Source of the DNA: Patagioenas fasciata
Taxonomy: Eukaryota
NCBI RefSeq assembly: GCF_037038585.1
Contig: NC_092556.1
Span: 514,619-578,618 of the forward strand
Direction: 5' to 3'
Length of the DNA: 64,000 nt
Made by a program: the position numbers and the translations under genes
Notes under the pieces: generated by a model
The model's input: the letters and a program-made list of their open reading frames with translations, nothing else
Databases searched by the model: none
What the model was told of the DNA's origin: nothing
Part shown: positions 1-64,000 of the stretch, one piece after another
How positions within the stretch are numbered: position 1 is the first letter of the stretch
Layout: each line of letters begins with the position of its first letter

Positions 1-98
1 GTGGGGCAGGAAATGTGTGGGGCGGGAAATGTGTGGGGCGGGGAGGGGGGGGGGAGGAGACAAAGCAGCCGGAGCCGGGATTGGGGGGCAGAGGGGGC

Positions 99-104
99 TT
101 TATT
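99..104 (-). promoter_or_regulatory. SPNS1: SPNS1 polyadenylation signal AATAAA (minus strand)
   Basis: Plus tttatt at 99-104 is AATAAA on the coding (minus) strand, ~25 nt downstream of the stop at 129-131. Confidence 0.6.
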
Positions 105-128
105 GTGGGGGGGGGGGGCACTTGTGGG

Positions 129-220
129 TCAGCCCAGCACGTGGGCCACGGGCACCTTGGCGGGGCGGCCGCCGTGGGGCACGACCAGGGCGTCGGGGTC
201 GGCGTCGTCGGGGGGGAGGC
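129..220 (-). CDS. SPNS1: SPNS1 (spinster homolog 1, MFS transporter) exon 12 (terminal coding exon, includes stop)
   Basis: Minus-strand acceptor ggttgcccccag|GCC (AG = plus 221-222). Phase-1 exon encodes (G)LPPDDADPDALVVPHGGRPAKVPVAHVLG*, with stop TGA at plus 129-131. It aligns with the human SPNS1 C-terminus STDDRIVVPQRGRSTRVPVASVLI (human sequence recalled from memory). Confidence 0.8.
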
Positions 221-237
221 CTGGGGGCAACCAGGGG

Positions 238-1898
238 TGGTTGGTTAATGGGGGCAATGGGGGCAATGGGGACAATGGGGGTGATGGGGCAATGGGGGTA
301 ATGGGGGCAATGGGGGTAATGGGGCAATGGGGGTAATGGGGCAATGGGGGGAATGGGGGCAATGGGGGCAATGGGGGTAATGGGGCAATGGGGGCAATGG
401 GGGCAATGGGGCAATGGGGGTCAATGGGGCAATGGGGGCAATGGGGGTAATGGGGGCAATGGGGGCAATGGGGGCAATGGGGCAATGGGGGTCAATGGGG
501 GCAATGGGGGCAATGGGGTCAATGGGGGTAATGGGGCAATGGGGGTAATGGGGGCAATGGGGGCAATGGGGGCAATGGGGCAATGGGGGGCAATGGGGCA
601 ATGGGGGCAATGGGGGCAATGGGGCAATGGGGGCAATGGGGGCAATGGGGGCAATGGGGCAATGGGGGCAATGGGGCAATGGGGCAATGGGGTCAATGGG
701 GCAATGGGGCAATGGGGGCAATGGGGGTAATGGGGGCAATGGGGCAATGGGGCAATGGGGGCAATGGGGGCAATGGGGGCAATGGGGGCAATGGGGCAAT
801 GGGGACAATGGGGGCAGTGGGGGCAATGGGGGCAATGGGGGCAATGGGGGCAATGGGGCAATGGGGGCAATGGGGGCAATGGGGCAATGGGGGCAATGGG
901 GGCAATGGGGGTAATGGGGCAATGGGGGCAATGGGGCAATGGGGGCAATGGGGGCAATGGGGCAATGGGGGTGATGGGGACAATGGGGGCAATGGGGGCA
1001 ATGGGGTCAATGGGGCCATGGGGACAATGGGGGCAATGGGGTCAATGGGGCAATGGGGGCAATGGGGGCAATGGGGCAATGGGGCAATGGGGTCAATGGG
1101 GCAATGGGGACAATGGGGGCAATGGGGGTAATGGGGCAATGGGGGCAATGGGGGCAATGGGTATCAATGGGGGGCAATGGGGATCAATGGGGGGCAATGG
1201 GGGCAATGGGGGCAATGGGGACAATGGGGGTAATGCGGACAATGGGGACAATGGGGGTAATGGGGACAATGGGGACAATGGGGGTAATGGGGGTAATGGG
1301 GCAGTGGGGGCAATGGGGGCAATGGGGGGCAGTGGGGGCAATGGGGCAATGGGGGCAATGGGGACAATGGGGCAATGGGGGCAATGGGGCAATGGGGCAA
1401 TGGGGGCAATGGGGACAATGGGGCAATGGGGGCAATGGGGCAATGGGGGCAATGGGGGCAATGGGGACAATGGGGGCAATGGGGGTGATGGGGGCAATGG
1501 GGACAATGGGGGTAATGGGGACAATGGGGACAATGGGGGCAATGGGGCAATGGGGCAATGGGGACAATGGGGACAATGGGGGTAATGGGGGTAATGGGGC
1601 AATGGGGGTCAATGGGGCAATGGGGGCAATGAGGCAATGGGGTCAATGGGATCAATGGATCGATGGGGTCAATGGGGATCAATGGGGATCAATGGGGGTC
1701 AATGGGTCAATGGGGGTCAATGGGGATCAATGGGGGGCAATGGGGGCAATGGGGTCAATGGGGGCAATGGGGGCAATGGGGACAATGGGATCAATGGGTC
1801 AATGGGGTCAATGGGGATCAATGGGGATCAATGGGGGTCAATGGGTCATTGGGGTCAATGGGGTCAATGGGGTCAATGGGGTCAATGGGGGGGGGGTG
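238..1898. repeat. Tandem minisatellite (GGGGCAATGG / GGGGTCAATGG family, ~10-11 bp unit) filling SPNS1 intron 11
   Basis: Direct reading shows hundreds of near-identical units of gggggcaatgg, with variants gggacaatgg, ggggtaatgg and ggggtcaatgg. Confidence 0.9.
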
Positions 1899-1914
1899 GT
1901 CACGTGCCCCTCAC

Positions 1915-2083
1915 CTCGCGCCTCCCGCAGCGCTCGCGCGCGGTCCCGCGGGAGCGTGAGGGCGGATCCCAGGAAGGCCCCGCCCCCCAGGGCGGCCACG
2001 AAGGGGCAGAGCAGCAGCGCGCGGCCCAGCGCCTGCGCAGAGCGCAGCCACGAGGGGGCGGGGCCACGCAGCGCGTCACTCAG
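1915..2083 (-). CDS. SPNS1: SPNS1 exon 11
   Basis: Acceptor ccccgccccttcccccag|CTG (AG = plus 2084-2085). Encodes LSDALRGPAPSWLRSAQALGRALLLCPFVAALGGGAFLGSALTLPRDRARALREAR(G). Donor GCGAG|gtgagg. Matches human ...SEFRALQFSLMLCAFVGALGGAAFLGTAIFIEADRRRAQ. Confidence 0.85.
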
Positions 2084-2780
2084 CTGGGGGAAGGGGCGGG
2101 GTCACGGCGGCGCCGGCCAATCAGAGCGCCCCGGGGAGCCCCCCCTCCCACCCGGGTCCTAGCGCCGCCCGCTGGGGCCCTCCCGGTGCCCCCCAGTTCA
2201 TCCCGGTGCCCCCCAGCTCATCCCAGTGCCCCCCAGTCCCTCCCAGTGCTCCCCAGTTCATCCCGGTGCTCCCCAGTTCATCCCAGTGCCCCCCAGCTCA
2301 TCCCAGTGCCCCCCAGTCCCTCCCAGTGCTCCCCAGTTCATCCCGGTGCTCCCCAGTTCATCCCAGTGCCCCCCAGCTCATCCCAGTGCCCCCCAGTCCC
2401 TCCCAGTGCTCCCCAGTTCATCCCGGTGCTCCCCAGTTCATCCCAGTGCCCCCCAGTTCATCCCAGTGCCCCCCAGTCCCTCCCAGTGCTCCCCAGTTCA
2501 TCCCGGTGCCCCCCAGTTTGGTTCCCGGTCCCTCCCAGTGTCCCCCAGTCCCTCCCAGTGCCTCCCAGTCCCTCCCAGTTCAAACCAGTCCATACCATTC
2601 CCAGCAGGTAGGGGCTCCCCACGTCCCCCAGTCCCTCCCAGTCCCCCCAGTTCAAACCAGTCCCTCCCAGTCCATCCCAGTCCGCACCATTCCCAGCAGG
2701 TAGGGGCTCCCCGCGTCCCCCAGTCCCTCCCAATTCAAACCAGTCCCTCCCAGTTCAAACCAGTCCATCCCAGTCCGCAC

Positions 2781-2879
2781 CATTCCCAGCAGGTAGGGGC
2801 TCCCCGCGTCCCCCAGCAGATGCGACGCCCCCACCTGCAGGGCCGAGGCCGTCGAGCGGCGCCAGGGGGGGACCACGGT
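2781..2879 (-). CDS. SPNS1: SPNS1 exon 10
   Basis: Acceptor ccattgtccccag|ACC. Encodes [33 protein letters not shown]. Donor GGAATG|gtgcgg. Matches human [33 protein letters not shown]. Confidence 0.85.
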
Positions 2880-3420
2880 CTGGGGACAATGGGGACAATG
2901 GGGACAATGGGTCAGGGGGGTCCCCAGGGCCCCCCAATGGCACCCAGCGGGGACCACGGTCTGGGGACAATGGGGACAATGGGGACAATGGGTCAGGGGG
3001 GTCCCCAGGGCCCCCCAATGGCACCCAGGGGGGACCACGGTCTGGGGACAATGGGGACAATGGGGACAATGGATCAGGGGGGTCCCCAGGGCCCCCCAAT
3101 GGCACCCAGGGGGGACCACGCTCTGGGGACAATGGGGACAATGGGGACAATGGGTCAGGGGGGTCCCCAGGGCCCCCCAATGGCACCCAGGGGGGACCAC
3201 GGTCTGGGGACAATGGGGACAATGGGGACAATGGGTCAGGGGGGTCCCCAGGGCCCCCCAATGGCACCCAGGGGGGACCACGCTCTGGGGACAATGGGGA
3301 CAATGGGGACAATGGGTCAGGGGGGTCCCCAGGGCCCCCCAATGGCACCCAGGGGGGACCACGCTCTGGGGACAATGGGGACAATGGGGACAATGGGTCA
3401 GGGGGGTCCCCAGGGCCCCC
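2880..3420. repeat. ~60-bp tandem repeat x9 (gggaccacggtctggggacaatggggacaatggggacaatgggtcaggggggtccccagggccccccaatggcacccag) in SPNS1 intron 9
   Basis: Nine near-identical units are read directly. The satellite abuts the exon 10 acceptor. Confidence 0.85.
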
Positions 3421-4276
3421 AATGGCACCCAGGGGCCCACAAGTGTCCCCATTGCCCCCATTGTCCCCATTGCCCCCATTACCCCCATTGCCCCCCCTGT
3501 CCCCATTGCCCCCCATGTCCCCATCACCCCCATTGTCCCCATTATCCCCATTACCCCCACTACCCCCATTGTCCCCATTGTCCCCGTTACCTCCATCACC
3601 TCCATTGTCCCCAATGCCCCCATTGCCCCCATCGCCCCCATTGCCCCCATTGTCCCCATTGCCCCCATCACCCCCAATGTCCCCATCACCCCCAATGCCC
3701 CCCATTGCCCCCATTGCCCCCCAATGCCCCCAATGTCCCCATTGTCCCCAATGTCCCCATTGTCCCCATCACCCCCAATGTCCCCATCACCCCCAATGCC
3801 CCCCATTGTCCCCATTGCCCACCATGTCCCCACTGCCCCCATTGCCCCATTACCCCCAATATCTCCATTGCCCCCCATGTCCCCATTGTCCCCATTGTCC
3901 CCATTACCCCCATCGCCCCCATCACCCCCCATTGTCCCCATCGCCCCCATTGCCCCCCATGTCCCCATCACCTCCATTGTCCCCATTGTCCCCATTGTCC
4001 CCATCACCCCCAATGTCCCCATCGCCCCCATGTCCCCATTGTCCCCATTGCCCCCCATGTCCCCATCACCCCCATTGTCCCCATTGCCCCCCATGTCCCC
4101 ATCACCCCCATCACTCCCATTGCCCCCAATTCCCCATTGCCCCCCATGTCCCCACCGCCCCCATGTCCCCATTGCCCCCATCACCCCCATTGCCCCCATC
4201 ACCCCCATCGTCCCCATCACCCCCATCGCCCCCACTGCCCCCATGTCCCCATTGTCCCCTGTCCCCCTGTCCCCAC

Positions 4277-4342
4277 CAGCAGGATGTCGGCCACGATGGC
4301 CCAGTTCAGGGACAGCAGCGTCTCCCCCACGAAGATGAAAAC
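4277..4342 (-). CDS. SPNS1: SPNS1 exon 9
   Basis: Acceptor cctgtccccag|GTT. Encodes VFIFVGETLLSLNWAIVADILL. Donor CTGCTG|gtgggg. Matches human IFIFIGETLLSMNWAIVADILL. Confidence 0.85.
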
Positions 4343-5092
4343 CTGGGGACAGGGTCACGGGCTCAGGGGTCACGGGGTCACTGGGGTCACGGGGTCACTG
4401 GGGTCACTGTGTCCCCATAACCCCATAAACACTTCAAACCCCATAACCCCCCATACCCCCCCACCCCCATAACCCCAATACCCCCATGACCCCATAGACC
4501 CCATAACCCCCCATACCCCCATGACCCCCATAACCCCCTATGACCCCCATACCCCCATACCCCCAACACCCCCCATACCCCCATGACCCCCATACCCCCA
4601 ACACCCCCCATACCCCCATGACCCCCATACCCCCAACACCCCCCATACCCCCATGCCCCCCATAACCCCCTATGACCCCCATACCCCCAATACCCCCATA
4701 CCCCCATGCCCCCCATAACCCCCTATGACCCCCATACCCCCAACACCCCCCATACCCCCATGACCCCCATAACCCCCTATGACCCCCATACCCCCAACAC
4801 CCCAATACCCCCCATACCCCCATGACCCCATAACCCCCTATGACCCCCATACCCCCATACCCCCATGACCCCCATAACCCCTATGACCCCCATACCCCCA
4901 ACACCCCAATACCCCCCATACCCCCATGACCCCATAACCCCCTATGACCCCCATACCCCCAACACCCCCCATACCCCCATGACCCCCATGACCCCTATGA
5001 CCCCCATACCCCCAACACCCCCCATACCCCCATGACCCCCATGACCCCCATGACCCCCATGACCCCGCGCCCCCCACGTCCCCCCCACTCAC

Positions 5093-5282
5093 GTATGCGG
5101 CGGGGGGGCAGGGCCGGGCGCACAGCAGCGCCAGCAGCAGGCAGGGGGCGGCCCCCAGCACCCCTCCCCCGCACAGCAGGGGGTCCCCCCGCGGGGTCAG
5201 GGGGCGGAGCTTGCGCGACAGCCCCGCCCCCAACCCCACCCCCAGCACCCCCGACACGCACGTCAGCAGCCCGAACAGCAGG
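5093..5282 (-). CDS. SPNS1: SPNS1 exon 8
   Basis: Acceptor cctttgcccccag|C. Encodes (S)[63 protein letters not shown]. Donor GCATAC|gtgagt. Matches human [39 protein letters not shown]... Confidence 0.85.
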
Positions 5283-6897
5283 CTGGGGGCAAAGGGCAAA
5301 GGTCAGGGGGGGTCATGGGGGTCCAGGGGGTTATGGGGGGTTATGGGGTCACGGGGTTATGGGGCTTATAGGGGGTTATAGGGGTCATGGGGGTTATGGA
5401 GGTCATGGGAGTCAGGGGGGTCATGGGGGTCATAGGGGTCGGGGGGTCATGGGGGTCATAGGGGGTCATGGGGATGTGGGGTTATGGGGTCATAGGGGGT
5501 TATGGGGGTCATGGGGGTCATAGGAGTCAGTGGGTCATGGGGGTCATAAGGGGTCATGGGGGTCATAGGGGGTCATAAGGGTCAGGGGGGTTATGGGGGT
5601 CATGGGGGTCAGGGGGTCATGGGGGTCAGGGGGTCATGGGGGTCATAGGGGGTCATGGGGGTCAGGGGGATGTGGGGTTATGGGGGTTATGGGGGTTATG
5701 GGGGTTATGGGGTCATGGGGATGGGGGTTATAGGGTCATGGGGTCATAGGGGTCACGGGTCACCCCATTATCCCAATGTCCCCATTGTCCCCATTGCCCC
5801 CATTGCCCCCATTAACCCCATTGTTCCCATTACCCCATCACCCCCATCACCCCATTGTCCCTGCTGCCCCCATTGTCCCCATTGACCCCATTATCTCAAT
5901 GTCCCCATTGCCCCCATTGTCCCCATCACCCCCATTATCCCCATCACCCCACTGTCCCCTTGACCCCCATTGTCCCCATTGCCTCCATTGGCCCCATTGG
6001 CCCGATTGTCCCATTAACCCATCATCCCCATTACCCCATTGCCCCCATTATCCCATTGCCCCCATTGTCCCATTGTCCCCATTACCCCAATGTCCCCATT
6101 GCTCCCATTGTCCCATTGCCCCCGTCACCCCCATCCCCCCATCACCCCCATTGTCCCCATCACCCCCATTGTCCCATCACCCCCATTGTCTCATCACCCC
6201 CATCACCCCCATTGTCCCCATCCCCCCCATCCCCCCCATTGTCCCCATCACCCCCATTGTCCCATTGTCCCCATCACCCCCATCACCCCCATTCCCCCAT
6301 CACCCCCATTGTCCCATCACCCCCATCGCCCCCATTGTCCCATCCCCCCCATCACCCCCATCCCCCCCATTGTCCCATCCCCCCCATCACCCCCATTGTC
6401 CCCATCCCCCCCATTGTCCCATCACCCCCATCCCCCCCATTCCCCCATCACCCCCATTGTCCCATCACCCCCATTGTCCCATCACCCCCATTGTCCCCAT
6501 CCCCCCATCACCCCCATCACCCCCATTGTCCCCATCCCCCCCATCCCCCCCATTGTCCCCATCACCCCCATTGTCCCATTGTCCCCATCACCCCCATCAC
6601 CCCCATTCCCCCATTGTCCCATTGTCCCATCACCCCCATTGTCCCATCACCCCCATTGTCCCCATCACCCCCATCACCCCCATTGTCCCATCCCCCCCAT
6701 CACCCCCATTGTCCCATTGTCCCCATCACCCCCATTGTCCCCATCCCCCCCATTGTCCCATCACCCCCATTCCCCCATCACCCCCATTGTCCCCATCCCC
6801 CCCATTGTCCCATCACCCCCATTCCCCCATCACCCCCATTGTCCCCATCCCCCCCATTGTCCCCATCCCCCCCATTGTCCCCCCCCCCCCGTGTCAC

Positions 6898-7053
6898 CTC
6901 TCGTCGCCGTGGCAGCGCGGCCCCCGCTGGCAGGGGGGCAGGGCCCCGGTGGCCACGCGGCAGCGGCGCAGGAACGCGGGGGCCCAGAGGGCGAGGGCCC
7001 CGGTGACAAAGGACACGGCGGTGAAGCCCAGCGAGGACAGCACCAGCGTGCGG
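6898..7053 (-). CDS. SPNS1: SPNS1 exon 7
   Basis: Acceptor ccgtgtcccag|C. Encodes (N)RTLVLSSLGFTAVSFVTGALALWAPAFLRRCRVATGALPPCQRGPRCHGDE(S). Donor GACGAGAG|gtgaca. Matches human NPSFVLSSLGFTAVAFVTGSLALWAPAFLLRSRVVLGETPPC. Confidence 0.85.
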
Positions 7054-9412
7054 CTGGGACACGGGGACACCCCCGTCACACCCTGGGGACACCCTGGGGA
7101 CACCCTGGGGACACCCTGGGGACACCCCCGTCACACCCTGGGGACACCCCCGTCACACCCTGGGGACACCCCCGGTGACAAAGGACACGGCGGTGAAGCC
7201 CAGCGAGGACAGCACCAGCGTGCGGCTGGGGACATGGGGACAGCCCCGTCACACCCTAGGGACACCCTGGGGACACCCTGGGGACATGGGGACACCCCTG
7301 TCACACCCCTGGGGACACCCTGGGGACACCCTGGGGACACCCCTGTCACACCCTGGGGACACCCTGGGGACACCCTGGGGACACCCCTGTCACACCCTGG
7401 GGACACCCTGGGGACACCCTGGGGACACCCCCGTCACACCCTGGGGACACCCTGGGGACACCCCCGTCACACCCTGGGGACACCCTGGGGACACCCCTGT
7501 CACACCCCATGGGACATGGGGACACCCCTGGGGACATGGGGACACCCCCTGGGGACACCAATGAAACCCTGGGGACACCGCATGGGACACGGGGACACCC
7601 CTGGGGACACCCCTGTCACACCCCATGGCACCCCATGGGACATGGGGACACCCCTGGGGACATGGGGACACCCCCAGGGACACCCCATGGGACTCGGGGA
7701 CACCCCATAGGGACACAGGGACACCCCCGGGGATGCCCCATTGCACCCCATGGGACACGAGGACACCCCCAGGGACAACCCTGGGGACATGGGGACACCC
7801 CATAGGGACACAGGGACACCCCCAGGGACACCCCATGGCACCCATGGGACACGGGGACACCCCTGGTGACACCCCATTGCACCCCATGGGACATGGGGAC
7901 ACCCCTGGGGACACCGCATGGCACCCCATGGGACACAGGGACACCCCATGGGACTCGGGGACACCCCTGGGGACACGGGGACACCCCTGGGGACACCAAT
8001 GAAACCCTGGGGGTGCCAGGTCTACCCCATGGGGACACCAGGTCTACCCAGGGGGACCTGTCCCCATGTCCCCCCATGTCCCCATGTCCCCCATGTCCCC
8101 CATTGTCCCCATATCCCCCAATCCCCCCATAGCCCCCAATCCCCCCATATCCCCATAGCCCCCAATGTCCTCACATCCCCATTGTCCCCATATCCCCCAA
8201 TGTCCCCATGTCCCCCCATAGTCCCCCATTGTCCCCGTATCCCCCAATATCCCCAATCCCCCCACATCCCCCCAATGTCCCCACATCCCCCCATGTCCCC
8301 CATTGTCCCCAATGTCCCCACATCCCCCCATGTCCCCCATTGTCCCCAATGTCCCCACATCCCCCCATGTCCCCCATTGTCCCCAATGTCCCCACATCCC
8401 CCCATGTCCCCATAGCCCCCAATGTCCCCATATCCCCCCATATCCCCAATGTCCCCAATGTCCCCCCATGTCCCCCAATCCCCCCATATCCCCCAATGTC
8501 CCCATGTCCCCCATTGTCCCCATGTCCCCATTATCCCCATAGCCCCCAATGTCCCCACATCCCCCCCTGTCCCCCATTGTCCCCATATCGCCTCATGTCC
8601 CCCTATCCCCCAATGTCCCCAATGTCCCCCATTGTCCCCATATCCCCCATTGTCCCCAATCCCCCCACATCCCCCATTGTCCCCATATCCCCCATTGTCC
8701 CCACATCCCCCCATGCCCCCCAATGTCCCCACACCCCCCAATGTCCCCCAATGTCCCCATTGTCCCCAATGTCCCCACACCCCCCAATGTCCCCATTGTC
8801 CCCATTGTCCCCATTGCCCCCATTGTCCCCAATGTCCCCAATGTCCCCAATGTCCCCATTGCCCCCATTGCCCCCAATGTCCCCAATGTCCCCATTGTCC
8901 CCAATGTCCCCAATGTCCCCACACCCCCCAATGTCCCCACACCCCCCATTGTCCCCAATGTCCCCATTGTCCCCAATGTCCCCACACCCCCCAATCCCCC
9001 CACATCCCCCAATGTCCCTCAATCCCCTCAATGTCCCCCATGTCCCCCATTGTCCCCAATCCCCCCATGCCCCCCATTGTCCCCACATCCCCCCATGCCC
9101 CCCATTGCCCCCATTGCCCCATTGCCCCCATTGTCCCCAATGTCCCCACACCTCCCAATGTCCCCATTGTCCCCACTGTCCCCACTGTCCCCAATGTCCC
9201 CATTGTCCCCAATGTCCCCAATGTCCCCAATGTCCCCCATTGTCCCCAATGTCCCCACACCCCCCAATGTCCCCATTGTCCCCACTGTCCCCACTGTCCC
9301 CAATGTCCCCATTGTCCCCGATGTCCCCAATGTCCCCACACCCCCCATTGCCCCCATTGTCCCCATTGTCCCCAATGTCCCCCAATGTCCCCAGTGTCCC
9401 CCCTGTCCTCAC

Positions 9413-9555
9413 TTGGTGGCCAGGCGGCGCAGGTCGCTGGCCCAGTGCGGGTGGGGGAGGGGCGTGGCGGGGGGCAGCTCCAGGCCCCCCCGGGGGGGGT
9501 CGCTCACCAGCGTCACCAACAGCGCCAGGGCCACCAACCCCAGCACCGGGGTCAC
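9413..9555 (-). CDS. SPNS1: SPNS1 exon 6
   Basis: Acceptor cccgtgtccccag|GTG. Encodes VTPVLGLVALALLVTLVSDPPRGGLELPPATPLPHPHWASDLRALAT(N). Donor ACCAA|gtgagg. Matches human VTPGLGVVAVLLLFLVVREPPRGAVERHSDLPPLNPTSWWADLRALAR. Confidence 0.8.
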
Positions 9556-10654
9556 CTGGGGACACGGGGGGGTCACATGGGGTCACATGGGGGGGTCACA
9601 TGGGGACGGGGGGGGCACGTGGGGGGGGGGCACGTGGGGGGGGGTCACCTGGGGACACGGGGGGGTCACCTGGGGTCACATGGGGGGGTCACATGGGGAC
9701 GGGGGGGGCACGTGGGGGGGGGTCACCTGGGGACACGGGGGGGTCACCTGGGGGGGTCACATGGGGACGGGGGGGGCACGTGGGGGGGTCACCTGGGTCA
9801 TCTGGGGACATGGGGGGGGCACGTGGGGTCACATGGGGGGGTCACATGGGGACGGGGGGGGCACGTGGGGGGGGGGTCACCTGGGGTCACCTGGGGACAC
9901 GGGGGGGGTCACATGGGGATGGGGGGGGCACGTGGGGGGGTCACCTGGGGTCACCTGGGGACATGGGGGGGGGCACGTGGGGTCACATGGGGGGGTCACC
10001 TGGGGCCACCTGGGGTCACCTGGGGACACGGGGGGGCACGTGGGGACGGGGGGGGCACGTGGGGGGGTCACCTGGGGTCATCTGGGGACATGGGGGGGGG
10101 CACGTGGGGTCACATGGGGGGGGTCACCTGGGGACATGGGGGGGTCACCTGGGGGCACCTGGGGATGGGGGGGGGGGGCACATGGGGGGGTCACCTGGGG
10201 TCACCTGGGGACATGGGGGGGCACGTGGGGGCACATGGGGACGGGGGGGGCACGTGGGGGGGGCACGTGGGGACTTGGCGGGGTCACCTGGGGTCACATG
10301 GGGACCCTGTTGAGGACACTGGGGGGGTTTGGGGACCCTGCTGGGGACACTGGGGACCCTTTTGGGGACATTGGGGGGGTTTGGGGACCCTGTTGGGGAC
10401 ACTGGGGACCCTTTTGGGGACATTGGGGGGGTTTGGGGACCCTGTTGGGGACACTGGGGGGTTTGGGGTCACTGTTGGGGACACTGATGGGGACACTGGG
10501 GACCCTGTTGGGGACACTGGGGGGGTTTGGGGACCCTGTTGGGGACCCTGTTGGGGTCACTGATGGGGACACTGGGGACACTGGGGGGGTTTGGGGACAC
10601 TGATGGGGACACTGGGGACATTGGGGCCACTGGGGCCGTGGGTCCCGGGCTCAC

Positions 10655-10721
10655 CCTGAGGGCCCAGCGCCAGTCGGAGGCCACGTCCTTCACCTTGGCC
10701 CCGATGATGTAACCGAGCCCG
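10655..10721 (-). CDS. SPNS1: SPNS1 exon 5
   Basis: Acceptor catgtccccag|C. Encodes (S)GLGYIIGAKVKDVASDWRWALR. Donor CTCAGG|gtgagc. Matches human [23 protein letters not shown]. Confidence 0.85.
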
Positions 10722-13134
10722 CTGGGGACATGGGGACAGCATGGGGACATCAGCGGGGACATGGGGACATCAGCGGGGACATGGGGACATCAGCGGGGAC
10801 ATGGGGACATTGGGGACATGGGGACATTGGGGGCAATGGGGACATGGGGACATTGGGGGCAATGGGGACATCAGCGGGGACATGGGGACATTGGGGACAT
10901 TGGGGACATTGGGGACATGGGGACAATGGGGACATTGGGGACACCATGGGGACATCAGTGGGGACACGGGGACCCCACAATCCCCACCCCCGTGTCCCCA
11001 TGTCCCCATCACCCCCATGGCCCCCAACGTCCCCATAGCCCCCATTGTCCCCAATGTCCCCACTGATGTCCCCATCACCCCCCCATGTCCCCACAACCCC
11101 CAATGTTCCCCCATGTCCCCACATCCCCCCACAACCCCCAATGTCCCTCTGTCCCTCAATGTCCCCATGTCCCCCCACATCCCCAATGTCCCCATTGCCC
11201 CCAATGTCCCATCACCGCCATTGTCCCCAATGTCCCCAATGTCCCCATCACCCCCATCACCCCCATTGTCCCCACTGCCCCCATTGTCCCCATTGCCCCC
11301 AATGCCCCCATTGTGCCCAATACCCCCCACCGCCCCCATTGACCCCCATATTCCCCCAATGTCCCCATTGTTCCCGTCACCCCCACCACCCCCAATGTCC
11401 CCAATGCCCCCAATGTCCCCCCTCCCCCATCACCCCCATTGTCCCCATCACCCCATCCCCCCATTGCCCCCACTGCCCCCATCCCCCCCCACCCCCATCC
11501 CCCCCATCCCTCTCACCGCCCCATCCCCCCATTGCCCCCCATCCCCCCCAATGTCCCCACGTCCCCCATCCCCCCCCCATCCCCCCATCCCCCCCACTGC
11601 CCCCATTGCCCCCCCCACCCCCATCCCCCCCCCCACCCCCAATGCCCCCATTGTCCCCATCCCCCCCATCACCCCCATCCCCCCATTGTCCCCATCCCCC
11701 CCACCACCCCCATCCCCCCATTGCCCCCATTGCCCCCATTGTCCCCCATTACCCCCCCACCCCCATCCCCCCATCCCCCCCACTGCCCCCATCCCCCCCC
11801 CACCCCCATCCCCCCCATTGCCCCCATTGCCCCCCATCCCCCCCACTGCCCCCATCCCTCCCCCACCCCCATCCCCCCATTGCCCCCATTGCCCCCCATC
11901 CCCCCCACTGCCCCCATCCCCCCCACCACCCCCATCCCCCCATTGCCCCCATTGTCCCCCATTACCCCCCCACCCCCATCCCCCCCAATGTCCCCATTGT
12001 CCCCATTGCCCCATCCCCCCCCACCCCCATCCCCCCAATGTCCCCAATGCCCCCATCCCCCCATTGCCCCCAATGTTCCCATTGCCCCCCATTACCCCCC
12101 CACCCCCATCCCCCCCAATGTCCCCATGTCCCCCATCCCCCCCCACCCCCATCCCCCCATTACCCCCAATGTCCCCATTGCCCCCTCACCCCCAATGTCC
12201 TCATCCCCCCATTGTCCCCATCCCCCCAATGTCCCCATTGCCCCCAATGTCCCCATCCCCCTCCCCACCCCCATCTCCCCCATTGTTCCCAATGTCCCCA
12301 TCCCCCCCATCCCCCTCCCCCTCCCCCCCATCCCCCCCATTGCACCCCCCACCCCCATCCCCCCATCCCCCCCATTGCCCCCATCCCCCTCAATGCCCCC
12401 ATTGTCCCCATCCCCCCCCCCACCCCCATCCCCCCCAATGCCCCCAATGTCCCCATGCCCCCATCACTCCCATCCCCCCATCCCCCCCATTGCCCCCCCC
12501 ACCCCCATCCCCCCAATGCCCCCAATGTCCCCATCCCCCCCCATCCCCCTCCCCCTCCCCCCCATCCCCCCCATTGCACCCCCCACCCCCATCCCCCCAT
12601 TGTCCCCATTGCCCCCCATTACCCCCCCACCCCCATCCTGCCCAATGTCCCCATCCCCCCCCACCCCCATCCCCCCATTACCCCCAACGTCCCCATTGCC
12701 CCCTCACCCCCATTGCCCCCATCCCCCCCCAACCCCCCCAATGTCCCCCTCCCCCCCCATCACTCCCATCCCCCCATTGCCCCCATTGCCCCCCATTGCC
12801 CCCCACCCCTATCCCCCCCATTGCTCCCAATGTCCCCATCCCCCCCCCCCTCCCCCCCATCCCCCCATTGCCCCCCATCCCCCCCAATGTCCCCACGTCC
12901 CCCATCCCCCCACCACCCCCATCCCCCCCCCCACCCCCATTGCCCCCATTGTCCCCATCCCCCCACCCCCCCCATCCCCCCACCCCCCCCACCGCCCCAT
13001 CCCCCCACCGCCCCCATCCCCCCCATCCCCCCATCCCCCCCATTACCCCCAATGTCCCCCCCCATCCCCACCCCCCCACTGTCCCCATCCCCCCCACTGT
13101 CCCCCATCCCCCCCCCCAATGTCCCCGCTGTCAC

Positions 13135-13286
13135 CTCCCCAGCGGGACCCCCACGTAGAAGGCGGCGAGCGCGGGGGTGCGGGCGGGGCCGGCGCTGACG
13201 TCAGCGATGAGGGCGGGGGCCAGCGTGCTGAACCCCCCCTCCCCCACCCCCACCAGCGCCCGGCCCAGCAGCAGCAGCCAGAACCC
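13135..13286 (-). CDS. SPNS1: SPNS1 exon 4
   Basis: Acceptor ccgccctttgcgcag|GGG. Encodes GFWLLLLGRALVGVGEGGFSTLAPALIADVSAGPARTPALAAFYVGVPLG(S). Donor GGGGAG|gtgaca. Matches human [51 protein letters not shown]. Confidence 0.85.
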
Positions 13287-14745
13287 CTGCGCAAAGGGCG
13301 GGGTCAGCGGGGGCACGGGGGCACGGGGTCACAGGGGGTCATGGGGTCACAGGGGTCATGGGGTCATAGGGGGCGTGGGGGTCACAGGGGGTCATGGGGT
13401 CACAGGGGCTCACAGGGGGTCACAGGGGGTCAGGGGGTCACAGGGGGTCATGGGGTCATAGGGGGGCGTGGGGTCACAGGGGGCATGGGGTCATATGGGG
13501 TCACGGGGGTCATGGGGTCACAGGGGGTCACAGGGGGTCATGGGGTCACAGGGGGTCAGGGGGTCACAGGGGCTCACAGGGGGTGTGGGGTCACAGGGGG
13601 TCACAGGGGTCATGGGGTCACAGGGGGGCGTGGGGTCACAGGGGGTCATGAGGTCACAGGGGGTCACAGGGGGTCATGGGGGGCAGGGGTCACCGGGGTC
13701 ACGGGGTCAGGGGCTCACAGGGGGTCACAGGGGGTCACGGGGGGCAGGGGTCACACGGGTCATGGGGGCAGGGGGTCACAGGGGGTCATGGGGTCACAGG
13801 GGGTCAGGGGGTCACAGGGGGTCATGGGGTCACAGGGGGTCAGGGGGTCACAGGGGGTCACGGGGGGCAGGGGTCACAGGGGACATGGGGTCAAGGGGTC
13901 ACAGGGGGGCACGGGGTCACAGGGGGGCATGGGGTCATATGGGGTCACGGGGGTCATGGGGTCAGGGGGTCAAAGGGGGTCAGGGGATCACAGGGGTCAT
14001 GGGGTCATGGGGTCACAGGGGGGCGTGGGGTCACAGGGGGTCATGAGGTCACAGGGGGTCATGGGGTCACAGGGGGTCATGGGGTCACAGGGGGTCACAG
14101 GGGTCACGGTCAGGGGGTCACAGGGGGTCAGGGGGTCACAGGGGGGTGTGGGGTCACAGGGGGTCACAGGGGGTCATGGGGTCATAGGGGGGCACGGGGT
14201 CACATAGGGTCACAGGGGGTCATGGGGTCACAGGGTGTCAGGGGGTCACAGGGGGTCACCGGGGTCACGGGGTCAGGGGGTCACACCCACCCCACAGCCC
14301 CCCATGTCCTACCCCATTGTGCCCCACACCCACCCCATACCCACCCCATGTCCCCCCATGTCCCGCCCCACTGTGCCCCACACCCACCCCACACCCACCC
14401 CACAGCCCCCCATGTTCCGCCCCATTGTGCCCCACACCCGCCCCACACCCACCCCACAGCCCCCCATGTCCCGCCCCACTGTGCCCCACACCCACCCCAC
14501 ACCCACCCCACAGCCCCCCATGTCCCGCCCCACTGTGCCCCACATCTGCCCCACACCCACCCCATAGCCCCCCATGTCCCGCCCCATTGTGCCCCACACC
14601 CACCCCACAGCCCCCCATGTCCCCCCATGTCCCGCCCCACTGTGCCCCACATCTGCCCCACACCCACCCCATAGCCCCCCATGTCCCCCCATGTCCCGCC
14701 CCACCGTGCCCCACATCTGCCCCACACCCGCCCCACACCCACCTG

Positions 14746-14882
14746 GGGGGGCACGAAGCTGCTGGCCAGGGTGGCCCCGCCCCATAGGGCGCTGGCCCCA
14801 CAGAGCAGGAGCTTCCGGTTCCAGCGATCGCCCAGGAACCCGAAGAGGGGGGCGAGCAGGAGGTAACTGAGGATGAACACTG
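14746..14882 (-). CDS. SPNS1: SPNS1 exon 3
   Basis: Acceptor ccacggattctcag|TG, which lies inside the last unit of the adjacent 46-bp satellite. Encodes (V)FILSYLLLAPLFGFLGDRWNRKLLLCGASALWGGATLASSFVPPQ. Donor CCCCAG|gtgggt. Matches human [44 protein letters not shown]. Confidence 0.8.
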
Positions 14883-17300
14883 AGAATCCGTGGGTCAGAC
14901 CCACACGTGTGGGGCACGAACCCACCCAGCAGCCATGGGTCAGACCCACACGTGTGGGGCAGGAACCGACACTGAGAATCCATGGGTCAGACCCACACGT
15001 GTGGGGCACAAACCCACCCAGCAGCCATGGGTCAGACCCACACGTGTGGGGCAGGAACCCACCCAGCAGCCATGGGTCAGACCCACACGTGTGGGGCAGG
15101 AACCCACCCAGCAGCCATGGGTCAGACCCACACGTGTGGGGCAGGAACCCAAACCCAGCATCCATGGGTCAGACCCACACGTGTGGGGCAGGAACCCACC
15201 CAGCAGCCATGGGTCAGACCCACACGTGTGGGGCAGGAACCGACAGTGAGCAGCTATGGGTCAGACCCACACGTGTGGGGCAGGAACCCAAACCCAGCAT
15301 CTATGGGTCAGACCCACACGTGTGGGGCAGGAACCAACACTGAGAATCCATGGGTCAGACCCACACGTGTGGGGCAGGAACCCAAACCCAGCATCCATGG
15401 GTCAGACCCACACGTGTGGGGCAGGAACCCAAACCCAGCAGCCATGGGTCAGACCCACACGTGTGGGGCAGGAACCGACACTGAGAATCCATGGGTCAGA
15501 CCCACACGTGTGGGGCAGGAACCCAAACCCAGCATCCATGGGTCAGACCCACACGTGTGGGGCAGGAACCCACCCAGCATCTATGGGTCAGACCCACACA
15601 TGTGGGGCAGGAACCAACACTGAGAATCCATGGGTCAGACCCACACGTGTGGGGCAGGAACCCAAACCCAGCAGCCATGGGTCAGACCCACACGTGTGGG
15701 GCAGGAACCAACCCAGCAGCCATGGGTCAGACCCACACGTGTGGGGCAGGAACCCACCCAGCAGCCATGGGTCAGACCCACACGTGTGGGGCAGGAACCG
15801 ACAGTGAGCAGCTATGGGTCAGACCCACACGTGTGGGGCAGGAACCCAAACCCAGCATCCATGGGTCAGACCCACACGTGTGGGGCAGGAACCCAAACCC
15901 AGCATCCATGGGTCAGACCCACACGTGTGGGGCAGGAACCCAAACCCAGCAGCCATGGGTCAGACCCACACGTGTGGGGCAGGAACCGACACTGAGAATC
16001 CATGGGTCAGACCCACACGTGTGGGGCAGGAACCCAAACCCAGCATCCATGGGTCAGACCCACACGTGTGGGGCAGGAACCAACACTGAGAATCCATGGG
16101 TCAGACCCACACGTGTGGGGCACGAACCCACCCAGCAGCCATGGGTCAGACCCACACGTGTGGGGCAGGAACCCAAACCCAGCATCCATGGGTCAGACCC
16201 ACACGTGTGGGGCAGGAACCAAGACTGAGAATCCATGGGTCAGACCCACACGTGTGGGGCAGGAACCAACACTGAGAATCCATGGGTCAGACCCACACGT
16301 GTGGGGCAGGAACCGACACTGAGCAGCTATGGGTCAGACCCACACGTGTGGGGCAGCAACCCAAACCCAGCATCTATGGGTCAGACCCACACGTGTGGGG
16401 CAGGAACCCACCCAGCAGCCATGGGTCAGACCCACACGTGTGGGGCAGGAACCGACAGTGAGCAGCTATGGGTCAGACCCACACGTGTGGGGCAGGAACC
16501 CACCCAGCAGCCATGGGTCAGACCCACACGTGTGGGGCAGGAACCGACAGTGAGTAGCTATGGGTCAGACCCACACGTGTGGGGCAGGAACCCAAACCCA
16601 GCAGCCATGGGTCAGACCCACACGTGTGGGGCAGGAACCGACAGTGAGCAGCTATGGGTCAGACCCACACGTGTGGGGCAGGAACCCACCCAGCAGCCAT
16701 GGGTCAGACCCACACGTGTGGGGCAGGAACCCACCCAGCATCTATGGGTCAGACCCACACGTGTGGGGCAGGAACCCACCCAGCATCTATGGGTCAGACC
16801 CACACGTGTGGGGCAGGAACCGACAGTGAGCAGCTATGGGTCAGACCCACACGTGTGGGGCAGGAACCGACCCAGCAGCCATGGGTCAGACCCACACGTG
16901 TGGGGCAGGAACCCACCCAGCAGCCATGGGTCAGACCCACACATGTGGGGCAGGAACCAACACTGAGAATCCATGGGTCAGACCCACACGTGTGGGGCAG
17001 CAACCCAAACCCAGCATCTATGGGTCAGACCCACACATGTGGGGCAGGAACCAACACTGAGAATCCATGGGTCAGACCCACACGTGTGGGGCAGGAACCA
17101 ACCCAGCATCCATGGGTCAGACCCACACGTGTGGGGCAGGAACCAACACTGAGAGTGCGGGGGTCAGACCCACACGTGTGGGGCAGGAACCCACCCAGCA
17201 TCTATGGGTCAGACCCACACGTGTGGGGCAGGAACCCACCCAGCATCTATGGGTCAGACCCACACGTGTGGGGCAGGAACCAACACTGAGCAGCTACGGG
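14883..17300. repeat. 46-bp palindromic E-box satellite, ~52 copies (cccacacgtgtggggcaggaacccacccagcagccatgggtcagac), in SPNS1 intron 2
   Basis: Every unit contains the perfect 16-bp palindrome CCCCACACGTGTGGGG with a central CACGTG E-box. The array is followed at 17300-17620 by a related ~60-bp repeat carrying the same palindrome. Confidence 0.9.
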
Positions 17301-17619
17301 TCAGACCCACACGTGTGGGGCACTATGGGGCAGAGCTGTCTGCAGGAGCTCTATGGGGGTGATGTGTGGGTCAGCCCCACACGTGTGGGGCGCTATGGGG
17401 CAGAGCTGTCTGCAGGAGCTCTATGGGGGTGATGTGTGGGTCAGCCCCACACGTGTGGGGCGCTATGGGGCAGACCTGTCTGCAGGAGCTCTATGGGGGG
17501 GTGATGTGTGGGTCAGCCCCACACGTGTGGGGCGCTATGGGGCAGAGCTGTCTGCAGGAGCTCTATGGGGGGGTGATGTGTGGGTCAGCCCCACACGTGT
17601 GGGGCGCTATGGGGCAGAC

Positions 17620-17685
17620 CTGTCTGCAGGAGCCCGGATTTCCCGTCATCGATGCCGAAATAATCCTCAATATCCGGGAGAACAC
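17620..17685 (-). CDS. SPNS1: SPNS1 exon 2
   Basis: Acceptor gtctgtgccccccag|GT. Encodes (G)VLPDIEDYFGIDDGKSGLLQT(V). Donor CAGACAG|gtctgc (weak). Matches human GVLPDIEQFFNIGDSSSGLIQT. Confidence 0.8.
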
Positions 17686-18463
17686 CTGGGGGGCACAGAC
17701 CCATAAGTGACCCATAAGTGACCCATAAGTGACCCATAAGTGACCCATAAGTGACCCACAGCGACCCATAGAGACCCATAACCGACCAAAAATTGACCCA
17801 CAAGTGACCCATGAATCTCCCATAGTGACCCCCTGACCCATAAGTGACCCACAGCAACCCCCTAACTGACCCATAGTGACCCATAAGAGACCCATAGTGA
17901 CCCATAAGTAACCCAAAGTGACCCATAACTGACCCATAAGTGACCCATAAGTGACCCAAAGTGACCCATAGCAACCCCATAAGTGACACATAGCGACCCA
18001 TAAGTGACCCATAAGTGACCCAAAGTGACCCATAGCAACCCCATAACTGACCCATAGCAACCCCATAAGTGACCCATAGAGACCCATAAGTGACCCCATA
18101 GCAACCCCATAAGTGACCCATAGTGACCCATAAGTGACCCAAAGTGACCCCATAAGCGACCCATAAGTGACCCATAAGTGACCCATAACTGGCCCTTAGT
18201 GACCCATAAGTGACCTATAGAGACCCCCGTAACTGACCCATAGAGACCCATAAGTGACCCCGTTTTGCCCCCCCTGCCCCACATCTCCCCCCACATCTCC
18301 CCACACCCCGCCCCCCATCTGCCCCATATCTGCCCCACATCCCACCCCACATCTCCCCCATTCTCTCCCCATATCCCACCCCATTTACTCCCCACATCTC
18401 CCCACACCCCGCCCCACACCCCGACCCCCACATCTCCCCACATCCTGCCCCACATCTCCCCAC

Positions 18464-18659
18464 CAGCCAGTGTGAACCGGTCCATGTAGTTGAGCAGGTT
18501 GACGTAGCACAGCACGGCCAGCGTGCGCCGGGGCGCCGTGGGGCCGCTATGGGGCGCTGTGGGGCCGCTATGGGGCGCCGTGGGGCTGGGGGGGGCGCTG
18601 TGGGGCAGCCCCTCCCCCCCCGTGTCGTCCGCGCGGTGAAGGAGCGGCCCCGACGCCAT
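18464..18659 (-). CDS. SPNS1: SPNS1 exon 1 (start codon)
   Basis: ATG is the reverse complement of plus 18657-18659, in the context ccccATGG. Encodes MASGPLLHRADDTGGEGLPHSAPPSPTAPHSGPTAPHSGPTAPRRTLAVLCYVNLLNYMDRFTLA(G). Donor CTGGCTG|gtgggg. Matches human ...RSALIVAVLCYINLLNYMDRFTVAG. There is no in-frame stop upstream, so the start codon is inferred from homology and context. Confidence 0.7.
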
Positions 18660-19430
18660 GGGGCAGCCTGGGGGGAGACCCACAGGGACCACGGGGTGAC
18701 CCATAGGGACCCATAGGGACCCACAGAGTGACCCATAGGGACCATGGGGTGACCCATAGGGACCCATAGGGACCCATAGAGACCATGGAGTGACCCATAG
18801 GGACCATGGGGTGACCCACAGGGACCCATAGAGTGACCCATAGGGACCATGGGGTGACCCACAGGGACCCATAGAGTGACCCATAGGGACCATGGGGTGA
18901 CCCATAGGGACCCATAGGGACCCATAGGGACCATGGGGTGACCCATAGGGATACATAGGGACCCATAGAGTGACCCATAGGGACCATGGGGTGACCCATA
19001 GGGACCCATAGAGACCATGGAGTGACCCATAGGGACCCATAGAGTGACCCATAGGGACCATGGGGTGACCCATAGGGACCCATAAAGACCCACAGAGTTA
19101 CCCATAGGGACCCATAGGGACCCATAGAGTGACCCATAGGGACCATGGGGTGACCCACAGGGACACATAGGGACCCATAGGGACCCACAGAGTTACCCAT
19201 AGGGACCCATAGGGACCCATAGAGACCATAGAGACCCATAGGGACCATAGAGACCCACAGAGACCCATAGGGACCCATAGAGACCCATAGAGTGACCCAT
19301 AGAGACCGATAGAGACCCATAGAGACCCATAGAGTGACCCATAGAGACCGATAGAGACCCATAGAGACCCATAGAGTGACCCATAGAGACCCATAGAGAC
19401 CATAGAGACTCTAGAGACCCAAATTCCCCC
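18660..19430. repeat. Tandem satellite (gggacccatagggaccatggggtgacccatag family) between the SPNS1 start codon and the promoter
   Basis: Direct reading. It probably lies within the SPNS1 5'UTR or an intron, because promoter-like unique sequence only begins at ~19430. Confidence 0.8.
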
Positions 19431-19558
19431 CCCCTTCCCCCGCCCCTCCCCCCACCCCTCTCCCCCCCTCCTCTCCCCCATTTTTGCCCCAAACCCGCGG
19501 TTTTCACCCCAATTTTCCCCCTTTCCCGCCCTCACCGGCCGCCCCGGCCCAGCCGCGG

Positions 19559-19606
19559 CTCACGTGACCTCGCGCTCACGTGACCACCCCCCCTCCACAC
19601 GTGACC
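19559..19606. promoter_or_regulatory. Cluster of three CACGTG E-boxes (two are TCACGTGAC CLEAR-like motifs)
   Basis: gctCACGTGAcctcgcgctCACGTGAccaccccccctccaCACGTGAccgc. The lysosomal CLEAR consensus GTCACGTGAC is matched 9/10 by the first two. Confidence 0.55.
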
Positions 19607-19869
19607 GCCGCTTCCGAGAAGAAGCCGGAAGTGGCGTCCACTCCCCCCCCCCCCCCCCCGCCGCTTTACGAGAGAAATGGTGGCGATTTGGGGCCAAATT
19701 CGGGCCGTTCTGCCCCAAAATGCGACGGGGGGAGGGGAAACAATGGGGGAAATTGGCGGGAAATTCACCAGAGCTGCCTAAAAGAGCCCAAATGGGTCCC
19801 CCCCGAACTCCTGGGTCCGTCCCTCCCCCCGCCCCCCACCGCCGCCCCCGTCCATGGGGCGGGAGGAGG

Positions 19870-20200
19870 CGGGAGAACCAATGGGGGTGGAGGGGGCGGG
19901 GCGAGCGGCGCCTATGAGCCAATGGGAAGCGAGCGGGGGGGCGGGGGAAGCACCGGGGTCAACGGGGAGCGCGGCTGAGCCAATAGGAAGCGAGCGGGCG
20001 GGGCGAACCGCTCCGTGAACCAATGGGAAGCGAGTGGGCGGGGCGAGCTGGCTGTTTCACCGGGGAGCGAGTGGGCGGGGCTCGCGGCGCCGCTGAACCA
20101 ATGGGAACCGAGCGTGCGGGACGCGCGGCGCCCTGAGCCAATAGGGAGGGAGTAGGGGGGGGAGCGGCGGCGCTGAACCAATGGGGATGAAGCGGGGGGG
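19870..20200. repeat. Tandem ~45-60 bp promoter repeat, seven units of CCAAT box + GC box (gagCCAATgggaagcgagcGGGCGGGGCg)
   Basis: CCAATGGG or CCAATAGG occurs at ~19878, 19917, 19978, 20019, 20099, 20138 and 20178, each followed by gaagcgagcgggcggggcg-like sequence. The array lies immediately upstream of the INO80E ATG. Confidence 0.7.
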
Positions 20201-20238
20201 GCTCCCGGCACTTCCGTGAAGGAGCCGGAAGTGCGGCC

Positions 20239-20322
20239 ATGAACGGGGCGGGCGAGGTGGACGGCGGGGGCTACAAACGGCGCTACCGGGCCCTCAAGCG
20301 GCGCCTCAAGCTGCTGCTCTAC
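20239..20322 (+). CDS. INO80E: INO80E (INO80 complex subunit E) exon 1 (start codon)
   Basis: ATG at 20239. Encodes MNGAGEVDGGGYKRRYRALKRRLKLLLY. Donor CTCTAC|gtgagg. Matches human INO80E [27 protein letters not shown]. Confidence 0.85.
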
Positions 20323-20929
20323 GTGAGGGAAAGGGCGGGAAAGGGGGGGGAGGGGGGGCTTGGGGGAGGGGTGGGGGGGAACCCAGAGTGCGGGGGGGGA
20401 TGGGGGCATTGGGGGTTCTGACCCATAAGTGGAGCCATACGTGGCCCCATAGACCCATAAGTGGCCCCATAGATACATAAGTGGCCCCATAGATACATAA
20501 GTGGCCCCATAGACCCATAAGTGGCCCCATAGACTCATAAATGGACCCATAAGTGGCCCCATAGACCCATAAGTGGACCCATGGACCCATAAGTGGCCCC
20601 ATAAGTGGCCCCATAGACCCATAAGTGGACCCATGGACCCAGAACTGGACCCATAGACCCATAAATGGCCCCATAAGTGGATCTTTAGACCCAGAACCTA
20701 CCCCATAGACCCATAAGTGGCCCCATAAGTGGCCCCATAGACCCATAAATGGACCCTTAGACTCGTAAGTGGCCCCATAAGTGGCCCCATAAGTGGACCC
20801 TTAGGCCCATAAGTGGCCCCATAGACCCATAAGTGGCCCCATAAGTGGCCCCATAGACCCATAAATGGACCCATGGACCCATAAGTGGCCCCATAAGTGG
20901 CCCCATAGACCCAGAACTGGACCCATTGT

Positions 20930-22380
20930 GACTTTTGGGTCTGAAATTGGGGATTTTGGGGCCTAAAATGGGGATTTTTGGGCTTAAAATTGTGAATTTG
21001 GGGCCTGAAATTGGGGATTTTGGGGCCTAAAGTGGGGATTTTGGGTCCTAAAATTGTGACTTTGGGGCCTAAAATGGGGATTTTTGGGGCCTAAAATGGG
21101 GAATTTTGTGGCAAAATTGGGGATTTTGGGGCCTAAAATGGGGACTTTTGGGCCTAAAATGGGGAATTTGAGGCCTAAATTGGGTCTTTTTGGATCAAAT
21201 TTGGTGGCTTTTGGGTCAAAATTGGGCCTTTTTGGGTCTGAAATGGAGCATTTTGGGGCCTGGAATTGAGATTTTGGGGTGAAATTGGGGTTTTTGGGGT
21301 GAAATTGGGGTTTTGGGGGTGAAATTGGGGTTTTTGGGGGTGAAATTGGGGTTTTTTGGGGTGAAATTGGGGTTTTTGGGGGTGAAATTGGGGTTTTGGG
21401 GGGTGAAATTGGGGTTTTTTGGGCCTAAAATGGGGATTTTTGGGGTGAAATTGGGGTTTTTGGGGCCTAAAATGGGGATTTTTGGGGGTGAAATTGGGGT
21501 TTTTGGGGTGAAATTGGGGTTTTTGGGGTGAAATTGGGGATTTTGGGGGTGAAATTGGGGTTTTTGGGGGTGAAATTGGGGCTTTTTGGGCCTAAAATGG
21601 GGATTTTTGGGGTGAAATTGGGGTTTTTGGGGCCTAAAATGGGGATTTTTGGGGTGAAATTGGGGATTTTGGGGGTGAAATTGGGGTTTTTGGGGTGAAA
21701 TTGGGGATTTTGGGGTGAAATTGGGGATTTTTGGGGGTGAAATTGGGTTTTTTTGGGGTGAAATTGGGGATTTTGGGGGTGAAATTGGGGTTTTTGGGGG
21801 TGAAATTGGGGCTTTTTGGGCCTAAAATGGGGATTTTTGGGGTGAAATTGGGGTTTTTGGGGCCTAAAATGGGGATTTTTGGGGTGAAATTGGGGATTTT
21901 GGGGGTGAAATTGGGGTTTTTGGGGGTGAAATTGGGGATTTTTGGGGTGAAATTGGGGTTTTTTGGGGGTGAAATTGGGGTTTTTGGGGGTGAAATTGGG
22001 GATTTTTGGGGTGAAATTGGGGATTTTTGGGGGTGAAATTTGGGTTTTTTGGGGTGGAATTGGGGATTTTTGGGGTGAAATTGGGGTTTTTTGGGGGTGA
22101 AATTGGGGTTTTTGGGGGTGAAATTGGGGATTTTTGGGGTGAAATTGGGGATTTTTGGGGGTGAAATTTGGGTTTTTTGGGGTGAAATTGGGGTTTTTGG
22201 GGGTGAAATTGGGGCTTGTTGGGCCTAAAATGGGGATTTTTGGGGTGAAATTGGGGTTTTTTGGGGTGAAATTGGGGATTTTTGGGGGTGAAATTGGGGC
22301 TTGTTGGGCCTAAAATGGGGATTTTGGGGGTGAAATTGGGGTTTTTGGGGTCGTTTCTGGGCGTTTTTCCTCCCGTTTTG
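20930..22380. repeat. Tandem repeats (gggattttggggcctaaaatgggg / ggtgaaattggggtttttgggg family) in INO80E intron 1
   Basis: Direct reading. It is preceded at 20400-20930 by a ccataagtggccccatagaccc family. Confidence 0.85.
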
Positions 22381-22409
22381 CCCAAAATCGCCGTTTTTCG
22401 CCCCGAAAG

Positions 22410-22480
22410 GAGCAGGAATGCTTCCAGGACGAGCTCCGCAGGGCCCAGCGCAAACTGCTCAAGGTCTCGCGCGACAAAAG
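22410..22480 (+). CDS. INO80E: INO80E exon 2
   Basis: Acceptor gccgtttttcgccccgaaag|GAG. Encodes [23 protein letters not shown](S). Donor AAAAG|gtcccg (weak). Matches human [24 protein letters not shown]. Confidence 0.8.
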
Positions 22481-23162
22481 GTCCCGAAACCCCAGAAAAT
22501 CAGCCCAAAATGCACCCGCCCCGCACTCCTGGGTCCCCTGGGGCACTCCTGGGTCCCTTGGGGCACTCCTGGGTCCCCCCCGAACTCCTGGGTCCCTCCC
22601 CGAACTCCTGGGTCCCTCCCGAACTCCTGGGTCCCTCCCCGAACTCCTGGGTCCCTCCCGAACTCCTGGGTCCCTCAGAACTCCTGGGTCCCTTGGGGCA
22701 CTCCTGGGTCCCTCCCCGCACTCCTGGGTCCCTTGGGGCACTCCTGGGTCCCTCCCAAACTCCTGGGTCCCTCCCCGAACTCCTGGGTCCCTCCCCAAAC
22801 TCCTGGGTCCCTCCCGAACTCCTGGGTCCCTCCCCGAACTCCTGGGTCCCCCCCCGAACTCCTGGGTCCCCCCCGAACTCCTGGGTCCCTTGGGGCACTC
22901 CTGGGTCCCTCCCGAACTCCTGGGTCCCTCCCCGAACTCCTGGGTCCCTCCTGAACTCCTGGGTCCCTCCCGCACTCCTGGGTCCCTCCCGAACTCCTGG
23001 GTCCCCCCCGAACTCCTGGGTCCCCTGGGGCACTCCTGGGTCCCTCCCGAACTCCTGTGTCCCCCCCGAACTCCTGGGTCCCTCCCCGAACTCCTGGGTC
23101 CCTCCCGAACTCCTGGGTCCCTCCCGGACGCCTGGGTCCCTCACACCCCCTTTCCCCCCCAG

Positions 23163-23215
23163 TTATTTGCTGGACCGGTTGCTGCTCTATGAGAACGTGG
23201 ATGACGAGACCACAG
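23163..23215 (+). CDS. INO80E: INO80E exon 3
   Basis: Acceptor ccctttcccccccag|T. Encodes (S)YLLDRLLLYENVDDETT(G). Donor CACAG|gtaagg. Matches human SFLLDRLLQYENVDEDSS. Confidence 0.85.
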
Positions 23216-23835
23216 GTAAGGGGGAGGGGGGGCACTTATGGGGCTGGGGGGGGCACTTGGGGGTCACTATGGGGCAGCTATGGGGCACTTATGGGTCAGT
23301 TTGGGGTCACTATGGGGAAGTTGGGGTTCAACGTGGGGCACTGGGGGGGTCCCTATGGGGCAATTTGGGGTCGATTTCAGGCACTTATGGGGCTGGGGGG
23401 GACTTGGGGGTCGCTATGGGTCGCTATGGGGCAGTTATGGGTCAGTTTGGGGCCAATATGGGGAAGTTGGGGGTTAATATGGGGCACTGGGGGGGTCACT
23501 ATGAGGCAGCTATGGGTGGATTTCAGGCACTTATGGGGCTGGGGGGGACTTGGGGGTCGCTATGGGGCAGTTATGGGGCATTTTGGGGCCACTTGGGGGT
23601 CACTATGGGGAAGTGGGGGGGGTCGCTATGGGGCAATTTGGGGTCAATTTCAGGCACTTATGGGGCTGGGGGGCACTTGGGGTTCACTATGGGGCAGATA
23701 TGGGTCACTATGGGGCAGTTATGGGTCAATTGGGGGTCACCGTGGGGCAGTTGTGGGGCTGGGGAAGACACTTGTGGGTCGCTGTGGGTCACGGGGGGTT
23801 GGTCATTGGGTCCCCATTGGCTCCTCCCCCCATAG

Positions 23836-23902
23836 ATTCGGAGGCCACGGCGACGTCCGACAGCGACGGGGACGGGAACAAGGGCAGCGACGGCGGGAAG
23901 AG
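23836..23902 (+). CDS. INO80E: INO80E exon 4
   Basis: Acceptor ctcctccccccatag|AT. Encodes (D)SEATATSDSDGDGNKGSDGGK(R). Donor GAAGAG|gtgggg. Matches human DSDATASSDNSETEGTPK... Confidence 0.75.
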
Positions 23903-23904
23903 GT

Positions 23905-24600
23905 GGGGGCGGGGCCAAGATGGCCGCTGCCAGCATCCAAGATGGCTGCCGGGGGTGTGGGAGGGGTTCCAAGATGGCCGCCAGGGTTCAACATGGCCGC
24001 CCCCAGCATCCAATATGGCTGCCAAAGTCATGGGTGGGGTTCCAATATGGCCGCCAGCATCCAATATGGCCGCCCTCAGCATCCAATATGGCTGCCGGGG
24101 TGGTGGGTGGGGCTCCAATATGGCCACCCCCAACATCCAATATGGCCGCTGGGGTCATGGGAGGGGTTCCAAGATGGCCGCCATCATCCAATATGGCCGC
24201 CTTCAGTATCCAATATGGCCGCCAAGGTCATGGGCGGGGTTTCAAGATGGCTGCCAGAATCCAATATGGCCGTCTCTAGTATCCAATATGGCCGCCAGGG
24301 TCATGGGCCGGGTTTCAATATGGCTGCCATCATCCAATATGGCCGCCTTCAGTATCCAATATGGCCGCCAAGGTCATGGGCGGGGTTCCAATATGGCCGC
24401 CTCGAGTATCCAATATGGCCGCCAGAGTGGTGGGCGGGGCTCCAAGATGGCCGCCAGAATCCAATATGGCCGCCCTCAGTATCCAATATGGCTGCCGGGG
24501 TCATGGGCGGGGTTCCAATATGGCCACCAGAATCCAATATGGCCGCCCTCAGTATCCAATATGGCCGCCAGGGTGGTGGGCGTGGCTCCAAGATGGCCCC
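23905..24600. repeat. Tandem ~90-bp repeat carrying ~24 copies of a YY1-like motif CCAA(G/T)ATGGC(C/T)GCC, in INO80E intron 4
   Basis: Repeated strings include tccaagatggccgcc, tccaatatggccgcc and ttcaacatggccgcc. The YY1 core is AAnATGGCG, and this motif matches it in every position except the final base. Confidence 0.8.
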
Positions 24601-24633
24601 GCCCCCCCCGACCCCGCCCATTTCCCCCCACAG

Positions 24634-24691
24634 GAAGCGCAGCCCCTCCCCCCCCACATCTGCCTTCCAGGCCCCGCCCACTCCATATATG
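24634..24691 (+). CDS. INO80E: INO80E exon 5
   Basis: Acceptor ccatttccccccacag|G. Encodes (R)KRSPSPPTSAFQAPPTPYM. Donor TATATG|gtgagt. Matches human KRKRSPPLGGAPSPSSLSLPP... Confidence 0.75.
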
Positions 24692-25376
24692 GTGAGTGAT
24701 TGTGGCCCCACCCCCTTGTACCCCCCGACCAATTGCAGCTTGGGGGCGTGGCCTGGACCCCTTCCCCCTCCCATTTCCCATGCGGCTCCGCCCCCTTTAC
24801 CCCCAACCAATCCCAATGAGGGGGCGTGGCGTGGACCCCCTTCCCCCTCCCATTTCCCATGCGGCTCCGCCCCCTTTACCCCCAACCAATCCCAATGAGG
24901 GGGCGTGGCCTGCACCCCCTTCCCCCTCCCATTTCCCATGCGGCTCCGCCCCCTTTACCCCCAACCAATCCCAGCGAGGGGGCGTGGCCTGGACCCCCTT
25001 CCCCCTCCCATTTCCCATGCGGCTCCGCCCCCTTTACCCCCAACCAATCCCAGCAAGGGGGTGTGGCCTGCACCCCCTTCCCCCCCATTCCCCTGCAGCT
25101 CCGCCCCCTTTACCCCCCAACCAATCCCAGCAAGGGGGCGTGGCCTGGACCCTCTTCCCCCTCCCATTTCCCATGTGGCTCCGCCCCATTTACCCCCCAA
25201 CCAATCCCAGCAAGGGGGGTGTGGTCTGGACCCTCCCCATTCCCATGTGACTCCGCCCCCTTTACCCCCAACCAATCCCAGCTCAGGGGGGCGTGGTCTC
25301 CCCCCCACCCTCTCCATCCAATGGGAGCTGGGGGGCGTGTCCTCTGCTGACCCCACCCCCCCCATGCCCTTTCCAG

Positions 25377-25502
25377 GTGACCACGCCCCCCTTCAGCCCA
25401 TTGCCCAATGAGCTGCTGGCCCCGCCCGACGGGCCTCGCCCCCCCAGGCCCCGCCCCCCCGGCCCCGCCCGGCGCAGCCGAAGCTCCAACAGGCGCCTGC
25501 AG
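25377..25502 (+). CDS. INO80E: INO80E exon 6
   Basis: Acceptor ccatgccctttccag|GTG. Encodes VTTPPFSPLPNELLAPPDGPRPPRPRPPGPARRSRSSNRRLQ. Donor CTGCAG|gtccgg. Matches human ...[33 protein letters not shown]. Confidence 0.7.
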
Positions 25503-26554
25503 GTCCGGGGGGCGCTATGGGGCGCTATGGGGTGCTATGGGGCACTATGGGGTGCTATGGGGCGCTATGGGGCGCTATGGGGTGCTATGGGGCGCTATGG
25601 GGCGGTGTGGGGCACAGGGGGGCTGGGGTCCTCTATGGGGCCAGGGGGCACTTGGGGGGCTGGGGGGGGGGTCAATATGTGGGGTTGGGGGGGAGTTATG
25701 GGGCACTTGGGGGTCGATGTGTGGGGCTCGGGGGTCTGGGAGGGTCACTTGTGGGTCACTTATGGGTCAGTGTGTGGGTCTGGGGGGTCACTTATGGGTC
25801 TGGGAGGGTCACTTGTGGGTCACTTATGGGTCAATGTGTGGGTCGGGGGTCACTTATGGGTCTGGAGGGTCACTTATGGGTCACTTATGGGTCAACGTGT
25901 GGGTCTGGGGGGGGGGTCACTTATGGGTCTGGGAGGGTCACTTGTGGGTCACTTATGGGTCAATGTGTGGGTTTGTGGTCACTTATGGGTCTGGGAGGGT
26001 CACTTATGGGTCAACGTGTGGGTCTGGGGGGGTCACTTATGGGTCAATGTGTGGGTCCATGGGATCACTTATGGGTCTGGGAGGGTCAGTTATGGGTCTG
26101 AGAGGGTCACTTGTGGGTCAATGTGTGGGTCGGGGGTCACTTATGGGTCAAGGTGTGGGTCTGGGGGGTCTGGGAGGGTCACTTATGGGTCACTTATGGG
26201 TCAGTGTGTGGGTCGGGGGTCACTTATGGGTCTGGGAGGGTCACTTATGGGTCACTTATGGGTCAATGTGTGGGTCTGGGGTCACTTATGGGTCAATGTG
26301 TGGGTCTGGGGTCACTTATGGGTCAACGTGTGGGTCTGGGGGGGTCACTTGCGGGTGAATGTGTGGGTCGGGGATCACTTATGGGTCACCTATGGGTCGA
26401 CGTGTGGGTCTGGGGGGGTCACTTATGGGTCAATGTGTGGGTCTATGGTCACTTACGGGTCCCTTATGTCCCCCCAGCCCCCCCCCGCGCCCCCGTTCCC
26501 CCTCCCCCCGGCCCCTCCCCCGCTGCCCGGTGCCCTCCCCCGGCGGCTGCTGAG

Positions 26555-26644
26555 CCGAGGGGGGGGGAGGGGCCGGGGGGGGAGGGGAGCGGGGACGACG
26601 CCCTGGACGGGGACGACGAGCTGGTGATTGACATCCCCGAGTGA
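26555..26644 (+). CDS. INO80E: INO80E terminal coding segment (conserved C-terminus, stop TGA 26642-26644); 5' boundary ambiguous
   Basis: Encodes PRGGEGPGGEGSGDDALDGDDELVIDIPE*, matching the human C-terminus SGDDALDGDDDLVIDIPE. With acceptor gctgctgag|CCG (AG at 26553-26554) this segment is in frame with exon 6. The stronger acceptor cccttatgtccccccag| at 26476-26477 would instead start the exon at 26478, 2 nt out of frame with this C-terminus. Confidence 0.5.
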   Translation, partial: PRGGEGPGGEGSGDDALDGDDELVIDIPE

Positions 26645-26649
26645 CCTCT

Positions 26650-27310
26650 GACCTCTGACCCCGCCTGACCCCCGGAGTGGCGATGATTGACAGCCCGAGG
26701 GATCCCATGTGACTTCTGAGTGGCGATGATTGACAACCCAAGTGACCCCATGTGACCCCTGGGAGCCCACGTGACCCCAGAGCAAGGATGATTGACAGCC
26801 CAAGTGACCCCATGTGACCCCTGAGTGGCCATTGATTGACAACCCAAGTGACCCCATGTGACCCCTGGGAGCCCACGTGACCCCGGAGCAAGGATGATTG
26901 ACAGCCCAAGTGACCCCATGTGACCCCACGTGACCCCGGAGCAAGGATGATTGACAGCCCAAGTGACCCCATGTGACCCCACGTGACCCCGGAGCAAGGA
27001 TGATTGACAGCCCAAGTGACCCCATGTGACCCCACGTGACCCCGGAGCAAGGATGATTGACAACTGGAGTGACCCCATGTGACCCCTGGGACCTCACGTG
27101 ACCCCCGATTGGCCGTTGATTGACAACCCAAGTGACCCCTGGGACCTCATGACCCCATGTGACCCCGGAGTGGCGATGATTGACAGCCCAAGTGACCCCA
27201 TGTGACCCTGGAGCAAGAATGATTGACAACCCAAGTGACCCCATGTGACCCCCAAGTGGCCATTGATTGACAGCCCAAGTGACCCACGTGATTGATTGAC
27301 AACCCAAGTG
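26650..27310. repeat. ~55-60 bp tandem repeat (~11 units: gtgaccccatgtgacccc...ggagcaaggatgattgacagcccaa) inside the INO80E 3'UTR
   Basis: Each unit contains TGATTGACA(G/A). The array lies between the stop at 26644 and AATAAA at 27353. Confidence 0.8.
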
Positions 27311-27352
27311 ACCTTTGACCCCCCCCCGTGACCCCCAGGGACCCATTTGGGG

Positions 27353-27358
27353 AATAAA
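27353..27358 (+). promoter_or_regulatory. INO80E: INO80E polyadenylation signal AATAAA
   Basis: ggggAATAAAatcgacgttcag. It is the first AATAAA downstream of the INO80E stop codon, on the same strand. Confidence 0.65.
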
Positions 27359-27379
27359 ATCGACGTTCAGACCCCGCCC

Positions 27380-27770
27380 CCTTTTGACTCCGCCCCCTGA
27401 AGCCCCGCCCCCTTCAGACCCCACCCTTCGAGCCCCACCCCTTAGGCCACACCCCATTTAGACCCCACCCCCTTTAAGCTCCACCCCCCTTAGGCCCCAA
27501 CGCCTTTGGTCTCCACCCACTCCTGGCCCCGCCCCTTTAAGCCCCACCCCCGTAGGCCACGCCCCATTTAGACCCCTCCCTCTTTAAGCTCCACCCTTAG
27601 ACCCCTCCCCCTTTAAGCCCCACCCCCTCGGGCCACGCCCATGTAGGCCACACCCATTTAGACTCCACCCCCTTTAAGCCCCACCCCCTTAGGCCACGCC
27701 CCATTTAGACCCCACCCCCTTTAGACCCCCCCACCCCCCTTATCCCTCCATTTAGACCCCACCCCCTTGA
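27380..27770. repeat. ~20-bp GC-box-like tandem repeat (ccccgcccccttcagacc / ccccaccccctttaagctcc family, ~20 units) in the INO80E-MAZ convergent intergenic region
   Basis: Direct reading. Units alternate CCCCGCCCC (Sp1-type) and CCCCACCCC cores. Confidence 0.8.
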
Positions 27771-27830
27771 AGCCCCGCCCCCTCCAGGCCCCTCCCCCCC
27801 AGTGGGCGGAGCCTCGGGCGCCTCTTGCCT

Positions 27831-27836
27831 TTTATT
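27831..27836 (-). promoter_or_regulatory. MAZ: MAZ polyadenylation signal AATAAA (minus strand)
   Basis: Plus ttttattccc at 27830-27839 is gggAATAAAagg on the minus strand, ~150 nt downstream of the MAZ stop at 27987-27989. Confidence 0.6.
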
Positions 27837-27986
27837 CCCCCATTGATACAAAAGGCCCCTCCCCCCCATTCCCCCCCCCTCCACCGCCCGGGGGGCGGAG
27901 CCTCCACGGAAGCCCCGCCCCCTCCCGACCCCGCCCACCCCCCGCCGCCGTCCAAGCCCCGCCCCCCGCCCCCCGCCCCTCCCCCT

Positions 27987-28066
27987 TCACCAGGGCGCCC
28001 CCTCCAGGGGCAGCGCGGGCACAGCGGGGGAGGGGCCGCCCGGGGGCGCCAGGGGGCAGGAACCGC
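27987..28066 (-). CDS. MAZ: MAZ (MYC-associated zinc finger protein) terminal coding exon (includes stop)
   Basis: Acceptor tcccctcccctcccccctccccccccag|GC with a very long polypyrimidine tract. Phase-1 exon encodes (G)GSCPLAPPGGPSPAVPALPLEGAPW*. Human MAZ is ...ELCNK|GTGEVCPMAAAA...SQPLPSQPW*, so the CPLA versus CPMA match and the terminal PW* are both conserved. Confidence 0.6.
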
Positions 28067-28799
28067 CTGGGGGGGAGGGGGAGGGGAGGGGAGGGGAGGG
28101 GGGGTCACCGGGGGGCTGGGGGTGCCCCATGGATCCACCCCATAGATCCACAGATCCACCCCATGGATCCGACCCATAGATCCAGCCCATAGACCTGACC
28201 CATGGGTCTGACCCACGGATCTGACCCATAGATCCACCCCATAGATCCACCCCATAGATCCGACCCATAGATCCAGAGATCCACCCCATGGATCCGACCC
28301 ATAGATCCAGAGATCCACCCCATAGATCCACCCCATAGATCCACCCCATGGATCCACCCCATGGATCCACCCCATGGATCCAGAGATCCACCCCATAGAG
28401 CCGACCCATAGATCCATAGATCCACCCCATAGATCCACCCCATAGATCCACCCCATAGATCTGACCCATAGATCCAGCCCATAGACCTGACCCATGGGTC
28501 TGACCCACGGATCTGACCCATAGATCCATAGATCCACCCCACAGATCCAACCCATAGACCCATAGATCCACCCCATAGACCCATAGACCTGACCCACAGA
28601 TCCAACCCATAGATCCATAGATCCACCCCATAGATCCACCCCATAGATCCATAGATCCACCCCATAGATCCACCCCATAGACCCACAGATCCACCCCATA
28701 GATCCATAGATCCACCCTATAGATCCAACCCATAGACCTGACCCATAGATCTGACCCATAGATCTGGCCCATGGATCTGACCCATGGATCTGTGGGGCT

Positions 28800-31700
28800 G
28801 CCCCATAGATCTGACCCATAGATCCCACCCCACATCCCCACCTCCCCACCCATTTCCCACCCCAAATCGCCCCCAAATCCCCCCCATTTCTGCCCCAATC
28901 GCCCCCATTTTCGCACCCCACACCCCCCACATTGCGCCCCACACCCTGCCCCATAGATCCTGCCCCATAGACCCCACTTCATCACCCATTTCCCACCCAT
29001 TTCCCACCCCAAATCGCCCCCAAATCCCCCACATTTCTCCCCCAATCGCCCCCATTTTCGCACCGTGTGCCCCCCACCCCCTGCCCCATAGATTGTGCCC
29101 CATAGATCCCCACCTTCCCACCCATTTCCCACCCCAAATCGCCCCCAAAACCACCCCAAAATGGCCCCAAATCCCCCCCATTTCTCCCCCAATCTCCCCC
29201 ATTTTCGCACCCCACACCCCCCACATTGCGCCCCACATCCTGCCCCATAGATCCCGCCCCACATCCCGCCCCATAGATCCCACTTCATCACCCATTTCCC
29301 ACCCATTTCCCACCCCAAAACGCCCCCAAATCCCCCCCATTTCTCCCCCAATCGCCCCCATTTTCGCACCCCACACCCTGCCCCACATCCCGCCCCATAG
29401 ATCCCCACCTTCTCACCCATTTCCCACCCCAAATCGCCCCCAAATCGCCCCCAAATCCCCCCCATTTCTCCCCCAATCGCCCCCATTTTCACACCGTGTG
29501 CCCCCCACCCCCTGCCCCATAGATTGTGCCCCATAGATCCCCACCTCCCCACCCATTTCCCACCCCAAATCGCACCCAAAACCACCCCAAAGTGGCCCCA
29601 AATCCCCCCCATTTCTCCCCTGATCTCCCCCATTTTCGCACCCCACACCCCCCACATTGCACCCCACACCCAGCCCCATAGATCCTGCCCCATAGATCCC
29701 CACCTTCCCACCCATTTCCCACCCCAAAACGCCCCCAAATCCCCCCCATTTGTCCCCCAATCGCCCCCATTTTCACTCCAACTGCCCCATAGATCCCACC
29801 CCATAGCTCCCGCCCCATAGCTCCTGTCTGTGTCGTCGATCTCCTGCCCATTGCCCACCCCAAATCGACCCAAATGGCCCCAAATCCCCCCCATTTCTCC
29901 CCCGATCGCCCCCATTTTCGCACCCCACACCCCCCACATTGCGCCCCACACCCTGCCCCACATCCCACCCCATATCCTGCCCCATAGATCCCACTTCATC
30001 ACCCATTTCCCACCCCAAATCGCCCCCAAATCCCCCCCATTTCTCCCCCAATTGCCCCCATTTTCGCACCCCACACCCCCCACATTGTGCCCCACACCCT
30101 GCCCCACACCCTGCCCCATAGATCCCCACCTTCCCACCCATTTCCCACCCATTTCCCACCCCAAAACGCCCCCAAATCCCCCCCATTTCTGCCCCAATCT
30201 CCCCCATTTTCACACCATGTATCCCCCACATTGCGCCCCACACCCTGCCCCATAGATCCTGCCCCATAGATCCCACTTCATCACTCATTTCCCACCCCAA
30301 ATCGCACCCAAAACCACCCCAAAACGCCCCCAAATCCCCCCCATTTCTCCCCTGATCTCCCCCATTTTCGCACCCCACACCCCCCACATTGCGCCCCACA
30401 CCCTGCCCCATAGATCCCGCCCCACATCCCCACCTCCCCACCCATTTCCCACCCCAAATCGCCCCCAAATCCCCCCCATTTCTCCCCCAATCTCCCCCAT
30501 TTTTGCACCCCACACCCCCCACATTGCGCCCCACACCCTGCCCCACATCCCACCCCACATCCCGCCCCATAGACCCCACTTCATCACCCATTTCCCGCCC
30601 ATTTCCCACCCCAAATCGCCCCCAAATCGCCCCCATTTCTCCCCCAATCTCCCCCATTTTCACACCATGTGCCCCCCACATTGCGCCCCACACCCTGCCC
30701 CACATCCCACCCCACATCCCGCCCCATAGATCCCACTTCATCACCCATTTCCCACCCCAAATCTCGGCCGTTTCTGCCCTGATCGCCCCCATTTTTGCAC
30801 CGTGTGCCCCCCACATTGCGCCCCACATCCTGCCCCACATTGTACCCCATAGATCCCGCCCCACATCCCCACCTCCCCACCCATTTCCCACCCATTTCCC
30901 ACCCCAAAACGCCCCCAAATCCCCCCATTTCTCCCCCGATCGCCCCCATTTTCACACCATGTGCCCCCCACATTGCGCCCCACATTGTGCCCCATAGATC
31001 CCCACCTTCCCACCCATTTCCCACCCATTTCCCACCCCAAATCACCCCCAAAACGCCCCCAAATCCCCCCCATTTCTCCCCCGATCTCCCCCATTTTCAC
31101 ACCCCACACCCCTCACATTGCGCCCCACACCCTGCCCCACATCCCACCCCACATCCCGCCCCACAGATCCCACTTCATCACCCATTTCCCACCCCAAATC
31201 GCACCCAAAACCACCCCAAAATGGCCCCAAATCCCCCCCATTTCTCCCCCAATCGCCCCCATTTTCGCACCCCACACCCTGCCCCACATCTCTGCCCCAT
31301 AGATCCCCACCTCCCCACCCATTTCCCACCCCAAATCGCACCCAAAACCACCCCAAAATGGCCCCAAATCCCCCCCATTTCTCCCCCGATCTCCCCCATT
31401 TTCACTCCAACTGCCCCATAGCTCCTGCCCCATAGCTCCTGTCTGTGACGTCAATTTCCCGCCCATTTCCCACCCCAAATTGACCCAAATCGCCCCCAAA
31501 TCCCCCCCATTTCTCCCCCGATCTCCCCCATTTTCGCACCCCACACCCCCCACATTGCGCCCCACACCCTGCCCCACATCTCTGCCCCATAGATCCCCAC
31601 CTCCCCACCTATTTCCCACCCATTTCCCACCCCAAATCACACCCAAAACCACCCCAAAATGGCCCCAAATCCCCCCCATTTCTCCCCCAATCTCCCCCAT

Positions 31701-32160
31701 TTTCGCACCGTGTGCCCCCCACATTGTGACCCACATTGTGCCCCATAGATCCCCACCTTCCCACCCATTTCCCACCCCAAATCGCCCCCAAATCCCCCCC
31801 ATTTCTCCCCCGATCTCCCCCATTTTCGCACCCCACACCCCCCACCCCCTGCCCCATAGATTGTGCCCCATAGATCCCCACCTTCCCACCCATTTCCCAC
31901 CCATTTCCCACCCCAAATCGCACCCAAAACGCCCCCAAATCCCCCCCATTTCTCCCCCAATCGCCCCCATTTTCACTCCAACTGCCCCATAGATCCTGCC
32001 CCATAGCTCCTGTCTGTGATGTCGATCTCCTGCCCATTTCCCACCCATTTCCCACCCATTTCCCACCCCAAATCGCCCCCAAATCCCCCCCATTTCTCCC
32101 CCGATCTCCCCCATTTTCGCACCGTGCGCCCCCCACATTGCGCCCCACACATCGCCCCAC
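28800..32160. repeat. Higher-order tandem repeat (~150-bp unit: cccatttcccaccccaaatcgcccccaaatcccccccatttctcccccaatcgcccccattttcgcaccccacaccccccacattgcgccccacaccctgccccatagatcc), ~20 copies, in the large MAZ intron
   Basis: Direct reading. It is preceded at 28110-28800 by a ccccatagatccacc microsatellite. Confidence 0.85.
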
Positions 32161-32183
32161 ACATCCCGCCCCACAGATCCCAC

Positions 32184-32349
32184 CTTTGCTGCAGAGCTCG
32201 CAGTGGTGCGGGGCCGCGTGCCCCTTGACGTGGTCGCCGACGTAGGCGGCGCTGAGCAGTTTCCCGCACACGTGGCACGGGACCTTCTCCTCGTGCCGCA
32301 CGGCGTGGGCGCGCAGCCGGTCCTTGGTGGCGAACGCCGCCTCGCACGT
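32184..32349 (-). CDS. MAZ: MAZ zinc-finger exon (ZF5-ZF6 region)
   Basis: Acceptor ccccccatgtgcag|ACG. Encodes TCEAAFATKDRLRAHAVRHEEKVPCHVCGKLLSAAYVGDHVKGHAAPHHCELCSK(G). Donor CAAAG|gtggga. Matches human KCEAAFATKDRLRAHTVRHEEKVPCHVCGKMLSSAYISDHMKVHSQGPHHVCELCNKG. Confidence 0.85.
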
Positions 32350-35300
32350 CTGCACATGGGGGGCAATGTGTGGGGCGATGTGTGGGGCAGGGTGTGGGGG
32401 GCACACGGTGCGAAAATGGGGGAGATCGGGGCAGAAACGGCCGAGATTTGGGGCCAATTTGGTGCCGATTTGGGGTGTGAAATGACACCAAAAATGGGGA
32501 TGTGGGGCGGGATCTATGGGGCAGGGTGTGGGGCGCAATGTGGGGGGTGTGGGGTGCGAAAATGGGGGAGATCAGGGAAGAAATGGGGGGGATTTGGGGG
32601 CATTTTGGGGTGGGAAATGGGTGGGAAATGGGTGATGAACTGGGATCTATGGGGCGGGATGTGGGGTGGGATGTGGGGCGCAATGTGGGGGGTGTGGGGT
32701 GCAAAAATGGGGGAGATCGGGGGAGAAATGGGGGGGATTTGGGGCCATTTTGGGGTGGTTTTGGATGCGATTTGGGGTGGGAAATGGGTGGGAAATGGGT
32801 GATGAAGTGGGATCTATGGGGCAGGATGTGGGGCGGGATCTATGGGGCAGTTGGAGTGAAAATGGGGCCAATTGGGGGAGAAATGGGGGGGATTTGGGGG
32901 CGATTTGGGGTGGGAAATGGGTGGGAAATGGGTGATGAAGTGGGATCTATGGGGCAGGATCTATGGGGCAGGGTGTGGGGCGCAATGTGGGGGGTGTGGG
33001 GTGCAAAAATGGGGGAGATCGGGGGAGAAATGGGGGGGATTTGGGGCCATTTTGGGGTGGTTTTGGGTGCGATTTGGGGTGGGAAATGGGTGGGAAATGG
33101 GTGGGAAGGTGGGGATCTATGGGGCAGGATCTATGGGGCTGGGTGTGGGGGGTGTGGGGTGAGAAAATGGGGGCGATTGGGGGAGAAATGGGGGGGATTT
33201 GGGGGCAATTTGGGGTGGGAAATGGGTGGGAAATGGGTGGGAAGGTGGGGATCTATGGGGCAGAGATGTGGGGCAGGGTGTGGGGCGCAATGTGGGGGGT
33301 GTGGGGTGAGAAAATGGGGGAGATCGGGGGAGAAATGGGGGGGATTTGGGGGCATTTTGGGGTGGGAAATGGGTGGGAAATGGGTGGGAAATGGGTGATG
33401 AAGTGGGGTCTATGGGGCAGGATCTATGGGGCTGGGTGTGGGGGGTGTGGGGTGAGAAAATGGGGGCGATCAGGGGAGAAATGGGGGGGATTTGGGCCCA
33501 TTTTGGGGTGGTTTTGGATGCGATTTGGGGTGGGAAATGGGTGGGAAATGGGTGATGAAGTGGGATCTATGGGGCACAATCTATGGGGCTGGGCATGGGG
33601 GGCACACGGTGAGAAAATGGGGGCGATTGGGGGAGAAATGGGGGAGATTTGGGGGCAATTTGGGGTGGGAAATGGGTGGGAAATGGGTGATGAAGTGGGA
33701 TCTATGGGGCGGGATGTGGGGCGGGATCTATGGGGTGGGATCTATGGGGCAGTTGGAGTGAAAATGGGGCCGATTGGGGGAGAAATGGGGGGGATTTGGG
33801 GCCATTTTGGGGTGGTTTTGGGTGCGATTTGGGGTGGGAAATGGGTGGGAAACTGGGGATCTATGGGGCAAGATGTGGGGCAGGATCTATGGGGTGGAGC
33901 TATGGGGCAGAGCTATGGGGCACAGGGAGCAAAATGGGCTCATTTTGGGGCAAAATGGGCTCATTTGGGGGCAATTTGGGCTCATTTTGGGGCGGGATTT
34001 TGACGTCGCGGGCAGGATCTATGGGGTGGGATCTATGGGGCGGAGCTATGGGGCGGATCTATGGGGCACAGAGAGCAATATGGGCTCATTTTGGGGCAAT
34101 TTGGGCTCATTTTGGGGCGTTTTGGGCTCATTTTGGGGCGTTTTGGGGCGGGATTTTGACGTCGCGGGCAGGATCTATGGGGCGGGATCTATGGGGCGGA
34201 TCTATGGGGCGGATCTATGGGGCAGAGGGAGCAATATGGGCTCATTTTGGGGCAAAATGGGCTCATTTTGGGGCGTTTTGGGGCGGGATTTTGACGTCGC
34301 GGGCAGGATCTATGGGGCGGGATCTATGGGGCGGATCTATGGGGCGGATCTATGGGGCAGAGGGAGCAATATGGGCTCATTTTGGGTCAATTTGGGCTTA
34401 TTTGGGGGCAATTTGGGCTCATTTTGGGGCGGGATTTTGACGTCGCGGGCAGGATCTATGGGGCAGGATCTATGGGGCGGATCTATGGGGCCGATCTATG
34501 GGGCAGAGGAAGCAATATGGGCTCATTTTGGGGCAATTTGGGCTTATTTGGGGGCAATTTGGGCTCATTTTGGGGCGGGATTTTGACGTCGCGGGCAGGA
34601 TCTATGGGGCGGGATCTATGGGGCGGATCTATGGGGCGGATCTATGGGGCAGAGGAAGCAATATGGGCTCATTTTGGGGCAATTTGGGCTCATTTGGGGG
34701 CAATTTGGGCTCATTTTGGGGCGGGATTTTGACGTCGCGGGTAGGATCTATGGGGCGGGATCTATGGGGCGGAGCTATGGGGCGGATCTATGGGGCACAG
34801 AGAGCAATATGGGCTCATTTTGGGTCAATTTGGGCTTATTTGGGGGCAATTTGGGCTCATTTTGGGGCGGGATTTTGACGTCGCGGGCAGGATCTATGGG
34901 GCGGGATCTATGGGGCAGGATCTATGGGGCAGAGGGAGCAAAATGGGCTCATTTTGGGGCAATTTGGGCTCATTTTGGGGCGTTTTGGGGCGGGATTTTG
35001 ACGTCGCGGGCAGGATCTATGGGGCGGGATCTATGGGGCAGATCTATGGGGCCGATCTATGGGGCAGAGGGAGCAATATGGGCTCATTTTGGGGCAAAAT
35101 GGGCTCATTTGGGGGCAATTTGGGCTCATTTTGGGGCGGGATTTTGACGTCGCGGGCAGGATCTATGGGGCGGATCTATGGGGCGGAGCTATGGGGCGGA
35201 TCTATGGGGCACAGAGAGCAATATGGGCTCGTTTTGGGGCAATTTGGGCTCATTTTGGGGCGTTTTGGGGCGGGATTTTGACGTCGCGGGCAGGATCTAT

Positions 35301-35377
35301 GGGGCGGGATCTATGGGGCGGGATCTATGGGGCGGATCTATGGGGCGGATCTATGGGGCGGATCTATGGGGCGGTAC

Positions 35378-35441
35378 CTCGCACTTGAAGGGCCGCTCGG
35401 TGGAATGGACCTGCCGGACGTGGCTGTTGAGGTGGTCGGGC
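35378..35441 (-). CDS. MAZ: MAZ zinc-finger exon (linker/ZF4-5)
   Basis: Acceptor ctcccctcccccgcag|G. Encodes (R)PDHLNSHVRQVHSTERPFKCE. Donor TGCGAG|gtaccg. Identical to human RPDHLNSHVRQVHSTERPFKCE. Confidence 0.85.
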
Positions 35442-35463
35442 CTGCGGGGGAGGGGAGAGGGCG

Positions 35464-38400
<2,937 letters not shown>

Positions 38401-38407
38401 CACCCAC

Positions 38408-39096
38408 CTGGAGAAGCTCTTCCCGCAGTGGCTGCACCCGTAGGGCTTGTGCACGGCCCCGTCGTGCGAGCGCACGTGGTGGCTCATCCTGTCCTTACGC
38501 TTGAAGCGCTGCTGGCACACGGGGCACTGGTGGGGCTTCTCGTCCGAGTGGGACAACTGGTGCCTCTTCAGGTGGTAGACGTCCCGAAACGCCTTCCCGC
38601 ACATCTCGCACGCGTGGTTCTTCCTCCCGCGTCCCCCTTTATTCCCTCCCCCCGCCGCCCCCGTCCCCTCCAAGGCGGCGGCCGAGACGCTCAACAGGCT
38701 CAAGGGGACCATGGTTGGCATCTTCATGGCGGCGTTGCCGGCCCCCTGGGGGACGTTGGTGGCCTTGTGGGTGGCCTGGTGGCGTCGGAGGTTGTAGCCG
38801 TTCTTGAACTCCTTGGCGCAAAGGGCGCAGACGTGGGGGCCTTTGGATTTGGATTTGCGGGGGGGGTCCGGGGTGGGGGTGGTGGGGGGTTGGGGTTGGG
38901 CGGGGGGTTGGGGTGGTGGGGGTGGGGGTGGGGGTGGGGGAGGGGAAGGGCCCGGCGGGGGTTTGAGGGCGGCGGCGTCGACGGTGGGGGCGGGGGAGGG
39001 GGTGGGGGAGGGGGAGGGGGGGGCGGGGGGGAGGACGGGGAGGAGGTCGACGGGGAGGGGGGAGGGGTCGGGGGGGGGGGGAGGGGCGGCGGCGGC
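38408..39096 (-). CDS. MAZ: MAZ large exon (proline-rich N-terminal region plus ZF1-ZF3)
   Basis: Candidate acceptor tttcccccccacag|GCC at 39097-39098, with an in-frame TAA 8 codons upstream. Encodes [228 protein letters not shown](R). Donor TCTCCAG|gtgggt. Matches human MAZ ...PLQVDLLPVL...STVDTAALKQPP...KSKGPYICALCAKEFKNGYNLRRHEAIH...AMKMPTMVPLSLLS...HACEMCGKAFRDVYHLNRHKLSHSDEKPYQCPVCQQRFKRKDRMSYHVRSHDGAVHKPYNCSHCGKSFSR. The first coding exon (start ATG) was not located. Confidence 0.75.
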
Positions 39097-39099
39097 CTG

Positions 39100-42580
<3,481 letters not shown>

Positions 42581-42639
42581 GCTGCGCTGTGATGGGCGGA
42601 GAGGGGAGGGGGGGTGGAGAGGCCGCGCCCTCCCTGGAA

Positions 42640-43500
42640 GCCACGCCCCCCCGCCTCAAGCCACGCCCCCTCAAGCCGCGCCGCTTTGGGAAGCCACGCC
42701 CCCCCCCATTGGGAACTACGGCAGCCAAACCACGCCCCTCAGTGGAAGCCACGCCCCTCAGGGGAAGCCACGCCCCTCAGGGGAAGCCACGCCTCCTCAA
42801 GCCGCGCCGCTTTGGGAAGCCACGCCCCCCCATGGGGAACTACGGCGGCCAAACCACGCCCCTCATTGGAAGCCACGCCCCCTAAAGCCACGCCCCCCAA
42901 GCCGCGCCGCTTTGGGAAGCCACGCCCCCCAATTGGGAACTACGACCCCCAAACCACGCCCCTCATTGAAAGCCACGCCCTTCAGTGGAAGCCACGCCCC
43001 CTCAAGCCGCGCCGCTTTGGGAAGCCACGCCCTCGCCATTGGATACTACGGCCCCCAAACCACGCCCCTCAGTAGAAGCCACGCCCCCCGTCAAGCCACA
43101 CCCCCGTCAAGCTGCGTCGCTTTGGGAAGCCACGCCCCCCCAATTGGGAACTACGGCCCCAAACCACGCCCCATTTGGGAAGCCACGCCCCCCTGGGGCA
43201 ACCCATTGGAAACCACGCCCCTCATTGGAAGCCACGTCCCCAAACCACGCCCCGATTGGGGGCCACGCCCCCTGTGGAAGCCACGCCCCCATTGGGAACC
43301 ACGCCCCCCAAACCCCGCCCCCGATTGGTGGCCACGCCCCCTTGACAACCCCATTGGCAGCCACGTTCTCCCCCCCAAGCCACGCCCCCATTGCAAACCA
43401 CGCCCCCTTAGGAGCCCCATTGGAAGCCACGCCCCCTCCTCATTAACCCCGCCCCCTAAGCTCCGCCTATTGCCCACCAAACCCCGCCCATTCCAAACCA
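42640..43500. repeat. Tandem array of ~20-bp units containing CCACGCCC(C) (e.g. gaagccacgcccc, caagccgcgccgctttgg), ~40 copies
   Basis: Direct reading. The core equals the KLF/Sp GT/GC-box consensus CCMCRCCC. Confidence 0.8.
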
Positions 43501-43649
43501 CGCCCCCTTATTTACAATGAGGCCCCCCCAGCCCTTATTGACCAATCAGAGCCCGCCCCTCCCGACCCCGCCCCCTCCACCTTCCCGCCATTTTTTTCCC
43601 GCCATTTTCATGCCAAATCCCCCCCCTCAGTGGGAGAGGGAACCAAGAG

Positions 43650-46600
43650 TCACATTTATTGAGGATTTTGGGTCATTTTGGGGACATTTTGGGGCTTTTG
43701 GGGTTTATTTACAGTTCTAGGGGGTCTTATGGGGGATTTTGGGTCATTTTGGGGCCATTTTGGGTCATTTTGGGTCAATTTTGGGTCCTTTTTGGGTCAA
43801 TTTGGGGTTGGTTCTTCAGTTGAGTTTTGGGCTCATTCCGCTCACATTTTCACCCCAAATTCACCATTTTTGGCCATTTTACCCCATTTTCTCCCCATAG
43901 GCCCCTTCCCCCCATTCCCCAGCCCCACAACCACCTCCCAATGGGGCCATTTTGGGTCATTTTGGGTCAATTTTGGGTCCTTTTGGGTCAATTTTGGGGT
44001 CATTTTCCCCTCTCTTGGGTTGGTTCTTCAGTTGAGTTTTGGGCTCATTCCGCTCACATTTTCACCCCAAATTCACCATTTTTGGCCATTTTACCCCATT
44101 TTCTCCCCATAGGCCCCTTCCCCCCATTCCCCAGCCCCACAACCACCTCCCGATGGGGCCATTTTGGGTCATTTTGGGTCAATTTTGGGTCCTTTTTGGG
44201 TCAATTTGGGGTTGGTTCTTCGGTTGAGTTTTGGGCTCATTCCGCCCACATTTTCACCCCAAATTCACCATTTTTGGCCATTTTACCCCATTTTCTCCCC
44301 ATAGGCCCCTTCCCCCCATTCCCCAGCCCCACAACCACCTCCCAATGGGGCCATTTTGGGTCATTTTGGGTCAATTTTGGGTCATTTTGGGTCAATTTGG
44401 GGTTGGTTCTTCGGTTGAGTTTTGGGCTCATTCCGCTCACATTTTCACCCCAAATTCACCATTTTTGAGCCATTTTACCCCATTTTCTCCCCATAGGCCC
44501 CTTCCCCCCATTCCCCAGCCCCACAACCACCTCCCAATGGGGCCATTTTGGGTCATTTTGGGTCAATTTTGGGTCATTTTGGGTCAATTTGGGGTTGGTT
44601 CTTCGGTTGAGTTTTGGGCTCATTCCGCCCACATTTTCACCCCAAATTCACCATTTTTGGCCATTTTACCCCATTTTCTCCCCATAGGCCCCTTCCCCCC
44701 ATTCCCCAGCCCCACAACCACCTCCCAATGGGGCCATTTTGGGTCATTTTGGGTCAATTTTGGTCCATTTTTGGTCAATTCCGCCCCCCTCAATGTTGAT
44801 CCCTCGGTTGAATTTTGGCTTCGTTCCGCTCACATTTTCACCCCAAATTCACCATTTTTGGCCATTTTACCCCATTTTCTCCCCATAGGCCCCTTCCCCC
44901 CATTCCCCAGCCCCACAACCACCTCCCAATGGGGCCATTTTGGGTCATTTTGGGTCAATTTTGGGTCAATTTTGGTCCATTTTTAGTCAATTCCAACCCT
45001 CTCAGGGTTGATCCCTCGGTTGAATTTTGGCTTCGTTCCGCTCACATTTTCACCCCAAATTCACCATTTTTGGCCATTTTACCCCATTTTCTCCCCATAG
45101 GCCCCTTCCCCCCATTCCCCAGCCCCACAGCCACCTCCCAATGGGGCCATTTTGGGTCATTTTGGGTCAATTTTGGGTCATTTTGGGTCAATTTGGGGTT
45201 GGTTCTTCGGTTGAGTTTTGGGCTCATTCCGCTCACATTTTCACCCCAAATTCACCATTTTTGAGCCATTTTACCCCATTTTCTCCCCATAGGCCCCTTC
45301 CCCCCATTCCCCAGCCCCACAACCACCTCCCAATGGGGCCATTTTGGGTCATTTGGGGTCAATTTTGGGTCAATTTTGGTCCATTTTTAGTCAATTCCAA
45401 CCCTCTCAGGGTTGATCCCTCGGTTGAATTTTGGCTTCGTTCCGCTCACATTTTCACCCCAAATTCACCATTTTTGGCCATTTTACCCCATTTTCTCCCC
45501 ATAGGCCCCTTCCCCCCATTCCCCAGCCCCACAGCCACCTCCCAATGGGGCCATTTTGGGTCATTTTGGGTCAATTTTGGGTCATTTTGGGTCAATTTGG
45601 GGTTGGTTCTTCGGTTGAGTTTTGGGCTCATTCCGCTCACATTTTCACCCCAAATTCACCATTTTTGAGCCATTTTACCCCATTTTCTCCCCATAGGCCC
45701 CTTCCCCCCATTCCCCAGCCCCACAACCACCTCCCAATGGGGCCATTTTGGGTCATTTGGGGTCAATTTTGGGTCAATTTTGGTCCATTTTTAGTCAATT
45801 CCAACCCTTTCAGGGTTGATCCCTCGGTTGAATTTTGGCTTCGTTCCGCCCACATTTTCACCCCAAATTCACCATTTTTGGCCATTTTACCCCATTTTCT
45901 CCCCATAGGCCCCTTCCCCCCATTCCCCAGCCCCACAACCACCTCCCAATGGGGCCATTTTGGGTCATTTTGGGTCAATTTTGGGTCAATTTGGTCCATT
46001 TTTGGTCAATTCCGGCCCTTTCAGGGTTGATCCCTCGGTTGAATTTTGGGCTCGTTCCGCTCACATTTTCACCCCAAATTCACCATTTTTGGCCATTTTA
46101 CCCCATTTTCTCCCCATAGGCCCCTTCCCCCCATTCCCCAGCCCCACAACCACCTCCCAATGGGGCCACTTTGGGTCATTTTGGGTCAATTTTGGGTCAT
46201 TTTGGGTCAACTTTGGTCCATTTTTAGTCAATTCCAACCCTTTCAGGGTTGATCCCTCGGTTGAATTTTGGCTTCGTTCCGCCCACATTTTCACCCCAAA
46301 TTCACCATTTTTGGCCATTTTACCCCATTTTCTCCCCATAGGCCCCTTCCCCCCATTCCCCAGCCCCACAACCACCTCCCAATGGGGCCATTTTGGTCCA
46401 TTTTGGGTCAATTTTGGGTCAACTTGGGGTTGGTTCTTCGGTTGAGTTTTGGGCTCATTCCGCTCACATTTTCACCCCAAATTCACCATTTTTGAGCCAT
46501 TTTACCCCATTTTCTCCCCATAGGCCCCTTCCCCCCATTCCCCAGCCCCACAACCACCTCCCGATGGGGCCATTTTGGGTCAATTTTGGTCCATTTTTGG

Positions 46601-47250
46601 TCAATTTGGGGTTGGTTCTTCGGTTGAGTTTTGGGCTCATTCCGCCCACATTTTCACCCCAAATTCACCATTTTTGGCCATTTTACCCCATTTTCTCCCC
46701 ATAGGCCCCTTCCCCCCATTCCCCAGCCCCACAACCACCTCCCAATGGGGCCATTTTGGGTCATTTTGGGTCAATTTTGGGTCATTTTGGGTCAATTTTG
46801 ATCCATTTTTGGGTCAATTTGGGGTTGGTTCTTCGGTTGAGTTTTGGGCTCATTCCGCCCACATTTTCACCCCAAATTCACCATTTTTGAGCCATTTTAC
46901 CCCATTTTCTCCCCATAGGCCCCTTCCCCCCATTCCCCAGCCCCACAACCACCTCCCAATGGGGCCATTTTGGGTCATTTTGGGTCAATTTTGGGTCCTT
47001 TTTGGGTCAATTTGGGGTTGGTTCTTCAGTTGAGTTTTGGGCTTGTTCCACTCGTTCCGGTCACGTTTTCGCCCCCAAATTCACCATTTTTGGCCATTTT
47101 ACCCCATTTTCTCCCCATAGGCCCCTCCCCCCCATTCCCCAGCCCCACAACCACCTCCCAATGGGGCCATTTTGGGTCATTTTGGGTCAATTTTGGTCCA
47201 TTTTTGGTCAATTCCGCCCCCCTCAATGTTGATCCCTCGCTTGAATTTTG
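43650..47250. repeat. ~200-bp higher-order tandem repeat, ~18 copies (unit: ggttcttcggttgagttttgggctcattccgctcacattttcaccccaaattcaccatttttggccattttaccccattttctccccataggccccttccccccattccccagccccacaaccacctcccaatggggccattttgggtcattttgggtcaattttgggtca)
   Basis: Direct reading. Unit starts recur at ~43816, 44026, 44218, 44414, 44606 and onward. Confidence 0.85.
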
Positions 47251-47296
47251 GCTTCGTTCCGCTCGCGTTTTCACCCCAAATTTCGCCATTTTTGGG

Positions 47297-47488
47297 TCAT
47301 TTCTCCCCATTCCCGCCCCCCAGGAGCCTCCTCTTCAATTCTCCAATCAGCACCTCCCGATCCCTCCGCCCCCCCCCCAAAATGGCGCCGTTTTCTTGAG
47401 CCCTCCGCACCAAATAGGGCAACGCGGTCTCTTCCGATCCCACCGGCACCGATTTGTAGACGTCATATCCGGCTTCTCCTGGCCCCAA
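47297..47488 (-). CDS. PRODH2: Proline dehydrogenase family gene (PRODH2-like) terminal coding segment with stop; 5' boundary and frame uncertain
   Basis: Encodes ...GPGEAGYDVYKSVPVGSEETALPYLVRRAQENGAILGGGRRDREVLIGELKRRLLGGGNGEK*, with stop TGA at plus 47297-47299. This matches the PRODH/PRODH2 C-terminus (human PRODH2 ...AGYVVYKSIPYGSLEEVIPYLIRRAQEN...ELLSQELWRRLL, recalled from memory). An in-frame TGA at plus 47501-47503 bounds the frame upstream. The good acceptor atttcccccttag| at 47548-47552 is in a different frame. Confidence 0.5.
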   Translation of the reverse strand: MGPGEAGYDVYKSVPVGSEETALPYLVRRAQENGAILGGGRRDREVLIGELKRRLLGGGNGEK

Positions 47489-47559
47489 AACCCCCCGAAA
47501 TCACCCCAAAAATCAATGGGGGGCCCCCCAGGGTGGGTTGGTTGGGGCTAAGGGGGAAA

Positions 47560-50500
47560 TAGGGGGAAAAATGGGGGGAATTGAGGGGAGTTTGGTACCC
47601 AAAGCGAGGGAGACGTGGTCGCACATCCCGTAGAGTTGGGCGAAGAAGACGCCGCCGCCAGAGCGGGGGAGGTGCAGGGCCTGCATGCTGGGGGAGGGGA
47701 TTTGGGGGGGTCAGGGGGGGTGGGGGGGGAAATTTGGGGGGAAATTTGGGGGGATTTGGGGGGAATTTGAGGGGATTTGGGGGAAATTTCAGGGGGAATT
47801 TGAGGGGATTTGGGGGGAAAATTTGAGGGGAAATTTGGGGGATTTTGGGGGGAATTTGGGGGGAATTTGGAGGGAAAATTTGAGGGGATTTGAGGGGAAA
47901 TTTCAGGGGAAATTTGGGGGATTTTGGGGGGAATTTGGGGGAAATTTCAGGGGGAATTCAGGGGATTTGGGGGGGAATTTGGGGGGAATTTGTGGGAAAT
48001 TTGAGGGGATTTGGGGGGAATTTGGGGGGAATTTGGGGGGAATTTGAGGGAAATTTCAGGGGGAATTTGGGGGATTTTGGGGGGAATTTGAGGGGGAATT
48101 TGGGGGGAAATTTGGGGGGGGACTTGGGGGAATTTGGGGGGAAAATTTGAGGGGATTTGAGGGGAAATTTGAGGGGATTTGGGGGGAAATTTGAGGGGAT
48201 TTGGGGGGAAATTTCAGGGGGAATTTGGGGGATTTTGGGGGGAATTTGAGGGGGGACTTCGGGGAATTTGGGGGGAAATCTGAGGGGATTTGGGGGGAAT
48301 TTGAGGGGGGATTTGAGGGGAAATTTGGGGGAATTTGGGGGGAATTTGGAGGGAAAATTTGAGGGGATTTGAGGGGAAATTTGAGGGGGGAATTTGGGGA
48401 GAAATTTGAGGGAATTTGGGGGAAATTTCAGGGGGGAATTTGGGGGGAATTTGAGGGGGAATTTGGGGGGGAATTTGGGGGATTTTGGGGGGAATTTGAG
48501 GGGGGACTTGGGGGGAAATTTCAGGGGGAATTTGGGGGATTTTGGGGGGAGTTTGAGGGGGGATTTGAGGGGAAATTTGAGGGGATTTGGGGGACTTGGG
48601 GGGGAATTTGGAGGGAAAATTTGAGGGGAAATTTGGGGGAATTTGAGGGGAATTTGGGGGGATTTTGGGGGAAATTTGAGGGGATTTGGGGTAATTTGGG
48701 GGAAATTTCAGGGGGATTTTGGGGGATTTTGGGGGGAATTTGAGGGGGGAATTTGAGGGGGAATTTGGAGGGAAAATTTGAGGGGATTTGAGGGGAAATT
48801 TGGGGGGGAATTTGGGGGGAATTTGGGGGGAATTTGAGGGGATTTGGGGGGAAATTTGGGGGGGAATTTGGGGGGAATTTGAGGGGATTTGGGGGATTTG
48901 GGGGGAAATTTGGGGGGGAATTTGGGGGGAAATCTGAGGGAATTTGGGGGACTTGGGGGGAAATTTCAGGGGGAATTTGGGGGATTTTGGGGGGAATTTG
49001 AGGGGGGATTTGAGGGGAAATTTGAGGGGATTTGGGGGGAATTTGGGGGATTTTGGGGGGAATTTGAGGGGGGACTTCGGGGAATTTGGGGGGAAATCTG
49101 AGGGGATTTGGGGGGAATTTGGGGGGATTTGGAGGGAATTTGGGGGAAATTTGAGGGGATTTGAGGGGAAATTTGGGGGGAAATTTGGGGTGAATTTGAG
49201 GGGAAAATTTGAGGGGGAATTTGGGGGAATTTGGAGGGAAAAATTGAGGGGATTTGGGGGGAAATTTGAGGGAATTTGGGAGATTTTGGGGGCAATTTGG
49301 GAGGGAAATTTGGGGGAAATTTGAGGGGATTTGGGGGGAATTTGGGGGAAATTTCAGGGGGAATTTGGGGGATTTTGGGGGGAATTTGAGGGGGGATTTG
49401 AGGGGAAATTTGAGGGGATTTGGGGGGAATTTGGGGGATTTTGGGGGGAATTTGAGGGGGGACTTCGGGGAATTTGGGGGGAAATCTGAGGGGATTTGGG
49501 GGGAATTTGGGGGGATTTGGAGGGAATTTGGGGGAAATTTGAGGGGATTTGAGGGGAAATTTGGGGGGAATTTGAGGGGAAAATTTGAGGGGGAATTTGG
49601 GGGAATTTGGAGGGAAAAATTGAGGGGATTTGGGGGGAAATTTGAGGGAATTTGGGAGATTTTGGGGGCAATTTGGGAGGGAAATTTGGGGGAAATTTGA
49701 GGGGATTTGGGGGGAATTTGGGGGAAATTTCAGGGGGAATTTGGGGGACTTTGGGGGGAATTTGAGGGAATTTGAGGGGGAATTTGGGGGGAATTTGGAG
49801 GGAAAATTTGAGGGGATTTGAGGGGAAATTTGAGGGGATTTGGGGGATTTTGGGGGAAATTTCAGGGGGAATTCAGGGGATTTTGGGGGGAATTTGAGGG
49901 GGAGTTTGGGGGAAATTTCAGGGGGGAATTTGGGGGGAATTTGAGGGGATTTGGGGGGATTTTGGGGGAAATTTGAGGGAATTTGGGGAGAAATTTGAGG
50001 GGAAATTTGGGGGATTTTGGGGGGAAAATTTGGGGGAATTTGGGGGAAATTTCGGGGGGATTTTGGGGGGAATTTGGGGGGGAATTTTGAGGGAAATCTG
50101 AGGGGATTTGGGGGGAATTTGGGGGAAATTTCAGGGGGAATTTGGGGGATTTTGGGGGGAATTTGAGGGGGGATTTGAGGGGAAATTTGGGGGGAATTTG
50201 AGGGGGAATTTAAGGGGATTTGGGGGGGATTTGGGGGGAATTTGGGGGAAATCTGAGGGGATTTGGGGGAAATTTGAGGGGATTTGGGGGAAATTTCAGG
50301 GGGAATTTGGGGGATTTTGGGGGGAAATTTGGGGGAATTTGGGGGGAAATTTGAGGGGATTTGGGGGAAATTTCAGGGGGATTTTGGGGGGAATTTGAGG
50401 GAATTTGGGGGGAAATCTGAGGGAATTTGGGGGATTTTGGGGGGAATTTGAGGGGGGACTTGGGGGGATTTGAGGGGAAATTTGGGGGGAATTTGAGGGG

Positions 50501-53500
50501 GAATTTGAGGGGATTTGAGGGGGAATTTGGAGGGAAAATTTGAGGGGATTTGGGGGGAATTTAGGGGGAATTTGAGGGGAAATTTGGGGGAATTTGAGGG
50601 GAAAATTTGAGGGGGAATTTGGGGGAATTTGGAGGGAAAAATTGAGGGGATTTGGGGGGAAATTTGAGGGGGAATTTGGGGGGAAATTTGAGGGAATTTG
50701 GGAGATTTTGGGGGCAATTTGGGAGGGAAATTTGGGGGAAATTTGAGGGGATTTGGGGGGAAATTTGAGGGGAGAATTTGGGGGAATTTGAGGGGAAATT
50801 TGGGGGATTTGGGGGGAATTTGGGGGGAAAATTTGAGGGGATTTGGGGGGAATTTGGGGGAAATTTCAGGGGGAATTTGGGGGATTTTGGGGGGAATTTG
50901 AGGGGAAATTTGGGGGGAATTTGGGGAAATTTAGGGGAAAATTTGGGGTGAATTTGGGGATTTGAGGCCAGATTTTGAGCCCGAATTTTGGGGTTTTGGG
51001 GCAGATTTTGGGGTCAAATTTTCGGGGACAAATTTGGGGATTTTGGGACAGATTTTGAACCCAAATTTTGGGGCTTAGGGGCAGAATTTTGGGGCCAAAT
51101 TTGGAGATTTTGGGGTTGAATTTTCGGGGCCAAATTTGGGATTTTGGGATCAAATGTTTGGGGACAAATTTGGGGATTTTGGGGCCGATTTTTGGGGTGA
51201 ATTGGGGGGATTTTGGGGGGGATTTTGGGGCACGATTTTGGGGATTTCGGGACAGATTTTGAACCCAAATTTGGGGTTTGGGGGCAGAATTTTGGAGCCA
51301 AATTTTGGGCTTTTTGGGGCAGATTTTGAACCCAAATTTGGGGACTTTGGGGCAGATTTTGGGGTCAAATTTTCGGGGCCAAATTGGGGATTTTGGGGTT
51401 GAAGTTTTGGGGCCAAATTTGGGATTTTGGGGGGGATTTTAGGGTCAAAGTTTCGGGGCCAAATTGGGGATTTTGGGGTTGAATTTTCGGGGCCAAATTT
51501 GGGATTTTGGGGGGGATTTTGGGGTCAAATTTTCGGGGCCAAATTGGGGATTTTGGGGTTGAATTTTTGGGGCCAAATTTGGGATTTTGGGGGGGATTTT
51601 GGGGTCAAATTTTCGGGGCCAAATTTGGAGATTTTGGGGTTGAACTTTTGGGGCCAAATTTGGGATTTTGGGGCAGATTTTGAACCCAAATTTTGGGCTT
51701 TTGGGGCAGAATTTTTGGGACAAATTTGGGGATTTTGGGGTTGAATTTTCGGGGCCAAATTTGGGATTTTGGGATCAAATTTTTGGGGATAAATTTGGGA
51801 TTTTGGGCCAGATTTTTGGGGACAAATTTGGGGATTTAGGGGTCGATTTTGGGGGCACAATTTTGGGGATTTCGGGACAGATTTTGAACCCAAATTTTGG
51901 GCTTTTGGGGCAGAATTTTGGGGAGAAATTTGGGGATTTTGGGGTCAAATTTTCGGGGCCAAATTGGGGATTTTGGGGTTGAACTTTTGGGGCCAAATTT
52001 GGGATTTTGGGGGGGATTTTGGGGTCAAATTTTTGGGGCCAAATTTGGAGATTTTGGGGTTGAACTTTTGGGGCCAAATTTGGGATTTTGGGGCAGATTT
52101 TGACCCCAAATTTTGGGCTTTTGGGGCAGAATTTTGGGGAGAAATTTGGGGATTTTGGGGTTGAATTTTCGGGGCCAAATTTGGGATTTTGGGATCAAAT
52201 TTTTGGGGATAAATTTGGGATTTTGGGCCAGATTTTTGGGGACAAATTTGGGGATTTAGGGGCCGATTTTGGGGGGCACAATTTTGGGGATTTCGGGACA
52301 GATTTTGAACCCAAATTTTGGGCTTTTGGGGCAGAATTTTGGGGAGAAATTTGGGGATTTTGGGGTCAAATTTTCGGGGCCAAATTTGGGGATTTTGGGG
52401 CCGATTTTTGGGGTAAATGGGGGGGATTTTGGGGGGGATTTTGGGGTGAATTGGGGGGATTTTGGGGTGGATTTGGGGGCACAATTTTGGGGATTTCGGG
52501 ACAGATTTCAACCCAAATTTGGGATTTTGGGGGGAATTTTGGGGTCAAATTTTCGGGGCCAAATTGGGGATTTGGGGGTTGAAGTTTTGGGGCCAAATTT
52601 GGGATTTTGGGGCAGATTTTGGGGTCAAATTTTTGGGGCCAAATTGGGGATTTGGGGGTTGAATTTTTGGGGCCAAATTTGGGATTTTGGGGGGGATTTT
52701 GGGGTCAAATTTTCAGGGCCAAATTTGGAGATTTTGGGGTTGAACTTTTGGGGCCAAATTTGGGATTTTGGGACAGATTTTGAACCCAAATTTTGGGCTT
52801 TTGGGGCAGAATTTTTGGGACAAATTTGGGGATTTTGGGGTTGAATTTTCGGGGCCAAATTTGGGATTTTGGGATCAAATTTTTGGGTATAAATTTGGGA
52901 TTCTGGGCCAGATTTTTGGGGACAAATTTGGGGATTTAGGGGTCGATTTTGGGGGGCACAATTTTGGGGATTTCGGGACAGATTTTGAACCCAAATTTTG
53001 GGCTTTTGGGGCAGAATTTTGGGGAGAAATTTGGGGGTTTTGGGGTCAAATTTTCGGGGCCAAATTGGGGATTTTGGGGTTGAACTTTTGGGGCCAAATT
53101 TGGGATTTTGGGGGGGATTTTGGGGTCAAATTTTTGGGGCCAAATTTGGAGATTTTGGGGTTGAACTTTTGGGGCCAAATTTGGGATTTTGGGGCAGATT
53201 TTGACCCCAAATTTTGGGCTTTTGGGGCAGAATTTTGGGGAGAAATTTGGGGATTTTGGGGTTGAATTTTCGGGGCCAAATTTGGGATTTTGGGATCAAA
53301 TTTTTGGGGATAAATTTGGGCTTTTGGGCCAGATTTTTGGGGACAAATTTGGGGATTTAGGGGCCGATTTTGGGGGGCACAATTTTGGGGATTTCGGGAC
53401 AGATTTTGAACCCAAATTTTGGGCTTTTGGGGCAGAATTTTGGGGAGAAATTTGGGGATTTTGGGGTCAAATTTTCGGGGCCAAATTTGGGGATTTTGGG

Positions 53501-53940
53501 GCCGATTTTTGGGGTAAATGGGGGGGATTTTGGGGGGCATTTTGGGGTGGATTTGGGGGCACAATTTTGGGGATTTCGGGACAGATTTTGAACCCAAATT
53601 TGGGATTTTGGGGGGGATTTTGACCCCATATTTTGGGCTTTTGGGGCAGAATTTTTGGGAGAAATTTGGGGATTTTGGGGTCAAAATTTCGGGGCCAAAT
53701 TGGGGATTTTGGGGTTGAAGTTTTGGGGCCAAAATTGGGATTTTGGGGCAGATTTTGAACCCAAATTTTGGGCTTTTGGGGCAGAATTTTGGGGCCAAAT
53801 TTTGGACTTTTTGGGCAGATTTCGAACCCAAATTTGGGGATTTTGGGGTCAAATTTTCGGGGCCAAATTTGGGGATTTGGGGCTGATTTTTGGGGTAAAC
53901 GGGGGGGATTTTGGGGTGGATTTTGGGGTGAATTGGGGGG
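47560..53940. repeat. Two consecutive G-rich minisatellite arrays (gggggaatttggggggaatttgaggggatttgg family to ~50950, then ggggccaaatttgggattttgggg family) in the last PRODH-like intron
   Basis: Direct reading. The arrays are G-rich on the plus strand, with GGGG runs every 4-8 nt. Confidence 0.9.
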
Positions 53941-53956
53941 ATTTTGGGTCCCCAAC

Positions 53957-54061
53957 CGTTGCGTCGCCTGCAGCACCGAGGCCTCGTTGTGAGTGGCCAC
54001 CATGAGCTCCGCCCCCTCCCCGGCGACCAATCCCAGCGCCAGCTCCAGGCACCGCCCGTAG
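53957..54061 (-). CDS. PRODH2: PRODH2-like penultimate exon in window
   Basis: Acceptor gtcacgtgcccccag|C. Encodes (S)YGRCLELALGLVAGEGAELMVATHNEASVLQATQ(R). Donor CAACG|gttggg (weak). Matches human PRODH YHRCLDYVLEELKHNAKAKVMVASHNEDTVRFALRR. Confidence 0.7.
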
Positions 54062-55560
54062 CTGGGGGCACGTGACCCATAGATCCCGCCCCATAGATCC
54101 CCAGCCCCATAGATCCCGACCCATAGACCCATAGACCCCTCCCAACCCCATAGACCCATAGATCCCGCCCCATAGATCCCCAGCCCCATAGATCCCGCCC
54201 CATAGACCCATAGACCCCCCCAGCCCCATAGACCCATAGACCCCCCCAGCCCCATAGACCCATAGACCCCCCCAGCCCCATAGACCCATAGACCCCCCCC
54301 AACCCCATAGACCCATAGACCCCCCCAGCCCCATAGATCCCACCCCATAGACCCATAGACCCCTCCCAACCCCATAGACCCATAGATCCCGCCCCATAGA
54401 TCCCCAGCCCCATAGATCCCGCCCCATAGACCCATAGACCCCTCCCAGCCCCATAGACCCATAGACCCCCCCCAGCCCCATAGACCCCGCCCCATAGACC
54501 CATAGACCCCTCCCAGCCCCATAGACCCCGCCCCATAGACCCATAGACCCCTCCCAGCCCCATAGACCCATAGACCCATAGATTCTGCCCCATAGACCCC
54601 CCCAGCCCCATAGACCCTGCCCCATAGACCCATAGACCCCTCCCAGCCCCATAGACCCCGCCCCATAGACCCATAGACCCCCCCAGCCCCATAGACCCTG
54701 CCCCATAGACCCATAGACCCCTCCCAGCCCCATAGACCCATAGACCCCTCCCAACCCCATAGACCCCCCCCAGCCCCATAGACCCTGCCCCATAGACCCA
54801 TAGACCCCTCCCAGCCCCATAGACCCTGCCCCATAGACCCATAGACCCCCCCCAACCCCATAGACCCATAGACCCCCCCAGCCCCATAGACCCTGCTCCA
54901 TAGACCCATAGACCCCTCCTAGCCCCATAGATCCCGCCCCATAGACCCATAGACCCCTCCCAGCCCCATAGACCCATAGACCCCCCCAGCCTCATAGATC
55001 CCGCCCCATAGACCCATAGACCCCTCCCAGCCCCATAGGCCCATAGACCCCCCCCAGCCCCATAGATCCTGCCCCATAGACCCATAGACCCCCCCAGCCC
55101 CAGAGACCCTGCCCCATAGACCCACAGACCCCCCCAGCCCCATAGACCCATAGACCCCCCCAGCCCCATAGATCCATAGACCCACAGCCCCATAGATCCA
55201 TACACTCATAGACCCTCCCAGCCCCATAGATCCCGCCCCATAAACCCTCAGCCCCATAGATCCCAACCCACAGATCCCACCTCATAGACCCCCAGCCCCA
55301 TAGATCCCACCCCATAGACCCATAGACCCCCAGTCCCATAGATCCATAGACCCATAGATCCTGCCCCATAGACCCCACCAGCCCCATAGATCCCGCCCCA
55401 TAGACCCCCAGCCCCATAGATTCTGACCCATAGAACTCCCAGCCCCATAGATCCCACTCCATAGATCCCACCCCATAGATTCCACCCCATAGACCCCCCA
55501 GCCCCATAGATCCCACCCCATAGACCCCCAGCCCCATAGATCCCACCCCACAGCTCCCAC
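54062..55560. repeat. Tandem repeat (cccatagacccatagacccc(t/c)cccagccccatagaccc family) in a PRODH-like intron
   Basis: Direct reading. Confidence 0.85.
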
Positions 55561-55751
55561 TTCCCCCCCCATTTCCCACCCCAAACGCCCCCCATTTCTC
55601 CCCCGATCGCCCCCATTTTCGCCCCCCACCCCCCCCCGATCCCGCCCCATAGATCCCGCCCCATAGATCCCACCCCATAGATCCCGCCCCATAGATCCCA
55701 CCCCATAGATCCCACCCCATAGATCCCGCCCCATAGATCCCGCCCCACAAC

Positions 55752-55900
55752 CTGCGGTGGGTGGCGTCGGCCGTGGGGTGGATCCGCGCCCCTCCCCCCG
55801 CTCTGCGCTCGCTTTCCAAGTAGGCCCCGCGCACCAATTTCACCCCGAACCGCGACCCACGGAGCGCGGCCGCCGAGCCCCACAGACGCTCTGGGGCGCC
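55752..55900 (-). CDS. PRODH2: PRODH2-like exon (catalytic core, VRGAYL motif)
   Basis: Acceptor gatctgtgggtccag|GGC. Encodes [49 protein letters not shown](S). Donor CGCAG|gttgtg. Matches human PRODH ...[44 protein letters not shown]. Confidence 0.75.
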
Positions 55901-57249
55901 CTGGACCCACAGATCCGCGATTTGACCCCAAATCCCAGCTTTTCGGCCCCAAATTCGCCATTTCCAGCCCAAAAATCGCGAATTTCGGCCCAAAATTCGC
56001 CCGGTTAGGCCCAAATTGCATCCAATTAGGCCCAAGATTCATCCATTTAGGCCCCAAATTTCATCAATTTTGACCCCCAAAATCATCAATTTTGACCCAA
56101 AATCATCATTTTTGACCTAAAATTCATCCATTTTGGCACCAAAATCGTGAATTTCGGCCCCAAAATCATAAATTTTGGCCCAAAAATCATCAGTTTAGGC
56201 CCAAATTTCATCCATTTAGGCCCAAGTCTCGTCGATTTAGGCCCAAAAATCATCATTTTAGGCCCCAAATTCGTCCGTTTTGACCCCAAAAATCATCAAT
56301 TTGGACCCAAAATCATCAATTTGGACCCAAAATCATCAATTTTGACCTAAAATTCATTCATTTTGGCCCAAAAATCCTGAATTTTGGCCCAAAATTCGCC
56401 CGGTTAGGCCCAAATTGCATCCAATTAGGCCCAAGATTCATCCATTTAGGCCCCAAATTTCAGCCGTTTTGACCCCAAAAATCATCAATTTTGACCCAAA
56501 ATCATCATTTTTGACCTAAAATCGTAAATTTGGACCTAAAATTCATCCATTTTGGCCCAAAAATCGTGAATTTTGGCCCAAAATTCATCAGTTTAGGCCC
56601 AAATTTCACCCATTTAGGCCCAAATTGCACCCAATTAGGCCAAAGATTCATCCATTTAGGCCCCAAATTTCAGCCGTTTTGACCCCAAAAATCATCAATT
56701 TGGACCCAAAATCATCAATTTTGACCTAAAATTCATCCATTTTGGCCCCAAAATCGTGAATTTCGGCCCCAAAATCATAAATTTTGGCCCAAAAATCATC
56801 AGTTTAGGCCCAAATTTCATCCATTTAGGCCCAAGTCTCGTCGATTTAGGCCCCAAAATCATCAATTTAGGCCCCAAATTTGTCCATTTTGACCCCAAAA
56901 ATCATCAATTTGGACCCTAAATCATCATTTTTGACCTAAAATCGTAAATTTGGACCTAAAATTCATCCATTTTGGCCCCAAAATCGTGAATTTTGGCCCA
57001 AAATTCATCAGTTTAGGCCCAAATTTCACCCATTTAGGCCCAAAAATCATCAATTTAGGCCCCAAATTCGTCCGTTTTGACCCCAAAAATCATCAATTTG
57101 GACCCAAAATTCCTCAATTTCGGACCCAAAATCGTGAATTTCGGCCCCAAATTCATAAATTTCAACCCCAAATTCGTCGATTTTGGCCTCAAAATTCCAC
57201 AATTTTGACCCCAAAAATCCCCTATTTTGACCCCAAAATCCCCAAATTT

Positions 57250-60200
57250 CACCCCAAACCACCTCCCCATCCCCTGCTATGGGGCTGCCCCATAGATCCC
57301 GCCCCACAAGTGACTCCAAAAAGGCCCCAAATCCACCCCAAAACCCCCAATTTCACCCCAAAAAGCCCCAAATTCCACCCCATAGACCCCAAACTCGACC
57401 CCCAGAGGCCGCTATGGGTCGCGCTATGGGGCTGCCCCATAGATCCCGCCCCACAAGTGACTCCAAAAAGGCCCCAAATCGACCCCATAGCCCCCAATTT
57501 CACCCCCCAAAGCCCCAAATTCCACCCCATAGACCCCAAACTCGACCCCCAGAGGCCGCGATGGGTCGCGCTATGGGGCTGCCCCATAGATCCCGCCCCA
57601 CAAGTGACCCCAAAAAGGCCCCAAATCCACCCCAAAACCCCCAATTTCACCCCAAAAAGCCCCAAATTCCACCCCATAGACCCCAAATTCCACCCCCAAA
57701 TGGGTCCCCCTCACAATCTATGGGGCAGCCCCATAGATCCCGCCCCACAAGTGACCCCAAAAAGGCCCCAAATCCACCCCAAAACCCCCAATTTCACCCC
57801 AAAAAGCCCCAAATTCCACCCCATAGACCCCGAATTCCACCCCCAGAGGCCGCTATGGGTCGCGCTATGGGGCAGCCCCATAGATCCCGCCCCACAAGTG
57901 ACCCCAAAAAGGCCCCAAATCCACCCCAAAACCCCCAATTTCACCCCAAAAAGCCCCAAATTCCACCCCATAGACCCCAAATTCCACCCCCAAATGGGTC
58001 CCCTCACAATCTATGGGGCAGCCCCATAGATCCCGCCCCACAAGTGACCCCAAAAAGGCCCCAAATCCACCCCAAAACCCCCAATTTCACCCCAAAAAGC
58101 CCCAAATTCCACCCCATAGACCCCGAACTCCACCCCCAGACGCCGCTATGGGTCGCGCTATGGGGCAGCCCCATAGATCCCGCCCCACAAGTGACCCCAA
58201 AAAGGCCCCAAATCGACCCCAAAACCCCCAATTTCACCCCAAAAAGCCCCAAATTCCACCCCATAGACCCCGAATTCCACCCCCAGAGGCCGCTATGGGT
58301 CGCGCTATGGGGCAGCCCCATAGATCCCGCCCCACAAGTGACCCCAAAAAGGCCCCAAATCCACCCCAAAACCCCCAATTTCACCCCAAAAAGCCCCAAA
58401 TTCCACCCCATAGACCCCGAATTCCACCCCCAAATGGGTCCCCTCACAATCTATGGGGCAGCCCCATAGATCCCGCCCCACAAGTGACTCCAAAAAGGCC
58501 CCAAATCCACCCCATAGGCCCCAATTTCACCCCAAAAAGCCCCAAATTCCACCCCATAGACCCCGAACTCCACCCCCAGAGGCCGCTATGGGTCGCGCTA
58601 TGGGGCTGCCCCATAGATCCCGCCCCACAAGTGACCCCAAAAAGGCCCCAAATCCACCCCAAAACCCCCAATTTCACCCCAAAAAGCCCCAAATTCCACC
58701 CCATAGACCCCGAATTCCACCCCCAAATGGGTCCCTCTCACAATCTATGGGGCAGCCCCATAGATCCCGCCCCACAAGTGACCCCAAAAAGGCCCCAAAT
58801 CCACCCCAAAACCCCCAATTTCACCCCAAAAAGCCCCAAATTCCATCCCATAGACCCCGAACTCCACCCCCGGAGGCCGCTATGGGTCGCGCTATGGGGC
58901 AGCCCCATAGATCCCGCCCCACAAGTGACCCCAAAAAGGCCCCAAATCCACCCCAAAACCCCCAATTTCACCCCAAAAAGCCCCAAATTCCACCCCATAG
59001 ACCCCAAATTCCACCCCCGGAGGCCGCTATGGGTCGCGCTATGGGGCAGCCCCATAGATCCCGCCCCACAAGTGACCCCAAAAAGGCCCCAAATCCACCC
59101 CAAAACCCCCAATTTCACCCCAAAAAGCCCCAAATTCCACCCCATAGACCCCGAATTCCACCCCCAAATGGGTCCCTCTCACAATCTATGGGGCAGCCCC
59201 ATAGATCCCGCCCCACAAGTGACCCCAAAAAGGCCCCAAATCCACCCCAAAACCCCCAATTTCACCCCCAGAAAGCCCCAAATTCCACCCCATAGACCCC
59301 GAATTCCACCCCCAAATGGATCCCCCTCACAATCTATGGGGCAGCCCCATAGATCCCGCCCCACAAGTGACTCCAAAAAGGCCCCAAATCCACCCCAAAA
59401 CCCCCCAAAAACCCCAATTTCACCCCAAAATGGCTCCTCCTTGCATTCTATGGGTCCTGCTCCCCCCCGCTATGGGGCTGCCCCATAGATCCCGCCCCAC
59501 AAGTGACCCCAAAAAGGCCCCAAATCCACCCCAAAACCCCCAATTTCACCCCAAAAAGCCCCAAATTCCACCCCATAGACCCCGAACTCCACCCCCAGAG
59601 GCCGCTATGGGTCGCGCTATGGGGCAGCCCCATAGATCCCGCCCCACAAGTGACCCCAAAAAGGCCCCAAATCGACCCCAAAACCCCCCAAAAACCCCAA
59701 TTTCACCCCAAAATGGCTCCTCCTTGCATTCTATGGGTCCCGCTCCCCCCCGCTATGGGGCTGCCCCATAGATCCCGCCCCACAAGTGACTCCAAAAAGG
59801 CCCCAAATCCACCCCAAAACCCCCAATTTCACCCCAAAAAGCCCCAAATTCCACCCCATAGACCCCGAACTCCACCCCCGGAGGCCGCTATGGGTCGCGC
59901 TATGGGGCAGCCCCATAGATCCCGCCCCACAAGTGACTCCAGAAAGGCCCCAAATCCACCCCAAAACCCCCCAAAATCCCCAATTTCACCCCAAAATGGC
60001 TCCTCCTTGCATTCTATGGGTCCCGCTCCCCCCCGCTATGGGGCTGCCCCATAGATCCCGCCCCACAAGTGACCCCAAAAAGGCCCCAAATCCACCCCAA
60101 AACCCCCAATTTCACCCCAAAAAGCCCCAAATTCCACCCCATAGACCCCGAATTCCACCCCCAAATGGGTCCCCCTCACAATCTATGGGGCAGCCCCATA

Positions 60201-61800
60201 GATCCCGCCCCACAAGTGACCCCAAAAAGGCCCCAAATCCACCCCAAAACCCCCAATTTCACCCCAAAAAGCCCCAAATTCCACCCCATAGACCCCAAAT
60301 TCCACCCCCAAATGGGTCCCGCTCACAATCTATGGGGCAGCCCCATAGATCCCGCCCCACAAGTGACCCCAAAAAGGCCCCAAATCCACCCCAAAACCCC
60401 CAATTTCACCCCAAAAAGCCCCAAATTCCACCCCATAGACCCCGAACTCGACCCCCAGAGGCCGCTATGGGTCGCGCTATGGGGCAGCCCCATAGATCCC
60501 GCCCCACAAGTCACTCCATGAAGGCCCCAAATCCACCCCAAAACCCCCAATTTCACCCCAAAAAGCCCCAAATTCCACCCCATAGACCCCGAATTCCACC
60601 CCCAAATGGGTCCCCCTCACAATCTATGGGGCAGCCCCATAGATCCCGCCCCACAAGTGACCCCAAAAAGGCCCCAAATCCACCCCAAAACCCCCAATTT
60701 CACCCCAAAAAGCCCCAAATTCCACCCCATAGACCCCGAACTCGACCCCCAGAGGCCGCTATGGGTCGCGCTATGGGGCAGCCCCATAGATCCCGCCCCA
60801 CAAGTGACCCCAAAAAGGCCCCAAATCCACCCCAAAACCCCCAATTTCACCCCCAAAAAGCCCCAAATTCCACCCCATAGACCCCAAATTCCACCCCCAA
60901 ATGGGTCCCTCTCACAATCTATGGGGCAGCCCCATAGATCCCGCCCCACAAGTGACCCCAAAAAGGCCCCAAATCCACCCCAAAACCCCCAATTTCACCC
61001 CAAAAAGCCCCAAATTCCACCCCATAGACCCCGAATTCCACCCCCAAATGGGTCCCCCTCACAATCTATGGGGCAGCCCCATAGATCCCGCCCCACAAGT
61101 GACCCCAAAAAGGCCCCAAATCCACCCCAAAACCCCCAATTTCACCCCAAAAAGCCCCAAATTCCACCCCATAGACCCCGAACTCCACCCCCAGAGGCCG
61201 CTATGGGTCGCGCTATGGGGCAGCCCCATAGATCCCGCCCCACAAGTGACCCCAAAAAGGCCCCAAATCCACCCCAAAACCCCCAATTTCACCCCAAAAA
61301 GCCCCAAATTCCACCCCATAGACCCCGAATTCCACCCCCAAATGGGTCCCTCTCACAATCTATGGGGCAGCCCCATAGATCCCGCCCCACAAGTGACCCC
61401 AAAAAGGCCCCAAATCCACCCCAAAACCCCCAATTTCACCCCAAAAAGCCCCAAATTCCACCCCATAGACCCCGAACTCCACCCCCGGAGGCCGCTATGG
61501 GTCGCGCTATGGGGCAGCCCCATAGATCCCGCCCCACAAGTGACCCCAAAAAGGCCCCAAATCCACCCCAAAACCCCCAATTTCACCCCAAAAAGCCCCA
61601 AATTCCACCCCATAGACCCCGAATTCCACCCCCAAATGGGTCCCTCTCACAATCTATGGGGCAGCCCCATAGATCCCGCCCCACAAGTGACCCCAAAAAG
61701 GCCCCAAATCCACCCCAAAACCCCCAATTTCACCCCCAAAAGCCCCAAATTCCACCCCATAGACCCCGAACTCCACCCCCGGAGGCCGCTATGGGTCGCG
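57250..61800. repeat. ~145-bp higher-order tandem repeat, ~30 copies, two alternating subvariants (ctatggggcagccccatagatcccgccccacaagtgaccccaaaaaggccccaaatccaccccaaaacccccaatttcaccccaaaaagccccaaattccaccccatagaccccgaa...) in a PRODH-like intron
   Basis: Direct reading. Subvariants end either ...ttccacccccaaatgggtccccctcacaat or ...ctccacccccagaggccgctatgggtcgcg. An AT-richer ~100-bp repeat occupies 55930-57250. Confidence 0.85.
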
Positions 61801-61821
61801 CTATGGGGCAGCCCCACGGAC

Positions 61822-61968
61822 CCGCCTGTAGGCCTGGATGGTGCCCCAGACCCACGGCCGCTCCGGGTTGTGGCGCCGCGCGAGCGCCCAGGTCACCGTG
61901 GCCAATGGGGGGTCCAGGGCGCTGAGCTCGGCGTCCAATAGGAGGCGGACGCCCCGCCCCACGGCGGC
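61822..61968 (-). CDS. PRODH2: PRODH2-like exon
   Basis: Acceptor ccaccgaccaatcccag|GCC. Encodes [49 protein letters not shown]. Donor CAGGCGG|gtccgt. Matches human PRODH [48 protein letters not shown]. Confidence 0.75.
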
Positions 61969-61979
61969 CTGGGATTGGT

Positions 61980-63440
61980 CGGTGGGGGAGCAGAGGGGGC
62001 AATGGGAGACGGTGACCCATAGAGACCCATAGAGACCCATAGAGACCATAGAGACCCATAGGGACCCATAGAGACCCATAGGGACCCATAGAGACCCATA
62101 GAGACCCATAGGGACCCATAGGGACCCATAGGGACCCATAGAGACCCATAGAGACCCATAGGGACCCATAGAGACCATAGAGACCATAGAGACCCATAGA
62201 GACCATAGAGACCCATAGGGACCCATAGAGACCATAGAGACCATAGAGACCCATAGAGACCATAGAGACCCATAGAGACCATAGAGACCCATAGGGACCC
62301 ATAGAGACCCATAGAACGCCATAGAGACCCATAGAGACACATAGGGACCCATAGGGACCCATAGAGACCCATAGAGACCCATAGAGACCCATAGGGACCC
62401 ATAGAGACCCATAGAGACCCATAGAGACCCATAGGGACCCATAGAGACCCATAGAGACCCATAGGGACCATAGAGACCCATAGAGACCATAGAGACCCAT
62501 AGGGACCCATAGAGACCCATAGGGACCCATAGGGACCCATAGGGACCCATAGAGACCCATAGAAGACCATAGAGACCTATAGAGACCCATAGAGACCATA
62601 GAGACCCATAGAGACCCATAGAGACCCATAGGGACCCATAGGGACCCATAGAGACCCATAGGGACCATAGAGACCCATAGGGACCCATAGAGACCCATAG
62701 AGACCCATAGGGACCCATAGAGACCCATAGGGACCCATAGAGACCCATAGAGACCATAGAGACCCATAGAGACCATAGAGACCATAGAGACCATAGAGAC
62801 CCATAGGGACCCATAGAGACCCATAGAGACCATAGAGACCCATAGAGACCCATAGAGACCCATAGGGACCCATAGAACCCCATAGAGACCCATAGAGACC
62901 ATAGAGACCCATAGAGACCCATAGGGACCCATAGAACCCCATAGAGACCCATAGGGACCCATAGAGACCCATAGGGACCCATAGGGACCCATAGAGACCC
63001 ATAGAACCCCATAGAGACCATAGAGACCCATAGAGACCCATAGAGACCCATAGGGACCATAGAGACCCATAGAGACCCATAGAGACCCATAGAGACCATA
63101 GAGACCCATAGGGACCATAGAGACCCATAGAGACCATAGAGACCCATAGAGACCCATAGGGACCCATAGGGACCCATAGAGACCCATAGAGACCATAGGG
63201 ACCCATAGAGACCCATAGGGACCCATAGAACCCCATAGAGACCCATAGAGACCCATAGGGACCCATAGAACCCCATAGAGACCCATAGAGACCCATAGGG
63301 ACCCATAGAACCCCATAGAGACCCATAGAGACCATAGTGACCCATAGGGACCCATAGAGACCCATAGGGACCCATAGGGACCCATAGAGACCCATAGGGA
63401 CCCATAGGGACCCATAGAGCCCCATAGCTCCCACCCAGCC
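61980..63440. repeat. Tandem repeat (gacccatagagacccataggg family, 10-11 bp units) in a PRODH-like intron
   Basis: Direct reading. Confidence 0.9.
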
Positions 63441-63469
63441 CCATAGCTCCTGCCCCATAGATCTCTCAC

Positions 63470-63550
63470 CTTGGCCACCTCCTCAAGGCGCCTCAGCGCG
63501 ACCCCCAAGTGCCGGTTCTGGTTGGGGGTCAGAGCGGGAAGAGCCGCCTC
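63470..63550 (-). CDS. PRODH2: PRODH2-like exon (5'-most in window; gene continues beyond 64000)
   Basis: Acceptor catcccccccacag|GAG. Encodes EAALPALTPNQNRHLGVALRRLEEVAK. Donor GCCAAG|gtgaga. Matches human PRODH ...EEEELQMTRMLQRMDVLAKK. It is directly consecutive with exon 61822..61968 in the protein alignment. Confidence 0.65.
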
Positions 63551-64000
63551 CTGTGGGGGGGGATGTGGGGCAGGACCCACACATTGGGATCTATGGGGCT
63601 GGCCCCACACATCTGAGCTGTGGGGCACTGGAGCCATCGAAAGGGGATCTATGGGGTTCTATGGGGTTCTATGGGGTTCTATGGGGCTGGGTGACACATG
63701 GGGGGGTTCTATGGGGCGCTATGGGGCAGAGGGACCCATAGAGTTGGGTTCTATGGGGCAGAGGGACCCATAGATTGGGCCGCTATGGGGCAGAGAGAAC
63801 CATACAATGGGTTTCTATGGGGCGGGGTGACCCATACATTGGGGCTCTATGGGGCGCTATGGGGCAGGGGGACCCCGCCATGGGTCAATATGGGGTGGGA
63901 CCCACAGATGAGGTTTCTATGGGGCAGGGGGATCCATATAAATGGGGGGTCTATGGGGATCTATGGGGCTGGGAGCCATAGATTGGGGTTCTATGGGGCG

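What the first reader, a model, noticed from the sequence alone, without database searches (positions are those of the whole stretch)
23905..24600. Tandem array of ~24 YY1-like sites in INO80E intron 4
The repeat CCAA(G/T)ATGGC(C/T)GCC matches the YY1 core AAnATGGCG at every position but the final base. It occurs ~24 times in 700 bp as a ~90-bp higher-order unit with three sites per unit. INO80E encodes a subunit of the INO80 chromatin remodeller, and YY1 is a known INO80-associated factor. An intronic YY1-site array in an INO80 subunit gene is therefore a curious possible feedback element. It could equally be a coincidental satellite.
Basis: inference. Interest (0 to 1): 0.55.

Follow-up and report, generated by a model that had tools for sequence, protein, structure and literature searches.

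The report
Conserved YY1-type site array in INO80E
An intron of a bird chromatin-remodeller gene (INO80E) is almost entirely filled by 28 same-direction copies of a motif matching the binding site of YY1, a known partner of that remodeller; the same motif is repeated in the same intron in four other birds from distant orders, so it is unlikely to be a chance satellite, though YY1 binding is untested.

Summary
The array is real. There are 28 same-strand CAAnATGGC sites at 23916-24589, in a 73-bp higher-order unit (not ~90 bp) with three sites spaced 19/22/32 bp. They fill 95% of INO80E intron 4 (23903-24633).

The window is 90% tandem repeat and every INO80E intron holds its own minisatellite. 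This matches the published "sequence stuttering" of avian dot-chromosome introns, which explains how the array was built.

The motif is not a private satellite. The orthologous intron 4 carries sense-strand arrays of it in little owl (29 sites), hawfinch (15-18), downy woodpecker (5-6) and king quail (9-10). Duck has one degenerate copy. Crane, tinamou, alligator and turtle have none. Periods and most spacer sequence differ between species. Other introns share no locus-specific repeats.

Within the window, motif columns vary 4% against 19% for spacers. All 28 sites pass a published YY1 matrix. The G variant (CCAAGATGGCCG) is identical to the standard YY1 gel-shift probe, so the GCC ending does not refute YY1 binding.

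Best reading (about 0.5): an old intronic GC-box plus YY1-type site module, amplified by stuttering and kept under constraint, acting as a YY1 docking array in the INO80E gene. Binding and feedback remain untested. The main rival is neutral stuttering of an inherited motif.

The parts
20239..26644 (+). INO80E coding region. Exons are 20239-20322, 22410-22480, 23163-23215, 23836-23902, 24634-24691 and 25377-25502. The last exon ends at the stop codon at 26644. Its acceptor is unresolved.
   Evidence: Pfam PF24237, E = 1e-22. Bird INO80E orthologues. Splice sites read directly from the sequence.
23836..23902 (+). INO80E exon 4 (DSEATATSDSDGDGNKGSDGGKR), ending ...GGGAAGAG|gt.
23903..24633 (+). 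INO80E intron 4, 731 bp with GT..AG ends. About 95% of it is the array. The 3' end (24601-24633) is a C-rich polypyrimidine tract.
23905..23914 (+). GC-box-like G run (GGGGGCGGGG) directly after the 5' splice site, followed by the first motif copy. This is the apparent source module of the repeat. A related G-rich element (GGGCGGGG or GGGCGTGG) recurs once per 73-bp unit.
   Evidence: A GC-box-like element is present at the start of intron 4 in all birds examined.
23907..24600 (+). Tandem array with a 73-bp higher-order unit. Each unit is three YY1-type sites (TCCAAnATGGCCGCC) spaced 19/22/32 bp plus one G-rich spacer. There are about 9.5 units.
   Evidence: Tandem Repeats Finder; site list and spacings; unit classes.
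23916..24597 (+). 28 CAAnATGGC sites. Their starts are 23916, 23938, 23970, 23989, 24011, 24043, 24062, 24084, 24116, 24138, 24170, 24189, 24211, 24243, 24262, 24284, 24316, 24335, 24357, 24389, 24411, 24443, 24462, 24484, 24516, 24535, 24557 and 24589.
   Evidence: All exceed the published YY1 matrix cut-off (minimum 8.64, median 9.04). 26 of them score at least 12 bits.
24634..24691 (+). INO80E exon 5 (KRSPSPPTSAFQAPPTPYM).

Best explanation
The array is a lineage-conserved cluster of YY1-type DNA binding sites. It was built by local tandem amplification of the 5' end of INO80E intron 4.

Step 1 (shown by comparison, ancestral state inferred). The short ancestral neognath intron 4, about 85-100 bp and roughly 0.7-1 kb from the gene start, carried a GC-box followed by one CAAnATGGCCGCC site. 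Duck still has this single-unit form. King quail has amplified almost the whole intron.

Step 2 (structure shown, process inferred from the literature). 'Sequence stuttering', meaning slippage or unequal exchange typical of avian dot-chromosome introns, multiplied the module to 5-30 sites.

Step 3 (shown statistically). The motif has been kept while spacers, periods and copy number drifted. The positions that vary are ones the YY1 matrix tolerates.

Step 4 (inferred, untested). YY1 occupies the sites on DNA. YY1 is a partner of the INO80 complex, of which INO80E is a subunit. The array would then act as an intragenic regulatory platform coupling INO80E transcription to YY1/INO80 availability. 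The precedents are the YY1-site cluster in YY1's own first intron and the intronic YY1 tandem array of the Peg3 differentially methylated region (Peg3-DMR).
For: Reality and density:
- 19 exact 14-mers against 0.01 expected.
- 28 core sites, all on one strand.
- Of 35 sites in the 64-kb window scoring at least 12 bits with the published matrix, 26 lie in this 0.7-kb array.

YY1 compatibility:
- All 28 sites exceed the 8.0 cut-off of the Faulk & Kim matrix (PMC2791781 supplement).
- CCAAGATGGCCG equals the standard YY1 gel-shift consensus probe (PMC4763200).
- The GCCAT core and the TT that published mutagenesis shows to be critical (PMC11602158; PMC2743690) are intact in 28 of 28 sites.

Conservation:
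- Sense-strand arrays of the same motif occur in the orthologous intron 4 of Athene noctua (29 sites), Coccothraustes (15-18), Dryobates (5-6) and Excalfactoria (9-10).
- Anas has one degenerate copy.
- In owl, woodpecker and hawfinch the neighbouring introns examined (2, 3 and 5 in owl; 2 and 3 in woodpecker; 3 in hawfinch) are only 79-100 bp, so the expansion there is specific to intron 4.
- Repeated 9-12-mers shared between species are found only in intron 4, where all are motif-derived, apart from one dispersed satellite family in intron 6.
- Consensus sites differ between species only at the n position (T, G or C) and at the base after ATGGC (C, T or G). These are low-information positions of YY1 matrices.

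Within-array constraint:
- In the window, motif columns deviate 4.0% from consensus against 19.0% for spacer columns (Fisher p = 6e-10).
- In hawfinch the core 9-mer occurs 11 times against at most 5 for any spacer 9-mer.

Orientation independence:
- King quail intron 5 carries about 40 antisense GCCGCCATCTTGG / GGCAGCCATCTTGG sites. This argues for a DNA-level rather than a sense-RNA-level reader.

Literature:
- Intronic stuttering on dot chromosomes (PMC12954441).
- YY1 intron-1 cluster with conserved sites and non-conserved spacers (PMC2743690).
- Peg3-DMR intronic tandem YY1 sites (PMC4196374).
- INO80E stabilises YY1 protein (PMC13510582).
Against: - No binding or expression data exist here.
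- The majority variant in the window has T at the n position (AATATGG). This is the least frequent base there in the published matrix (15%) and, from my unverified memory of JASPAR MA0095.2, about 4%. It costs about 0.9-3.5 bits.
- The strict AAnATGGCG consensus is never met.
- Crane has lost the motif, and tinamou, alligator and turtle lack it. It is therefore dispensable and restricted to neognath birds.
- The window is 90% tandem repeat, and other arrays also carry transcription-factor-like strings (CCAAT, GC and CACCC boxes). One other array, at 43.7-47.3 kb, gives weaker YY1 matrix hits, so motif-bearing arrays arise readily here.
- Lower variation in motif columns could partly reflect homogenisation among three times as many templates.
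- The commonest site variants are CpG transitions (CCGCC to CTGCC or CCACC). This hints at germline methylation, which might block binding.
Confidence: 0.5

Rival explanations
1. Neutral by-product. Dot-chromosome 'sequence stuttering' amplified whatever lay at the 5' end of the ancestral intron. The resemblance to a YY1 site is inherited but functionless, and the copies are simply too young or too homogenised to have decayed.
For: - 89.8% of the window is tandem repeat, and all six INO80E introns are filled by different minisatellites.
- The phenomenon is described for chicken dot chromosomes, with units of local origin that sometimes include exon borders (PMC12954441).
- The king quail unit copies the exon-4 end and the donor site.
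- The window spacer AGAG|TGGTGGGCGGGGCT CCAAGATGG is a copy of the exon-4/intron-4 junction.
- Woodpecker and quail intron-4 arrays are homogeneous, so probably recent.
- Crane lost the motif with no obvious consequence.
Against: - The motif is the only element shared by arrays in Galliformes and at least four neoavian lineages, while other introns share nothing locus-specific.
- In owl, woodpecker and hawfinch intron 4 is expanded next to short flanking introns of 79-100 bp.
- Motif columns vary 4% against 19% for spacers.
- 28 of 28 cores are intact, whereas about 5 would be expected if cores varied like spacers (derived).
- The A/T positions of the motif persist in a GC-rich setting.
- A second, antisense array of better-consensus sites exists in quail intron 5.
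- Re-copying from the constrained exon end cannot explain the conservation. The window exon ends GGGAAGAG and the galloanserine exons end CTTAAAAG, unlike their motifs.
Confidence: 0.3
2. RNA-level element. The sense-strand repeats, together with the G runs of the spacers, act in the pre-mRNA as intronic splicing enhancers or protein-binding sites that help define a GC-rich intron.
For: - All intron-4 arrays in five species are in the sense orientation.
- The first copy lies 12-32 nt from the 5' splice site in four neoavian species.
- The spacers carry G triplets. G triplets are known intronic enhancers in short GC-rich introns (my own knowledge).
Against: - King quail intron 5 has about 40 copies in the antisense orientation.
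- The pattern of conserved and free positions mirrors the YY1 DNA matrix.
- I know of no RNA-binding protein with this motif.
- No Rfam family matches the window.
- A uniform orientation is the automatic result of tandem duplication.
Confidence: 0.07
3. A different DNA reader. One option is NF-Y in the window species, because the T variant creates CCAAT pentamers. Another is that each unit (GC box, then CCAAT or YY1 initiator-like site) is a cryptic internal promoter.
For: - 20 of 28 window sites read CCAAT.
- Tinamou has a canonical inverted CCAAT box (CTGATTGGCCGCC) at the corresponding place.
- The real promoter regions in the window are themselves arrays of CCAAT plus GC boxes.
- GC box plus YY1 initiator is a known minimal promoter design (my own knowledge).
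Against: - The orthologous arrays read CCAAG, TCAAG or CCAAC, not CCAAT, so NF-Y cannot be the conserved reader.
- The bases after the pentamer (CCAATAT) differ from the CCAAT boxes of this window's promoter-like regions (CCAATGG, CCAATAG or CCAATCA).
- CCAATATGG is one A/T short of an SRF CArG box.
- There is no transcript evidence for an internal start. The open reading frames through the array are explained by a stop-free unit, which has about a 12% chance by my own rough estimate from base composition, not run as a tool call (ORF list).
Confidence: 0.1

Closest known systems
Peg3-DMR (differentially methylated region) intronic tandem array of YY1 sites, in mammals (PMC4196374)
   Same: It is a tandem-repeat structure inside an intron in which one small motif per repeat is a YY1 site (GGCGCCATCTT). 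About 10 sites are present in any species. The motif is retained while the repeats evolve.
   Different: Peg3 is an imprinting control region in the first intron next to a bidirectional promoter, and its sites carry a CpG inside the core (CGCCAT), which makes binding methylation-sensitive. Here the host is a bird, which has no imprinting. The array is in intron 4, the core is GGCCAT with the CpG offset, there are 28 sites in 0.7 kb, and binding is untested.
YY1 autoregulatory cluster in intron 1 of the YY1 gene (PMC2743690)
   Same: It is a cluster of YY1 sites in an intron of a gene of the YY1 pathway. The sites are conserved, while neither the spacer sequence nor the spacer length is. It is proposed to act as a homeostatic feedback, which is the circuit logic proposed here.
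   Different: It has 5 sites in 100 bp, in mixed orientation, is conserved across all vertebrates, and has been validated by ChIP and reporter assays. Here there are 5-30 same-orientation sites, restricted to neognath birds and unvalidated. The gene encodes a YY1 partner, not YY1 itself.
Sequence stuttering of avian dot-chromosome introns (PMC12954441)
   Same: It is a massive local expansion of short intronic sequence into imperfect tandem repeats. The units originate next to exon borders, and introns are up to 93% repeat. This accounts for how the array arose and why every intron in the window is a minisatellite.
   Different: Stuttering is described in chicken as recent, polymorphic and without sequence preference. 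The intron-4 motif array is shared across bird orders, and its motif is more conserved than its spacers.
LINE-1 5'UTR YY1 sites, including the tandem monomers of the mouse Tf subfamily (PMC11602158)
   Same: These are tandemly repeated units that each carry one YY1 site (GTCGCCATCTTG). The sites act synergistically in transcription. From my own memory, the human L1 site is CAAGATGGCCG, the same GGCCAT form as here.
   Different: Those are promoters of a mobile element with roughly 200-bp monomers. Here the array is a fixed single-copy locus inside a host gene, and the units are 19-32 bp.
YY1 sites in the intron of the human UBC gene (PMC3680475)
   Same: They are intronic YY1 sites needed for full expression of the host gene (intron-mediated enhancement).
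   Different: There are only a few sites, in a 5'-UTR intron, and they are not a tandem array.

Membership tests
YY1 binding site | The GCCAT core is intact. Single changes to GCCTT or GCCAC abolish binding (PMC11602158). | tested here: met
   28 of 28 sites contain ATGGC on the + strand.
YY1 binding site | nTT follows the core (GCCATnTT; PMC2743690, PMC11602158). | tested here: met
   28 of 28 sites read AAnATGGC. The n base is T in 20, G in 7 and C in 1.
YY1 binding site | The score exceeds a published matrix cut-off (Faulk & Kim 2009, more than 8.0 of a possible 9.77). | tested here: met
   All 28 sites pass, with minimum 8.64 and median 9.04. The cut-off is permissive, with 393 hits in the whole window. 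In log-odds form, 26 of the 35 window sites scoring at least 12 bits are in the array.
YY1 binding site | The strict classical 9-mer AAnATGGCG (CGCCATnTT) is present. | tested here: not met
   0 of 28 sites match, because the last base is C or T. The standard YY1 gel-shift probe also has C there (GCCAAGATGGCCGG), so this feature is not required for binding.
YY1 binding site | YY1 protein physically binds the site (gel shift or ChIP). | not testable with these tools
   No binding data are available.
Clustered or tandem intronic YY1-site arrays (Peg3-DMR / YY1 intron-1 type) | Many sites lie in a short intronic interval as part of a tandem repeat. | tested here: met
   28 sites in 694 bp, with a 73-bp unit.
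Clustered or tandem intronic YY1-site arrays (Peg3-DMR / YY1 intron-1 type) | The sites are conserved between species, while spacer sequence and length are not. | tested here: met
   Five bird species carry the arrays, with periods of 73, 57/116, 31, 43 and 88 bp. Partial spacer homology is seen only among the neoavian species.
Clustered or tandem intronic YY1-site arrays (Peg3-DMR / YY1 intron-1 type) | The cluster lies in the first intron, next to the promoter. | tested here: not met
   It lies in intron 4, 3.7 kb from the start codon in the window. The distance is about 0.7-1.1 kb in the compact orthologues.
Clustered or tandem intronic YY1-site arrays (Peg3-DMR / YY1 intron-1 type) | YY1 occupancy and an effect on transcription or methylation have been demonstrated. 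| not testable with these tools
   None available.
Dot-chromosome intronic sequence stuttering | The intron is largely replaced by an imperfect tandem repeat with a unit of tens of bases. | tested here: met
   95% of intron 4 is array. The window is 89.8% repeat by Tandem Repeats Finder.
Dot-chromosome intronic sequence stuttering | The unit originates locally, at or next to the exon border. | tested here: met
   The first copy starts 13 nt after the donor site. The window spacer copies ...AGAG|GTGGGGGCGGGG. The quail unit includes the exon end and the donor.
Dot-chromosome intronic sequence stuttering | The expansion is recent and length-polymorphic within a species. | not testable with these tools
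   Only a single haplotype is available. The cross-order sharing of the motif array argues that this one is old.
SRF CArG box | CC(A/T)6GG | tested here: not met
   CCAATATGG has only five A/T bases between CC and GG.
NF-Y CCAAT box | The CCAAT pentamer is conserved at the site. | tested here: not met
   It is present in 20 of 28 window sites. The orthologous arrays read CCAAG, TCAAG or CCAAC instead.

The most novel reading that the evidence does not exclude
Neognath birds maintain, under selection, a multi-copy YY1 docking array inside the gene for INO80E, a subunit of the INO80 complex, with which YY1 functions. This would form a transcriptional feedback between YY1 and its remodeller. The recurrent architecture of three sites per 72-73 bp (half a nucleosome length), with spacings near 2 and 3 helical turns, is seen in the window's intron 4 and, with the motif inverted, in king quail intron 5. 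That would reflect a structural requirement of cooperative YY1/INO80 binding rather than shared descent.
Probability: 0.25. Interest if true: 0.75.

Novelty: new member of a known kind. Interest (0 to 1): 0.55.

Why it matters
If the sites bind YY1, this would be a natural case in which a transcription factor's sites are massively amplified inside the gene of one of its own complex partners. It would be a bird counterpart to the YY1 intron-1 autoregulatory cluster and the Peg3 array, and a ready-made system for studying dosage coupling between YY1 and INO80.

It would also show that the repeat expansions ('stuttering') of avian dot-chromosome introns are not all neutral noise. Some may carry or multiply regulatory motifs that stay recognisable for tens of millions of years.

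If the array proves neutral, it is a useful caution. In this genome compartment, inherited motifs can be copied into impressive-looking binding-site arrays.

Tried and rejected
- **Coding or alternative-start reading.** The array is open in two frames, one in frame with exon 4 and one with exon 5. A stop-free 73-bp unit at this GC content has about a 12% chance by my own rough estimate, and no protein evidence exists. Rejected.
- **Known RNA family.** There are no Rfam matches at gathering score anywhere in the window.
- **SRF CArG box.** The site is one A/T short. Rejected.
- **NF-Y as the conserved reader.** Rejected because the orthologues lack CCAAT.
- **Conserved only because it is repeatedly re-copied from the constrained exon-4 end (GCCAAGAG|GT).** The first 7-8 nt do match in woodpecker, hawfinch and tinamou. 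They do not match in the window (GGGAAGAG) or in quail and duck (CTTAAAAG), whose motifs are nevertheless CCAAnATGG. Rejected as an explanation for the conservation, kept as a possible deep origin.
- **The additive Faulk & Kim cut-off of 8.0.** It is too permissive in this ATGG/CCAT-rich window (393 hits). I converted the same published matrix to log-odds instead.
- **JASPAR MA0095.2.** I used this matrix from memory only. It is unverified and nothing rests on it alone.
- **Helical phasing of spacings.** The distribution peaks at 21-22 and 32-34 bp in several arrays, but classes of 18-19 and 24 bp also occur. It is not tight enough to claim.
- **Orthologue look-ups.** Three were lost because only the longest isoform is indexed.
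- **Species of the window.** Not identified. The protein groups with Neoaves, and no close relative is in the protein collection.
- **Two key YY1 papers.** Kim & Kim 2009 and Kim et al. 2006 are not held in the library.
Full report
**1. What is there**

The region 23907-24600 is a tandem array.
- The exact 14-mer CCAAKATGGCYGCC occurs 19 times in the 64-kb window, all inside the array and all on the + strand, against 0.01 expected from shuffles.
- The core CAAnATGG occurs 28 times between 23916 and 24589.
- Successive distances cycle 19, 22, 32. This makes a 73-bp higher-order unit with three sites, with occasional 54-bp units of two sites.
The '~90 bp' is not.
- The n position is T in 20 sites, G in 7 and C in 1.
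- The strict 9-mer AAnATGGCG never occurs in the array.

**2. Gene context**

Translating the non-repeat islands gives INO80E on the + strand (Pfam PF24237, E = 1e-22; bird INO80E orthologues as best hits).
- The coding exons are 20239-20322, 22410-22480, 23163-23215, 23836-23902, 24634-24691 and 25377-25502, plus a last exon ending at 26644.
- The array fills 95% of intron 4 (23903-24633).
- It begins 4 nt after the donor GT and ends 33 nt before the acceptor.
- The 3' gene model is not fully resolved. The obvious acceptor at 26478 is out of frame with my exon 6.

**3. Base rate**

The window is extraordinary. Tandem Repeats Finder covers 89.8% of it, in about 41 large arrays with different units, and each of the six INO80E introns is filled by its own minisatellite.

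This matches 'sequence stuttering', recently described for chicken dot-chromosome genes. It consists of massive local expansions of short intronic sequence, often starting at exon borders, with introns up to 93% repeat (PMC12954441).

An intronic array here is therefore ordinary in form. The window spacer ...CCAGAG TGGTGGGCGGGGCT CCAAGATGG... is a copy of the exon-4/intron-4 junction ...GAAGAG|GTGGGGGCGGGGC CAAGATGG.... The unit thus arose locally from the first about 30 nt of the intron.

**4. Is the motif YY1-like by a real matrix?**

I recovered a published YY1 matrix and scoring script (Faulk & Kim 2009, PMC2791781 supplement).
- All 28 sites exceed its cut-off of 8.0 (minimum 8.64, median 9.04, maximum possible 9.77).
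- That cut-off is loose in this ATGG-rich window, which has 393 hits overall.
- In log-odds form the major site AATATGGCCG scores 12.3 bits, the G variant 13.1, and the consensus 15.1.
- Of the 35 sites in the window scoring at least 12 bits, 26 are in this 0.7-kb array.

- The standard YY1 consensus gel-shift probe is ...GCCAAGATGGCCGG... (PMC4763200). It is identical to the window's G variant over CCAAGATGGCCG.
- Published mutagenesis shows that the critical bases are the GCCAT core and the following TT (PMC11602158; PMC2743690). Both are intact in 28 of 28 sites.
- The weak point is the T at the n position in 20 sites. It is the least frequent base there in the published matrix.

**5. Comparison with other species (the decisive part)**

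I fetched the INO80E locus from nine species and mapped the exons.

| Species | Intron 4 length | Sense AAnATGGC sites | Other introns |
|---|---|---|---|
| Window species | 731 bp | 28 | 0 |
| Little owl (Athene noctua) | 943 bp | 29 | 0 |
| Hawfinch (Coccothraustes) | 658 bp | 15 (18 by matrix) | 0 |
| Downy woodpecker (Dryobates) | 291 bp | 5, plus one decayed copy | 0 |
| King quail (Excalfactoria) | 805 bp | 9-10 | intron 5: 3 sense (9 by matrix) and about 40 antisense sites |
| Duck (Anas) | 85 bp | one degenerate copy (CCAACATGGTGCC), after a GC box | 0 |
| Crane (Grus) | 102 bp | 0 | 0 |
| Tinamou (Eudromia) | 92 bp | 0 (has CTGATTGGCCGCC, an inverted CCAAT box, one nucleotide out of register) | intron 5: 1 |
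| Alligator | 257 bp | 0 | introns 5 and 6: 3 scattered |
| Turtle (Carettochelys) | 363 bp | 0 (57-bp repeat with CCACGGCCGCC) | 0 |

- In owl, woodpecker and hawfinch the neighbouring introns examined (2, 3 and 5 in owl; 2 and 3 in woodpecker; 3 in hawfinch) are only 79-100 bp. There the intron-4 expansion is not part of a general swelling.
- The array periods differ: 73, 57/116, 31, 43 and 88 bp.
- The owl array ends in an exact consensus, CCCAAGATGGCGGCGGCC.

**6. Controls**

- Repeated 9-12-mers shared between species are found only in intron 4, where all are pieces of the motif. The one exception is in intron 6 between the window and the owl.
- That exception is GGGTCACTTATGGG, a dispersed satellite family. 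It also occurs elsewhere in the window on both strands. The YY1-type motif occurs nowhere else in the window.
- Site matrices anchored only on ATGG give the same consensus in all five species: C-A-A-n-A-T-G-G-C-n-G-C-C. The differences lie only at n (T, G or C) and at the base after ATGGC (C, T or G). These are low-information positions of the YY1 matrices.
- The second of those positions is also a CpG transition hotspot, with CCGCC changing to CTGCC seven times and to CCACC twice.
- Within the window array, motif columns deviate 4.0% from consensus and spacer columns 19.0% (Fisher p = 6e-10).
- In the older-looking hawfinch array the core 9-mer occurs 11 times, and no spacer 9-mer more than 5.

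**7. Age and origin**

- Unit alignments show partial spacer homology among the four neoavian arrays (TGGGYGGGGT upstream, CAGAA or TCATGG downstream). An array already existed before these lineages split.
- The window species groups with Neoaves by protein sequence, but has no close relative in the collection.
- The king quail unit is different. It is nearly the whole ancestral intron, including a copy of the exon-4 end and the donor site, and so is an independent amplification.
- The ancestral neognath intron therefore probably read: donor, GC box, one CAAnATGGCCGCC, pyrimidine tract, acceptor. Duck still has this form.
- The first 7-8 nt of the motif (GCCAAGA) equal the end of exon 4 in woodpecker, hawfinch and tinamou. 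The site may itself have begun as a stuttered copy of the exon border.
- Ongoing re-copying cannot explain the conservation. The window exon ends GGGAAGAG and the galloanserine exons end CTTAAAAG.

**8. Mechanism**

*Shown*
- A locally derived tandem array of YY1-grade motifs.
- The motif is conserved across at least five bird lineages in the same intron.
- The motif evolves more slowly than the spacers.
- King quail intron 5 holds a second array of about 40 better-consensus sites (GCCGCCATCTTGG) in the antisense orientation. This favours a reader of double-stranded DNA over a reader of the sense RNA.

*Inferred*
- YY1 binds the sites.
- Because YY1 works with the INO80 complex (Cai et al. 2007, cited by 77 library papers), and INO80E is reported to stabilise YY1 (PMC13510582), the array couples INO80E transcription to YY1/INO80 levels.

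The closest precedents are the YY1-site cluster in YY1's own first intron, whose sites are conserved while its spacers are not and which is shown to be autoregulatory (PMC2743690), and the intronic tandem YY1 sites of the Peg3-DMR (PMC4196374).

No paper in the library links YY1 motifs to dot-chromosome repeats or to the INO80E gene structure.

**9. Rivals**

- *Neutral stuttering of an inherited motif* is the serious rival, at about 0.3. The compartment makes arrays of anything. Other arrays in the window carry CCAAT, GC and CACCC boxes. A second array at 43.7-47.3 kb gives weaker YY1 hits. Crane lost the motif.
- *An RNA-level splicing element* is less likely.
- *A different reader*, such as NF-Y in the window species or a cryptic promoter, is also less likely.
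- See the rival entries for the evidence on each.

**10. Verdict**

- The YY1-like reading is supported by a published matrix, by identity to the standard gel-shift probe, and above all by conservation across bird orders.
- The feedback idea is plausible but untested.
- I file it as a new member of a known kind, intronic tandem clusters of YY1-type sites, built by the known stuttering process.
- Interest is moderate (0.55). It would be clearly higher if ChIP shows occupancy.

Noticed in passing
window 1-64000: Tandem Repeats Finder covers 89.8% of the window, in about 41 large arrays with different units. The non-repeat islands of 60-600 bp are mostly exons or promoters. Each of the six INO80E introns is a different minisatellite. 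This fits the 'sequence stuttering' described for chicken dot chromosomes, but the window species looks neoavian, not chicken.
   Followed up: partly
L003 (Excalfactoria chinensis) 10851-12076, INO80E intron 5: About 40 antisense sites (GCCGCCATCTTGG / GGCAGCCATCTTGG, the exact YY1 consensus on the other strand) form a 72-bp unit with three sites spaced 18/21/33 bp. This is nearly the mirror image of the window's 73-bp unit (19/22/32 bp). The G-rich spacer (ATGGGGGGCGG) keeps the same strand, so it is not a simple inversion. Unexplained.
   Followed up: partly
L003 9965-10769, INO80E intron 4 of king quail: The roughly 88-bp repeat unit contains a copy of the last ~18 nt of exon 4 plus the donor site (CCTCACCTTAAAAG|GTAAT). 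There are therefore nine decoy 5' splice sites in the intron, a clear case of exon-border stuttering outside chicken.
   Followed up: partly
window 43665-47311 (- strand sites): A second, weaker cluster of YY1-matrix hits lies in a ~200/404-bp repeat (GGGGCCATTTTGGGTCATTTTGGG). AAAATGGCCC scores 10.7 bits, at about 10 sites per kb. It is flanked by single exact AAAATGGCG sites at 43586, 43600, 47284 (-) and 42413, 47379 (+) in promoter-like islands.
   Followed up: partly
window 20084-20201 and 42636-43431: Promoter-like sequences are themselves tandem arrays. A 40-bp unit with a CCAAT box plus a GC box lies directly upstream of INO80E exon 1. A 105-bp unit with GAAGCCACGCCCC (CACCC box) plus CCATTGG lies at 42.6-43.4 kb.
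   Followed up: no
window 32187-38856 (-), 14744-14876 (-), 53949-55945 (-): Other genes are present. MAZ-like zinc-finger exons lie on the minus strand downstream of INO80E, the same order as in crane L001. There is also an exon resembling SPNS1, and exons resembling proline dehydrogenase. These identifications were made by eye from translations and were not searched.
   Followed up: no
window 16000-26500; L005 4927-5329; L002 4724-4961: A dispersed repeat family built on CACTTATGGG / GGGTCACTTATGGGTC occurs in several window arrays on both strands. It also occurs in intron 6 of the owl and downstream of intron 4 in the woodpecker. It appears to be a satellite motif shared across bird orders.
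   Followed up: partly
L008 (Eudromia elegans) intron 4; L007 (Carettochelys) intron 4: Tinamou has CTGATTGGCCGCC, a canonical inverted CCAAT box, where neognaths have CAAGATGGCCGCC. The two differ by one nucleotide of register. The turtle intron is a 57-bp tandem repeat containing CCACGGCCGCC. The GGCCGCC half may therefore be older than birds.
   Followed up: no
window 25502-26644: The 3' end of the INO80E model is unresolved. The strong acceptor at 26476-26477 (exon start 26478) is out of frame with the exon 6 that ends at 25502. An in-frame model needs the weaker acceptor before 26555, or a different exon-6 donor.
   Followed up: no
L003 3054 and 3185; L004 about 81 nt upstream of the exon-1 anchor: In quail and duck, but not in the four neoavian loci, consensus YY1 sites also sit just upstream of INO80E exon 1. 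Quail has ACCAAGATGGCGGCGG and CGGAAGATGGCCGCCA. Duck has CCCAACATGGCGGCTC in the antisense orientation.
   Followed up: partly
intron-4 arrays of window, L005, L006; L003 intron 5: Site-to-site distances pile up at 21-22 bp and 31-34 bp, about 2 and 3 helical turns. The woodpecker spacing is 43 bp. Classes of 18-19 and 24 bp also occur, so the phasing is suggestive only.
   Followed up: partly

Follow-up and report, generated by a model that had tools for sequence, protein, structure and literature searches.

A one-base frame break in the last exon of INO80E from Patagioenas fasciata is probably a homopolymer-length assembly error

How the product of the INO80E gene in Patagioenas fasciata ends is the question raised by the 64,000-nt stretch of DNA analyzed here (the window), since the obvious splice acceptor of the last exon opens one reading frame and the deeply conserved C-terminus is found in another. 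The original prediction offered three explanations, i.e., an error of homopolymer length in the assembly, use of a weaker in-frame acceptor or a real frameshift. The gene was rebuilt from the sequence, with human INO80E serving only as a probe. INO80E lies on the plus strand and has seven coding exons, of which exons 1-6 span 20239-25502 (^ marks a splice boundary; hyphens mark codons split between exons):

Exon 1, 20239-20322, plus strand: ATG start; MNGAGEVDGGGYKRRYRALKRRLKLLLY; donor TAC^gtgagg; blastn match to eight bird loci
Exon 2, 22410-22480, plus strand: EQECFQDELRRAQRKLLKVSRDK-; donor AAAAG^gtcccg; blastn match to eight bird loci
Exon 3, 23163-23215, plus strand: -YLLDRLLLYENVDDETT-
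Exon 4, 23836-23902, plus strand: -SEATATSDSDGDGNKGSDGGK-
Exon 5, 24634-24691, plus strand: -KRSPSPPTSAFQAPPTPYM; ends in phase 0
Exon 6, 25377-25502, plus strand: VTTPPFSPLPNELLAPPDG...RRSRSSNRRLQ; ends in phase 0; donor CAG^gtccgg

The assembled protein matched the Pfam family PF24237 (INO80E) over residues 12-58 with 80.3 bits (cutoff, 27.8). A protein search gave 408 matches headed by bird and reptile INO80E, that of Grus being the best full-length match (60% identity, 100% coverage), and exons 1, 2 and 7 aligned by blastn to the INO80E loci of eight birds. The identity originally predicted for the gene is thus borne out by Pfam and by its relatives in the databases; judged by these matches, the gene is a bird INO80E orthologue and an ordinary member of its family. 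Full-length and exon 4-7 queries of a collection of 5.8 billion proteins returned orthologues only, with no INO80E protein or transcript from the same species. Like other vertebrate INO80E genes, the one in the window has the N-terminal domain, the exon order and a phase-0 last intron, and its GDDELVIDIPE end is identical to that of other birds. It differs in that its last exon is shorter than that of Grus or Coccothraustes, its G-rich Gly/Glu linker is expanded and the residues LLLYENVDDETT diverge from those of other birds.

Since exons 1-6 sum to 459 nt, the last junction is in phase 0, as had been predicted. The 3' end of exon 6 reads AAC AGG CGC CTG CAG^gtccgg (NRRLQ), and ...SRRLQ occupies the equivalent position in the Grus, Dryobates and Eudromia proteins. 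Another donor or phase for exon 6 was considered and rejected: there is no further GT near the junction, and both exon ends match the orthologues in one frame. The donors of exon 2 (AAAAG^gtcccg, 22478-22486) and exon 6 (CAG^gtccgg, 25500-25508) deviate from the gtragt consensus; both exon ends are nonetheless backed by the junctions in orthologue proteins.

Beyond exon 6, the sequence is organized as follows:

Intron 6, 25503-26477, plus strand: 975 nt, mainly units of the GGGTCACTTATGGGTC type in tandem; the tract cccttatgtcccccc precedes the acceptor AG (26476-26477)
Last exon, first part, 26478-26555, plus strand: acceptor frame, codons 26478+3k, reading PPPAPPFPLPPAPPPLPGALPRRLLS
Alternative AG, 26553-26554, plus strand: gctgctgag^CCG; phase 0 and in frame with the conserved C-terminus; unlikely as a normal acceptor
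G-rich tract, 26556-26587, plus strand: CGA-G9-A-G4-CC-G8-A-G4, 32 nt; holds the frame break
Last exon, second part, 26588-26644, plus strand: the other frame, codons 26588+3k, reading SGDDALDGDDELVIDIPE, with stop codon TGA at 26642-26644

The sole usable acceptor is cccttatgtccccccag, with its AG at 26476-26477, so that the last exon begins at 26478. This acceptor, picked out in the original prediction as the strong one leading into the TTSW frame, has homologues of the form ...ccccccag^C(C/T)(T/C)CCCCC in Grus, Coccothraustes, Passer and Athene. As assembled, the product in the acceptor frame runs PPPAPPFPLPPAPPPLPGALPRRLLSRGGGRGRGGRGAGTTPWTGTTSW and stops after ...TTSW. The conserved C-terminal end, GSGDDALDGDDELVIDIPE or ...GGEGSGDDALDGDDELVIDIPE before the stop codon, lies one base earlier in frame: codons 26441+3k read ...AAAEPRGGEGPGGEGSGDDALDGDDELVIDIPE as far as the TGA at 26642-26644. 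The conserved motif ...SD.GEGSGDD.LDGDDELVIDIPE is therefore present, but it is offset by one base from the frame of the acceptor and of LPRRLLS.

The last exon was compared with INO80E genomic loci from eight birds, namely Grus americana (L001), Coccothraustes coccothraustes (L002), Passer domesticus (L003), Anas platyrhynchos (L004), Eudromia elegans (L005), Athene noctua (L006), Phaenicophaeus curvirostris (L007) and Dryobates pubescens (L008). This comparison with related species, which had been suggested as a check at the level of cDNA, put the conserved C-terminus in one frame with the acceptor in six of the eight. Grus, Coccothraustes, Athene, Phaenicophaeus, Dryobates and Eudromia all keep one frame open between their homologous acceptor and the stop, reading ...PP(V/I)P.T(V/L)PRR(L/M)LSD..GEGSGDD.LDGDDELVIDIPE, with T or S before (V/L)PRR, and ending in GDDELVIDIPE. 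In the window, PPPAPP...LPRRLLS (26478-26555) matches the orthologues in the acceptor frame only, and EGSGDD...IPE (from 26588) in the other frame only. The window was scored against a profile of nine last-exon peptides of birds. For the first half (26478-26555), the acceptor frame reached 15.7 bits and the remaining two -5.1 and -2.1 bits; 500 shuffles of the first-half peptide averaged -2.0 bits, with a maximum of 6.2. For the second half (from 26582), it was the other frame that scored, with 33.8 bits, compared with -1.3 and -0.8 bits elsewhere. The claim that the conserved end lies in a different frame from the acceptor is borne out by these scores of 15.7 and 33.8 bits in separate frames.

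At the nucleotide level, all eight orthologues have RR(L/M)LS codons aligned to CGG CGG CTG CTG AGC, and SGDD codons aligned to AGC GGG GAC GAC.... Differences from the orthologues at codon positions 1/2/3 numbered 11/3/15 for the first segment and, for the second, 10/4/27, with each segment counted in its own frame. Since this bias toward third positions holds for each half in its own frame, it points to purifying selection in both frames. Judged by alignment, the two halves are ancestral coding sequence lying in different frames rather than a chance resemblance. Downstream of the G tract, conservation extends to 20 of 20 residues and to where the stop lies; over ~60 nt there are just 3 differences from Grus, two of them synonymous, and the stop position is identical in Grus, Athene, Eudromia, Coccothraustes and Phaenicophaeus. 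The C-terminal motif itself is conserved from fish to mammals.

Since the two halves are conserved in different frames in the window and share a single frame in orthologues, the break must fall within 26556-26587. This tract, with two homopolymers of at least 8 nt, is flanked by the conserved Ser codons AGC at 26553-26555 and AGC at 26588-26590; an intact gene requires 33 or 30 nt between them and the assembly has 32. Its G9 occupies 26559-26567; the G8 lies at 26575-26582, separated by A-GGGG-CC, and the range first given for both runs (26559-26574) covers only the G9 and this spacer. The tract fits the G-quadruplex motif G3+N1-7 x4, starting at 26559, and seems to be a G8-9AGGGG unit that was duplicated in this lineage specifically, with G7AG4 in Athene and (GGGGAG)3 in Coccothraustes. 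Alternative models of the whole exon were scored against the bird last-exon profile:

As written: 25.8 bits
C9 to C10, all in the conserved-end frame: 32.1 bits
Alternative acceptor, exon start 26555: 36.7 bits
G9 to G7: 57.1 bits
G9 to G10: 58.5 bits
G8 to G9: 61.1 bits
G8 to G6: 66.9 bits

By model score and orthologue comparison, the frame switch is inside or beside the G runs, in agreement with where it was originally placed. Because the Gly/Glu linker varies among birds and the four G-run models all score 57-67 bits, G9 and G8, and +1 and -2, stay alternatives.

We infer that the frame break probably (at roughly 75%) reflects a homopolymer given the wrong length in the assembly, in an avian gene that is rich in GC and prone to form G-quadruplexes; of the three explanations offered at the outset, this is the best supported. 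As a biological feature, the break is most probably not real. According to this reading, the last exon would normally stay in the same frame all the way from its start at 26478 to the end of the stop codon at 26644, and in this assembly the tract at 26556-26587 would lack one base (or have two in excess), most likely through under-calling of the G9 or G8 homopolymer in sequencing or consensus, either of which could be the run affected. The true product would be ...NRRLQ PPPAPPFPLPPAPPPLPGALPRRLLS-(R)GGGEGPGGEG-SGDDALDGDDELVIDIPE, followed by the stop, and the corrected gene model would read ...NRRLQ^PPPAPPFPLPPAPPPLPGALPRRLLS(R)GGGEGPGGEGSGDDALDGDDELVIDIPE and stop, with a linker uncertain by one residue. 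Adding one base to a run of 8-9 G corrects in the direction of homopolymer shortening. Modern HiFi consensus at normal coverage usually gets a G9 right, which counts against an artefact. Even HiFi reads still have their weak point in homopolymers (Merfin preprint, 10.1101/2021.07.16.452324). The case resembles the long-read homopolymer indel errors behind RefSeq LOW QUALITY PROTEIN records, with a net 1-nt deficit in G9/G8 and both flanks conserved as coding sequence in different frames; it differs in that the tract is also a lineage-specific expansion, and real variation in length is possible.

The two orthologues that are not single-frame, both from long-read assemblies, are broken in a similar manner. 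In Passer domesticus the frame is broken at the homologous G4AG6AG6AG4 tract, where a -1 shift is needed, and the annotated protein switches from one frame, which it keeps as far as ...SDPGEGGG, to the other, which it takes up at EGSDD. In Anas platyrhynchos it is broken at another G8, further upstream in the last exon. NCBI labels INO80E of both species LOW QUALITY PROTEIN, i.e., as frame-corrected models. The broken last exons lie at 8513-8842 of L003 (Passer domesticus) and 3562-3921 of L004 (Anas platyrhynchos), and that of Passer shows an apparent second shift relative to Coccothraustes in its GGRGPGSP segment.

Hron et al. (2015; PMC4539667) recovered GC-rich avian 'hidden genes' from raw reads of chicken, and INO80E is one of those they name. 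Such genes, with their very high GC content, long stretches of G/C and predicted quadruplexes, are hard to sequence and poorly represented in assemblies (PMC4539667); the INO80E of the window shares these traits but differs in being fully assembled, one frame break being its only defect. Homopolymers of at least 8 nt, all of them G or C, number 89 in the 64 kb, so there are many opportunities for run-length errors. Neighboring genes were considered as a control for the indel rate: Grus PAGR1 had no match in the window, and the list of open reading frames, mostly repeat-derived, held no second conserved gene.

Should the assembly be correct, one account would be a real frameshift in the germline, whether private, polymorphic or fixed recently, that arose by replication slippage in the G tract; we regard this as unlikely. 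INO80E of this bird or haplotype would then end in ...RRLLSRGGGRGRGGRGAGTTPWTGTTSW and a stop, without the conserved acidic C-terminus, which is precisely the product that the given sequence encodes. Since the tract appears to be a lineage-specific expansion of a G-rich, microsatellite-like element and fits a G-quadruplex motif, it should be mutable in reality, making a true indel allele plausible and counting against an artefact; moreover, such regions have been reported to be unstable on avian dot chromosomes (PMC12954441). However, no frame decay was found downstream of the tract, where frame and stop are kept and differences from other birds are mostly synonymous, so any real frameshift must be very young. 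The conservation of the lost motif from fish to mammals also speaks against this allele, and homopolymer frameshifts in long-read assemblies are presumably commoner than true heterozygous losses of function per gene. Splicing to the weaker AG at 26553-26554 would give ...NRRLQ^PRGGEGPGGEGSGDDALDGDDELVIDIPE and a stop with no indel at all. As originally claimed, this AG is in frame at phase 0; it follows a C-rich tract and retains the conserved end (36.7 bits), and a Bubo scandiacus gene model (P0021) makes a similar join, straight to GEGSGDD. Its use is nevertheless improbable, since it loses 78 nt that are coding in the acceptor frame and homologous to the orthologues, including PPAPPPLP..LPRRLLS; the acceptor of four orthologues corresponds in position to 26476-26477 instead, and the score falls 20-30 bits below the frame-switch models (57-67 bits). 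There is even less to be said for a C9 at the start of the exon (26478-26486) that is truly C10, placing the whole exon in the conserved-end frame (PPPRAPVPPPPGPSPAARCPPPAAAEPRGGEG...). One added C does open the frame to the conserved stop, and tblastn with human INO80E aligned the conserved-end frame end to end. But this frame scores -5.1 bits over the first half, against 15.7 in the acceptor frame, and 32.1 over the whole exon, against 57-67, and the RRLLS codons align nucleotide-for-nucleotide with orthologue RR(L/M)LS in the acceptor frame. The reading of the entire exon in the conserved-end frame was rejected on profile scores and nucleotide homology.

That the genome is correct and the mRNA is recoded, either by a -1 ribosomal slip on G_GGG_GGG, possibly assisted by a downstream RNA G-quadruplex, or by polymerase slippage on the G run, seems to us barely conceivable. 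The shift required is indeed -1, as it is at the homologous tract in Passer; a formal X_XXY_YYZ heptamer, G_GGG_GGG, is found at 26561-26567, the G9, read in the acceptor frame, makes up three GGG codons, and 26559 is the first position of the G-quadruplex motif. The likeness to programmed -1 ribosomal frameshifting is one of resemblance only, in shift direction and heptamer. The two-frame arrangement is not conserved, six of the eight orthologue loci being single-frame, and since these six also have no slippery run, there is no conserved recoding signal. The downstream 93 nt fold no better than shuffles (MFE -38.5 against a shuffle mean of -36.6 kcal/mol, z = -0.59, from a folding tool that does not model G-quadruplexes). 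Heptamers made up entirely of G are not known as efficient slippery sites, and we know of no precedent for such recoding in bird nuclear genes. There is thus hardly any prospect that the 32-nt tract is correct and that the conserved C-terminus is still made through -1 ribosomal or transcriptional slippage on a G9 beside G-quadruplex-forming sequence. The corollary, equally remote, would be that INO80E is recoded in birds at its G-rich linker, which would tolerate changes in length or even exploit them, with Passer domesticus as a second instance.

If the frame break is an artefact, as we favor, the gene model has to be either corrected by one base or flagged as LOW QUALITY, and it is not to be read as a truncated protein or as evidence of a rescue splice site. 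Since the G tract of the INO80E last exon has been a recurrent point of failure, in the window as well as in Passer and Anas, it is a candidate checkpoint for polishing. Were the indel real, a subunit of a chromatin remodeller would lose a C-terminal motif conserved across vertebrates, which would be of modest interest; recoding, if true, would be of wide interest, but it is very unlikely.

The surroundings of the gene are also unusual. The window is repeat-laden, with a GC content of 60-70% over most of its length, and each of INO80E introns 1-6 (20435-26468) is filled by its own tandem array:

Tandem array, 20933-22350: period 21
Tandem array, 22515-23142: period 19/39
Tandem array, 23231-23735: period about 146
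Tandem array, 23907-24600: period 73
Tandem array, 24704-25324: period 79
Tandem array, 25732-26468: period about 62

'Sequence stuttering' was recently described in chicken dot-chromosome genes (PMC12954441), and the intron arrays of the window match this description in another bird. The intron-6 unit GGGTCACTTATGGGTC... is common to intron 6 of Athene noctua (25729-26646 against 4751-5631 of L006, 69% identity over 981 columns), and similar GTCACTTG/GGGGCACTTG units occur upstream of the last exon in Eudromia and Dryobates. Since such units are common to several birds, the array, or a tendency to form one, seems to be old.

A further array, with a period of 53/106, lies just 3' of INO80E at 26682-27285 and consists of copies of the end of the last exon. 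The sequence GATTGACA occurs 14 times in the 64 kb, always within 26626-27294, and its first copy is the VIDI codons; every copy is then followed by ...CCCAAGTGACC, imitating CCCGAGTGACC, the region of the stop codon. The array thus resembles the exon-derived expansions described for some chicken genes in the stuttering paper (PMC12954441). Elsewhere in the window, extreme homopolymers include a G24 and a G15 five bases apart (42278-42321) and a C17 (19643-19659). At 8200-14200 and 37800-42400, two or three plus-strand frames are open together and encode Pro/Ser-rich repeats (PPSPP, PIAP...); the open reading frames there reach 922 and 1532 aa, and either a proline-rich gene or a C-rich tandem repeat is possible.

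Follow-up and report, generated by a model that had tools for sequence, protein, structure and literature searches.

The predicted 3′ untranslated region (3′UTR) of INO80E carries a tandem array that is, with a probability of roughly 0.8, a lineage-specific minisatellite raised by local tandem duplication of the gene's own coding end. The array lies within the 64-kb window (i.e. the whole stretch of DNA that was analysed) and draws attention through repeated copies of the decamer TGATTGACAG, which a preliminary description of this DNA had read as PBX-MEIS composite sites. Below, the array is traced unit by unit to the last codons of INO80E, compared with the corresponding 3′ ends in other amniotes, and weighed against the other readings of its origin and role.

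INO80E and its predicted 3′ end

The gene upstream of the array had been called INO80E, and this call is supported by a Pfam PF24237 match on its N-terminal exons (E = 3.9e-23), which are moreover 89% identical to those of INO80E in the parrot Lathamus discolor. INO80E is one of the GC-rich "hidden" chicken/avian genes (PMC4539667). The features of the locus are as follows:

20239–20322, 22410–22478, 23161–23216 and 23836–23903, + strand: INO80E exons, with the ATG at 20239
About 24634–24693, about 25377–25503, and 26474–26644, + strand: later INO80E exons
25667–26468, + strand: intron 6 array (GGGTCACTTATGGGTC...), related in reverse complement to the decamer portion of the 3′UTR units
26474–26644, + strand: protein-coding portion of the terminal INO80E exon, with ...DDALDGDDELVIDIPE and then TGA (26642–26644) at its end, as located by translation and by tblastn to the turtle and goose C-termini
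27353–27358, + strand: AATAAA, the sole poly(A) hexamer after the INO80E stop
27831–27836, − strand: AATAAA of a convergent C2H2 zinc-finger gene

None of the 12 common poly(A) hexamers is present from the stop codon (26642–26644) to position 27353. Because of this, the array (26681–27344) falls inside the predicted 3′UTR, and its original placement between the INO80E stop and the AATAAA at 27353–27358 holds. This predicted 3′UTR has a length of about 710–730 nt, of which ~40 nt lie outside the array. As expected of a 3′UTR minisatellite, tandem units in the range of 10–100 bp are found between the stop codon and the poly(A) signal.

The last coding exon further contains a 32-nt inverted repeat, in which a C-rich arm (26490–26521) and a G-rich arm (26563–26594) are 84% complementary and separated by 41 nt. 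Elsewhere on the minus strand of the window, C2H2 zinc-finger exons occur at ~32.2, ~35.4 and 38.5–38.9 kb (with Pfam zf-C2H2 slightly under its cut-off on these short fragments), and major-facilitator transporter exons at ~13.2 and ~14.8 kb. We take the former to be MAZ-like and the latter to be SPNS1-like. Both sets of exons sit in small non-repeat islands that are separated by arrays.

Motif count and unit anatomy of the array

The motif TGATTGACAR occurs 13 times in the 64-kb window, in each case on the + strand and within 26684–27302, where shuffled sequence leads one to expect 0.24 occurrences and none of 100 shuffles reaches 13. These 13 TGATTGACA(G/A) cores comprise seven exact TGATTGACAG decamers and six TGATTGACAA variants, while a 14th TGATTGACA, with T as the next nucleotide, is located at 26625 within the coding sequence (CDS), where it reads TGATTGACAT. 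All 14 TGATTGACA copies of the window form one phased series that begins in the CDS.

The preliminary description had reported ~11 copies in uniform units of ~55–60 bp, built on two alternative words. The tandem arrangement itself stands and is recovered by TRF (periods of 43, 53 and 106 bp across 26675–27285, with 73–89% matches), but the number of copies is 13, plus the 14th in the CDS. The units are likewise tandem but not uniform: when cut at the cores, they measure 43, 62, 44, 62, 53, 53, 53, 63, 60, 43, 44, 29 and 55 bp, thus ranging from 29 to 63 bp and being mostly 43, 53 or 62–63 bp long. As to the two words, GATGATTGACAGCCC is found in six units and GATGATTGACAACCC in one, but the other units begin with ATT-, GTT- or AAT-. 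The series is composed of the following elements:

26622–26680, + strand: unit 0, the source copy, consisting of the last seven codons (cTG GTG ATT GAC ATC CCC GAG), TGA and the first 36 nt of the 3′UTR
26681–27344, + strand: units u1–u13, each with a TGATTGACA(G/A)CCCAAG core and then two to four TGACCCC(A/C)(T/C)G decamers; seven units with exact TGATTGACAG
26681–26891, + strand: two 105/106-bp dimers (43/44-bp plus 62-bp units) with TRF period 106, forming a higher-order layer
26892–27050, + strand: u5–u7, three identical 53-bp units (100% pairwise identity)
27290–27344, + strand: last unit u13, with a tail GTGACCTTTGACC...GTGACCCCCAGGGACCC like that of unit 0 (u0 and u13 being 75% identical)

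The variation in unit length is due to the number of 10-bp TGACCCC sub-repeats, and this TGACCCC decamer family is spread over the whole window in both orientations. The unit and higher-order lengths of 43, 53, 63 and 106 bp are multiples of ~10.6 bp. Between the two dimers, u2 and u4 are 95% identical and u1 and u3 84%, and the u5–u7 triple would represent the latest expansion. The edge units u0 and u13 are similar in their GTGACCT(C/T)TGACC tail, and u13 looks like the ancestral 3′UTR end. The 13 copies are one event multiplied, and their excess beyond chance is as trivial as it is for any tandem repeat.

A protein-coding array was considered and rejected, because each unit holds a TGA on the + strand, with all frames being interrupted. 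Antisense to the array (26430–27457, minus strand), in turn, no stop codons occur and ORFs of 204–334 aa are found. A database search with the 334-aa ORF, intended to reach homologous arrays whose ORFs have been called in other assemblies, yielded 8,000 candidates and no significant homologue among them, and the long antisense frames are accordingly a by-product of sequence composition.

The series starts with the coding end of INO80E

The core at 26625 is made up of the codons cTG GTG ATT GAC ATc, specifying L-V-I-D-I, and lies 59 bp (i.e. one unit length) upstream of the first core of the array. Unit 0, which is built around this core, can be aligned end-to-end with u9 at 82% global identity. 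The Smith-Waterman score of this pair amounts to 56 (z = 10.4), as dinucleotide-shuffled versions of the query reach 18.4 ± 3.6, and the highest-scoring of about 1,800 tiles elsewhere in the window reaches 35. In the multiple alignment, the coding end TGGTGATTGACATCCCCGAGTGACC...CCTGACCCCCGGAGTGG pairs with CGTTGATTGACA-ACCCAAGTGACC...TGTGACCCCGGAGTGG of u9 along the whole unit. The chance of finding such a 9-mer in phase beside the array can be estimated at ~1e-4, when scaled from the shuffle expectation. Because unit 0 aligns with the other units over its whole length, the array is best read as 14 units of which the real coding end is the first.

A similar relationship has been screened for in chicken by requiring a BLASTn-short match of at least 20 nt between a coding exon and its adjacent intron, with a bit score > 42.1 (i.e. 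above that of the shuffled control; PMC12954441). With this published criterion, the best match between the coding end and the array covered 9–17 nt and reached 22.3 bits, compared to a shuffled maximum of 24.3 and the cut-off of 42.1. It stays under the cut-off because little of the unit derives from the CDS and this stretch is interrupted by an indel. Screening all seven INO80E exons against their flanks in the published style with BLASTn-short also revealed none above the cut-off. What supports homology to the coding end is thus the exact 9-mer in phase, together with our own gapped alignment.

The 3′ end of INO80E in other amniotes

Seven fetched loci were checked for TGATTGACA, five of which carry INO80E and four of which reach its 3′ end (goose, turtle and two mammals). 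The TGATTGACA motif was found in none of the seven loci, and the array in none of the four that reach the 3′ end. A comparison of INO80E 3′UTRs among birds had been proposed at the outset, and its outcome is that goose has neither array nor motif, while the parrot contig (L001) ends before the 3′ end of the gene.

In goose (Anser cygnoides, L002 13404–13445), the coding sequence ends with GTC ATC GAC ATC CCC GAC GGG CAA TAA (...DIPDGQ). The TAA stop of goose INO80E falls within CAATAAA, so that there is almost no 3′UTR, and G-rich tandem arrays follow directly after it. In turtle, the gene ends with GTC ATA GAT ATC CCG GAA TAG and has a non-repetitive 3′UTR of ~130 nt, whereas in the two mammalian contigs (host DNA in metagenomes) it ends with GTG ATC GAC ATC CCG GAG TGA. 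Because these outgroups possess the coding end without TGATTGACA or the array, the comparison argues that the coding end is ancestral and that the array is derived from it in a lineage-specific manner. The reverse, in which the coding end would have been copied from the array, was rejected, since mammals share TGATCGACATCCCGGAGTGA and the coding end is thus older than the array. Moreover, with ~40 nt of the present 3′UTR lying outside the array and the goose gene being almost without one, the ancestral avian INO80E 3′UTR was probably very short.

Further copies were sought by several routes. A protein search with the C-terminal exon returned one weak turtle match and no further bird 3′ ends, an exact look-up of two ORFs of the window (the exon 1 read-through and the last-exon ORF) in public assemblies returned no record, and a metagenome scan for the unit TGATTGACARCCCAAGTGACCCC returned no matches. 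A degenerate metagenome scan for the coding end revealed only the two mammalian host contigs, which were used as outgroups above. As such, neither the protein and ORF searches nor the metagenome scans recovered a second copy of the array, be it from this species or from a close relative. A Logan contig (L004 1–1294, from SRR27537731) does not help with the 3′UTR, since it appears to be a chimeric assembly of transcripts in which spliced INO80E exons 1–4 from a different species run into unrelated AT-rich sequence.

A repeat-saturated neighbourhood

TRF arrays (score of at least 50) cover 89.8% of the 64-kb window, compared to 0.1% after shuffling, and the tandem-repeat share of the other INO80E loci amounts to 81% in parrot, 72% in goose, 26% in turtle and 0–8% in mammals. 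The initial remark that a tandem-repeat 3′UTR is unusual therefore does not apply to this window, which is itself 90% tandem repeat, nor to surroundings such as the parrot and goose loci. Altogether, 1,066 distinct 10-mers are present in the window in at least 13 copies. The GC content of the window (about 0.60), its TRF coverage of 90% and its density of G4 motifs (12.8 per kb) are consistent with a dot chromosome. Specifically in the 3′UTR array (26737–27344), all six G4 motifs are located on the template (minus) strand, so that the mRNA would be C-rich and not G4-forming.

Other parts of the locus are occupied by arrays of their own. The INO80E promoter (19874–20206) is a tandem array of eight ~40-bp copies ending just 5′ of the ATG at 20239, and in seven of these eight copies a GC box follows a CCAAT box. 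Intron 4 (23907–24600) contains about 27 CCAA(T/G)ATGGC(C/T)GCC units, i.e. CCAA(T/G)ATGGCCGCC, among whose words are the YY1-like AAGATGGC (seven times) and AATATGGC (20 times). The region between the convergent poly(A) signals (27369–27782) is taken up by a CCCCGCCCC/CCCCACCCC array with Sp/KLF-like units.

The array of intron 6 is 73–77% complementary to the 3′UTR decamers over 25–30 nt in many pairs. Because it is reverse-complementary to the 3′UTR units, the last coding exon is bracketed by inverted relatives, which might base-pair with one another in the pre-mRNA or adopt a non-B conformation as DNA.

Alternative readings of the array

The naming of TGATTGACAG as a PBX-MEIS composite site agrees with its publication as a frequent in vivo PREP1/MEIS-PBX1 decamer consensus (PMC5240567), and binding of PBX-MEIS/PREP to the seven perfect predicted decamers is chemically plausible. 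The array could thus be a functional cluster, acting as an enhancer, silencer or factor sink between the convergent genes and kept by selection whatever its origin. Such a cluster would fit the presence of seven exact matches to this in vivo PREP1-PBX1 consensus in about 600 bp, next to six TGATTGACAA and the single TGATTGACAT in the CDS, and also the invariance of the 9-nt core in all 13 units, given that variation is seen in 16 of the 31 columns around it (naive P = 0.004). However, this P value is overstated because the units are not independent, with identical and dimeric units being single events, and when an estimated three or so independent interior events are counted, the invariance of the core is not significant (P about 0.26). 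An invariant core would be expected just as well if the array were young or if its units had been converted by the coding copy, which is under protein constraint. Moreover, the motif is already accounted for by descent from the V-I-D-I codons, the sites are missing in goose, turtle and two mammals and hence not conserved, and position 10 is A in six of the 13 sites, in a G/A pattern that tracks the dimer structure and not site optimisation. Word amplification is common to all arrays of the window, as the 1,066 multiplied 10-mers indicate, and neighbouring arrays have likewise multiplied other transcription-factor words (CCAAT, YY1-like and Sp/KLF-like). The copies in INO80E match the PBX-PREP/MEIS DECA sites in sequence, yet known functional DECA sites are single or few, lie in a promoter or enhancer, and are conserved (PMC5240567), whereas the INO80E copies are tandem, coding-derived and lineage-specific candidates. 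Since the codon ancestry, the lack of the sites in other amniotes, the dimer-linked G/A pattern and the many amplified words all point the same way, the PBX-MEIS sites most likely arose as a by-product of stuttering and not as a designed regulatory array such as the preliminary description had implied. A cluster maintained by selection is improbable, and it is a shade less probable still that the decamers, though born from codons by stuttering, have since been co-opted, being occupied in vivo and retained in their core, to serve in regulation or as a factor sink between INO80E and the convergent zinc-finger gene.

At the level of RNA, the repeated 3′UTR unit might bind an RNA-binding protein or microRNAs and thereby tune the stability or translation of INO80E mRNA. 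The array should indeed be present in the mRNA, as there is no poly(A) hexamer before 27353, and an increase in 3′UTR length from some tens to about 720 nt likely affects this mRNA somehow. On the other hand, the 721-nt 3′UTR folds more weakly than its shuffles (z = +1.48), with 18 of 20 shuffles folding at least as well, and a search of Rfam 15 revealed no credible match, the best one (E = 0.48) reaching 16.1 bits where the gathering score is 45. The array is, furthermore, not kept in other amniotes, and we know of no RNA-binding-protein motif matching UGAUUGACA. The earlier suggestion of an RNA element thus gains nothing from folding or from Rfam families, and we give it as little credence as co-option. 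Alternatively, the array or its copy number could be an assembly artefact, given that GC-rich repeat regions are known to be error-prone and under-covered (PMC12954441; 10.1101/2025.10.17.683159). However, the units have diverged and are layered (dimers, an identical triple, and edge units nearest to the source) as in real minisatellites, and similar structures have been verified by raw nanopore reads in chicken PHF8 (PMC12954441). Of the readings considered in this section, an artefact seems the least likely, and very unlikely in itself.

Relation to known repeat systems

Variable number tandem repeats (VNTRs) exist in the 3′UTRs of vertebrate genes, such as the 40-bp VNTR in the 3′UTR of human SLC6A3. 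The INO80E array resembles this type in having non-coding units of tens of bp between stop codon and poly(A) signal, and in being likely variable in length. It differs in that its unit visibly stems from the gene's own last codons and stop, and in that the surrounding 64 kb consist almost entirely of arrays.

A closer relative is found in the dot chromosomes of chicken, whose highly repetitive introns have been described in terms of "sequence stuttering", including "exon stuttering" that is seeded by part of a coding exon (PMC12954441, 2026). In exon stuttering the repeats are strictly local and the introns with exon copies are highly length-variable among individuals, and the screen that uncovered it covered introns only (PMC12954441). 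The INO80E array shares with avian stuttering its local, imperfect and layered tandem expansion in blocks of tens of bp, within GC-rich and repeat-saturated surroundings, and with exon stuttering its seeding at a conserved coding edge and its copies that mix coding with adjacent non-coding sequence (PMC12954441). Specifically, the array consists of local imperfect TRF repeats whose copies contain part of the adjacent coding exon, the source being at the edge of that exon. It departs from the published cases in that its copies are situated 3′ of the stop in the terminal exon and not in an intron, in that its source is the CDS/3′UTR edge as opposed to an exon-intron border, and in that its coding-derived part is too short and gapped for the BLAST cut-off used there (PMC12954441). 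INO80E is absent from two supplementary files of that study.

The convergent neighbour of INO80E is a C2-domain gene in turtle and a zinc-finger gene in the window. In mammals, this neighbour is DOC2A. The chicken assembly of the stuttering study places DOC2A on chr38 (PMC12954441). In the telomere-to-telomere (T2T) assembly of zebra finch, tandem repeats make up > 70% of dot-chromosome introns, multiples of 10–11 bp are the commonest, and the G4 motifs of UTRs are found preferentially on the template strand (bioRxiv 10.1101/2025.10.17.683159). The INO80E array shows both the 10–11-bp periodicity of these zebra finch minisatellites and the template-strand placement of G4 motifs in a UTR.

Proposed origin by stuttering across the stop codon

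Taken as a minisatellite of coding origin, the array probably arose when a segment of ~59 bp, containing the last INO80E codons, the stop and the first bases of a formerly short 3′UTR, was duplicated locally. Such duplication, or "sequence stuttering", would have proceeded through slippage, gene conversion or unequal exchange. In the coding end, TGATTGACA would have come about when ATC changed synonymously to ATT, and in the copies the following T would have become G or A with a 1-nt deletion, giving seven exact and six near PBX-MEIS/PREP decamers as a by-product. Later rounds would then have generated the 106-bp dimers, the three identical 53-mers and the variable numbers of 10-bp TGACCCC sub-repeats. 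As a net result, the 3′UTR would have been stretched to about 710–730 nt and the poly(A) signal moved away from the stop, in an expansion that we suppose to have been neutral and to be transcribed along with the gene.

The feature is best filed as a further example of the recently described avian stuttering, here extending into a 3′UTR. Stuttering across a stop codon is a case that the published, intron-only screen could not see. It might in turn bear on the protein, as in-phase copies of the coding end adjoin the real one and unequal exchange would turn the conserved DELVIDIPE C-terminus into DELVIDSPSDPM or DELVIDNPSDPM. For the scanning of avian dot-chromosome-like sequence, the lesson is that whatever word a repeat unit contains will recur many times, so that a dense "site array" amounts to one event and not to many. 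Should the decamers have been co-opted after all, the codons of a gene would have been turned into a new cis-regulatory module by repeat instability. As it stands, the INO80E locus illustrates how perfect transcription-factor consensus sites may arise without selection.
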